This document shows positions 1 to 43,102 of a DNA stretch of 43,102 nt, in pieces (position 1 is the first letter of the stretch; every line of letters begins with the position of its first letter). The translations under genes and the position numbers were made by a program. Origin of the DNA: Thermoleophilia bacterium (GTDB lineage: Bacteria; Actinomycetota; Thermoleophilia; RBG-16-64-13); contig JBBRDB010000002.1 of the NCBI GenBank assembly GCA_038204345.1, positions 1-43,102 of the forward strand, in the 5' to 3' direction. The notes below the pieces were generated by a model. It had not been told where the DNA came from, ran no database searches, and saw only the letters and a program-made list of their open reading frames with translations.

Positions 1-432
1 GGTGAGGTGCGATTGCTCCTGCGTCTCGATCTCAGGGGCGACCGGCATACTCCATGCATCGTGGGATGAGGCCGGCGCCCACGCGGCGGGATCGATCGAT
101 GGTTCCGCTTCCTCCGACTCGAGTCCCGACTCGTCGAACTCGACGTCGACTTCCGCAGCCATGGACTCATCCTCGACCGCGGCACCCGACAAGGACTCGT
201 TATCGCCATAGTGGAGGGTCAGGTCGGCAATGTCGGAGACGCCGATGATCTCGGGTTCGACCTCGACCACGGCAGCTTCGGGGGAACGAAGGGCTCTTGA
301 TGTGACCGGCCCGACAGCGGCACTCTGACTCAAGAGCGCATCTCGCACGCGTTGAGCCTGTTTCGGAGACACGAGAAAGCCGAAAATCGCTCCAAGTAGC
401 CCACCAACAAGAAACTTCCCTAGGCCCCACAT
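1..432 (-). CDS. YtxH-like membrane-anchored protein with acidic low-complexity region (3' end runs off the window)
   Basis: Not in the ORF track because there is no stop in the window. ATG at 432 preceded by SD AAAGGGAGGGAG; 144 open codons MWGLGKFLVGGLLGAIFGFLVSPKQAQRVRDALL...; the Gly-rich hydrophobic N-terminus ending in SPK resembles YtxH-family N-termini. Confidence 0.75.
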   Translation of the reverse strand, partial: MWGLGKFLVGGLLGAIFGFLVSPKQAQRVRDALLSQSAAVGPVTSRALRSPEAAVVEVEPEIIGVSDIADLTLHYGDNESLSGAAVEDESMAAEVDVEFDESGLESEEAEPSIDPAAWAPASSHDAWSMPVAPEIETQEQSHLT

Positions 433-486
433 GGAGTACTCCCTCCCTTTTACCGAGCAGCACGCCCGATTCGAGTCGCGAAACAC

Positions 487-495
487 ATACTACCA
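487..495 (-). promoter_or_regulatory. Candidate extended -10 (TGGTAGTAT) for the YtxH-like gene
   Basis: TGnTAGTAT about 55 nt upstream of ATG 432; the same motif occurs at 9715-9723 (+) and as TGCTAGTAT at 20958-20966 (+). Confidence 0.45.
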
Positions 496-536
496 CCGTC
501 GGGTGGACCCTCCGGCGGCGCTCGACCAAGCTGACG

Positions 537-571
537 GGTCGCCGAGTGTCGGTCGCCGAGTGTCGGTCGCC
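537..571. repeat. Tandem repeat, 14-bp unit GGTCGCCGAGTGTC x2.5
   Basis: Read directly: 537-550, 551-564, partial 565-571. Confidence 0.9.
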
Positions 572-661
572 AACAACATTCAACGAGCCGGAAGGCGTGC
601 GGCTACTCTTCCACTCTTCTCATCGCGGAGCGCCTCTCCTGCATCTGGCTCAGTCCGTAGA

Positions 662-1219
662 TCAGAACAAGCGGGTGACCGTGAGCCGACCTTCCTCATC
701 TTCAGATGCGAGGATGGCCCAAGACTGCCCAAAGTCCGCGGTCGCCCTCATCGATAGTTGGTCGAGAGCTGACCGCGCCTTGGCGTCGAGAAGGTACTTG
801 AGCGGCATGGCCGGCTTCTCGCCGACTTGAAACGACACTTCGCCGGTCTTGTCCCTCCTCAGGAAGACCGGCTCCTCCGCAATACCCCGGAGGCCGGGAC
901 CTCGTTCGTAGACGCGCTCCACCCTTGGCGCGCCCCCGCCGGAGGTCGACGGCGACTCGGCCTCAGCCCTCTGAAGGCCGTTCCCCTGCTGTGCAGATCC
1001 AGACGGGGCGGAACCGCTCCCCCGGTCGTACGCATCCTCACTACGGACGACGGGGGGTGCAACGGGCTGTGCCGCGTGAAGCAGCTGTCCAAGCCGCGCG
1101 GTCGAATCGTCTCCCATCTTCTTCCGGGCGCTGCGCAGACGATACCCGTAGAAGCCGACGAAACCGACCACGAACACGACCAAGACGACGCCGATGAAGT
1201 AGAAGGCGTAGGAACTCAT
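662..1219 (-). CDS. Hypothetical protein with N-terminal transmembrane helix
   Basis: 185-aa ORF; hydrophobic N-terminus followed by a basic patch; start overlaps the rarA stop (ATGA), indicating an operon. Confidence 0.8.
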   Translation of the reverse strand: MSSYAFYFIGVVLVVFVVGFVGFYGYRLRSARKKMGDDSTARLGQLLHAAQPVAPPVVRSEDAYDRGSGSAPSGSAQQGNGLQRAEAESPSTSGGGAPRVERVYERGPGLRGIAEEPVFLRRDKTGEVSFQVGEKPAMPLKYLLDAKARSALDQLSMRATADFGQSWAILASEDEEGRLTVTRLF

Positions 1220-2544
1220 GGAACCCTTCGCAGTGCGCGCATCCGCTCCAGGAAGCCGGCGAGCCTCGCTTCGACTCCCTCGTTGGTGGGCCGGTAGAAC
1301 TCCTTGTCCCCCACAGCCTCGGGTAGATGACGCTGGCTCACATAGCCGCCGTGATCGTGAGGATATACGTAGCCCTCCCCGTGTCCAAGAGCCCGCGCGC
1401 CCCGATAACTCGTGTCACGCAGTACCGGAGGCGGCGGCTGAGCACCGGCGGCTTCGATCTCGGCCATTGCCTCCTGGATGGCCACGTAAGCGGCATTGGA
1501 CTTCGGCGCGCAGGATACGTATGTCACTGCCTGCGCGAGGATGATGCGCCCTTCCGGCAATCCGATCATGTGCGTCGCCTGCATCGCAGCCACGGCGACC
1601 TGCAGGGCGCGGGGGTCGGCGTTGCCCACGTCTTCGGAGGCGCAGATGACGATCCGCCTGGCGATCACCAGTGGATCCTCGCCTCCGGCCAACATCATGG
1701 CCATATAGTAGAGGGCGGCGTCGGGATCCGATCCGCGCATGCTCTTGATGAAGGCGGAGATGACATCGTAGTGGGCGTCTCCATCCTTGTCGTAAATCAC
1801 GATCTTGCGCTGCGCGGACTCCTCGACGGTGTCTGCGTCGAGGGTCGAGAGACCGGCCGCCAAAGCGTTCGCGGCCGCGCGTTCCAGGAGCGCCAAGCTG
1901 CGCCGCGCGTCTCCACGCCCCGCGGCCGCGATGAGATCGCGCACCTCCGGCTCGATCGTCAACCCTTCAGCCGGAGTCACCTCCGGATCGTCGAGGCAGC
2001 GGTCCACGATCGTCCGCAACTCTACCGGTTCCAAGAGGTGGAACCGGTAGAGTTCGCAGCGGGACACCAGGGCAGGTATCACCTCGAAATACGGGTTCTC
2101 GGTAGTGGCTCCAACGAGCGTGACAAGACCCTCTTCGACCGCGTGAAGCAGGGCGTCCTGTTGGGCCTTCGAGAACCGATGGATCTCGTCGATGAAGAGG
2201 ATGGTGCGTCTGCCCGTCTCTTCGCGCCGGTGACGCGCCGAGGAGAGGATTCTCCGCACGTCGGCCACGCCCGAGTCGACGGCGGATAGCTCCTCGAAAG
2301 CAGCGTTCAGCTGCGCCGCCACGACCCGCGCCACCGTGGTCTTGCCCGTGCCGGGCGGCCCGAACAAGATCATAGAGCTCGGCAGGCCGGCCTCGACGTT
2401 CAGTCTGAGCGGTCCTTTCTCGCCCAGCAGATGTCTCTGCCCCACGACCCCGTCCAAACCGGCCGGCCGCATGCGGGCGGCCAGAGGCGCCGAGCGGCTG
2501 ATGTCCCGGTCGAACGCCGCCGAGAACAGATTCTCTGGATTCAC
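1216..2544 (-). CDS. rarA: Replication-associated recombination protein A (MgsA/RarA AAA+ ATPase)
   Basis: APLAARMRP, Walker A GPPGTGKTT, FIDEIHRFSKAQQDALL, GATTENP, YDKDGDAHYDVISAFIKSMRGSDPDAA, ASEDVGNADP, Y.YPHD. Confidence 0.97.
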   Translation of the reverse strand: MNPENLFSAAFDRDISRSAPLAARMRPAGLDGVVGQRHLLGEKGPLRLNVEAGLPSSMILFGPPGTGKTTVARVVAAQLNAAFEELSAVDSGVADVRRILSSARHRREETGRRTILFIDEIHRFSKAQQDALLHAVEEGLVTLVGATTENPYFEVIPALVSRCELYRFHLLEPVELRTIVDRCLDDPEVTPAEGLTIEPEVRDLIAAAGRGDARRSLALLERAAANALAAGLSTLDADTVEESAQRKIVIYDKDGDAHYDVISAFIKSMRGSDPDAALYYMAMMLAGGEDPLVIARRIVICASEDVGNADPRALQVAVAAMQATHMIGLPEGRIILAQAVTYVSCAPKSNAAYVAIQEAMAEIEAAGAQPPPPVLRDTSYRGARALGHGEGYVYPHDHGGYVSQRHLPEAVGDKEFYRPTNEGVEARLAGFLERMRALRRVP

Positions 2545-2591
2545 GCGCCTCTCCCCTGCCGATGACCGGCGCCGTCACGACGCACTCCTGG

Positions 2592-2640
2592 ATTCTACCA
2601 GTGCGCTACCGTTGAGCGAGCACACTCGTGCGTGTAAAAT
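2592..2640. promoter_or_regulatory. Back-to-back divergent sigma70-type promoters for rarA and the HNH gene
   Basis: + strand TTGAGC(2612-2617)-17 nt-TAAAAT(2635-2640); - strand TGG-TAGAAT (-10 at 2592-2597). Confidence 0.55.
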
Positions 2641-2669
2641 GCCCTCTGGAAGAGGCGCAAGGAGGCCCT

Positions 2670-3182
2670 TTGGCACGTCGAGTTCTGGTCTTAAACACGA
2701 CCTACGAGCCGGTCAACGTCTGCTCCACCCGGCGCGCCGTCATCCTTCTGCTCAAAGATAGGGCCGACGTTCTCGAGGCCGACGGACCTCAGATCTGTGC
2801 GGAGAGGGTCTCCCTTCCCCGGCCGACTGTGATCAAACTGCGGGATTTCGTGAACGTACCCCGGAGCGACCGGCGGCGCCTCTCTCGCCGGGTCGTGCTG
2901 GCGCGCGACGGACACAGCTGCCAGTACTGCGGGAGCACACGACACCTGACGCTCGACCACGTCATCCCCCGCAGCAGAGGAGGGAGCACTTCCTGGGACA
3001 ACGTCGTCACTTCGTGCTCTCATTGCAACACCCATAAGGGCGACCGGCTGCTCGCCGAGATAGGCATGATACTGCGTGCTCGGCCTCGACTGCCGCGCCC
3101 CACGGACTTCCTGATCGCGTCGCCGTGCGCCGTACCCGAAGGCTGGGCCCCCTACCTAGAACTTGCCGGGGTCCTCGCCTGA
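2670..3182 (+). CDS. HNH endonuclease family protein
   Basis: TTG start after SD AAGGAGG; VLVLNTTYEP N-terminus; RDGHSCQYCG, TLDHVIPRSRGG, W.NVVTSCSHCNTHKG motifs. Confidence 0.92.
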   Translation: MARRVLVLNTTYEPVNVCSTRRAVILLLKDRADVLEADGPQICAERVSLPRPTVIKLRDFVNVPRSDRRRLSRRVVLARDGHSCQYCGSTRHLTLDHVIPRSRGGSTSWDNVVTSCSHCNTHKGDRLLAEIGMILRARPRLPRPTDFLIASPCAVPEGWAPYLELAGVLA

Positions 3183-3216
3183 GCTCCGCACTACCGGTGC
3201 GAGGCGCTTGCGGAGC
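3183..3216. terminator. Hairpin between convergent HNH and accA genes (possible bidirectional terminator)
   Basis: GCTCCGCA...TGCGGAGC inverted repeat; no U-tract. Confidence 0.35.
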
Positions 3217-3227
3217 CCTCGCCGGTC

Positions 3228-4226
3228 CTACGTGGACGAGGGCCTGCCGACCGCCTCGGGGCTCGGCAAGAAGCTCCCCATCGCGAGGTACTTGAGGCGC
3301 CGGTCTCGACGGCGCTGCGATGGGGATACTCCCCACAATTCACGGAGCGCCGCCTCCACCTGCCGCACCACGACCTTCGCCGTGGCCCGGTGGTGCTTAT
3401 GAGCTCCCTTGCGAGGCTCGGGAATGACCGAATCGACCACGCCGAGCCTCAGTAGATCGATCGCCGTCAAGTCGAGCGCGTCGGCCGCTCGAGGCGCCTC
3501 GGCCGCGTCTCTCCAGAGGATCGCGGCGCACCCCTCCGGCGTAATGACCGAGTAGATGGCGTTCTCGAGCATGAACACCCGGTCGCACAGCGCGAGCGCG
3601 AGCGCTCCGCCCGAGCCGCCCTCGCCGATCACGACTGCAACGGTGGGTACGGTGAGTTCCGCAAAGGTGCGGAGCGTGTTGGCGATCGCTCCCGCCTGTC
3701 CGCCCTCCTCCGCATCGGCACCGGGGAAGGCTCCCGGAGTGTCAACGAACGTCACGATGGGCATGCCGAATTTCTGCGCCATACGCGCGAGACGCTGGAC
3801 TTTCCTATAGCCCTCGGGCCGCGGCATGCCGAAGTTCCGTTGCTGACGCTCCGGAAGGTTGTGGCCCTTCTGGTGCCCGATGACCATGACGGAGGCTCCG
3901 GCCAGCGTCGCCATCCCGCCCACGATCGCCGGATCGTCGGCGCGCAGGCGGTCGCCATGAAGTTCGAGGAAATCTGGGAAGGCGTGAGAGATGTAGTCGA
4001 GCGTCTGGGGCCGTTCGTTATGGCGGGCGAGTTGGACGGTCTTCCAAGCTTCATCCGACGGCTCCCGATCCTTCAGCGCCTCAAGACTTGCCTGGATCTT
4101 CCGTATTTCTTCCTCGTAGCCAACGCCGTGGAGCGACGGCAAGCTCCTTAGCTCGTGCAACCGCGCGAGCAAACGGGCGGCTTCGCCGTGGTACGACTTC
4201 CGTATCTTCTCCAAGGGGTTCAACAC
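3228..4226 (-). CDS. accA: Acetyl-CoA carboxylase carboxyltransferase subunit alpha
   Basis: VQLARH..RP.TLDYI, ELHGDR..DD.AIVGG, NFGMPRPEGYRK, DTPGAFPG..AEEGGQ, GEGGSGGALA, YSVITPEGCAAILW; GTG 4226 after SD AAGGAGGTG (alternative start 4238). Confidence 0.95.
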   Translation of the reverse strand: MLNPLEKIRKSYHGEAARLLARLHELRSLPSLHGVGYEEEIRKIQASLEALKDREPSDEAWKTVQLARHNERPQTLDYISHAFPDFLELHGDRLRADDPAIVGGMATLAGASVMVIGHQKGHNLPERQQRNFGMPRPEGYRKVQRLARMAQKFGMPIVTFVDTPGAFPGADAEEGGQAGAIANTLRTFAELTVPTVAVVIGEGGSGGALALALCDRVFMLENAIYSVITPEGCAAILWRDAAEAPRAADALDLTAIDLLRLGVVDSVIPEPRKGAHKHHRATAKVVVRQVEAALRELWGVSPSQRRRDRRLKYLAMGSFLPSPEAVGRPSST

Positions 4227-5127
4227 TGGTGCGGACACCTCCTTCCAGCAAGTCGAGGACCCGGGTGACCATCTCCTTCAGATGACGGCGATGGACGATC
4301 ATATCGATCTGCCCGTTCGCCTGGTTGGCTTCGGACCGCCCGAAGCCTTCAGGCAGCTTCTCGTGCGTGGTCTGCTCGATGACTCGTGGTCCGGCGAAGC
4401 AGAGCAGAGCACCGGGTTCGGCGATGGCGACGTCGGCCAGCATGGCGAAGCTGGCCAGAACCCCGCCCGTGGTGGGGTTGGTCAGGACGGTCACGAAGGG
4501 TAGAGTGTCCGCCGCGAGAGCATCCAGGGCCACCACGGTCTTCGCCATCTGCATGAGAGAGAGGATGCCCTCCTGCATCCGGGCGCCGCCCGAGGCCACC
4601 ACTATCACGAACGGACGCGATTCCCGAGCGGCGGCGGCCGAAAGGCGCGCAAAACGTTCGCCTACGACCGATCCCATAGAGCCGCCCATGAAGCGAAAAT
4701 CCATCACTCCCAGGGCCACCGGTCGACCGGAAAGGTCGCACAGACCACCCACGAAGGCTTCGGAGAGACCGGTCTGCACCTGTGCCTCCGCGAGTCGCTC
4801 AGTGTAAGCCCGGGTGTCGAAGAAGTCGAGGGGATCGGTGGGACGCAGATCACCGCCTATCTCATGCCACGTACCCTCGTCGGCGAGCAACGAGATGCGT
4901 TCGGGAGAGGCCATCGGGTAGTGATGATCGCAATGCGGACATACCCAGAGGGAGGCGGCCAGCGCCTCCTTAGTAAGCGGCTTCCCGCACGACGTGCAGA
5001 GGTCCTTGCCATCGGGGGTGCCGGCGGTGTCAGCGACGTTGGCCCTGCCGGCGTCGCCGGGAGGAGGAGCCTCTGGTTCGGACGGCCCGCCTTTGCGAGT
5101 GATCTGGACTGTTATGTACTTGGGCAC
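4081..5127 (-). CDS. accD: Acetyl-CoA carboxylase carboxyltransferase subunit beta
   Basis: Zn finger CTSC...CPHC, MDFRFMGGSMGSVVGE, SGGARMQEG..SLMQMAKT, PTTGGVLASFA, FAGPRVIEQT. Confidence 0.95.
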   Translation of the reverse strand: MPKYITVQITRKGGPSEPEAPPPGDAGRANVADTAGTPDGKDLCTSCGKPLTKEALAASLWVCPHCDHHYPMASPERISLLADEGTWHEIGGDLRPTDPLDFFDTRAYTERLAEAQVQTGLSEAFVGGLCDLSGRPVALGVMDFRFMGGSMGSVVGERFARLSAAAARESRPFVIVVASGGARMQEGILSLMQMAKTVVALDALAADTLPFVTVLTNPTTGGVLASFAMLADVAIAEPGALLCFAGPRVIEQTTHEKLPEGFGRSEANQANGQIDMIVHRRHLKEMVTRVLDLLEGGVRTSVEPLGEDTEVVPRRSRPFARAVARAKELAVAPRRWLRGRNTEDPGKS

Positions 5128-5145
5128 GGCGACGGCGTGGACCGC

Positions 5146-6408
5146 CTACTCCGAATGACGACCGAAGAGGAGTGAGACGTTGTGTCCCCCGAATCCGAAA
5201 CTGTTGGACGCTACGTAATCCAGGGAGGCCTCGCGCATGACGTTCGGCACGTAGTCCAGATCGCACGCGGGATCGGGATGATCGAGGTTTATCGTCGGCG
5301 GGACGGTGCCCTTCACCATGGCGAGGATCGAGGCGACGGCCTCGAGCGCTCCTGCCGCCCCCAGGCAATGACCGAACATGCTTTTCGTCGAGCTTACGAG
5401 CACCGAGTCGGCCGCCGGTCCGAGCGCGGAGCGGATGGCCCGCGTCTCCATGACGTCGCCCAACGGGGTGGAGGTGCCGTGTGCATTGACGTAACCGAGT
5501 TGGGCGGGCTCGATCTCGGCCATAGCCATCGCGAGCCTCATTGCCGTGGCGGAGGGCTCGCCCGTCTCGTCGGGCTCGGTGAGATGGTAGGCGTCACCGG
5601 TCATGCCGTACCCAAGGAACTCGCCATAGATGCGGGCGCCCCGGGCCAAAGCGTGCTCACGCTCCTCCAACACCAGGATGGCGGAGCCCTCGCCCATCAC
5701 GAAGCCGTCGCGCTCGGAATCGAAGGGACGGCTGGCCCGTTCGGGCTCGTCGTTGCGCGTGGAAAGGGCGCGCATGGCCGCGAAAGCACCAACGCCTATA
5801 TGCCCGATGGGCGCTTCGGCCCCGCCGGCGAACATCACCGGGACGTCGCCGCGACGTATCAGCTGGAAGGCATCGCCGAGCGCATTGGCGCTCGCGGCGC
5901 AGGCTGTGCACGTGGCCATCACCGGCCCCTTCAAGCCGAGCGCCATCGACACGTGGGCCGCAGCCATGTTCGGGATCATCATGGGCACGAAGAAAGGACT
6001 GAGGCGATCGGGTCCTCTCTCGTGAAGCACCAGCGTCTGCTCGTAGAAGGTGTTGAGGCCACCGATGCCGGAGCCCACCGACGTCCCGATCTGATAGGGG
6101 TCGCCGTCTAAGTGCAGCCCCGCATCCTCGCGGGCCATGTTCGCAGCGGCCACCGCAAGCTGTGAGTAGCGGTCCATACGACGGGCGGCCTTCTTGTCCA
6201 TGAAGTCACCGGGGTCGAACGAGGGGACCTCCGCCGCGATGGTCACGGCATAGCCGGTGGTGTCGAAGTGGGTGATCGGTCGCACCGCGGAGCGGCCGGC
6301 GACCAACCCGCTGAAAAACTGCTCCCAACCGAGGCCCATCGGGGACGCGACACCGAGACCGGTGACGACGACCCGATAGGCCGGCTGGCTGCCGACGTTG
6401 GAACTCAT
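5146..6408 (-). CDS. fabF: Beta-ketoacyl-ACP synthase II
   Basis: RVVVTGLG, catalytic TACAAS, NAHGTST, KSMFGHCLGAAG, NSFGFGGHN; ATG 6408 after SD AGGAGGG. Confidence 0.97.
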   Translation of the reverse strand: MSSNVGSQPAYRVVVTGLGVASPMGLGWEQFFSGLVAGRSAVRPITHFDTTGYAVTIAAEVPSFDPGDFMDKKAARRMDRYSQLAVAAANMAREDAGLHLDGDPYQIGTSVGSGIGGLNTFYEQTLVLHERGPDRLSPFFVPMMIPNMAAAHVSMALGLKGPVMATCTACAASANALGDAFQLIRRGDVPVMFAGGAEAPIGHIGVGAFAAMRALSTRNDEPERASRPFDSERDGFVMGEGSAILVLEEREHALARGARIYGEFLGYGMTGDAYHLTEPDETGEPSATAMRLAMAMAEIEPAQLGYVNAHGTSTPLGDVMETRAIRSALGPAADSVLVSSTKSMFGHCLGAAGALEAVASILAMVKGTVPPTINLDHPDPACDLDYVPNVMREASLDYVASNSFGFGGHNVSLLFGRHSE

Positions 6409-6427
6409 TCGATCCCTCCTGCTCTCA

Positions 6428-7189
6428 CTAGATGCCGAGGCCGCCGTCGACGGGAAGGACCACGCCCGTAATGAACCCGGCGCCATCTCCCGCCAGGAAG
6501 GCCACTGCCTCAGCGACGTCCGCCGGGTCGCCCAGACGGTTGAGGGGAGTGCCCCCGGCGATGCCCGATTTGACCTCGTCAGGCAGGGCCGCCGTCATCT
6601 CGGTCTGGATATAACCCGGCGCGACGGCGTTCACGCGTATGTTCCGTGAGGCAAGCTCGCGGGCCAGAGTCTTCGTGAGCCCGATCAGTCCGGCCTTGGC
6701 CGCCGAGTAGTTGGCCTGCCCCGCGTTGCCGCGCCGCCCGACCACGCTCGAAAGATTGACAATAGACCCGCTGCGCCGCTTCATCATCCCCCGCGCCACG
6801 GCCCGACTCATGAGAAAGGCACCCTTGAGGTTGACGTCGATGACGAGATCCCAGTCGGCTTCGTCCATGCGCATAAGGAGTCCGTCGCGGGTGAGTCCCG
6901 CGTTGTTCACGAGGATGTCGATGGGACCCAGCGTCGCTTCGGCGGTCTCTACCACCCTCTTGACATCGTCGGCTTTGGACACATCGCCCAGCACGATGAC
7001 GCCACGCCGGCCCATGGCCTCCAACTCAGCTACCACGCCCTCGGCGCTCTCCGGCCGGGCCACGTCGTTGACGGCTACGTCGGCCCCCAACTGACCGAGA
7101 CGCAAGACGATCTCCCTGCCGATCCCTCTCCCGCCCCCGGTGACCAGAGCCACACGTCCCTGCAGGGGACTCATCGATGCCTCGGACAC
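6428..7189 (-). CDS. fabG: 3-oxoacyl-ACP reductase
   Basis: TGGGRGIG, NNAGLTRD, GNAGQANYSAAKAG (YxxxK), VAPGYIQTEMT. Confidence 0.96.
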   Translation of the reverse strand: MSEASMSPLQGRVALVTGGGRGIGREIVLRLGQLGADVAVNDVARPESAEGVVAELEAMGRRGVIVLGDVSKADDVKRVVETAEATLGPIDILVNNAGLTRDGLLMRMDEADWDLVIDVNLKGAFLMSRAVARGMMKRRSGSIVNLSSVVGRRGNAGQANYSAAKAGLIGLTKTLARELASRNIRVNAVAPGYIQTEMTAALPDEVKSGIAGGTPLNRLGDPADVAEAVAFLAGDGAGFITGVVLPVDGGLGI

Positions 7190-7229
7190 GACTCCACCAA
7201 CCTTTCTCCTTGGTCGAGCGAGCGAGTTC

Positions 7230-8168
7230 TCACGACCCGAGCGCCCACTCGATGGTCCCGTTCAAAGAGTCCTCGGTGTCTGTGGCGTGCACGGAAAGCC
7301 CGCGTCGCACCCGCTTCACCAGACCCGCCAGCACGCCTCCAGGACCTACCTCGATACCCGCATCGACGCCCTCCAGAGCCGTCTCTATCGCACCAGTGAA
7401 ACGCACGGGGGAGGTGAGTTGACGAACGAGCACCCCCCGCAACTCCGCCACGGTAGGATACCGCAGCTCCGTGGTCGAGAAAAACCGCCCCCGCGACGCG
7501 GGCAGCACCTCTACCGCTTCGAGCACCTCGGCCAACTCGTCTGCGGCGCCCGCCACCAGGGGGCTGTGAAAGGCACCGGACACCTGGAGTGGCATGACCT
7601 TGCGGGCCCCTCGTTCTAAAGCCGCGCGCGACACGCGCTCCACGCCGTCCGGGCTCCCCGAGACGACCACCTGGCCGGGGGCGTTGAAGTTGGCCGGCCA
7701 CGCTTCTCCCGCCTCCGCGCAGAGCTCTTCCACGACCTGGTCGTCCAAGCCGAGGATCGCCGCCATGGTGCCGGCCTGACTCCTGCCGCACGACCACATG
7801 GCTCGACCGCGCGTCTCCACCACCCTCAGTGCGTCGGAGAAGGTCAAGTGGCCGACGGCCACGAGCGCGGAATACTCGCCGAGTGAATGGCCCAGGGCCA
7901 GTGTGAAGTCCAAGCCGTGATTTTCCATGACCTTCCAGGTAGCGACGCTGCACGTGAAGATCGCCGGCTGCGCGCGATCGGTGCGCGTGAGTTCCTCGAG
8001 AGGACCGTCGGCACAGAGGCTGCGGACATTCCATCCCAGGACGCTCTCGGCTTCCTCGAACAGCTCTCGGGCATCCGCGTGATTCTCCCACAGATGCCGC
8101 CCCATCCCCACCGACTGGCTCCCCTGTCCCGGGAACAGGAGCGCGGTGCGCTGCGACCGGCCCTCCAT
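7230..8168 (-). CDS. fabD: Malonyl-CoA:ACP transacylase
   Basis: FPGQGSQ, GHSLGEY, VSGAFHS, EVGPGGVL; ATG 8168 after GGAGGTG. Confidence 0.96.
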   Translation of the reverse strand: MEGRSQRTALLFPGQGSQSVGMGRHLWENHADARELFEEAESVLGWNVRSLCADGPLEELTRTDRAQPAIFTCSVATWKVMENHGLDFTLALGHSLGEYSALVAVGHLTFSDALRVVETRGRAMWSCGRSQAGTMAAILGLDDQVVEELCAEAGEAWPANFNAPGQVVVSGSPDGVERVSRAALERGARKVMPLQVSGAFHSPLVAGAADELAEVLEAVEVLPASRGRFFSTTELRYPTVAELRGVLVRQLTSPVRFTGAIETALEGVDAGIEVGPGGVLAGLVKRVRRGLSVHATDTEDSLNGTIEWALGS

Positions 8169-8169
8169 A

Positions 8170-9174
8170 TCATGCACCTCCCCATTCCATCAGACACGCT
8201 CCCCACGTCAGACCTGCACCGAATCCCATCAGCAAGACCAGGTCGCCTTCGGCCAGACGTCCCTCGGCCCGCGCGTCCGCCAGGCAGAGTGGGATGGAAG
8301 CGCATGACGTGTTTCCGTACTTTTGAAGGTTCGTGTAGACGCGATCGTCAGGGATGCCAAGCCTCTTCGTCGCCGCTTCGATGATGCGCAGGTTCGCCTG
8401 ATGGGGCACGAAGAGCCGCACCTCTTCGACCCGGCGTCCGCACGATTCGAGCACCCTCCGGGCGGATCCGACGACCACCCTGGTGGCGAAGCGAAACACC
8501 TCGCTCCCGCTCATCTTCAGGTAGTGCAGCCGCGCATCGACGGTGGCGTGGCTGGCCGGCATGCGGGACCCGCCGGCCGGAATGATCAGCAGATCTCCGC
8601 CCGAACCATCGTTGCCCAGATCGAAGCCCAAGATACGCCCGAGACCCGTCGAGGGGCTCACCACGACCGCACCTGCGCCGTCCCCGAAGAGCACAGCCGT
8701 GTTCCTGTCCTCCCAGTCGAGGATTCGGGAGATGACCTCGGCGCCGACCACCAGCACGTGCTGCTGCAGTCCGGAAGCAACCATACCCGTGGCCATGGCA
8801 AGCGCATAGACGAAGCCCGTGCATCCGGCAGAGAGGTCGCACGCTCCCGCGTTCACCGCGCCCACCTCGTAGGCGATACGGGAGGCAGTCGCCGGCATGA
8901 GTTGGTCGGGGGAGATGGTCGCGGTGATCACGAGGCCCACTTCCGTCGCCGGTAGGCCCGCCTGCCGCAAGGCCTGCCTCGCGGCCGTGATGCCCAGATC
9001 GGATGCTGATACGCCGGCCTCGGCGATACGGCGACTGCGTATGCCCGTGCGTTGACCGATCCACTCGTCAGAGGTGTCGAGCGTCTTTGAGAGATCGTGG
9101 TTGGAGATGCAGCGCTCCGGCAACGCGGTGCCCACCCCCCTGATGGCGACCGCCCTGCCCTCGGCGAGCTTCAT
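8170..9174 (-). CDS. fabH: Beta-ketoacyl-ACP synthase III
   Basis: DTSDEWI..RTGI, AGCTGF, LFGDGAGA, PHQANLRII, YGNTSCASIP, GFGAGLTWG. Confidence 0.97.
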   Translation of the reverse strand: MKLAEGRAVAIRGVGTALPERCISNHDLSKTLDTSDEWIGQRTGIRSRRIAEAGVSASDLGITAARQALRQAGLPATEVGLVITATISPDQLMPATASRIAYEVGAVNAGACDLSAGCTGFVYALAMATGMVASGLQQHVLVVGAEVISRILDWEDRNTAVLFGDGAGAVVVSPSTGLGRILGFDLGNDGSGGDLLIIPAGGSRMPASHATVDARLHYLKMSGSEVFRFATRVVVGSARRVLESCGRRVEEVRLFVPHQANLRIIEAATKRLGIPDDRVYTNLQKYGNTSCASIPLCLADARAEGRLAEGDLVLLMGFGAGLTWGACLMEWGGA

Positions 9175-9198
9175 AGGAACACTAGCCCTCTTCGACCA

Positions 9199-9630
9199 TC
9201 AAGTAGCGTCGACCATAGCGAAGGTCAGTGTCGCGGAGCAGGCGAGTTGATCGCCGACAAAGGCCTTGCCTTCACCTTTGCCGAGAGGCGGCCTGGCCTT
9301 GGTGAGCTTGATCTCCAGACGGAGCGTATCTCCCGGTACCACCTGACGGCGAAAACGTGCCTTCTCGATGCCCGCGAACAGGGCGATCTTGCCTCGATTC
9401 TCGGGCAGGGCGAGAGCGGCCACGGCACCGGCCTGCGCGAGGGCCTCGATCTGCAGCACCCCGGGGAATACGGGGTAGCCTGGAAAGTGGCCCCGGAAAA
9501 CGTCTTCGTCGCCAGTGAGGTCTTTCTCGGCGACCACTCGCTCACCCGGAACGAACTCGAGCACACGGTCCAACAGGAGAAAAGGATCGCGGTGGGGGAT
9601 GATGGCCTCGATCTGCTGCTTGTCGAGCAT
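9199..9630 (-). CDS. fabZ: 3-hydroxyacyl-ACP dehydratase
   Basis: [44 protein letters not shown]. Confidence 0.97.
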
Positions 9631-9654
9631 GACTGACCGTTCCTGATCGTGTTT

Positions 9655-9750
9655 GGTGGTCTGAAAGACAACCGACCCGGTAGGCCCTCAAGAGAACAGC
9701 CACCGGGTCGCGGATGGTAGTATTGTCCAAGAAACAAGGACCCATTTCAA
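9655..9750 (-). promoter_or_regulatory. fab operon promoter candidate and structured 5' leader
   Basis: Minus-strand TTGAAA-17 nt-GACAAT followed by an 11-bp stem (9673-9710) and a second small hairpin (9655-9673). Confidence 0.4.
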
Positions 9751-9790
9751 GGACGGCTGCCCGACCGCCCGTTTGGAGAACAGGGACCGC

Positions 9791-10438
9791 GTGGGCCAGA
9801 ACGAGTATATCGACGAATCCCTTCGTTCCTTCCTGCTGAAGCTGGGGGGCCGCACACCCGAGCCCGCTGGCGGCGCCGCCCTGGCTCTTGCCGGGGCTTC
9901 CGCCGCCGCCTTGCTGTCGCTCGCGTGTCATAGTGAGACGCGCGGACGGGGAGGCGTTTCAGCTGAAGACGATCTCCTACTCGCTACGCAGCGCCGGGCA
10001 GAACGGCTTTCGGATGAGATGCAGATGCTCATCGACGCCGACGTCGCCGCATACCGGGAGGTGACGCAGGCCCTCCGTTTGCCCAGAGAGACCGACGAGC
10101 AGCGCCGCACCCGGGAGGAGCGTCTCGACGCTGCGCTCCGGCACGCGGCCGAGGTGCCTTTGCAGTTGGCGGAAGCCGCACTGGAGATACTGGACTCCGC
10201 CGCCGATGTGGTGCAGCTCGTAAGAGGTCCCGTGCTCGGCGATCTCGCAGCGGCAGTCCACCTAGCCGAAGCCACTGTGAAAGGCTCGCTGCGTAACGCA
10301 CACATCAATTGCTCGGCCATGTCCGACGACCAGCTCGCCCGGGCCACGGAAGAACGGATCTCCCCCATCCGGGAGCGATTCGAGCAGTCCGCCCGCACTC
10401 TCTCGTCGGCACTGGTCAAACGAGGCCTTCCCGGCTAG
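9791..10438 (+). CDS. Cyclodeaminase/cyclohydrolase family protein (FTCD C-terminal-like)
   Basis: PEPAGGAALALAGASAAAL, LIDAD..AY..V..A..LP, AAEVPL, GDLAAA...A..N..IN pattern of the FTCD_C family. Confidence 0.88.
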   Translation: MGQNEYIDESLRSFLLKLGGRTPEPAGGAALALAGASAAALLSLACHSETRGRGGVSAEDDLLLATQRRAERLSDEMQMLIDADVAAYREVTQALRLPRETDEQRRTREERLDAALRHAAEVPLQLAEAALEILDSAADVVQLVRGPVLGDLAAAVHLAEATVKGSLRNAHINCSAMSDDQLARATEERISPIRERFEQSARTLSSALVKRGLPG

Positions 10439-10456
10439 TCCCGGGCGGGCGGCGCC

Positions 10457-12463
10457 GTGCAACTCCAGCTTTCCCTCACCCTCGCCGACGACCTCTACGA
10501 CCTGCTGCTTATGAGCGGCGAGCCCATCGACTTCCTGGATGCCGCCCGGCACCTGCTCTCCCTGAGGCAGTCGCCTGAAGCGCTGTGCCGGCGCATCATG
10601 GACACGCTTGCCACCGACGATCGCAGGTTTTGTTGGGCCAGCCCCACGACCATAGGCCTGAGCGACTGGCGGGTGACTGACCCGGATCTGGCCGACGTGG
10701 CGTTCGTGGTGGTGGATCTGGAGACCACCGGGATGCGTCCGGGGATCGGCAAGATCACCGAGATCGGGGCGGTGCGCATCGAAGGTCTGCGCCAGGTGGC
10801 GACATTCGAGACACTGGTGAATCCCCAGAGGAGCATCCCTCCCAAAGTCGTGGAGATCACCGGGATCACTTCGAGCATGCTCGTCGGAGCCCCACACATC
10901 GAGGAGGTCATGCCCCACATCCTCGATTTCTTGGACGGGGCGGTCATCGTGGCCCACAACGCCCCCTTCGATCTCAGCTTCCTGAACTACGAACTGAGCC
11001 GGCTGCGTGGTCGGCGTCTCGGGGATGGGGCCATCGACACGGTGCCGCTATCGCGTTCCGCCGCCCCTGGCCTCTCCAACTACAAACTGGGCACGGTGGC
11101 GAACGCGCTCGGATCGCCCGTGGCCGCCAGTCACCGCGCCCTCGCCGATGCGCTGGCAACCGCCCACGTGTTCCTCACCTGCGTGGGGCGGCTGCAGGAG
11201 AGAGACGTCACCTGCCTCGACGAGCTTCGCAGCCACATCGACCCCGGCCACAAGCGTGACGGCCGCAAGTTGGCTCTGACGCGTGACATCCCGCGCGAAC
11301 CGGGGGCGTACATGTTCCGCGACGGCGACGGCTCCGTCATATACGTGGGCAAGGCCGATCGGCTGCGCGACCGCGTGCGCAGCTACTTTCTCACCAACGC
11401 GGGCCACTCACGGAAAGTGCGACAGGCGGTGCGCCGACTTCAGCACGTGGACTTCGAGACCACCGGCACCCCACTGCGCGCCGTGGTTCGCGAGCAGGAA
11501 CTCATCCTGGAGCACCGGCCGTCGTGTAACGTCTTCGGCAGGCGACCGGAGACCTACTGCTACCTGAAGGTCGGTGGGCGAGGAGCTGGTTTGCGCCTCT
11601 ACGCGAGTGACCGCCCTGGATCGATCGGCGCCTCCGTCATGGTAGGTCCGTTCCGGGGAAGCGCGCGCGTCAAGACGGCCATAGAACTCCTACAACGCAC
11701 GTTCCCGATCCGCCAGTGCCGCGGATCGGGCGGCCGCGGATCGGGCGGCGAGACGCCCTGCCTGTATGGCCAGACGGGACGCTGCCTATCGCCCTGCTGC
11801 AACGCCTCACGGCGGTCGGAGCACGACGAGCTGGTGACCTCGTTGTTCAGATGGTTCACGGGAAGTGCTCCGCCGGCGCTCGGCGATCCTGTGGAGCGTG
11901 CCCACGCGCTCATGGAACAGATGGCCGCCCGGCGGCGGTACGAAGAGGCTCAAGCCATCCGTGAAGCCATTGAGGACCTGGACACGTTGCGTCGATCGTA
12001 CCAAGCTCTCGCCGAAGCCCGCGTGCTGCGCACCGCAGTCCTCTGGCCCGTCGACGGGAACGGCGAGAAGGGCGGGGAGCGCCGGGTTCACCTCGACCTG
12101 GTGTGGGACGGCTCTCTGTGCGCCTCGGCGCGACTCGACCGGAGCAACGCGGCGCGGGAGATAGAGAGGGCACTACGCTCTCTCCCTGCGCCTGAGGATG
12201 ACCGCGTGCCCACGCTTGCGCGTGCCGGCGGCCGCATCCTGTCTGCGGCGCTCACCGACGGCGCGCCGGACGCCACAGATGAACCTGCCTTGATCGCGGT
12301 CCCGCAGGACCGACTCGACCTTCTTCTGGCAGTACGAGGCTGGATCGCGAAAGCCCCCGCCTCGTGCCTCGCTCCGTCCCCCGCGGGAGCCGGGCGCGAG
12401 CAGGCGGTGGAGACTTGGCGGCGAGAACTCATCGCCGCGACGCACCGCCTGCTCGAAGACTAG
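10457..12463 (+). CDS. DEDD 3'-5' exonuclease (DnaQ-like) fused to a GIY-YIG/UvrC-like nuclease domain
   Basis: VVDLETTG, VAHNAPFD, HRALADA (DEDDh); PG.YMFRD...VIYVGKA..LR.RVRSYF (GIY-YIG); UvrC-type Cys cluster; UVR-like YEEAQAIRE. Confidence 0.92.
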   Translation: MQLQLSLTLADDLYDLLLMSGEPIDFLDAARHLLSLRQSPEALCRRIMDTLATDDRRFCWASPTTIGLSDWRVTDPDLADVAFVVVDLETTGMRPGIGKITEIGAVRIEGLRQVATFETLVNPQRSIPPKVVEITGITSSMLVGAPHIEEVMPHILDFLDGAVIVAHNAPFDLSFLNYELSRLRGRRLGDGAIDTVPLSRSAAPGLSNYKLGTVANALGSPVAASHRALADALATAHVFLTCVGRLQERDVTCLDELRSHIDPGHKRDGRKLALTRDIPREPGAYMFRDGDGSVIYVGKADRLRDRVRSYFLTNAGHSRKVRQAVRRLQHVDFETTGTPLRAVVREQELILEHRPSCNVFGRRPETYCYLKVGGRGAGLRLYASDRPGSIGASVMVGPFRGSARVKTAIELLQRTFPIRQCRGSGGRGSGGETPCLYGQTGRCLSPCCNASRRSEHDELVTSLFRWFTGSAPPALGDPVERAHALMEQMAARRRYEEAQAIREAIEDLDTLRRSYQALAEARVLRTAVLWPVDGNGEKGGERRVHLDLVWDGSLCASARLDRSNAAREIERALRSLPAPEDDRVPTLARAGGRILSAALTDGAPDATDEPALIAVPQDRLDLLLAVRGWIAKAPASCLAPSPAGAGREQAVETWRRELIAATHRLLED

Positions 12464-12464
12464 A

Positions 12465-12480
12465 CCCCGGTAGCCCGGGG
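12465..12480. terminator. GC hairpin between convergent genes
   Basis: CCCCGG-TAGC-CCGGGG directly after the TAG at 12463; no U-tract. Confidence 0.35.
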
Positions 12481-12485
12481 AGGGA

Positions 12486-12671
12486 TCAGACCGCGGCGGC
12501 TTCCCTGTTCTCGACGCTCATGCCCCGAGCCTTCATGACCAGGGTGAGCAGGCTGCGATCGACTTTGCCTTTATAGATGGGCACACTCTCCTCGAGACAG
12601 AGCCGGACCACATCCTTGGTGTCCATCCCGAACTCTCGAGCCAGCTCCTCCGGGGTGAAGTGGTTCGCCAT
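12486..12671 (-). CDS. Small (61 aa) hypothetical protein with HTH-like N-terminus
   Basis: ATG 12671 after strong SD GGAAAGGAG; MANHFTPEELAREFGMDTKDVVRLCLEESVPIYKGKVDRSLL... Confidence 0.85.
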   Translation of the reverse strand: MANHFTPEELAREFGMDTKDVVRLCLEESVPIYKGKVDRSLLTLVMKARGMSVENREAAAV

Positions 12672-12735
12672 CACTTCTCCTTTCCATGGTGGGCCCGGGG
12701 CCGTAGCCCCCTTTGAGACCCGCCTATTCGGACAC

Positions 12736-12769
12736 AAAAAAAGCCCGGCAGCACGCAGCCTGCCAGGCT
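12736..12769 (-). terminator. Intrinsic terminator within the 5' leader of the 61-aa gene
   Basis: Minus strand AGCCTGGCAG-GCTGCGTG-CTGCCGGGCT running into a T7 tract; the clearest U-tailed hairpin seen in the window. Confidence 0.85.
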
Positions 12770-12855
12770 ATTGGGACGGTCTTGACCGAAGTACGAGAAT
12801 CTTGTCTCCTCTCCGGCGGGGGAACTCCCCCTGATCCACACGAGGAATCATGACA
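12770..12855 (-). ncRNA. Putative cis-regulatory structured leader RNA (riboswitch- or attenuator-like)
   Basis: Lies between a promoter and a terminator; hairpins GGGGG-AGUU-CCCCC and GCCGGA/GAGGA...UUCUC-GUAC-UUCGGU, followed by CAAGACC. Confidence 0.5.
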
Positions 12856-12860
12856 CGACC

Positions 12861-12889
12861 ATTGTAGACCCCCGGCCGGTGCCGCACAA
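12861..12889 (-). promoter_or_regulatory. Sigma70-type promoter TTGTGC-17 nt-TACAAT
   Basis: -35 at 12884-12889, -10 at 12861-12866. Confidence 0.65.
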
Positions 12890-12948
12890 CCCGCATCACG
12901 CACTTTCAGCGACGGCGCATCGACGGAAGCGATACTCCCGCGCCGAGG

Positions 12949-14175
12949 TCATGCCTCCCGCGCCTGCTCCCGCAGAAGAGTCATGTCCACGACCTCGCCG
13001 ACCCGGATCCCTCCGGTGTCTGCCGGGACGAATACGAGTCCATCAGCGTTCACCATCGATTTGAGAATGCCTGAGCCCTGAGGACCGGTAGAGCTGGCGT
13101 GCCACGTGTCGCCTTCCCGCCAGGCCCTCACCCGCACCACGTGCACCCGCCCGTGCCGGTTGACGAGATCCTCATGCATCACCGCGCGGTGCACCGGACG
13201 CAGCACCCTCTGGTGTCCCATGAGGCGGAGCAGCGCGGGCCGGATGAAGAGTTCGAAGGAGACCATGGCCGCGACCGGGTTGCCCGGGACTCCGAACACG
13301 AGACACCCGTCCCTGACTCCGAAGACCAGCGGCTTGCCGGGCTTCATGGCTACCCGCCAGAGACGCCGCTGAACGCCCAGGTCGTCCTGCACTTCCTTCA
13401 CGAAATCGAAGTCTCCCACGGACACTCCGCCGGAGGTGATGAGCACGTCATAGGTCATGCCGCGCTCGAGAAGGGAGCGGGTCGCTTCGTATTCATCGGG
13501 CGCGATGCCCAGACGCTCGGCCTCGATACCCAATTGGCGGCACTGCGCTTCCATGGTGTAGCTATTTGAGTTGCGGATCTGTCCCGGCGCCAGCTCCTGG
13601 TCCACTTCGACGAGTTCGCTCCCGGTGGCCACGATGGCAACGCGCGGCCGTCGATGGACCTCCAGGAAGGGGAAGCCCATGCTGGCCGCCAAGCCTATCT
13701 CGGCGGGGCCCACCACGTCGCCCGCGGCCAAGACGGCCGTCCCGCGACCGACGTCTTCCCCTGCACGCCGAAGATTCTCCGCCGGCTCTACTTCGCGCAG
13801 GACCAGGACCGTGCCGTCACGAGGCTCGGTGGCCTCCACTTCGACCACGGCGTCCGCGCCGGCCGGCAGTGGCGCTCCGGTCATGATCCTCACGGCCTCG
13901 CCGGGTGCCACGTGCACCTGAGCGACGCCGCCGGCTGCGACAGTATCCACGACTTTCAGCGCGACCGGAAGCGCCGCGGCCCGACTCGTGTCGACGGCGC
14001 GCAGGGCGAATCCATCCATGGCAGAGTTGTCGAACGGTGGCAAATCGTGCGGCGCGATCAACCCCTGGGTAAGCACGCCGCCGAGGGCTTCGGATAGCGC
14101 CCGACGCTCGGACGGCAGAGGCGAAGCTTCGGCCAGGACCAGCGCCAGCGCTTCCTCTATCGTGATCACGGCCAT
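12949..14175 (-). CDS. moeA: Molybdopterin molybdotransferase (MoeA/gephyrin-like)
   Basis: PPFDNSAMDGFA, RIMTGAPLPAGADAVV.VE, TGSEL, IRNSN, TSGGVSVGDFD, MKPGKP, PGNPV; ATG 14175 after GGAGG. Confidence 0.96.
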   Translation of the reverse strand: MAVITIEEALALVLAEASPLPSERRALSEALGGVLTQGLIAPHDLPPFDNSAMDGFALRAVDTSRAAALPVALKVVDTVAAGGVAQVHVAPGEAVRIMTGAPLPAGADAVVEVEATEPRDGTVLVLREVEPAENLRRAGEDVGRGTAVLAAGDVVGPAEIGLAASMGFPFLEVHRRPRVAIVATGSELVEVDQELAPGQIRNSNSYTMEAQCRQLGIEAERLGIAPDEYEATRSLLERGMTYDVLITSGGVSVGDFDFVKEVQDDLGVQRRLWRVAMKPGKPLVFGVRDGCLVFGVPGNPVAAMVSFELFIRPALLRLMGHQRVLRPVHRAVMHEDLVNRHGRVHVVRVRAWREGDTWHASSTGPQGSGILKSMVNADGLVFVPADTGGIRVGEVVDMTLLREQAREA

Positions 14176-14284
14176 AACCTCCGAACGAACTGCACGTTTA
14201 AGCAAGCAAGGATCCCCGAATCGATAGACCAGGATAGCACGGCCGCTAACCGGCGAATCCCGCTCAGACTGCAAGGCGGATCAT

Positions 14285-14527
14285 ATGATCGTATCCGAGA
14301 TCGAGATACGCAAAGTCATCGGACTGCAGGCCCCGAAGCCTGAGGAGCACCCGGCTCCCGCGCAGCTTGAGGCCTATGTGGCGCCGGCCCACCAAAGACA
14401 CCTGCGCCTACTCGACATCCGCGGCCTGCTCGACCGCGGAGAGTACCGGATCACCCCTCTCGTGGTGGCCGAGAAGATGGTTGGTCGTGCCATCTGCGAC
14501 CAAGTCGCCCGCCTGTACGACGCCTGA
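14285..14527 (+). CDS. FlgM-like anti-sigma-28 factor (putative)
   Basis: 80 aa; C-terminal RLLDIRGLLDRGEYRITPLVVAEKMV matches the FlgM pattern (KV..LK..I..G.Y.V....IAEKM). Confidence 0.6.
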   Translation: MIVSEIEIRKVIGLQAPKPEEHPAPAQLEAYVAPAHQRHLRLLDIRGLLDRGEYRITPLVVAEKMVGRAICDQVARLYDA

Positions 14528-14672
14528 GCCGCTGGGCGCCGCCGTCGGGACCTATCGTCCTCGAGATTCTCACCCTCCCGGACCGGCGCGTTTGTAGCAT
14601 CCTCCTCCACGGCCTACAATGCTTTCCTGAGTCCGACGCGGGAATGAGGCCGAGCCCGACGCAGGAGAGAGG

Positions 14673-16496
14673 ATGCACCTCAACGTGCGCCGCCGCTTGG
14701 CGGATCGTATCTGGCAGTGGAGAAAGACCACATACGCGGCGAGTTCCATCGTCGTCGCAGTCGGATTCATCGCCGTGTTCCTCTTCATCAACTCGCCCAC
14801 GGCCGGGATCCAAGTTTCAACGAAGCCCAGTTTCTTCGAGGCAGGCAGGGCTCTGCGCATGGCTCAGGAACTGGCGGACAACTATCCCGAGCCGTTGGTG
14901 GGGAGCGAAGACTCGAGATCAGCAACGGTGTGGGTCGCGGATCGTCTGACGGACCTGGAGATCCCCTATCACGAGAGTGAATTCACCGCTACTCTGGGAA
15001 ACCGGGAGGCGGTCCTACGCAACGTAGTCATGGTCTTCACAGGTTCGAGTCGTGAGGCCATCCTGGTGTCGGCACCGAGGGATCCCGACCTGGACTCGCG
15101 CCTCTCGCCCCTCGCCAACGCAACCGGCACCGCCATACTAGTGGAACTGGCGCAGGCCTTCGCCGTACGTCCGCACGAACGCACGATCATCCTTCTGTCG
15201 ACAGAGGGTGGCAGCTACGCGGGATTGGGCTTGGATCACTTCCTGCGAACCGACCCACTGGCTGCGGACGTCGGCGCGATATTGAGCATCCGCGGCCTAG
15301 GAAGAGAGGAACGCGACGTGCTGCGGGCCGGCGTATCCGGTACGGAGTCCGCCGCTCCTGGTTGGTACCTCCAACTTGCTTCGCATACCCTTCAGGAAGC
15401 CGGGCTGGGGCTCAAGGTCAACGGCATTGCGCGACAGATCGCCGACCAGGCCCTGCACGTCTCGAGAGGCGAGCAGGTTGCCGGACTGCGAGCAGGGATC
15501 CCGTCGATGATGCTCTACGACCCGGGGCCTGGAGAGCCCTCATCGGAAGGCATCGCCACCCACGGCATGGCGGTCGAACGGCTCGTGCTGAGCCTGGACA
15601 GCGGGTCGGAGATCCCGCGGGATCCGGGCACAGCGATCGTGCTCGGGTCCGGCCGCTACCTCACGAGGCGGGCGCTCTCGACTCTGGGCGCGCTCATGCT
15701 CCTCCCCGCTTTCGCCATGGCCCTTACGTGGCTCCTGGTGTCGCGCGTTCGGCCGGAGGTCTGGTTACGCTACCTCCGCAACCTGCTGTCCTTCGTGCTT
15801 CCCCTCGCGCTCTGGAGTGCTGCGATCTACGGGGCGGCATACTTCAGGATACTGCCGCGGTATCCGTTTCAAGCTCCGGCTGCCGCCCGGGCCGCGACCG
15901 AGCCCGACTTCCTAGTGACCGCGGCGCTTGTTGTGTTGGGAATCACCATCCTGTTCCTGAGTAGACATTACCTGGGCCACCTTCGACCCCGAGAGCCCCT
16001 CATCATGGCTGAGACCGTCAAGTTGAGCACGGGGCTCTCGGTTTTGACGCTCGGGCTGTTCGTGCTCGCGGCCCACTCGCCCTTCTCAGTGCTCACAGGA
16101 GTCACAGCCGCATGGATATGGCCCCTGGTCACCTGTTTTGCGGAGCCTCGAAAAGCCTCGCTCTCGTGGCTCCCGCAGGCGCGAGGCAACGCGATACTCC
16201 TCCTCAGCGGCCTTGCCGGTCCGATTGCACTCTACGTGTATCTCGTGCTCAGCACGGATGTCCGCTGGTGGGAGGGGTGGTGGTTCGCGATCGTGCAGTC
16301 GGTGTCCGGAGCCTATGGGGTCACCGGACCCATGGCGTCTGTGCTTATGACGGCAGGCTTCTTCGTGTTGCTCGGAGTGAGGCGCCTCCAGCTGCTTCCA
16401 GTGGAGACTCTCGGCGACCACAACGAGTCCGACTTGGTCGCGGCCCCACCCCGAGTGCGCAGGGTCACCCGGCCCCGCCGTCCCGACCGTCTTTAG
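14673..16496 (+). CDS. Membrane protein with M28 peptidase-like extracellular domain (metal ligands degenerate) and multi-TM C-terminus
   Basis: N-terminal TM; NVVMVFTG.S.EAILVSAPRD, ANATGTAILVELA, RTIILLSTEGG follow the M28 fold order; several C-terminal hydrophobic helices; TACAAT -10 at 14615-14620. Confidence 0.75.
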   Translation: MHLNVRRRLADRIWQWRKTTYAASSIVVAVGFIAVFLFINSPTAGIQVSTKPSFFEAGRALRMAQELADNYPEPLVGSEDSRSATVWVADRLTDLEIPYHESEFTATLGNREAVLRNVVMVFTGSSREAILVSAPRDPDLDSRLSPLANATGTAILVELAQAFAVRPHERTIILLSTEGGSYAGLGLDHFLRTDPLAADVGAILSIRGLGREERDVLRAGVSGTESAAPGWYLQLASHTLQEAGLGLKVNGIARQIADQALHVSRGEQVAGLRAGIPSMMLYDPGPGEPSSEGIATHGMAVERLVLSLDSGSEIPRDPGTAIVLGSGRYLTRRALSTLGALMLLPAFAMALTWLLVSRVRPEVWLRYLRNLLSFVLPLALWSAAIYGAAYFRILPRYPFQAPAAARAATEPDFLVTAALVVLGITILFLSRHYLGHLRPREPLIMAETVKLSTGLSVLTLGLFVLAAHSPFSVLTGVTAAWIWPLVTCFAEPRKASLSWLPQARGNAILLLSGLAGPIALYVYLVLSTDVRWWEGWWFAIVQSVSGAYGVTGPMASVLMTAGFFVLLGVRRLQLLPVETLGDHNESDLVAAPPRVRRVTRPRRPDRL

Positions 16497-16550
16497 GCCA
16501 GGCTGCTCACGTGCCCACGCGCAGGTCGACGACTCCCTGAGCGCGAAGCT

Positions 16551-17267
16551 CTAGCCCAGGTCGAGGTACTCCAACGCCATGTGGCGGATCAGTTCGGAGT
16601 TCTCCGCGCACTTGTCGGCGATAGACTCAAGGCGCTCGATGATGGCCTTCAGCTGATGGAACGTCTTGAAGTCGGTGTCCATGTCGAACATGAAGCGGTA
16701 CATCTGTGCGAAGACCTTGTCAGCGCGGCTCTCGATAGCATCGACCTGGCTCGCTATGCCGATAGACTCGCGGAAGTCGCCGCGCAGGGCGAACACGGCG
16801 TCGCGCAACTTGCGAACGGCTTCGATGTCGATCTTCACCATCTCCACCAGCAGCTCGTTCAACTCGGCGGGAAGGGTGAAGCGGCGCATGACGATGCGGT
16901 CGGCGGCGCCGGCCGCGTAGTTGGCGATGCCGTCCATGGAATCCACCAGGCGAGAGAGGTCGGCCCGGCCCATGACGAAGACACCGCCGCCGGCGAGTTT
17001 GTCTAGGATGTCGGCTTTCCGATCGTCAGCCGCGCTCTCTAACCGGTCGAGTTCGGATGCCGTCTTCGCGAGCGACTCATAGTCATCGGCGACGAAGTGG
17101 CGCATCACTTCTCCGAGTTCCTCCACGATCGTGACGACACGATCGGTGAAATCTCGGATGTCCCCTAGGACCTGCTCTTCCTTCCGACGGCCCATCGCGT
17201 CGATGGCTCCTTCCAGAGACGCCTGCGCCCCGAGGGTACGCTTTATCTTGTCAAACGCGTCACTCAT
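16551..17267 (-). CDS. DUF47 family phosphate transport regulator (PhoU-like)
   Basis: LESAADDRK, DLSRL...MDGIA, IESRADK, LESIADKC repeats; directly downstream of pit. Confidence 0.9.
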   Translation of the reverse strand: MSDAFDKIKRTLGAQASLEGAIDAMGRRKEEQVLGDIRDFTDRVVTIVEELGEVMRHFVADDYESLAKTASELDRLESAADDRKADILDKLAGGGVFVMGRADLSRLVDSMDGIANYAAGAADRIVMRRFTLPAELNELLVEMVKIDIEAVRKLRDAVFALRGDFRESIGIASQVDAIESRADKVFAQMYRFMFDMDTDFKTFHQLKAIIERLESIADKCAENSELIRHMALEYLDLG

Positions 17268-17286
17268 GATCGCTCCCCCCTTGAAC

Positions 17287-18309
17287 CTACATCACGAGGT
17301 TCAGGGCATAGTAGATGAGGGCACCCGCCGCCGCGCAAAACGGCAGGGTGACGACCCAGGCCAGAAGTATCGCACGGAACACTTTCCAGCTGACGGAACC
17401 GAGTCCTCCGGCCAGCCCAGTCCCGGTGACGGAGGAAGTCACCACGTGGGTGGTGGAGACGGGGAGTCCGAAGAAAGACGCCACCTGGATGATCAGCGCA
17501 CCCCCTGCCTCGGCGCTGAACCCGTTGACCGGGTGCAGGTGCGTTATCTTCTCGCCCATCGTCCTGATGAGCCGGAACGAGCGCACCGAAAGGTACGTGC
17601 CCACCGCCATGGCCGACGCCGCCGCCAGGATCACCCAGAGCGGGAAACCGTTCTGGAGGATGTATTGGTCGACGTCGAGGTTATGGCTCGAGGCGATGAA
17701 CAAGACGATGATGCCCATGACCTTGGTGGCGTCGTTGGATCCATGGCTAAAGGATACCCAGCTGGACGAGAGTATCTGCATGTGGCGGAAGAAGCCGTCG
17801 GCTTTGTCGAGATCGAGCCTGAGGCGTCCGAACGCGAACTTGCTCGCCTTCATCAGCAGGAACCCAGTAGCGATGCCCAGGAACGGCGATGTGATCAACG
17901 ATCCCATGACGAGCAGCACCTTAGGCCAGTTGATGCCGTCGATGCCCAGGGCGGCGAACCCCGCTCCCATCAATCCACCCACCAGCGCGTGCGAAGAACT
18001 CACGGGCAGGGCCCAGATCCAGGTGAGCACGTCCCACAGGAGAGCGCCCACGAGCGCGGCTATGACCAGATGAGCAGTGGCGTCAGACGCTTTGATCACT
18101 CCGCCGATCGTCTCGGCAACAGCCACGCCCATCACGAGAGGGCCGATGAAGTTGAAGACGGCTGCGAGACCGATGGCGAACTTGGGTTTCAGCGCGCCCG
18201 TGTAGATAACAGTAGAGACGGCGTTACAACCGTCGTGGAAGCCGTTCATCAAGTCGAAGGCCAAGGCGACCGCCACTACGACCAGCAGCAGGATGGTATC
18301 GCTATCCAC
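17287..18309 (-). CDS. pit: Inorganic phosphate transporter (PiT family)
   Basis: NGFHDGCN, PVSSSHALVGG, SHGSNDA.K.MG, GLPVSTTH signature motifs. Confidence 0.95.
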   Translation of the reverse strand: MDSDTILLLVVVAVALAFDLMNGFHDGCNAVSTVIYTGALKPKFAIGLAAVFNFIGPLVMGVAVAETIGGVIKASDATAHLVIAALVGALLWDVLTWIWALPVSSSHALVGGLMGAGFAALGIDGINWPKVLLVMGSLITSPFLGIATGFLLMKASKFAFGRLRLDLDKADGFFRHMQILSSSWVSFSHGSNDATKVMGIIVLFIASSHNLDVDQYILQNGFPLWVILAAASAMAVGTYLSVRSFRLIRTMGEKITHLHPVNGFSAEAGGALIIQVASFFGLPVSTTHVVTSSVTGTGLAGGLGSVSWKVFRAILLAWVVTLPFCAAAGALIYYALNLVM

Positions 18310-18340
18310 CGGCGATCGCTCGTTCCAACCGGCTCTTCAC
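18302..18340 (-). CDS. Putative 12-aa upstream ORF (MKSRLERAIAGG) overlapping the pit start
   Basis: GTG 18340 with SD AGGGGAGGG 6 nt upstream; the uORF overlaps the pit start by 8 nt, and pit itself lacks a clear SD. Confidence 0.4.
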   Translation of the reverse strand: MKSRLERAIAGG

Positions 18341-18391
18341 GAAGGACCCTCCCCTGACGAGTTGACCGACCGACCCAGAGTACACCGGGCA

Positions 18392-18420
18392 ATCATAGAG
18401 ACGGCGGAGGCGGGCGGCAA
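18392..18420 (-). promoter_or_regulatory. Sigma70-type promoter TTGCCG-17 nt-TATGAT for the pit operon
   Basis: -35 at 18415-18420, -10 at 18392-18397. Confidence 0.6.
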
Positions 18421-18435
18421 CCGCTCTCGTCCGCT

Positions 18436-18469
18436 TTCCTCCCGACTCACGCGTTCCTCCCGACTCACG
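18436..18469. repeat. Direct repeat TTCCTCCCGACTCACG x2 (18-bp period)
   Basis: Copies at 18436-18451 and 18454-18469 in the divergent pit/GGDEF intergenic region. Confidence 0.85.
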
Positions 18470-18486
18470 GTGTCGTTGTAACCAGT

Positions 18487-19884
18487 GTGGACCGATCGGA
18501 AGATACCCTCGAGGTGCCGAGGACACGGGGGCCGGTGCCCGCGTGCACACGCCTGGCGCTCGGGGTCAAGCTGGTTTTCGCGGCCGCGCTTACGCCGTTA
18601 CTCCTTCTCTCCGTAGCCGACACGCACCTGGCGCTCGGCCTGGCGATCGCCTTCATCGTGGCGACCGTCGCACTCGACTACTGGGTGTACCGCGCCGCTG
18701 ACTGCCGAGGCACGCCGGCACAGGCACGCGACGGTAACGAAGCCGCCGACATCGCCGATGCGCGCTCGAGCCTCGAGGGCCTGCTCGGGGATGTGGCGTC
18801 GGGAACTTCCGTCACCCCAGGACTCGAGCTGGAGAGCGTCAGAGCCGACCTTTATCGCCTCCGCGACTTGAACAACCAGCTCATCCGGCTGGGGGATATC
18901 GCTCAAGAACTGAACGCCGCCCTCCCCTTCAAAGAAACGAGAGTCAAGGTACTTGAAGTCTCCCGGCGCCTGCTGGCTGCCGATGTGGTGGCACTCGTTT
19001 CCGAGGAAGGGCGGGAGTTCGCGCTCGAAGGTGCGGACGGCTGCGAGCCCACGGAGATAGATGTCAATTGCTGCTCGTATTATTCCCGCTGCCCCGTGCG
19101 GTCGGCCTTCCGCGATCTGTCGTCATCACATGCGCCGGATCACAGGTGCTCCATGTTCCCGCCAACTATGCGATCGCAGATCTCACTCCCGTTCCAGCTG
19201 ACGGGAGAGCGCACCATGGCGCTGATCGCGGCGGCGACCCGCCCCGACGCCTTCGTCGAGATCAACCCCGTGGTCCTGCGGACGCTCGTAGGACACGTGC
19301 AGACCTCGCTGAGCACGGCCCTCCGCTACGACCGCATCCGACGCGAAGTCGTGACCGATCCGCTCACGAACCTCTACAACCGCCGTTTCTTCGAACAGCG
19401 CGCTCGGGAGGAGATCGAGCGGAGCATCCGCCACCACGTCCCGGTCACGCTCCTCATGCTGGACGTCGACCACTTCAAACGCATCAACGACATCTACGGT
19501 CATCAGACCGGCGACCGAGTATTGCAGAGCGTCGCACATCACCTCAAAGAGAGCGTCCGCGAGAGCGACGTCTGCGCGCGCTACGGCGGAGAAGAGTTCA
19601 TCCTGCTCCTGCCCTCGACGCCCGGACGCAACGCCATGTTCCTTGCCGACAGGCTACGCCGGGGACTGGGGGATCTCATGCACACCGGCCTGGGTCTTCC
19701 CAGCCACGAGAGCGTGACCGTCAGCGGCGGGCTCTCAACCTGCCCCCGTGACGCCACCGAGGTTCAGAGTCTCATCCGGTGCGCCGACACGGCGCTCTAC
19801 GAAGCCAAGAACGGCGGACGAAACCGGATCGTGCGCGCCACATTGCCGGTTGCCCTTGTACTCGACGAGACGAGGGGAGCCTAG
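18487..19884 (+). CDS. Membrane-anchored diguanylate cyclase (2 TM, GAF-like, GGDEF)
   Basis: TDPLTNLYNRR, DVDHFKRIND.YGH..GD, RESD I-site, RYGGEEF, ADTALYEAKNGGRNR. Confidence 0.93.
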   Translation: MDRSEDTLEVPRTRGPVPACTRLALGVKLVFAAALTPLLLLSVADTHLALGLAIAFIVATVALDYWVYRAADCRGTPAQARDGNEAADIADARSSLEGLLGDVASGTSVTPGLELESVRADLYRLRDLNNQLIRLGDIAQELNAALPFKETRVKVLEVSRRLLAADVVALVSEEGREFALEGADGCEPTEIDVNCCSYYSRCPVRSAFRDLSSSHAPDHRCSMFPPTMRSQISLPFQLTGERTMALIAAATRPDAFVEINPVVLRTLVGHVQTSLSTALRYDRIRREVVTDPLTNLYNRRFFEQRAREEIERSIRHHVPVTLLMLDVDHFKRINDIYGHQTGDRVLQSVAHHLKESVRESDVCARYGGEEFILLLPSTPGRNAMFLADRLRRGLGDLMHTGLGLPSHESVTVSGGLSTCPRDATEVQSLIRCADTALYEAKNGGRNRIVRATLPVALVLDETRGA

Positions 19885-19887
19885 GGC

Positions 19888-20826
19888 CTACAGGTAGTTC
19901 TTCCGCCAAAACAGCAGCGCCGCCATGGACGACAACCCGAGCGAGATGAGCAGCACGATAAGGAAGGCGTGCGGATTATCCTGGAAAGGGAGGGGGACGT
20001 TCATGCCGTACAGCGACGAAACCATCACTGGGAACGAGAGGATGATGGTGATCGAGGCCAGGAACTTCATCACTATGTTCAGGTTGTTGCTTATGATCGA
20101 GGCAAAGGCGTCCATCATGCCGGCCAAGATGTTGGAATAGACCTCGGCCATCTCGATGGCCTGACGGGTCTCGACGATCACGTCTTCGAGCAGGTCCTCG
20201 TCTTCCTCGTACTTCTTGATCGCCGGCGTGCGCAGCAGCTTCTGGAGCACGGCGTCGTTGGAGCGCAGGGACGTGCTGAAGTAGACGAGCGCCTTGGCCA
20301 TTGTGAGGAGATCGAACAACTCCTCGTTCTTCATCGACTGGCGGAGTTCCCTCTCGATCTTGTCGGTCTCGCGGTCGATCCGCCCCAGGTAGCGCAGGTA
20401 GAAGCTGGAAACCTGCAGGAGGATCTGCAGCAGGAAACGGGTCTTCTTGAAGGTGGCGAAACCGCGCACCTCACCGCGTTCGAATTCCCCCAGGATGGGG
20501 TTGGCCTGCAGACAGGTGGTTATGAAGTAATCAGGGTGGACCAGCATGCCCAGTGGGATGGTGTCGTACTCCCGTTCGGCTCCCACGCGCTCGATGATGG
20601 GTATGTCTACGATCACGTGGGTGAGATCATCCTCGACATCAATGCGGGATTTCTCTTCGGCATCTAGGGGGCCGCGCAAGAAGGCGAGGGGGATGTCCAA
20701 CGCCTCCGTGACTCGGTTGAGTTCCTCGTCAGTGGGGCTGACCAGATCGATCCAGGCACCGGATTCGAAGTCCTCGATCTGTTTGAAGGCCCCGGAAGAA
20801 AGATCTGTCTTGAAGATGTTAAGCAT
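19888..20826 (-). CDS. corA: CorA family magnesium transporter
   Basis: ISNNLNIVMKFL, YGMNV signature, two C-terminal TMs; SD AAAGGAGGTG. Confidence 0.95.
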   Translation of the reverse strand: MLNIFKTDLSSGAFKQIEDFESGAWIDLVSPTDEELNRVTEALDIPLAFLRGPLDAEEKSRIDVEDDLTHVIVDIPIIERVGAEREYDTIPLGMLVHPDYFITTCLQANPILGEFERGEVRGFATFKKTRFLLQILLQVSSFYLRYLGRIDRETDKIERELRQSMKNEELFDLLTMAKALVYFSTSLRSNDAVLQKLLRTPAIKKYEEDEDLLEDVIVETRQAIEMAEVYSNILAGMMDAFASIISNNLNIVMKFLASITIILSFPVMVSSLYGMNVPLPFQDNPHAFLIVLLISLGLSSMAALLFWRKNYL

Positions 20827-20899
20827 GACTCACCTCCTTTGCAGGCGGTCCGCGCATACCGAAGAAACGGCGCGACACCAATACAACCCGTGCATTCTC

Positions 20900-20923
20900 T
20901 CACGAAGGTCTAGGCGGCGCCAC
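20900..20923 (-). CDS. Putative Pro-rich leader peptide MAPPRPS upstream of corA
   Basis: GTG GCG CCG CCT AGA CCT TCG TGA with SD GGAAGGAGG 8 nt upstream; ends 73 nt before the corA ATG. Confidence 0.4.
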   Translation of the reverse strand: MAPPRPS

Positions 20924-21020
20924 GGGGCGCCCCTCCTTCCCGGAGCTCTCGAGCCGGTGCTAGTATTGGGCATTCGGCCGCCGACCGGCGCCGCGAAGAA
21001 TCGAGCACGGGGCTGTAGCC

Positions 21021-24000
21021 ATGCGACCCACTCTCACCGCCATCGAGCGTGACCTCCGCGGACTCCTGTTGGGAGACGTGGAGTTCGACGCCGTGACCCG
21101 CCACCTGTACGCCACCGACGGTGGCATCTACCAGATCGAGCCCATGGGCGTGGTGTCGCCGCGCGACGCCGAAGACGTCGCCAGACTGGTGGAGTACTGC
21201 ACCGAGCGGGGCGTGCCGTTGGTGCCACGGGGAGCAGGTTCCGGTCTCGCGGGCGCCGCCGTGGGCGCGGGCCTCATGGTCGACTTCACCCGCTACATGA
21301 ACAAGATCTTGGAGGTGGCGCCGGACGGGTCATGGGCCCGGGTGCAGCCCGGTCTGGTGATGGGCGTGCTGAACGCCCACATGAAGCGGTACGGCACCTT
21401 CTTCGCCCCCAACCCTTCCAGCGAGAACTACTGTTCGCTCGGCGGAATGATCGCCAACAATTCGTCGGGTGGCCGCAGCGTCGCCTACGGCGCCACGAAA
21501 GACCACGTGCTGGCCCTGGATGTCGTACTCTCCGGCGGGGAGCTGTTCCATGCCGGGCCTGTCGCCCGAGGCTCAGAAGCTCTGGCCGCGGTGCTGGGAA
21601 CGGGCGGCCGGGCAGGCGCAGCCTACGCGGAACTCCTGCCGCTTCTCGACGCGAGACGTGGCACCATCGCCCGCTCCATGCCCCGCGTGATGAAGAACTG
21701 CTCGGGCTACCGGGTGGAGACGGTGCTCGAGTGGGGCTCGGACGCACCCCGGTACGGCGCCTACGACGGGGCGGCGGCCTTGGCCGCCGCCGACGGGGAG
21801 TGGGCCCGGGCCAACCTCCAGAAACTCTTCGTGGGCTCCGAGGGCACGCTCGGGCTGGTGACCGAGGCCACGCTCAACCTGGTGCCGCTGCCCGGCCGCC
21901 GGGCCATCGGCATGGCCTACTTCCCCACCGTGTTCAGCGCCGGCGAGGCGGTGCATCCCATCTTGGGGCTCAAACCCACCTCGCTCGAGATCATGGACGC
22001 GAATTTCCTGCGGTTCGTGCGCCAGAGCAACTCCAAGATCGACGCCATGCTGCCCGAGACGGTCGACACCGCCCTCCTGGTGGAGTTCGAGGCCGCCGAC
22101 GACGCCGAACTCGCCGAGCAGTTGGCGTCGCTGGAGGGACTGTTGGCGGGCGGTGACGCGCTCGAAGTGAAGCGTGCTCTCGACCCGGCGGACCAGAAGC
22201 AGCTCTGGGCCGTGCGTCAAGCGGCGGTGCCGCTGCTGCAGAAGCTTCCCGGACCGAAGAAGATCGTGGAGTTCATAGAAGACGCCACGGTGCACCCCGA
22301 AGTGTTGGCCGAGTATATGAGCCGCCTCAACACCATCCTTCAGAGCCGCGACGTTCAGGCCATCATGTACGGCCACGCCGGTGACGGCAACATCCACACA
22401 CGGCCGATCCTGGACATGCGCGACCCCGGCGACCTCCGCCTCATGCAGGAGATCATGGAGGAGGTCATGGAGCTGATCCTCGACCTCAAGGCGACTCCCT
22501 CCGGGGAGCACGGCGACGGCATCGTGCGCTCACCCTATGTGCGCCGAGTCTACGGCGACGAGGTCTACGGCGTGTTCGAGCAGATCAAGGAGGCCTTCGA
22601 CCCCACCGGCATCATGAACCCGGGGAAGAAGGTGGTGAACCCGGCCGAGACCGGCGGCATCGCCACCAACCTCCGCTACGGCCGCGGCTACTGGACGCAC
22701 GAACAGAGCCCACTACTGCACTTCCCCGGTGGGGAGTACGAACGCGAGATCGAGAAGTGTCACGGCTGCGCCCAGTGCAAGAGCCTGGTGGCCACCACCA
22801 TGTGCCCAACCTTCAAGGCTACCCGGCGCGAGCACGCCTCACCGCGGGCCAAGGCCAACGCGCTCCGCAACATCATCCGCGGCCGCCTTGACCCAGGGCT
22901 GCACACCGACGCCGCCCTCAAGGAAGTCACCGACTACTGCATCGAGTGCGGCATGTGCGCGCTCGAGTGTCCGTCGAACGTGAACATCCCCAAGTTGATG
23001 CTGGAGGCCAAGGCCACATACCGCGGCGCCCACGTCGGCGGTGCCACCGACCAGGTGCTGGGCCGCGCGGAGTTGGTGTCCAAGGTGAGCCGCGCGGCCT
23101 CCCCCGTGGTCAACCCGCTGATGGGCAACCCGGTGGTGCGCCGGTTGGGCGAACGTCTGGCGGGCATCGACCGCCGCCGCACCCTGCCCACCTACGCACG
23201 CAGGAGTTGGGAGCAGATGCTGGCCGAACGCCGCAAGGGCGCGGTCATCCTGCATCCGGTGCCCGGCCAGGGCGGAGCGACGGACCTTGGTGGAGCCGCC
23301 AAGGCGGCCGACGCCCCCGCCCCCGAACGCGGCGCAGGCGCGACGTCAGACGCCCATGCCGCCGGCGCCGCCAGATCGGCAGGCGCCCCGGCCGCCGCCA
23401 CCAAACCCGTGGCCTTCTTCTACGACGTCTACGCCAACTACAACGACCCCGGGCTGGCCCAGACCTTCGACTCCCTCCTGCGCGCCCACGGCGTGCCCGT
23501 GGAGTACCCGGAGCAGAAGGGCAGCGCGATCCCAGAGATGCTCTACGGTTACCTCGACCGCGCCCGCGCGACGGCGGATTTCAACGTGCGTCACGCGCTG
23601 CCCTACGTGCGCGACGGAGCCTTCCTGGTGAGCGGTGAACCCACGGCCAGTTTCGCCTTCAAGGTGCACTACCCCGATATCATCTCGAGTGAGGAGTGCT
23701 CCCTGGTAGCCAATGCCACCCGTGACCTGGGCGAGTTCCTGGCGTCGCGACGCGCCGAGCACCCAGAGGCGGCGCCCCAGCCGGTGAACGAGCTCAAGCT
23801 CAAGGTCGCCTACCATCAACCCTGCCACCTCAAGACCCAGCAGGTGGGCTCCCCCTTCTTCGACCTACTGAAGCAGGTGCCGGGACTGGAGATGGTGAAC
23901 CTCGACATGGGATGCTGCGGCATGGCCGGCACGTTCGGCATGAAGGCGGGCACCTTCGACCTCAGCATGGAGACGGGCCGCCCGCTCTTCGAACGAGTGG

Positions 24001-24122
24001 CCGACGTAGCCCCCGACCTGGTGGCTTCAGAGTGCAGCACCTGCCGCATGCAGCTGGCCCAGGCGACAGGCAAGGACACGGTCCATCCGGCGGAATTGCT
24101 GGCGCGCGCCTACGGGATCTAG
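21021..24122 (+). CDS. FAD-linked 2-hydroxyacid dehydrogenase-like protein with 4Fe-4S and CCG domains (GlcD/GlpC-type fusion)
   Basis: PRGAGSGLAG, GGMIANNSSG, GSEGTLG, GHAGDGNIH, SGEHGDG, FDP.GIMNPGK; CHGCAQC..MCP and CIECGMC..ECP; HQPCH, CCGMAG, ECSTC. Confidence 0.93.
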   Translation: MRPTLTAIERDLRGLLLGDVEFDAVTRHLYATDGGIYQIEPMGVVSPRDAEDVARLVEYCTERGVPLVPRGAGSGLAGAAVGAGLMVDFTRYMNKILEVAPDGSWARVQPGLVMGVLNAHMKRYGTFFAPNPSSENYCSLGGMIANNSSGGRSVAYGATKDHVLALDVVLSGGELFHAGPVARGSEALAAVLGTGGRAGAAYAELLPLLDARRGTIARSMPRVMKNCSGYRVETVLEWGSDAPRYGAYDGAAALAAADGEWARANLQKLFVGSEGTLGLVTEATLNLVPLPGRRAIGMAYFPTVFSAGEAVHPILGLKPTSLEIMDANFLRFVRQSNSKIDAMLPETVDTALLVEFEAADDAELAEQLASLEGLLAGGDALEVKRALDPADQKQLWAVRQAAVPLLQKLPGPKKIVEFIEDATVHPEVLAEYMSRLNTILQSRDVQAIMYGHAGDGNIHTRPILDMRDPGDLRLMQEIMEEVMELILDLKATPSGEHGDGIVRSPYVRRVYGDEVYGVFEQIKEAFDPTGIMNPGKKVVNPAETGGIATNLRYGRGYWTHEQSPLLHFPGGEYEREIEKCHGCAQCKSLVATTMCPTFKATRREHASPRAKANALRNIIRGRLDPGLHTDAALKEVTDYCIECGMCALECPSNVNIPKLMLEAKATYRGAHVGGATDQVLGRAELVSKVSRAASPVVNPLMGNPVVRRLGERLAGIDRRRTLPTYARRSWEQMLAERRKGAVILHPVPGQGGATDLGGAAKAADAPAPERGAGATSDAHAAGAARSAGAPAAATKPVAFFYDVYANYNDPGLAQTFDSLLRAHGVPVEYPEQKGSAIPEMLYGYLDRARATADFNVRHALPYVRDGAFLVSGEPTASFAFKVHYPDIISSEECSLVANATRDLGEFLASRRAEHPEAAPQPVNELKLKVAYHQPCHLKTQQVGSPFFDLLKQVPGLEMVNLDMGCCGMAGTFGMKAGTFDLSMETGRPLFERVADVAPDLVASECSTCRMQLAQATGKDTVHPAELLARAYGI

Positions 24123-24213
24123 CCGCACCGGTCGTCGACGGCGCCCCGGTCCGTCGGCCTGGGGGCAGCGATGCGTCCCGAGCGAGCGGCGTGAAGGAAG
24201 AGAGGAGAACGCA

Positions 24214-25473
24214 GTGTACATCGACGTGCCCTGGGACACAGCCTCGGTTCCGGTGAGGATCGACGAGTCACGCCTCGGCGAGGTGGTAGAGTCGCGCACC
24301 GTCAAAGTGCGTGACGAGGCCATGCTCATCGACGACCTCCTCGCGGGGGGCGACGGCCAACCATCGTTCGACGACTTCCTGAGCGCCACTCAGGGCACCA
24401 TCCTCGTCCTCGTCAACGACGCTACGCGCCCCACCCCCAGCGGCCGCGTGATCGAGATCATCGCCGACCGATTCAAGGGCCGGCATGTGGAGTTCCTGGT
24501 GGCTACAGGATCACACAAGGTGCCGGGGGAGACGGAGTTGGAGCAGATCTTCGGCCGCGCCATGCGCGAGCGCTTCCTTGACCGCATCTCGAGCCATGAC
24601 GCGCGAAACCAGGACGATCTCGTCCACCTCGGCGAGACCTCGCGCGGCACGCAGGCGTGGGTGAACCGCCGCCTGGCGGAGGCCACCGACGTACTGTTGA
24701 TCAACTCAGTGGAGCCCCACTACTTCGCGGGCTACACCGGCGGGAGGAAGTCGATCTTCCCCGGAGTGGCGGGCTTCGAGACCATCCAGGGAAACCACAA
24801 ACTGGCCCTCGACCCGGCTGCCGACAACCTGGCCCTCGAGGGTAACCCGGTGCACGAAGACCTGATGGAGATGATGGGCATGCTCTCGGAGAAGCGCATG
24901 TATTCCATCCAGATGGTGCTCGACCACCAACACCGCATCCACATGGCCTTCGCCGGAGGACTGGAGGAGAGCTGGCGCGCGGCGGTGGAGCACGCCGACG
25001 GTCACTACGTGGTTGAACTGTCCCAGCGCTACGACATCGTCGTGGCGGCCGCTCCGTACCCCATGGACTACGACCTCTATCAGTCGCAGAAGGCCCTGGA
25101 GAACGGCTCCCTGGCGCTGAAGGACGGAGGCATCCTCATCCTGGTGTCCAAGTGTCGCCACGGCATCGGCCCCGAGACGTTCTTCAACTTGATGGCCAAG
25201 GCCGCCACCCCCGAGGAGGTGCTCACTTCCATCGCCGGAGATTACGTCCTTGGCTACCACAAGGCCGGACGGCTCGCCCTGATCGCCCAGCGGGGCGAGA
25301 TGTGGGGGGTCACCGACCTCCCCGAGGAGGAGTTGGATGCCGCCTTCATCCGCCCCTTCCCCAGCGTCCAAAAGGCGGTAGACGCGGCCCTGGCGCGCAA
25401 GGGCCCCAAGGCCAAGGTACTCTTCCTCATGGATGCGTCTATCACGGTGCCCCGGGTGAACGGAGCACCATGA
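24214..25473 (+). CDS. larA: Nickel-pincer-dependent lactate racemase family protein (LarA homolog)
   Basis: VNDATRPTP, ATGSH, EPHYFAGYTGGRKSIFPG, GNH, DLYQSQKAL, GYHKA motifs of the LarA family; exact substrate not determinable. Confidence 0.9.
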   Translation: MYIDVPWDTASVPVRIDESRLGEVVESRTVKVRDEAMLIDDLLAGGDGQPSFDDFLSATQGTILVLVNDATRPTPSGRVIEIIADRFKGRHVEFLVATGSHKVPGETELEQIFGRAMRERFLDRISSHDARNQDDLVHLGETSRGTQAWVNRRLAEATDVLLINSVEPHYFAGYTGGRKSIFPGVAGFETIQGNHKLALDPAADNLALEGNPVHEDLMEMMGMLSEKRMYSIQMVLDHQHRIHMAFAGGLEESWRAAVEHADGHYVVELSQRYDIVVAAAPYPMDYDLYQSQKALENGSLALKDGGILILVSKCRHGIGPETFFNLMAKAATPEEVLTSIAGDYVLGYHKAGRLALIAQRGEMWGVTDLPEEELDAAFIRPFPSVQKAVDAALARKGPKAKVLFLMDASITVPRVNGAP

Positions 25474-25548
25474 TAGACTTCCTTCTTGGTCCGCCTTCGC
25501 GACGGGACTGCGGCGCGCCTCGATAGACATCGAGCAAGAGGGGGGTAA

Positions 25549-26466
25549 GTGGCAGAGAGGAAGATCCCACGGTCGAACTGGCCCTTCCGCCTGTCGCCCG
25601 ACACTCCCCCCGAACGCATCGCCGAGATCAAGAAGAAGGTCGAAGCCCTGGACTCGGCCGCCCAATACGGCTGGGGCCACTCCATCGACTTCGGCCCCTT
25701 TGAGAAGCAAGGTCTGCTCGGCGACAACTTCCTCGACGTCGCGGGAATGCTCGATCAATGGGGTTGGTGGCCCCGCGACCTCAACGGGATGCGGGTGGCG
25801 GACGTGGGATGCTTCACTGGGGGACTTTCTCTCATCATGGCGGCCAGGGGACCATCGGTTGTATACGCTGTAGACGAGGTGGGTGAGCACCTCGACCAGG
25901 CCGTCTTCCTGGCCGACGTGTTCGGACAAACTTCTGTGGAAGCAGTGAGGGCCTCGGTGTACGACCTGACCGGGCACATCCCGGAGAACAGCCTCGACCT
26001 GGTGCTTCTGAGTGGCGTTCTATACCACCTCAGCGACATGTTGCTAGGCCTCTACATCCTGAGACGTTTACTGAAGCCAGGCGGGGTCCTGCTGATCGAA
26101 AGCAACGCGGTCAACGACAACAAACGCTCGTTCGCCAACTTCGGCCGCTTCTACAAGGGAATGTGGTGGCAACCGTCGGGCCTTTGCATCAGCGACATGT
26201 GTGAGTTCATGGGATTCGGCGGTGCTGAAGTGCGTTTCTACGGCCCTGATCGGTGCCTGGCACGAGCCACACGTTCACCCGACGACGATATCCCATTCAA
26301 GCGAGGTCTGAACTGGCATTTCGAGTCGCTCAAGGACGCCCGATTCCGCTCGGTCGACGCGGGAGTCTTAGCACCCGTCCGGTCATACGCGAATTGGAAG
26401 CACTTCCTGCGGAGGCTGCCACGTAAGGTGACGCGGCGCCTGAAGTCCGTGGCATCCCGGAGTTGA
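25549..26466 (+). CDS. Class I SAM-dependent methyltransferase (CmoB/DUF1698-like)
   Basis: RVADVGCFTGG motif I, DLVLLSGVLYHL, LKPGGVLLIES, WW.PS. Confidence 0.85.
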   Translation: MAERKIPRSNWPFRLSPDTPPERIAEIKKKVEALDSAAQYGWGHSIDFGPFEKQGLLGDNFLDVAGMLDQWGWWPRDLNGMRVADVGCFTGGLSLIMAARGPSVVYAVDEVGEHLDQAVFLADVFGQTSVEAVRASVYDLTGHIPENSLDLVLLSGVLYHLSDMLLGLYILRRLLKPGGVLLIESNAVNDNKRSFANFGRFYKGMWWQPSGLCISDMCEFMGFGGAEVRFYGPDRCLARATRSPDDDIPFKRGLNWHFESLKDARFRSVDAGVLAPVRSYANWKHFLRRLPRKVTRRLKSVASRS

Positions 26467-26642
26467 CCGGGAGCCGGCGTCCGGTGTCTCAAGTGAGGGA
26501 GATCGAGCCCCAACGGACCTAAGGCGGGCACCGCGAGAGCGGTCGCGCGCCAAGCGGCCCAGTCGATATCCTCGTGACACCAGGTCCGGTGGAGAGGGAG
26601 TCGTCCGGTCCTCCGGCCGCGAAGAAAGCCTGTTGATTGGTG

Positions 26643-26648
26643 TACAAT
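26643..26648 (+). promoter_or_regulatory. -10 element TACAAT for the tRNA gene
   Basis: TACAAT 9 nt upstream of the tRNA 5' end. Confidence 0.6.
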
Positions 26649-26657
26649 CCTCGGCAT

Positions 26658-26730
26658 GCGCCCGTAGCTTAGTTGGTAGAGCAGGGGACTCTTAATCCCA
26701 AGGTCGAAGGTTCGAATCCTTCCGGGCGTA
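26658..26730 (+). tRNA. tRNA-Lys (anticodon CTT), CCA not encoded
   Basis: GCGCCCG/CGGGCGT acceptor stem, D-arm GCTT-AGTTGGTA-GAGC, anticodon loop CTCTTAA (CTT at 26691-26693), T-arm GAAGG-TTCGAAT-CCTTC. Confidence 0.97.
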
Positions 26731-26777
26731 CTGGGGGAAACACCACACGGAAGTAGTCAAAGCGGGAGGGGCGAGAC

Positions 26778-27158
26778 ATGACCGACATCAGCGTGACGAA
26801 GATCAGGGAACTCAAAGCTGTCGAGGGTCCGAGGGTCATACCCGGCATCAACTTCTACACCGCCGGACGTGAACTCGGGGTCGGCGGCCTCGGTATGAAC
26901 GTTCTCGAGCTGGAAGCGAATTGCTCCACCTACCCGGACCACGATCACGCCTCCGAGGGGCAGGAGGAGATCTATGTGGTCCTGGAAGGTGGCGGTTCAC
27001 TGGTCGCCGGCGACCAGCAATGGCCCCTTGAGGTGGGCACCCTCGTGCGAGTGGCGCCTGAGACTAAGCGCAAGCTCGTCCCTGGGGAAGCCGGGCTCAC
27101 CGTGCTCGCGCTCGGCGCCGTACCCGGTAAGGCCTACACGGCCGCGCCGACGACCTGA
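26778..27158 (+). CDS. Cupin domain protein
   Basis: HDH...QEEIYVVLEG.G, L..G..VRVAP...R cupin motifs; SD GGGAGG. Confidence 0.88.
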   Translation: MTDISVTKIRELKAVEGPRVIPGINFYTAGRELGVGGLGMNVLELEANCSTYPDHDHASEGQEEIYVVLEGGGSLVAGDQQWPLEVGTLVRVAPETKRKLVPGEAGLTVLALGAVPGKAYTAAPTT

Positions 27159-27268
27159 GTAGCATCGTCTGCACAGGCCCGCAACCGCCGCGGTCAGGTT
27201 TCGTCAGCAGGTAGACGGTCCGCCGGTCCCGTGAATCGCGTTGCTAAGCACCTCAAGGAGGTGGACTC

Positions 27269-27628
27269 TCGCCTTACCAGGCTGACTATGTCCTACGCCT
27301 CATCGAGCAGATGGCCGCGCTGATACGTCGGGCCGTGGAGAAGTCGGGCATCAAGGACGCCGGGGAACCATCAGAGGTCGCGGACCAGGTAATCGGTTTG
27401 GCGCTCGGCATGGATCCGGGTCTGACCTCACGACTCTCGCCTGAGAGCCCCGTTGCGCTACTGGAGCTCGGAAGCCTCGACGACCGCGTGATCGAATTGG
27501 TCGCGCAGGCCATCGAGCTTGATTTCGGGGCGCTCCAGGCCGGCGGCGACACGATCTCAGCTGAACTCAGGCGCTCTCAAGCGACGGCGGTACGTTCACT
27601 GATCGCGCTGAGAGCCGCCAGGCGCTGA
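27269..27628 (+). pseudogene. DUF6483-like hypothetical protein with apparently mutated start codon (first ATG at 27311)
   Basis: SD AAGGAGGTG at 27255-27263 points to TCG 27269; in-frame PYQADYVLRLIEQMAALIRR resembles the 'DY.LR.IEQ' N-terminal motif; in-frame TAA at 27245 excludes an upstream start. Confidence 0.55.
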
Positions 27629-27726
27629 CGGCGGACGCCCCGGCCGGCTTGACTGCGAGGAGGCCCTTCCGGGTCGAAAGAATGGTGGCCGGAGGCAGAC
27701 CGGGCCGGACACTCGGGAGGGTCGTC

Positions 27727-28038
27727 ATGGCGAAGTCGAGCTACGAGCACTGTCCCTCGGATGTCCCCTTCCTCGGAGAGACGATCGGGGATTGTCTGGA
27801 GCGCGCGGCACGCGAGCACCCGAACAGTGAGGCGCTCGTGAGCAGGCACGAGGGAATACGCCTCTCCTACGCCGAGATGCTGAACCTGGTGGACAGGCTG
27901 GCATGCGGGCTCCTGGCCTCGGGCATCGAGATAGGAGACCGGGTGGCGGTGTGGTCCACGAACAACCACGCGCGGGTAGAGGCGAGTTCCCTGGAATCGG
28001 CTGACACCACCGGGCGCCACCCACTGCCTCGGCGCTGA
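27727..28038 (+). pseudogene. Truncated AMP-binding (acyl-CoA synthetase) gene, N-terminal fragment only
   Basis: SY.H.PSDVPFLGETIGD...EALVSRH.GIRLSY...GDRVAVWSTNN, then similarity is lost and a stop follows after about 100 aa; family members are typically over 500 aa. Confidence 0.85.
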
Positions 28039-28070
28039 GCCGGGCGGGAGGTGCTGCTCCGGCACGGCGG

Positions 28071-28241
28071 TCACCCGACGACCCAGTACGCGAGCAGGAC
28101 GAGTGAAGCCACGCCCCACGCCACGATCACGACTGCGATGGCGACTTCGATCCTGATGAGCAAGGCCATTTGGTCACCTATGGCCTTCAGTTGCGCCTCG
28201 ACAGCATGGAGTTGGGTCGATGTCTGTTCTTCGGTGCTCAC
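28071..28241 (-). CDS. Small (56 aa) C-terminally anchored membrane protein
   Basis: Below the ORF-track cutoff; GTG 4 nt after the dehydratase stop; MSTEEQTSTQLHAVEAQLKAIGDQMALLIRIEVAIAVVIVAWGVASLVLLAYWVVG. Confidence 0.6.
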   Translation of the reverse strand: MSTEEQTSTQLHAVEAQLKAIGDQMALLIRIEVAIAVVIVAWGVASLVLLAYWVVG

Positions 28242-28245
28242 TGCC

Positions 28246-29331
28246 TTATCGCGCCGCCCCGTCGTCGCTGCCTCTCTTTTTGTGGTCGGACCCCCGAGGA
28301 GCCGCCAGCGCCGCCACCTCGGTCAGATGTATGCTCCCGCCCGACACCACGCAAACCACCTTGCCGGCGCCTGCGCCGCCGGACAGGGCGCATGCCACCG
28401 GACAGGCGCCCGCGCCCTCGGCTATCACGTGGTTGCGCTCGGCCATCAGCAGCACCGCGTCCGCGACGGCCTCCACCTGCTCAACCAGGCTCCCCGCCAC
28501 CAGCGAACGGGCCCGCTCGAACATCTGCGGGAAGACAGTGGGGCTGCCGATGCCATCGACGAAGGAGGGCGTGTAGTCGATTTCGACCGGCTTCCCCGCC
28601 GCAAGGGCGGCGGCCAGGGGGGCGGCTCCCGCCACCTCGGCCGCGTAGACCCGGCACTCAGGACGCAGAGCGTGGGCGGCGGCGGCCACTCCGCAGGTGA
28701 GCCCGCCGCCGCCCCAGGGGGTGAGGATGGCGTCGGCATCGGGCAGGTCCTCCAGGATCTCGAGGGCGATGGTGCCGTTGCCCGCCATGACCCGGGGATC
28801 GTCGAACGCGTGGATGAAGACGCCCTCCACACCGGGATAGGCGTGCTCCTCGAAGGCACGCCACCACTCCGCGAAGGGCACCCGGAGCACGCGACCGCCC
28901 AACTTCTCCACGGCATCGGTCTTGACCTTAGGCGCAGACTCGGGCGCGACGACGGTGCAAGGGATCCCGTGTTCACGGGCCAGCCACGCGACTCCCTGGG
29001 CCATGTTGCCCGCGGAGGCGGTCACCACACCCTGGGCCAATTCCGCGGGGTCTGTGCCCGCCATGACGGCGGCGGCCCCTCGTATCTTGAAAGAGCCTAT
29101 GGGCTGCAGGTTCTCGAGCTTCAGGTAGATCTCGGGCCCGTCGCCGCGCGCTCGGGTGGCGTCTAAGCGCACAAGGGGCGTGCGAATAGCGGTCGCGCCG
29201 CCGGGCGGGCCGATGATGGCCGCGCGCGCGGCCTGGATGTCCGCCAGCGTGGGGAGACCGGCGGCGTAGTGCGGTCGCCCGGCATCGTGCGGGCCGCCGT
29301 GGCCCGCGAGACCAACGTCCGGCGTCACCAC
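28246..29331 (-). CDS. PLP-dependent serine/threonine dehydratase family enzyme (no regulatory domain)
   Basis: LKLENLQPIGSFKIRGA (PLP Lys), TASAGNMAQG, PWGGGGL, EGAGA, VVSGG. Confidence 0.93.
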   Translation of the reverse strand: MVTPDVGLAGHGGPHDAGRPHYAAGLPTLADIQAARAAIIGPPGGATAIRTPLVRLDATRARGDGPEIYLKLENLQPIGSFKIRGAAAVMAGTDPAELAQGVVTASAGNMAQGVAWLAREHGIPCTVVAPESAPKVKTDAVEKLGGRVLRVPFAEWWRAFEEHAYPGVEGVFIHAFDDPRVMAGNGTIALEILEDLPDADAILTPWGGGGLTCGVAAAAHALRPECRVYAAEVAGAAPLAAALAAGKPVEIDYTPSFVDGIGSPTVFPQMFERARSLVAGSLVEQVEAVADAVLLMAERNHVIAEGAGACPVACALSGGAGAGKVVCVVSGGSIHLTEVAALAAPRGSDHKKRGSDDGAAR

Positions 29332-29335
29332 GCCC

Positions 29336-30316
29336 TCACGTCCTCACCCACGTGCCCACCTCCTCGTCGCAGGCCCGAGAGCACACGTACGCGGCCGCGG
29401 CCACGTCCTCTATGCCGATGCCCAACGACTTGAAGAGCGTCACTTCGTCCGCCGACGAGCGCCCGGGACGCATGCCGGCCAGGACCTCGCCGAGCGTGCC
29501 CCGAACGTGCTCGGGCCCGATGGCCCCTTCCGCTACGGCCGCCATGTACTCTCCCGACTCGTTCTCGGCGGCAACCCGATCGTCGAGGAACAACGCCGCG
29601 CGCGAAATCGCTTCGACGTCCACCTCGTTCGCTCCCGGACCTCCAATCACGTTGACGTGGGCTCCCGGGACGAGCCAGGCGCCCCGCAACACGGGGGACG
29701 TTGCCGTCGTCGCCGTCACCACCAGGTCGGCCCCCTGGACCGCCTCCTCGACACTCGACACGGGGTCGATAGGGAAGGAGAACCTCTCACCGTGCTCTTT
29801 CGCGAAACGGCGGGCCGTGTCACCCGTACGAGACACGACCCGCACCCGGCGGAGGTCCCGCACCAGAGCCATGGCGTCAAGGTGGTATGCGGCCTGCACT
29901 CCCGCACCGATGAGGGCGAGGTCTCCAGCATCCTCTCGCGCAAGGAGCCGGGTGGCCACGGCTGAGACCGCCGCAGTCCGGATTCCAGTGAGCGCCGACG
30001 CGTTCACCACTGCCCGAACCTCGCCGGTCCTGGGGCTTAGAAGCAGCACCGCCCCTTGATGCGAATCGATGCCGCGTTCCTGGTTGCCCGCGAACACCCC
30101 GATGACTTTGACGCCTAACGAGGGCGTCTCGCCGCCAAGATACGCCGGCATCAGTCCCATCAAGCCCGCCGCCTTTTCGGGAGCCACCACCGACCGCAAT
30201 GGTAGGCACGCCTCGCCCCGGGCAAGAACACTGAGCGCCTCCTCCATGACGGGCATGCACTCTTCGATCGAGAGCAGGCGCTCCACATCGCGATCGTCGA
30301 GTACAAGCAGCTCCAC
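29336..30316 (-). CDS. Ornithine cyclodeaminase/mu-crystallin family (imine reductase-like)
   Basis: GLMPAY, GVKVI..F..N, SHQG, LTGIRTAAVSA, GAGVQA, LFKSLGIGIEDVAAA; GTG 30316 after AGGAGG. Confidence 0.93.
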   Translation of the reverse strand: MELLVLDDRDVERLLSIEECMPVMEEALSVLARGEACLPLRSVVAPEKAAGLMGLMPAYLGGETPSLGVKVIGVFAGNQERGIDSHQGAVLLLSPRTGEVRAVVNASALTGIRTAAVSAVATRLLAREDAGDLALIGAGVQAAYHLDAMALVRDLRRVRVVSRTGDTARRFAKEHGERFSFPIDPVSSVEEAVQGADLVVTATTATSPVLRGAWLVPGAHVNVIGGPGANEVDVEAISRAALFLDDRVAAENESGEYMAAVAEGAIGPEHVRGTLGEVLAGMRPGRSSADEVTLFKSLGIGIEDVAAAAYVCSRACDEEVGTWVRT

Positions 30317-30324
30317 GGAGCCTC

Positions 30325-31317
<993 letters not shown>

Positions 31318-31363
31318 GAGACCTCTCTTCGTGCTCTCCCGGAACGACCGGCTTCTCCTGTGT

Positions 31364-32149
31364 TCACGTGGTACGCGCCGTACCCGCCACGCCTGCCGCT
31401 CGGGCAACCGTCTCCGAAGGCCCGCAGCGCATGAGGTCGAGACCACCGCTCAAAAGCTCGTCTTTGGACCGGCGCACGTGCAGGAGTGTCTGACGCGCGG
31501 CGCCTTCGGCCTCGCGCGCCTCGATCGCGGCGAGTATGGCCCCATGGTCGGCCACCACCCGGGCGACCCTAGAAGGCAGCGCCATGACCGCCTTGCGTGC
31601 ATCGAGCACGTGATCTTCGAGATCGTTCAAGATGCGGGCGATGATCTGATTGCCGCCGGCTTCACGTATGGTCCGGTGGAAAGCGCTGTCCGCCGCGACA
31701 AGCGCGGCATGATCGCCGGCTTCTATCGCCTCTGTCATCGCTTCTAGGTGGCCCCCAAGCGCGGCAAGCTCCTCGGGAGTTATTCGGAGAGCCGCGAGTT
31801 CGGATACTTTGACCTCGAGCGCCTCGTGCACCTCCAGGATCTGCACCACTTCCTGTCGGTGGCCCAGCAGCCACGCATACCAGTCCTCGGCCAGCGAGAC
31901 GACCTGACGTTCGCAGACGAAGGTTCCTCGACCGGGGGCCACACGCAGCACGCCGGTGGTCTCGAGAGTGCGAATAGCTTCGCGCAGGGACGTTCGGCTC
32001 ACCGACAGCAACTCCATCAATTCCCGTTCAGGCGGGAGCTTGGCCCCCGGGGCCAATGTTCCCTCAGACACGAGTTTCTGGATCTGCTCCTTCGCCCCGT
32101 CCGAGATGCGACGAGGTTTGACTGGGTTGAATATCTTGTTCACCGGCAA
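31364..32149 (-). CDS. FadR/GntR family transcriptional regulator
   Basis: KLPPERELME.L.VSRTSLREAIRTLE..G wHTH; FCD domain D..FH...GN...H..I..AI. Confidence 0.95.
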   Translation of the reverse strand: MPVNKIFNPVKPRRISDGAKEQIQKLVSEGTLAPGAKLPPERELMELLSVSRTSLREAIRTLETTGVLRVAPGRGTFVCERQVVSLAEDWYAWLLGHRQEVVQILEVHEALEVKVSELAALRITPEELAALGGHLEAMTEAIEAGDHAALVAADSAFHRTIREAGGNQIIARILNDLEDHVLDARKAVMALPSRVARVVADHGAILAAIEAREAEGAARQTLLHVRRSKDELLSGGLDLMRCGPSETVARAAGVAGTARTT

Positions 32150-32156
32150 TGCGCCA

Positions 32157-34817
<2,661 letters not shown>

Positions 34818-34826
34818 GGCTGCTCC

Positions 34827-35735
34827 TCAGACCTTCACGGGGATCTGCCTGCCCAACAGTCCGGCGGGCCGGAAGAGGAGCAGGACGATGAGCAGACCGA
34901 ACGCGATGACGTCCCGGTAGGCGTACGAGATGTACGTGGCACCCAAGGTCTCTGCACTCGCCAGGATCAATGCACCGAGCACCGCCCCGCGGAGATTGCC
35001 GATGCCGCCCAAGACTGCAGCCGTAAAGGCCTTCATGCCCAGACCGAAGCCCATGGCGAAGTCCACCTGAGTGTAGTACAGGCCGGTCAGCACGCCCCCG
35101 ATGCCCGCCAACATGGCGCCCACCAGGAACGTGATGGAGATTACCCTATTGACCGAGATGCCCATGAAGGACGCGGCTTCGCGGTCCTGCGCGGTGGCCC
35201 GCATCGCCTTGCCCATCTTACTGCGGTTCATGAAGATCTCCAGGCCGATGAGGGTGATCACCGTCACAACCACGACCACGACCCGGCTCGCCGAGACCGT
35301 CACATCGCCGATGTGCAGAGCCCAGGAGTCGGGGAGCAGCAGATCGGTGCGGACTGGGCGGGCCCGGAACTTGGTGATCACGCCTACGATATTTCGCAAC
35401 AGTATCGACATGGCGAGCGCGCTGATAAGAGGAGCTAAACGGGCCGCGTTGCGCAGAGGCCGGTAAGCGAAGAACTCGATCAAGACGGCGAGCACGCCGC
35501 ACACGGTCATCGCAGTGATAAGCATTAGGACGATGATGAGGATGGGGTTCGCCGTGAGCTGATCGTTTTGCAGGAACTGCTGCTGGACGACGTACCCCAT
35601 GAACCCACCGATCATGAAGACCTCGCCGTGGGCGAAGTTGAGCATGGTCAGTATCCCGTACACCATGGAGTAGCCCAGGGCGAACAGTGCATACACTGAG
35701 CCGAGCGTGAGCGCGTTGACGATCTGCTGAGTCAT
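34827..35735 (-). CDS. livH: Branched-chain amino acid ABC transporter permease
   Basis: GSVYALFALGYSMVYGI..MLNFAHGE, GKAMRATAQD, KAFTAAVLGGIG. Confidence 0.95.
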   Translation of the reverse strand: MTQQIVNALTLGSVYALFALGYSMVYGILTMLNFAHGEVFMIGGFMGYVVQQQFLQNDQLTANPILIIVLMLITAMTVCGVLAVLIEFFAYRPLRNAARLAPLISALAMSILLRNIVGVITKFRARPVRTDLLLPDSWALHIGDVTVSASRVVVVVVTVITLIGLEIFMNRSKMGKAMRATAQDREAASFMGISVNRVISITFLVGAMLAGIGGVLTGLYYTQVDFAMGFGLGMKAFTAAVLGGIGNLRGAVLGALILASAETLGATYISYAYRDVIAFGLLIVLLLFRPAGLLGRQIPVKV

Positions 35736-35827
35736 GTGTGAACTACCCTCCCCTGGTCGAGACGGTTGCCTAGGCCATCTCGGCGACCGCGGCCTCTGGG
35801 GCTCGCACGCCGCGCTCCCCCGCTGGT

Positions 35828-35860
35828 CCCGGCTGCGGCGGCGAAGCCGCCGCAGCCGGG
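35828..35860. other. Perfect 15-bp GC hairpin between the binding-protein gene and livH
   Basis: CCCGGCTGCGGCGGC-GAA-GCCGCCGCAGCCGGG. Confidence 0.85.
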
Positions 35861-35884
35861 GCTGATACTACTGGCCGACCCTCC

Positions 35885-37108
35885 TTACTGCAGAGTCACC
35901 ATTTTCACCGGAACGAACTCGGTGCCCTTCACTTGGAGAACGGTGATCCCACCACCCACCAGGTCACCCTCAGGAGTGAACGCGATTGGGAAGCCAAGGA
36001 TGCCGTTGTAGTTCGATGCGCTGAGCGCATCGTTCACTGCGGCGCGGTCCACCTTGCCGTCAACGACGCCCACGGTCTTTATCGCTTCGAGCAGCACGTT
36101 GGTCGCCTCGTAGGACTGAGCGGTGAACGCGCTCGTCACCTGGTACTTGGCAACGTACTTGTCGAGGAACGGCTTAGCCGAATCCAATGTCTCGGGCAGA
36201 GGACCAAGGACGGTGGAGTACATGCCTTCCGTCGCCCCGCCGGCCGCCGTCATGAGTTCCGGGTCGTGGGTGCCGTCGGCTCCCATCATCTGGATCTGGA
36301 AGCCCATGCTCTTCATCTGCTTCGCGATGGCCGCTGCTTGAGGCGGGCTCGGAAGTGGGGTGAAGAGGAGGCTGGGATTCATGTCCTTGACCTGCGTCAG
36401 GACAGTCGCGAAGTCCTTGTCCGCGCCCGCGATCTGGGCGCGCTTGACGGTCACGTTCCCATCCTTCAACGCCGTCTCTACTTGGTCGGCTAAGCCCTTG
36501 GAATACGCCTCACCGTCATCGATGATGAAGACGCTCTCGACATTGAGGTCGTCGATCATGTACTTGGCGATCGAGGGACCCTGCACGGCGTCACTCGGGT
36601 TGACTCGGTGGAACACCGGGAAGCCGAGCGTGGACAAGTTGACCGCGGTGGCGGACTGAGTGATCTGGGCTAGATTAGCTTCGTCCAGGATCGGCAGTGC
36701 AGCCTGGACCGCGCCGCTGGTCATAGGGCCTACAACACCCACGACAGACTCGTCGGAGGCGAACTTCTCAGCAATCGTGGCGGCCTTGGCCGGGTCGGCA
36801 CCGTCATCGCCCACTTCGACCGTGAAGGTCACGCCGGGCATGGCTCCCGAGGCGTTGAAGTCTTCGACGGCCATTTGGACGGCTTGAAGTGCGTCGGTGC
36901 CGATCTTGGCGAGATCACCCGTGAACGGACCGGCGCCGCCGATCTTGAGAGTCACGGCCTCACCGGGCGCCATGGTCGTATCCGAACCGCCTGTTGTGTC
37001 GCTTCCCGCTGCCGTGGTGGTCGTGGTGTCGCCGCCGCAGGCCGCGAGCGCGAGCCCGACGATCATGAGAAGCGCCAGCACCACCACCAGATTCCTTGAT
37101 ACCTTCAC
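35885..37108 (-). CDS. Branched-chain amino acid ABC transporter substrate-binding lipoprotein (LivK/LivJ-like)
   Basis: Signal peptide with lipobox LAAC, Thr-rich linker, KIG.AGP.TG, GDDGADP, VVGP.TSG, D...Y..GLA; GTG 37108 after GAGGGGG. Confidence 0.93.
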   Translation of the reverse strand: MKVSRNLVVVLALLMIVGLALAACGGDTTTTTAAGSDTTGGSDTTMAPGEAVTLKIGGAGPFTGDLAKIGTDALQAVQMAVEDFNASGAMPGVTFTVEVGDDGADPAKAATIAEKFASDESVVGVVGPMTSGAVQAALPILDEANLAQITQSATAVNLSTLGFPVFHRVNPSDAVQGPSIAKYMIDDLNVESVFIIDDGEAYSKGLADQVETALKDGNVTVKRAQIAGADKDFATVLTQVKDMNPSLLFTPLPSPPQAAAIAKQMKSMGFQIQMMGADGTHDPELMTAAGGATEGMYSTVLGPLPETLDSAKPFLDKYVAKYQVTSAFTAQSYEATNVLLEAIKTVGVVDGKVDRAAVNDALSASNYNGILGFPIAFTPEGDLVGGGITVLQVKGTEFVPVKMVTLQ

Positions 37109-37242
37109 TGCGTGTACCCCCTCGTCCGTGAACACATCACGTCGTAGGAATTGTCAAGACTCAACCCTCTCCCTTGTGCCCGTTGACCCTCAGCCCTCCC
37201 TTCCTCGATCGAGTATCACGATGCCCGGCGCGCAACCGCACG

Positions 37243-37629
37243 CTACCCGGCCGCCCGACAGACCGCCGATACTTCCACCAGTACGTCTTTGGGCAGGCGA
37301 GCCACCTCGACGGTCTCGCGAGCGGGCGGTGACTCCACAAAAAAGCGGCCGTACACCTCGTTGAACACCGCAAAGTCGTTCATGTCGGCCAGGAAACACG
37401 ATGTCTTCACCACGTCGGCCAAAGTGCCACCGGCCGCCTCGATCACCGCCCGGAGGTTGAGCAGCACACGTTGGCTCTGCTCCGCTATACCGCCCCCCAC
37501 GACCGCGCCGGTCGTGGGCTCAAGTGGTATCTGGCCGCTAAGGAAGACCAAGCCGCCGGAGCGGACCGCCTGAGAATAGGGCCCAATGGCCGCCGGTGCT
37601 CGATCCGTGCTGATGATCTCTTTGCTCAT
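37243..37629 (-). CDS. ridA: RidA family enamine/imine deaminase
   Basis: APAAIGPYSQAV, SGQIPL, VVKT..FL.DMNDF..FN.VY..FF...PPARETVEVARLPKD..VE (conserved Arg present). Confidence 0.93.
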   Translation of the reverse strand: MSKEIISTDRAPAAIGPYSQAVRSGGLVFLSGQIPLEPTTGAVVGGGIAEQSQRVLLNLRAVIEAAGGTLADVVKTSCFLADMNDFAVFNEVYGRFFVESPPARETVEVARLPKDVLVEVSAVCRAAG

Positions 37630-37654
37630 CGCTCTCCCATTCTCGGCGACTCCC

Positions 37655-38869
37655 TCACGCATTCGCCGACAGATCATGTTCCAACACGGCCTGCAGAGCA
37701 TCCAGAGCCACGTCGATATCGCTGATGGTGTTGTAGAAATGGGGCGCCAGCCGGATGACGGGCCCGCGGGCCGCCGCCAGGACGCCGCGCTTCAGCAGCA
37801 GCGCCTCCACGGTGTGGGATCCGTGTTCGGGGCAGACGAACGCGGTGCTGGGGGTCTTGCGCGCGGGGTCGTCGATGCCGTGGAGGCGCAAACCACGTGC
37901 CCGACCCCCCTCGATGAGTCGCCGAGTGAGCTGCTGCGTCCAGGCCACGATCGCGTCCGCCCCGATCTCGTTGATCACGGCCATACCGGCACGCGAGATG
38001 TATGCGTTGATGACGGGCGGGGTGCCGGTGTCGAAACGGGCGGCGGTGGGCGCCCAGTCGAGCGCGCGAGCGTCGAAGGAGAACGGGTTTGCTCGGCCGA
38101 ACCAGCCGGTGACGGCAGGTTCGAAACGCTCCACGATGCCGGGCCGCACGTAGAGGAAAGCGATGCCCGGTACGCCCAGCAAGAACTTGAGATTGCCGGA
38201 GGCAAGGAAGTCGATGTCCATGGCCTGCACATCCACCTTGGTCACGCCCAGACTCTGGTAGGCATCGACGTACAGGAGGGCCCCTTTGTCATGAGCCTTG
38301 CGGGCGATGGCCGCTACATCCTGGAGATAGCCGTTCTGATAGTAGGCATGAGAAGCGGACACCAGCAGCGTCCGCTCGTCGATGAGGTCATCGTAGTCCT
38401 CGAGGTGCACGATATCGTCGCGCACCGGGACCCAGTCGAGTTCGAGGCCGTACTTGGCGTGCGCCTGCCAGACATGGGCCACCGACGGGAATTCAGCCTC
38501 TGTCGTCACCACTCTGCGCCGCTCACCCGAAAGATCCAAGGAGCTCGCCAGACTGGCCGTCGCCTCGGAAACAGAACTCGATACGGCGACATCGTCGGGA
38601 GAAGCGTTGATGAGCCGAGCGAACTCCACCTTGGCCCTGTAGGTCTCGGCCATCCAGGCGTCCCAGTCCATTCCTGCGCGGTTCCAGGAGTCCAGGTACG
38701 CTTCGGCGGCCTCTCGCGTGACGTCGAGCTGCGGGGCCTGCGAGCAGTTGTTCAGGGGGATCATCGACCCGAGGATAGGGATGCGGCGACGCCACGCCTG
38801 AATATCGTACGTGGGCTCGCGGGTTGTCCGGCCGCCCACGATCCCGACATCTCCGGTGACATTGCTCAC
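37655..38869 (-). CDS. Class V PLP-dependent enzyme (kynureninase/cysteine desulfurase-like)
   Basis: LNNCSQAP, EFPSV, DAYQSLG, SGNLKFLLG.PG (PLP Lys), GWFG, RFDTGTP, IRLAPHFYNT; GTG 38869 after GAGGGG. Confidence 0.9.
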   Translation of the reverse strand: MSNVTGDVGIVGGRTTREPTYDIQAWRRRIPILGSMIPLNNCSQAPQLDVTREAAEAYLDSWNRAGMDWDAWMAETYRAKVEFARLINASPDDVAVSSSVSEATASLASSLDLSGERRRVVTTEAEFPSVAHVWQAHAKYGLELDWVPVRDDIVHLEDYDDLIDERTLLVSASHAYYQNGYLQDVAAIARKAHDKGALLYVDAYQSLGVTKVDVQAMDIDFLASGNLKFLLGVPGIAFLYVRPGIVERFEPAVTGWFGRANPFSFDARALDWAPTAARFDTGTPPVINAYISRAGMAVINEIGADAIVAWTQQLTRRLIEGGRARGLRLHGIDDPARKTPSTAFVCPEHGSHTVEALLLKRGVLAAARGPVIRLAPHFYNTISDIDVALDALQAVLEHDLSANA

Positions 38870-38945
38870 GGACCGACCCCTCATCCCCGATGACGCGATT
38901 TCGGCCGGAATCGGCCCCAATGGTTGCACCTTGTTCTCACCGCCC

Positions 38946-38996
38946 GTGGTCGGCAGGTTGGACCACACAATACGATAGGCAGAAGGTCCTTGTCAA
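38946..38996 (-). promoter_or_regulatory. Promoter TTGACA-18 nt-TATTGT with adjoining operator GTGGTC-N9-GACCAC
   Basis: -35 at 38991-38996, -10 at 38967-38972, palindrome at 38946-38966. Confidence 0.8.
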
Positions 38997-39001
38997 TACT
39001 T

Positions 39002-40042
39002 TCACGAACTCCGCAAGACTTCTCTGGCCGCGTCGAGAGCGACTCCGATCCCGGCGGCATCGACATCTTTATGCGTGACGAAACGTACACGCCGAGCGCC
39101 AACCGCCCCCCCACGGACGCCGAGGGTCTCCAGCCGTGCCACCAGACCGGGCCCGTCCAGGCCCGGCGCCGCTACGTCCACGAAGACCATGTTGGTCTGG
39201 ACGGCCTCCAGATCCACCTCCAAGCCGGGGATCTCCGCCAACCCCTCGGCCAGCCGCTGAGCATGTGCATGGTCGTCGGCCAGGCGATCCACCATCGTCT
39301 GGAGAGCCACTATGCCGGCCGCCGCCAGGACGCCCGCCTGGCGGAGTCCACCCCCAAGCAGCTTGCGCGCGCGACGCGCCTCGGAGATCCACTCAGCCCG
39401 ACCGGCCAACATCGAGCCCACCGGAGCGCAGAGACCCTTGGACAAACAGAACATGATCGAATCGACCGGGGCGGCGATGGCGGCGGCAGACACGCCCAAC
39501 GCCGTGGCCGCGTTGAACACGCGGGCGTCGTCAAGGTGAATAGCCAGACCGCCTGCGCGGGCGGTAGCACAGAGATCGGCCATCAACTCCGGCGACGCCA
39601 CAGTGCCTCCGCCGAAGTTGTGCGGGTTCTCGAGACAGAGGAGCCGGGAACGGGGGAAGTGCACGTCTTCCGGCCGGATGGCGGCCTTCACCTGCTCGGA
39701 CCGGAGCATGCCTTTCACGCTCTCCAAGGGCCGAGCTTGGACGCCGGACAGAACGGCCAGACCACCCACTTCGGCGTCGTAGATATGCGAGGACCTGTCG
39801 CAGATCACCTCGTCGCCGCGGCCGGTGTGGGTGAGCACTGCGACGCCGTTGCCCATGGTGCCGCTGGGGACGAAAAGGGCCGCTTCCTTGCCCATCCTCT
39901 CGGCGGCCATCTCCTCCAGCCGGCGAACGGTCGGGTCTTCTCGGTACACGTCGTCTCCGAGCTCGGCCGTCCCCATCGCCCGCAACATCTCGGCGGTGGG
40001 CAGGGTGACGGTGTCGCTGCGCAGATCGACGATGCTCATCAC
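39002..40042 (-). CDS. ltaE: Low-specificity L-threonine aldolase family enzyme
   Basis: DLRSDTVT.P, GDDVYREDPTV, FVPSGTMGN, LENPHN..GG, CLSKGLCAPVGS (PLP Lys), GGGLRQAG, RFVTH. Confidence 0.92.
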   Translation of the reverse strand: MMSIVDLRSDTVTLPTAEMLRAMGTAELGDDVYREDPTVRRLEEMAAERMGKEAALFVPSGTMGNGVAVLTHTGRGDEVICDRSSHIYDAEVGGLAVLSGVQARPLESVKGMLRSEQVKAAIRPEDVHFPRSRLLCLENPHNFGGGTVASPELMADLCATARAGGLAIHLDDARVFNAATALGVSAAAIAAPVDSIMFCLSKGLCAPVGSMLAGRAEWISEARRARKLLGGGLRQAGVLAAAGIVALQTMVDRLADDHAHAQRLAEGLAEIPGLEVDLEAVQTNMVFVDVAAPGLDGPGLVARLETLGVRGGAVGARRVRFVTHKDVDAAGIGVALDAAREVLRSS

Positions 40043-41925
40043 GATCCGGCGTCCTCCGCGGCCGTCGATGCCAGCCCGAGTTCGGCCAACTTGTCAGGAA
40101 GAGGCAGACCGGTGACCAGATCCCAACCCCGAGCCTCGTAGTACTCGTCGAGCATCTGGTCGAGATCCACCACGGAGCCCGCCGACGGGTTATCGGCCGG
40201 GCCTAGGGGCTCTTTCAGGAAGCGACGAGGCAGGGTGTCGTCTGCGCGGGTGATACCTTCCCGGGCGATGAAAAGCCGCTCCAGGTTGACGATGCGCTCG
40301 CCCGCCTGCCGCACCTCCTCGCCCGTCATATCCCACCCGGTGGAGGCGTTCAGCAGGTCGGCGGTCTCCTGCCAGTCGAGCACTTCCATGTTGTTGTAGG
40401 TGTTCTTGCAGACCCCGAGAGAGTCGCAGACGGCGGCCATCTCCTCGAAGTGCTTCACCACCCGGCCCTTGCCTTTGTGCTCGAGGCGGAAGGCCGACTC
40501 GGCCGCACCGTAACGACGGATGCCCTCCTCGGCGTCACCGGAGAACTCGAACCAGGGCTCGGAGCGCAGGTGGTCGGCACCTCGGCTGGCCACGGCGTTC
40601 CCGAGGGCATAGGCCTTGATCGCGCGCGGGTCGGACTGGAACACCTCGAGACCCTTTGCGTGCATGGCTATCTCTTCCGAGCCGCCACCCACCCGCTCGG
40701 CGGCGGCGCGCACCCCGTCGGCGAGCACGTCGCCGAAGCCTTCGCGACGCATGATCTTGTCCATGAGCGCGAAGATCGACTCCTGATTCCCCCAGGAGAG
40801 GTCGAGGCCGTCGGTGTCGGCGGGAGTGAGGATGCCGCGTTGTTGGCATTCCATGGCCCAGGAGATGACCTCAGTGAGCGTGATCGCATCCATACCATAG
40901 CGGTTGGCCAGGTCCACGCACCGAAGGCCGAAAGCCAGGTCGCCGTTGCCGATGCGTGCGGTGAAGCCGGCCAGAGGTTCATACTCCGGTCCCTCGAGCT
41001 TGAGCCCGGGGAAACGAGGATCGTCTATGACCAGGAAGCGGCTGCAGGGGATGGTGCAGGAGAAACACGCCTTACTCTTCATCTTGAAGCGCGCTTCGAT
41101 CGTCTCTCCACTCACCTGGTCGGCATACTCGAAGAGCCCGCTCTGGAAATGTCTGGTGACCATGCCGCCGATGCCGTCCAGGGCTTTCATCAACTTCGTG
41201 GTGCCCAAACGGACACGCACCTCGTACTCGTCATGGGAGTAGATGCGATCGTCGACCATGTCGATGAGTTGCCGGAAGCGGGCCATGTCGAATACAGGCA
41301 CCATGCCGGTGCCCCGTACGGCCACAGCCTTGAGGTTCTTCGAGGCCATGACGGATCCCATGCCGGTTCGGGCGGCCGCGCGCACGAAGTTGGAGAAGAC
41401 CCCGGCAAAACGCACTCCGTTCTCCGCGGCGGGGCCGATCACCGCGGCTTGTACGTCGCGATCGCCCAGTCGGGCGCGGATGGCCTCGGTGGCCTCCGTC
41501 ACGTCCAATCCCCAGATACCGTCGGCATCGCGGATCTCCACGCGGCCGTCGGTGAGACTCAGGAACACGGGCCGCTCCGCGCGACCCTCCACGATGAGCT
41601 GGTCGACGCCCGCGAACTTGAGCTCGGGCCCGAAGAATCCGCCGGCGTTGGAGTCGCCCAGGATACCGGTCTGCGGCGACATGCCGCTCACGTTGAAGCG
41701 GGATCCGCCGGGAAAGAGCGAACCCACCAAGGGGCCCACCCCGAAGATCACCTTGTTCTCGGGAGCGAGCCCGTCGAGGTGGGCGGGCACCTCGTCCCAG
41801 AGGCGCTTCATGTTGAGGCCGCGGCCGCCGAGGAAGGCCCGCGCCTCCGCCGGGTCGGTAGGCTCCCAGCTGACGGAGCCGGTGGTGAGGTCCACCCGCA
41901 CGATGCTGCCGCCGTAACCGTTCAT
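40039..41925 (-). CDS. Aldehyde:ferredoxin oxidoreductase (AOR family, W/Mo-pterin)
   Basis: GY.G.I.RVDLT, LGGRGL, SPQTG..GDSNAGG.FG..LKFAG.D, AARTGMG.VM.SKNLKA, CFSCTIPC, GPEYE, GMDAI, SRGADH, DSLGVC, YY.ARGWD. Confidence 0.96.
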   Translation of the reverse strand: MNGYGGSIVRVDLTTGSVSWEPTDPAEARAFLGGRGLNMKRLWDEVPAHLDGLAPENKVIFGVGPLVGSLFPGGSRFNVSGMSPQTGILGDSNAGGFFGPELKFAGVDQLIVEGRAERPVFLSLTDGRVEIRDADGIWGLDVTEATEAIRARLGDRDVQAAVIGPAAENGVRFAGVFSNFVRAAARTGMGSVMASKNLKAVAVRGTGMVPVFDMARFRQLIDMVDDRIYSHDEYEVRVRLGTTKLMKALDGIGGMVTRHFQSGLFEYADQVSGETIEARFKMKSKACFSCTIPCSRFLVIDDPRFPGLKLEGPEYEPLAGFTARIGNGDLAFGLRCVDLANRYGMDAITLTEVISWAMECQQRGILTPADTDGLDLSWGNQESIFALMDKIMRREGFGDVLADGVRAAAERVGGGSEEIAMHAKGLEVFQSDPRAIKAYALGNAVASRGADHLRSEPWFEFSGDAEEGIRRYGAAESAFRLEHKGKGRVVKHFEEMAAVCDSLGVCKNTYNNMEVLDWQETADLLNASTGWDMTGEEVRQAGERIVNLERLFIAREGITRADDTLPRRFLKEPLGPADNPSAGSVVDLDQMLDEYYEARGWDLVTGLPLPDKLAELGLASTAAEDAGS

Positions 41926-42620
41926 TCCCGACCCCCTCTTGCCGGGCCGCTTGCCGCCGCCGGATCGCCGCCCGCGGTGTCGCACTCCGAGGAGGCTGCC
42001 GGCACGACCCTCGCGGCGCCGGGGCTCCTGCCACGGCCGGGCGGCCGGTTCGCCCGGAAGACCGCGGGCGACACGCCGGACGCGCCCACAGGTTCCCGAT
42101 CGGCAGTCGTCTCAGTGCCGAGCCCTGCTATCGCTCTACGATCGTCGTCGAGTTGACGAAGAGCCAGGTTCTCGCGCCGTTCGCGGGCCGGTTCGTCCGC
42201 GCCGCCCCAACGGATGGCGCCGGGCGCGCAGCGCTTCACACATTCAGGATCCCCGCCGCACAGGTCGCAGATGAGCGGCAGCCCGTCGGAGGGACGCATG
42301 GTCACCATCCCGAACGGGCACCCGTCGGCGCAGGAGCCGCAGGCGATGCACAACTCCTCGTCGAGGCGCATCACACCCAAGACGTCGTCACGCACCAGGG
42401 CGCCGGTAGGACAGGCGGCCGCGCAGCCTGGTCGATGGCACAATCGGCAGACCGACGGAACGTCCAATCCCTCAGTTTCGATTTTCGTCACCTTTATGCG
42501 GGACAGGGCGGAGCCGAACCCACCTTCGTGGCCGGCCACGCAGGCCAGCGTGCAGGCCCGGCACCCACTGCAGATCTCGCTTCGCACCAGGATCCGCGCC
42601 TGGCGTGTGCCCGTGCTCAC
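41922..42620 (-). CDS. 4Fe-4S dicluster electron-transfer subunit associated with AOR
   Basis: CSGCRACTLAC, CRLCHRPGCAAACP, CIACGSCADGCP, CDLCGGDPECVKRC; GTG 42620 after AGGAGG; ATGA overlap with the AOR gene. Confidence 0.93.
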   Translation of the reverse strand: MSTGTRQARILVRSEICSGCRACTLACVAGHEGGFGSALSRIKVTKIETEGLDVPSVCRLCHRPGCAAACPTGALVRDDVLGVMRLDEELCIACGSCADGCPFGMVTMRPSDGLPLICDLCGGDPECVKRCAPGAIRWGGADEPARERRENLALRQLDDDRRAIAGLGTETTADREPVGASGVSPAVFRANRPPGRGRSPGAARVVPAASSECDTAGGDPAAASGPARGGRE

Positions 42621-42668
42621 GTGTGCCCTCCTGATCGTGCCGGCGGCAGTCGTACCGCCCGTAGCTGC

Positions 42669-42718
42669 GTGGTCCAAACATCGGACCACAGAATAGTAGC
42701 CGTATACAGGCGTGTCAA
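42669..42718 (-). promoter_or_regulatory. Promoter TTGACA-17 nt-TATTCT with adjoining operator GTGGTC-N9-GACCAC
   Basis: -35 at 42713-42718, -10 at 42690-42695, palindrome at 42669-42689. Confidence 0.85.
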
Positions 42719-42728
42719 CCTATTCTCC

Positions 42729-43076
42729 ATGAAACCCGGTTTGGCCCGGCTCTTACGCACGACGCCGGGAGGACTCCTGCGCATAGACGCTGAGGCGGTC
42801 AAAGCGGAGGAGAAGCTCGACGGCAAGTATCTCCTGCGTTCAAGCGACCCTACCCTCTCCCCGGAGGACATCGCGCTCGGCTACAAGGAGCTACTCGAGG
42901 TGGAGCGGGGCTGGCGGGACATGAAGCACGTCCTCGATCTGCGGCCCGTCTACCACCGCAAAGAAGACCGCATCCAGGCCCATGTGCTCCTCTGCCGGCT
43001 CGCCCTCTTGCTCATCCGGGTAACAAACCCGCGTTACTTGCCGAGGGCGTCAGCGGGCCCCGAAGCTAGACGATGA
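42729..43076 (+). mobile_element. IS1634-family transposase remnant (C-terminal fragment)
   Basis: EEKLDGKYLLRSSDP.LS.EDIALGYK.LLEVERGWRDMK..LDLRPVYHR.EDRI.AHVLLC is typical of IS1634 C-termini; N-terminal part absent; similarity ends near 43023. Confidence 0.85.
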
Positions 43077-43102
43077 GTCCCGGCTCGTCCAGCAGCATAC
43101 GG

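Follow-up and report, generated by a model that had tools for sequence, protein, structure and literature searches.

A 43,102-nucleotide contig from an uncultured soil/sediment actinobacterium, analysed here over its entire length (the window) and belonging to a genome bin of 294 contigs, carries a set of twelve genes on the minus strand. Judged by sequence, this set appears to be pieced together from three reusable modules, not copied from the beta-hydroxyaspartate cycle. We lean towards an inducible two-unit regulon of these modules, repressed by its own GntR/FCD protein at a common operator, and the set would most likely import small amino acids and break them down via aldehydes. All twelve genes were recovered with Pfam and NCBIfam models between 28246 and 42620, in agreement with the co-oriented gene list of the initial annotation:

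41922..42620, minus strand: 4Fe-4S protein, AorA-type (polyferredoxin-like) subunit; likely start GTG at 42620 after AGGAGG; Pfam Fer4 families
40039..41925, minus strand: aldehyde:ferredoxin oxidoreductase (AOR; tungsto/molybdopterin AOR family); longest ORF to 41985; AFOR_N 245 bits, AFOR_C 422 bits
39002..40042, minus strand: fold-type I PLP aldolase, L-allo-threonine/low-specificity threonine aldolase (GntG/LtaE) family; Beta_elim_lyase 346 bits
37655..38869, minus strand: ClsV, class V-fold PLP enzyme of an uncharacterised kynureninase/SufS-like family; likely start GTG at 38869, 404 aa; ORF to 38968
37243..37629, minus strand: RidA (enamine/imine deaminase family); ORF to 37701; Ribonuc_L-PSP 136 bits; TIGR00004 165 bits (cut-off 106)
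35885..37108, minus strand: Liv/HAAT-type periplasmic binding protein; ORF to 37135; Peripla_BP_6 181 bits
34827..35735, minus strand: LivH-type permease; BPD_transp_2 159 bits
32157..34817, minus strand: LivM-LivG-LivF fusion, one 886-aa protein (LivM 32-321, LivG 383-635, LivF 652-886)
31364..32149, minus strand: GntR-family regulator with FCD domain (FadR subfamily); GntR 72 bits, FCD 93 bits
30325..31317, minus strand: aldo-keto reductase (AKR); ORF to 31446; Aldo_ket_red 256 bits
29336..30316, minus strand: OCD/mu-crystallin enzyme (ketimine/imine reductase or alanine-dehydrogenase type); ORF to 30370; Pfam and NCBIfam
28246..29331, minus strand: Ser/Thr dehydratase-type fold-II PLP enzyme lacking a regulatory domain; PALP 214 bits
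27649..28038, plus strand: boundary fragment, 129 aa, matching only the first 60 positions of an AMP-binding domain
42735..43076, plus strand: boundary, C-terminal ORF fragment

The cluster is thus flanked on both sides by gene fragments; the one at 42735..43076, for which a Pfam search returned no match, has a translation that recalls a DDE transposase end and may be one. The final 141 bases of the window are also the first 141 of contig C152. Competing plus-strand ORFs (28051-29166, 33363-35438, 37586-38893, 38924-40141 and 40450-42156) gave no Pfam match.

Gene identities hold at family level, every cluster enzyme falling below the cut-offs of substrate-specific NCBIfam models. Among solved structures the Fe-S protein is closest to 8c0z_C, a bacterial AOR's Fe-S subunit (89.9 bits), and to the corresponding subunit of WOR5, and the AOR matches PDB 1aor over its full length (407 bits). 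The aldolase (NF041359, 450 bits vs cut-off 230; LtaE equivalog, 309.5 bits vs cut-off 312; 1jg8, 364 bits) is of the ordinary L-allo-threonine aldolase type. Its earlier assignment as LtaE-type stands, as does that of a FadR-type regulator with GntR and FCD domains, whose nearest named models (LldR, NanR, PdhR and GlcC) all score below cut-off. Among solved structures the AKR is closest to generic AKRs and the binding protein to LivJ (127 bits, aligned over the whole length), while the LivM-LivG-LivF fusion is a single unbroken match of equal extent in three related genomes (L001-L003), with an ORF of 885 aa in L001.

The twelve genes appear to be transcribed as two units, before each of which lies a promoter-like site followed by a palindrome:

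42690..42718, minus strand: P1, promoter-like site TTGACA-17-TATTCT upstream of the Fe-S gene (10/12 matches)
42669..42689, no strand assigned: O1, 21-bp palindrome GTGGTC-N9-GACCAC abutting the -10 of P1
38967..38996, minus strand: P2, promoter-like site TTGACA-18-TATTGT between aldolase and ClsV
38946..38966, no strand assigned: O2, 21-bp palindrome GTGGTC-N9-GACCAC abutting the -10 of P2

The promoter scan by itself is not above chance (3 sites vs 1.9 +/- 1.2 expected). The palindrome occurs twice in the window against 0.03 expected (0 of 100 shuffles gave at least two), each copy directly 3' of a TTGACA-17/18-TATTnT site. The degenerate motif is matched 10 times in the whole genome, and of these sites only O1 and O2 adjoin a -10-like hexamer. 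The promoter-plus-operator layout is found in L001-L005, ahead of ClsV and of either the Fe-S gene or AOR, with 0-2 mismatches. O1, with 1 mismatch, and the P1 layout are kept in L001 and L003; O2 is kept at the equivalent position in L001-L003, L005, L189 and L190 (0-2 mismatches), and the P2 layout recurs in L001, L005, L189 and L190. Promoter and operator also occupy the LtaE/ClsV intergenic regions of six genomes (G424, G553, G454, G558, G613 and G400). Since the operator is common to both units and kept in relatives, the set looks like one GntR-type regulon, which supports the original view of these genes as a functional unit. The GntR/FCD protein is the presumed binder of O1 and O2, from its position and the habit of its family.

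The gene order recurs in three related genomes, with all 12 genes in L001 and L003 and 11 in L002, which is cut at a contig end (72-94% identity for 11 genes, 40-47% for the Fe-S protein), so the juxtaposition is not chance. The relatives compared are kin, and the counts that follow are therefore not independent events. Of 61 family genomes, 12 carry ClsV, and they fall in 6 of 19 genera; the aldolase adjoins it in 10 of the 12, and every ClsV locus examined beyond 4 kb has a GntR gene next to it. Seven of these genomes have AOR at most 10 kb from ClsV; in the other five it is not near the core. The AKR-OCD-dehydratase triad is independent, and in two ClsV genomes it is found by itself: G400 has three separate loci (ClsV-GntR-Liv-AOR, LtaE-GntR and the triad), and in G553 the triad is on a different contig from the core. 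This distribution suggests a conserved core of aldolase, ClsV, GntR and operator, to which the dehydratase/OCD part is a separable add-on. Because the triad occurs elsewhere away from any operator match (G400) or on another contig (G553), a dedicated twelve-step pathway is not what these genes seem to encode.

From these families we infer the substrate and every reaction of the following model. Unit 1, from P1, would comprise Fe-S-AOR-aldolase, and unit 2, from P2, ClsV-RidA-Liv importer-GntR-AKR-OCD-dehydratase; the GntR/FCD repressor would shut both at the palindromic operator over the transcription start. The Liv-type ABC system would take up small alpha-amino acids, of which hydroxy-amino acids resembling threonine or serine are the most likely. 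In the core module (threonine-aldolase-type enzyme, ClsV and GntR), the aldolase would cleave a beta-hydroxy-amino acid to glycine and an aldehyde, and ClsV may form or use an amino compound linked to an aldehyde, either as a transaminase or through C-C chemistry of the kynureninase/UstD sort that yields alanine. A second module for aldehyde disposal (AOR and its AorA-type Fe-S subunit) would oxidise the aldehyde to the acid, with ferredoxin receiving the electrons through the Fe-S subunit; the AKR could instead reduce the aldehyde to the alcohol. In the third module, the AKR-OCD-dehydratase triad, the enamine/imine product of the dehydratase would be hydrolysed by RidA to a 2-oxo acid or reduced by the OCD enzyme. 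That the aldolase supplies aldehyde to AOR, as first proposed, is plausible: the same genome has a second locus of the form AOR-181 aa-LtaE. A link to aldehydes is also suggested by G454 and G553, in which a xanthine-dehydrogenase/aldehyde-oxidase-type molybdoenzyme follows LtaE-GntR, and by Gemmatimonadota homologues of ClsV (56-65% identical), which share operons with a split TPP enzyme resembling sulfopyruvate/phosphonopyruvate decarboxylase, likewise aldehyde-forming. Against this, no aldolase lies within 1.5 kb of AOR at any of the 29 further AOR loci sampled in the phylum.

In the reading of the initial annotation, all twelve genes would handle one and the same unusual beta-hydroxy amino acid in an undescribed pathway whose mechanism mirrors the beta-hydroxyaspartate cycle or EutABC: the aldolase, a class V aminotransferase, the dehydratase and an imine reductase would share a carbon skeleton. 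We regard this as unlikely, even though the common operator points to one regulon, an Asp/Glu-racemase-like gene (EutA-like family) is found in the cluster of G548 and G558 and adjoins LtaE in G400, and the regulator's nearest models LldR, PdhR and GlcC sense small 2-hydroxy/2-oxo acids, which would suit glyoxylate or pyruvate products. The dehydratase and OCD genes are neighbours here and again at 6 of the 29 other OCD loci sampled in the phylum, and AKR-linked OCDs form one clade; the pairing noticed earlier is confirmed, and the two are an evolutionarily linked, co-evolving pair, as would suit a dehydratase working with an imine reductase in the manner of BhcB/BhcD or EutB/EutC. Their scores, however, are far below those models: BhcB, BhcD, EutB and EutC give 173, 182, 195 and 200 bits, well under half of the cut-offs (550, 500, 413 and 472), and the NCBIfam cut-offs for TdcB and AlaDH are likewise far from reached. 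The dehydratase has ilvA_1Cterm as its best model (229 bits vs cut-off 379) and matches TdcB in the PDB with 153 bits, and the OCD enzyme is nearer to Pyr2C reductase (6t3e, 223 bits), archaeal AlaDH (191) and CRYM (183) than to BhcD (6rqa, 125). With an ordinary aldolase and a ClsV that is not AGXT/BhcA-like, the resemblance to the enzyme set of the beta-hydroxyaspartate cycle did not survive. Moreover, the triad stands amid unrelated genes in G400, G224 and G250 (BrkB, membrane proteins, an AlkZ-like glycosylase, a SNF2 helicase), and in G558 the operon appears to end at the AKR, with OCD absent nearby. Such neighbours favour instead a separate role for the triad, for example from serine/threonine to alanine/2-aminobutyrate or a 2-oxo acid, merely riding the P2 transcript in this genus and unrelated to the aldolase-ClsV-AOR chemistry. 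We consider this possible, if somewhat improbable. No operator lies near the triad in G400, G224 and G250 (L113-L115; in G400 at up to 1 mismatch), so its presence in the operon may be an accident of gene order and not shared chemistry, and the dehydratase is the sole Ser/Thr-dehydratase-type gene of the genome. Yet co-transcription behind the regulator is predicted here and in four relatives, with gaps of 4-46 nt, and in G197 an LtaE homologue lies two genes from OCD-dehydratase. The genome also encodes IlvC, a citramalate synthase over cut-off and ProC, so the triad is not needed for isoleucine or proline, and the role of the dehydratase would be catabolic rather than housekeeping.

Two further readings seem to us very unlikely. 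The set could run in reverse: AOR would draw on reduced ferredoxin to turn an acid into the aldehyde, which the aldolase would then join to glycine (or ClsV to alanine), giving a chain-extended hydroxy-amino acid. AOR and threonine aldolases are reversible enzymes. A precedent is UstD: as outlined in PMC11976203, this PLP enzyme forms gamma-hydroxy amino acids by the addition of an enamine to an aldehyde. Against such a biosynthetic direction, the importer, RidA, the dehydratase and the repressor-over-promoter layout are typical traits of catabolic operons, and product-handling genes (ligase, exporter, NRPS) are absent from the window. In the other reading ClsV, rather than being catabolic, would serve AOR as a SufS-like enzyme of sulfur transfer or cofactor maturation, acting in the sulfuration of its metal-pterin site or in Fe-S assembly. 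Type II cysteine desulfurases do rank first in its fold search (TM 0.85), SufS is its top NCBIfam score, and AOR is often nearby, as counted above. That score, however, is 114 bits against a cut-off of 475, the sequence motifs favour kynureninase, no cysteine is invariant or near-invariant among 32 aligned family members, and none occurs in the loop that aligns with the catalytic cysteine of SufS. In addition, the aldolase is a commoner partner of ClsV than AOR, and some 50 Gemmatimonadota ClsV loci are devoid of AOR in the stretch covered, up to 10 kb either side. ClsV belongs to an uncharacterised kynureninase/SufS-like family that lacks a conserved cysteine, and it is no aminotransferase of the BhcA/AGXT kind.

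The window is one complete contig (C2) from a bin of 2.72 Mb in 294 contigs (64.5% G+C, 96% complete, 2.6% contaminated), and Pfam and NCBIfam searches placed twelve genes head to tail on its minus strand, at 28246-42620. In the order of transcription, these genes encode a 4Fe-4S protein, an aldehyde:ferredoxin oxidoreductase (AOR), an LtaE-type aldolase, a class V-fold PLP enzyme (hereafter ClsV), RidA, a Liv-type binding protein, LivH, a LivM-LivG-LivF fusion, a GntR/FCD regulator, an aldo-keto reductase (AKR), an OCD/mu-crystallin enzyme and a PALP enzyme of the Ser/Thr-dehydratase type. The same searches confirmed all of the families that the initial annotation had named for these genes, and gave no family match for the long plus-strand ORFs that overlap them. 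With likely start codons picked from ribosome-binding sites and from where orthologue alignments begin, the intergenic gaps measure -4 to 46 nt inside tight blocks; wider ones, of about 110-150 nt, are confined to the surroundings of the binding-protein gene. The 150-nt gap between this gene and livH holds a perfect G+C-rich hairpin (15-bp stem, 4-nt loop; 35828-35861, minus strand), by which the ratio of binding protein to transporter could possibly be set.

Fusion gene and boundary ORFs of the cluster (window coordinates)
32157-34817, minus strand: fusion of LivM-type permease, LivG-type ATPase and LivF-type ATPase, 886 aa
42735-43102, plus strand: upstream boundary ORF fragment, C-terminal part, without Pfam match
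27649-28038, plus strand: downstream boundary ORF, matching the first 60 positions of an AMP-binding domain only

The fusion of the three transporter parts is not a sequencing error, because it gives a single unbroken match of the same extent in each of three related loci (L001-L003) and is an 885-aa ORF in L001; in G400, a sampled relative, the counterparts are separate genes (360, 258 and 274 aa). Gene remnants flank the cluster on both sides, the upstream one presumably recalling a DDE transposase. Contig C152 opens with the same 141 bases with which the window ends, and tblastx of the window flanks against the short flanks of L001-L005 gave matches at noise level only.

A consensus scan of the minus strand detected two strong sigma-70-like sites, one before the Fe-S gene (42718-42690) and one in the gap between aldolase and ClsV (38996-38967), in a scan that is by itself not above chance (3 found vs 1.9 +/- 1.2 expected). 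Immediately after each of them lies a 21-bp palindrome, GTGGTC-N9-GACCAC (42669-42689 and 38946-38966). It has exactly 2 matches in the window, compared with 0.03 expected, and none of 100 shuffles held two. In degenerate form, the palindrome matches 10 times genome-wide, against a rough expectation of about 2.5 from base composition, and only two of the ten, the copies in the cluster, abut a -10-like hexamer. In L001-L005, the layout of promoter and palindrome recurs with 0-2 mismatches upstream of ClsV and upstream of the Fe-S gene or AOR; it is found likewise in the aldolase/ClsV intergenic regions of G424, G553, G454, G558, G613 and G400. The regulator combines an N-terminal GntR HTH (71.6 bits) with a C-terminal FCD domain (92.6 bits), both above cut-off. 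A palindrome that covers the transcription start and lies near a GntR/FCD gene is what one usually sees for a repressor with its operator. From this layout we infer two transcription units (Fe-S protein-AOR-aldolase, and ClsV to dehydratase) under one putative GntR/FCD repressor. A look-up of RNA runs for window 28246-38000 listed none.

The predicted AOR is a full-length member of its family, with 245 bits for AFOR_N (cut-off 30) and 422 bits for AFOR_C (cut-off 27), 407 bits to the archaeal enzyme 1aor over residues 22-639, and 321 bits to the bacterial 8c0z_A. The Fe-S protein is nearest to the Fe-S subunits of such enzymes (8c0z_C, 89.9 bits; the WOR5 subunit, 88.5). Of the parts of the three-subunit bacterial AorABC, a predicted AorA-like Fe-S subunit is encoded here, and no FAD-binding subunit of the AorC type was found in the cluster. 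What sets the present AOR apart from 8c0z and 1aor is its place inside an amino-acid operon, with the aldolase as the next gene. To judge from its sequence, this aldolase is of the ordinary L-allo-threonine/low-specificity threonine aldolase type (GntG/LtaE, fold I Beta_elim_lyase): it matches GntG/LtaE fold-I models only in Pfam and NCBIfam, with 364 bits to 1jg8, 450.1 bits for NF041359 (cut-off 230), and 309.5 bits for the LtaE equivalog, just under the cut-off of 312. RidA scores 165.3 bits with TIGR00004 (cut-off 106.25), and the AKR is similar to generic AKRs only. The importer is of the HAAT (Liv) type, with a Peripla_BP_6 binding protein, two BPD_transp_2 permeases and LivG and LivF ATPases (365.5 bits for the LivG model, cut-off 362). 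Its binding protein can be aligned to LivJ along the whole length (127 bits); among the LivJ positions with a functional role, Ser79, Thr102 and Tyr150 are kept, Glu226 is replaced by Asp, and other residues stand in place of Tyr18 and Tyr202 of the pocket. These residues would be compatible with an alpha-amino-acid ligand, short of proof.

The initial annotation had likened the cluster to the beta-hydroxyaspartate cycle, whose class V enzyme is BhcA, an AGXT-like aminotransferase. For the class V enzyme this likeness was not borne out: in models, solved relatives and fold, ClsV resembles SufS and kynureninase, and not an aminotransferase of the AGXT or BhcA kind. Its 21 NCBIfam matches are all of the desulfurase, kynureninase, EgtE or PhnW types, none above cut-off, and no aspartate-glyoxylate or alanine-glyoxylate aminotransferase model is among them. 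A cysteine desulfurase of the SufS/IscS kind is suggested by the best model (SufS, 114.4 bits, under the cut-off of 475.1) and by the predicted structure (pLDDT 92.6), whose closest fold is a type II SufS (TM 0.85) at 23-24% identity. The alignment of 32 family members, in which the PLP lysine K228, D202, Q205 and R373 are invariant, contains no invariant or near-invariant cysteine, and the ClsV loop that corresponds to the one with the catalytic cysteine of SufS has none either, which makes a desulfurase acting through a persulfide unlikely. Kynureninase is the best solved relative in sequence (1qz9, 86.7 bits, nearly full length), and the FP, KFLxGxPG and GWFG stretches of ClsV line up with 1qz9, not with SufS. 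The resemblance to kynureninase proper is at motif level only: model TIGR01814 gives 80.2 bits against a cut-off of 246.4, and KYNU_C was not detected at E 0.001. A true kynureninase with KYNU_C is encoded separately in the same genome, on contig C101. With kynureninase and SufS, ClsV shares the lysine and the aspartate of the PLP site and the arginine that binds the carboxylate; its overall fold is nearest to SufS. Its neighbours in the protein atlas are unnamed class V clusters of about 385-390 aa with up to 2,649 members, some of which carry KYNU_C.

A beta-hydroxyaspartate-cycle or EutBC-like enzyme set had been proposed as a candidate, and of this proposal the resemblance stands and the membership does not. 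As in BhcABCD, a gene of the Ser/Thr-dehydratase fold adjoins an OCD-family gene, a couple that could act as dehydratase and imine reductase, and a PLP aldolase and a class V-fold enzyme are also present; dehydratase and OCD are likewise paired in EutABC. Every defining model, as compared by NCBIfam and PDB scores, is however under its cut-off. The dehydratase is nearest to TdcB/IlvA (TdcB, 153 bits in the PDB; ilvA_1Cterm, 229 of 379) and lies below all equivalog cut-offs, with 173.2 of 550 bits for BhcB (NF045641), where the IlvA, TdcB and EutB models score higher, 194.9 and 163.7 of 413 for EutB (NF005680 and TIGR02991), and 192 of 453 for TdcB. The best solved relative of the OCD enzyme is the archaeal Pyr2C reductase 6t3e (223 bits), followed by archaeal alanine dehydrogenase (191), CRYM (183) and BhcD (6rqa, 125), and it falls under the cut-off of every NCBIfam model, including EutC (TIGR02992, 199.7 of 471.65) and BhcD (NF045643, 181.9 of 500). 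The aldolase is of the LtaE type and fold-type I instead of the BhcC type, the regulator is GntR/FCD instead of the IclR-type BhcR, and AOR, AKR, RidA and the Liv importer are extra here. Unlike EutABC, the cluster has an importer of a different type and lacks a counterpart of EutA: no gene of the Asp/Glu/hydantoin-racemase family is among the twelve, although the relatives G548, G558 and G400 have one. No ectoine hydrolase or deacetylase gene was found among the 12 cluster genes and the 21 other window ORFs scanned. The predicted couple would work like BhcB/BhcD or EutB/EutC, but is a member of neither. The catabolic threonine operon has in common with the cluster that TdcB is the best solved relative of the dehydratase, that RidA (TdcF family) is present and that the aldolase belongs to the L-allo-threonine aldolase family, but the Tdc kinase and formate-lyase genes are absent. 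Compared with other LtaE systems, the aldolase would be coupled to a tungsten/molybdenum AOR, not to an aldehyde or alcohol dehydrogenase. As a whole, the cluster would work like known catabolic amino-acid operons.

Loci in relatives and elsewhere in the genome
L155:9995-12760 (G400) and L188:16452-19223 (G454): AOR with C-terminal 4Fe-4S dicluster domain, 73% identical to each other
C43:12312-15484 plus C282:1-1089 (own genome; loci L121 and L122): second AOR-181 aa-LtaE locus
L004:11735-20655; L005:7705-8642 and 17045-18442: extra genes of the larger relative, among them a tryptophanase that scores 672 bits with the model of that subfamily
L026:8914-13536 and about 35 other loci: conserved ClsV operon of Gemmatimonadota, with TPP alpha/beta, ClsV, SNF-type symporter and PF04199

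Gene adjacency in relatives was taken from tblastn coordinates. Co-occurrence in other genomes proved to be real but partial: the whole cluster is found in the same order in three actinobacterial bins (12 genes in L001 and L003; 11 in L002, which is cut at a contig end), with identities of 72-94% to the cluster genes (40-47% for the Fe-S protein), and elsewhere it falls into separable modules. In a census of the taxonomic family, own genome included, ClsV occurs in 12/61 genomes and 6/19 genera, which marks it as an accessory trait. In 10 of these 12, ClsV and the aldolase are neighbours, in tandem or divergent; of the remaining two, G400 has the genes at different loci, and the other assembly is in too many pieces for a verdict. 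A GntR/FCD gene accompanies them in every locus seen beyond 4 kb. AOR is within 10 kb of ClsV in seven of the 12 (the own genome, three of the same genus, G548, G400 and G454), and since the relatives are kin, such counts overstate independence.

The relatives show how the modules are rearranged. G400 has one locus with ClsV-GntR-Liv-AOR, a second with LtaE-GntR, a racemase-like neighbour and the operator, and a third with AKR-OCD-dehydratase amid unrelated membrane-protein genes. In both G400 and G454 the AOR and its Fe-S subunit are fused (921 and 923 aa; the fusion domains were shown for G454). Downstream of LtaE-GntR, G454 and G553 carry a molybdoenzyme of the xanthine-dehydrogenase/aldehyde-oxidase type with its FAD subunit; the gene of 733-811 aa before LtaE in G558 and G613, considered as an alternative aldehyde oxidase, is Tex, an unrelated housekeeping gene. 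The larger relative G548 (L004/L005/L081) begins with AOR-ClsV1 and a Dpp-type peptide ABC system, continues with an Asp/Glu-racemase-family gene, an S-Me-THD-like gene, an M19 dipeptidase, a nitroreductase and DUF6092, and ends with aldolase-ClsV2-RidA-Liv-tryptophanase-GntR-AKR-OCD-dehydratase. Its peptide uptake, dipeptidase, racemase and tryptophanase suggest a broad amino-acid/peptide island, not a pathway for one substrate.

Besides the AOR of the cluster, the 2.7 Mb of this genome hold no fewer than seven loci of the AOR family (C51, C43, C209, C41, C55, C158 and C225), and in a phylum sample of 400 genomes plus the own one, AOR-family genes occur in 50/401. After one paralogue (714 aa, 31% identical) come an ORF of 181 aa that matches neither Pfam nor NCBIfam and a second LtaE (52% identical), in a locus read across the C43/C282 junction (425-nt overlap at 97.6%). 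A general rule of AOR-aldolase pairing was rejected: none of the 29 other AOR loci in the phylum sample has LtaE within 1.5 kb, and the pairing is therefore a speciality of this lineage.

A scan for ClsV with one genome per species returned 80 loci, the actinobacterial ones included. The homologues in Gemmatimonadota are 56-65% identical and stand without any of the actinobacterial partner genes. Their operons, counted over the 64/80 loci where gene calling placed ClsV, contain a split TPP enzyme like sulfopyruvate/phosphonopyruvate decarboxylase, whose N-part occurs in 21 loci and whose C-part occurs in 14. They also contain an SNF-type sodium symporter, in 35 loci, and a PF04199 protein of the cyclase/arylformamidase family, in 23, and sometimes a cupin. 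With an aldolase in Actinomycetota and a 2-oxo-acid decarboxylase-like enzyme in Gemmatimonadota, ClsV adjoins an aldehyde-releasing enzyme in both phyla.

The AKR-OCD-dehydratase triad has a distribution of its own. At E <= 1e-40, OCD homologues occur in 101 of the 401 genomes; among the best 29 OCD loci of other genomes, the dehydratase is adjacent in six, three of which have the AKR too, and LtaE lies two genes off in one. In a maximum-likelihood tree of 34 OCD sequences, the eight whose genes are linked to the AKR as well as the dehydratase group together in a single clade (support 90/95, not starred), and the linked/unlinked label requires 3 changes against a shuffled mean of 9.5; three 'alone' rows are from genomes flagged unpublished, and no result rests on these. 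Unrelated housekeeping genes flank the triad in G400, G224 and G250 and the pair in G268 and G095. The triad is on another contig in G553, OCD adjoins an AOR paralogue in G613, and the operon of G558 seems to end at the AKR. On account of the clade, the unrelated flanks and the separate loci, the dehydratase/OCD couple is real and co-evolving, in line with the initial annotation, yet a module of its own that has joined the operon in some genera only. In G197, a gene with a sulfite-oxidase/MsrP-like molybdopterin-binding domain (L118:10530-11168, minus strand) lies between an LtaE homologue and an OCD-dehydratase pair.

Biosynthetic roles for the couple were also weighed. The dehydratase is the sole gene of the Ser/Thr-dehydratase type in the genome. 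Citramalate synthase (661 bits vs 450), IlvC and ProC are all present, so the triad is unneeded for isoleucine or proline, and we rejected both the dehydratase as IlvA and the OCD enzyme as a proline route.

On balance, and going by gene content, we lean towards a role of the cluster in inducible import and aldehyde-routed breakdown of amino acids. An inducer would free both operators (O1 before the Fe-S gene, O2 between aldolase and ClsV) of the GntR repressor, and the Liv system would bring in small alpha-amino acids. The aldolase would cleave a beta-hydroxy-amino acid to glycine and an aldehyde, which may then be oxidised by AOR, with electrons passing through the Fe-S subunit to ferredoxin, or reduced by the AKR. 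The dehydratase would yield an enamine/imine for hydrolysis by RidA or reduction by the OCD enzyme, and ClsV might act on an aldehyde-linked amino compound. The simplest substrates are threonine, allo-threonine and serine, a choice that the sequences do not fix.

A bolder proposal, which we consider unlikely, is that ClsV represents a new aldehyde-acting class of class V-fold PLP enzymes and, together with the aldolase, feeds a tungsten AOR in an undescribed 'aldolase-to-AOR' fermentation under a GntR operator. ClsV would then be either a transaminase of the aldehyde/amine kind or a lyase like kynureninase and UstD, by which gamma-substituted amino acids are converted to alanine plus an aldehyde and back. 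Class V-fold enzymes that transaminate aldehydes are known (PhnW/AepZ), a retro-aldol side activity has been ascribed to kynureninase, and UstD is related to the desulfurases. In two reviews, 'retro-aldol' refers to tryptophan synthase or chlorobiocin, not to kynureninase. UstD (PMC11976203) is a PLP enzyme that joins an enamine and an aldehyde into gamma-hydroxy amino acids, with alanine as the protonation product. If the fermentation were true, anaerobic actinobacteria would gain reduced ferredoxin directly from hydroxy-amino acids.

If the model of inducible import and aldehyde-routed breakdown holds, it would provide a lead on an uncharacterised PLP enzyme family that lies beside aldehyde-forming enzymes in two phyla, and would suggest what one AOR, out of the many paralogues in uncultured anaerobic soil and sediment actinobacteria, does for the cell, namely take up aldehydes from a PLP aldolase. 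BhcBD and EutBC would also be joined by another sort of dehydratase/OCD couple, the third, which is linked with an aldo-keto reductase. Nothing is overturned by this, as neither the enzyme families nor the operon logic nor the type of repressor is unfamiliar. The core of aldolase, ClsV, GntR and operator, its AOR attachment, the triad and the ClsV family appear to be undescribed in the open literature searched. Searches by title and abstract found nothing relevant that joins aldehyde ferredoxin oxidoreductase with threonine aldolase; those for BhcD/EutC with ornithine cyclodeaminase found nothing relevant, and those for kynureninase-like PLP proteins found none. Titles and abstract openings, with PMC13759103 checked in passages, revealed no gene cluster pairing OCD with threonine dehydratase or imine reductase.

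Two further observations concern the remainder of the window. At 21021-25473 (plus strand) lie two genes that, by their appearance, form a pair for the use of lactate or 2-hydroxy acids and are convergent with the cluster. The first encodes a GlcD/GlcF-like protein of 1033 aa, in which FAD-linked oxidase, 4Fe-4S and CCG domains are fused, and the second a homologue of LarA-type lactate racemase. The contig with the AOR cluster also carries a gene of the MoeA type (12949-14274, minus strand), for metal insertion into molybdopterin.
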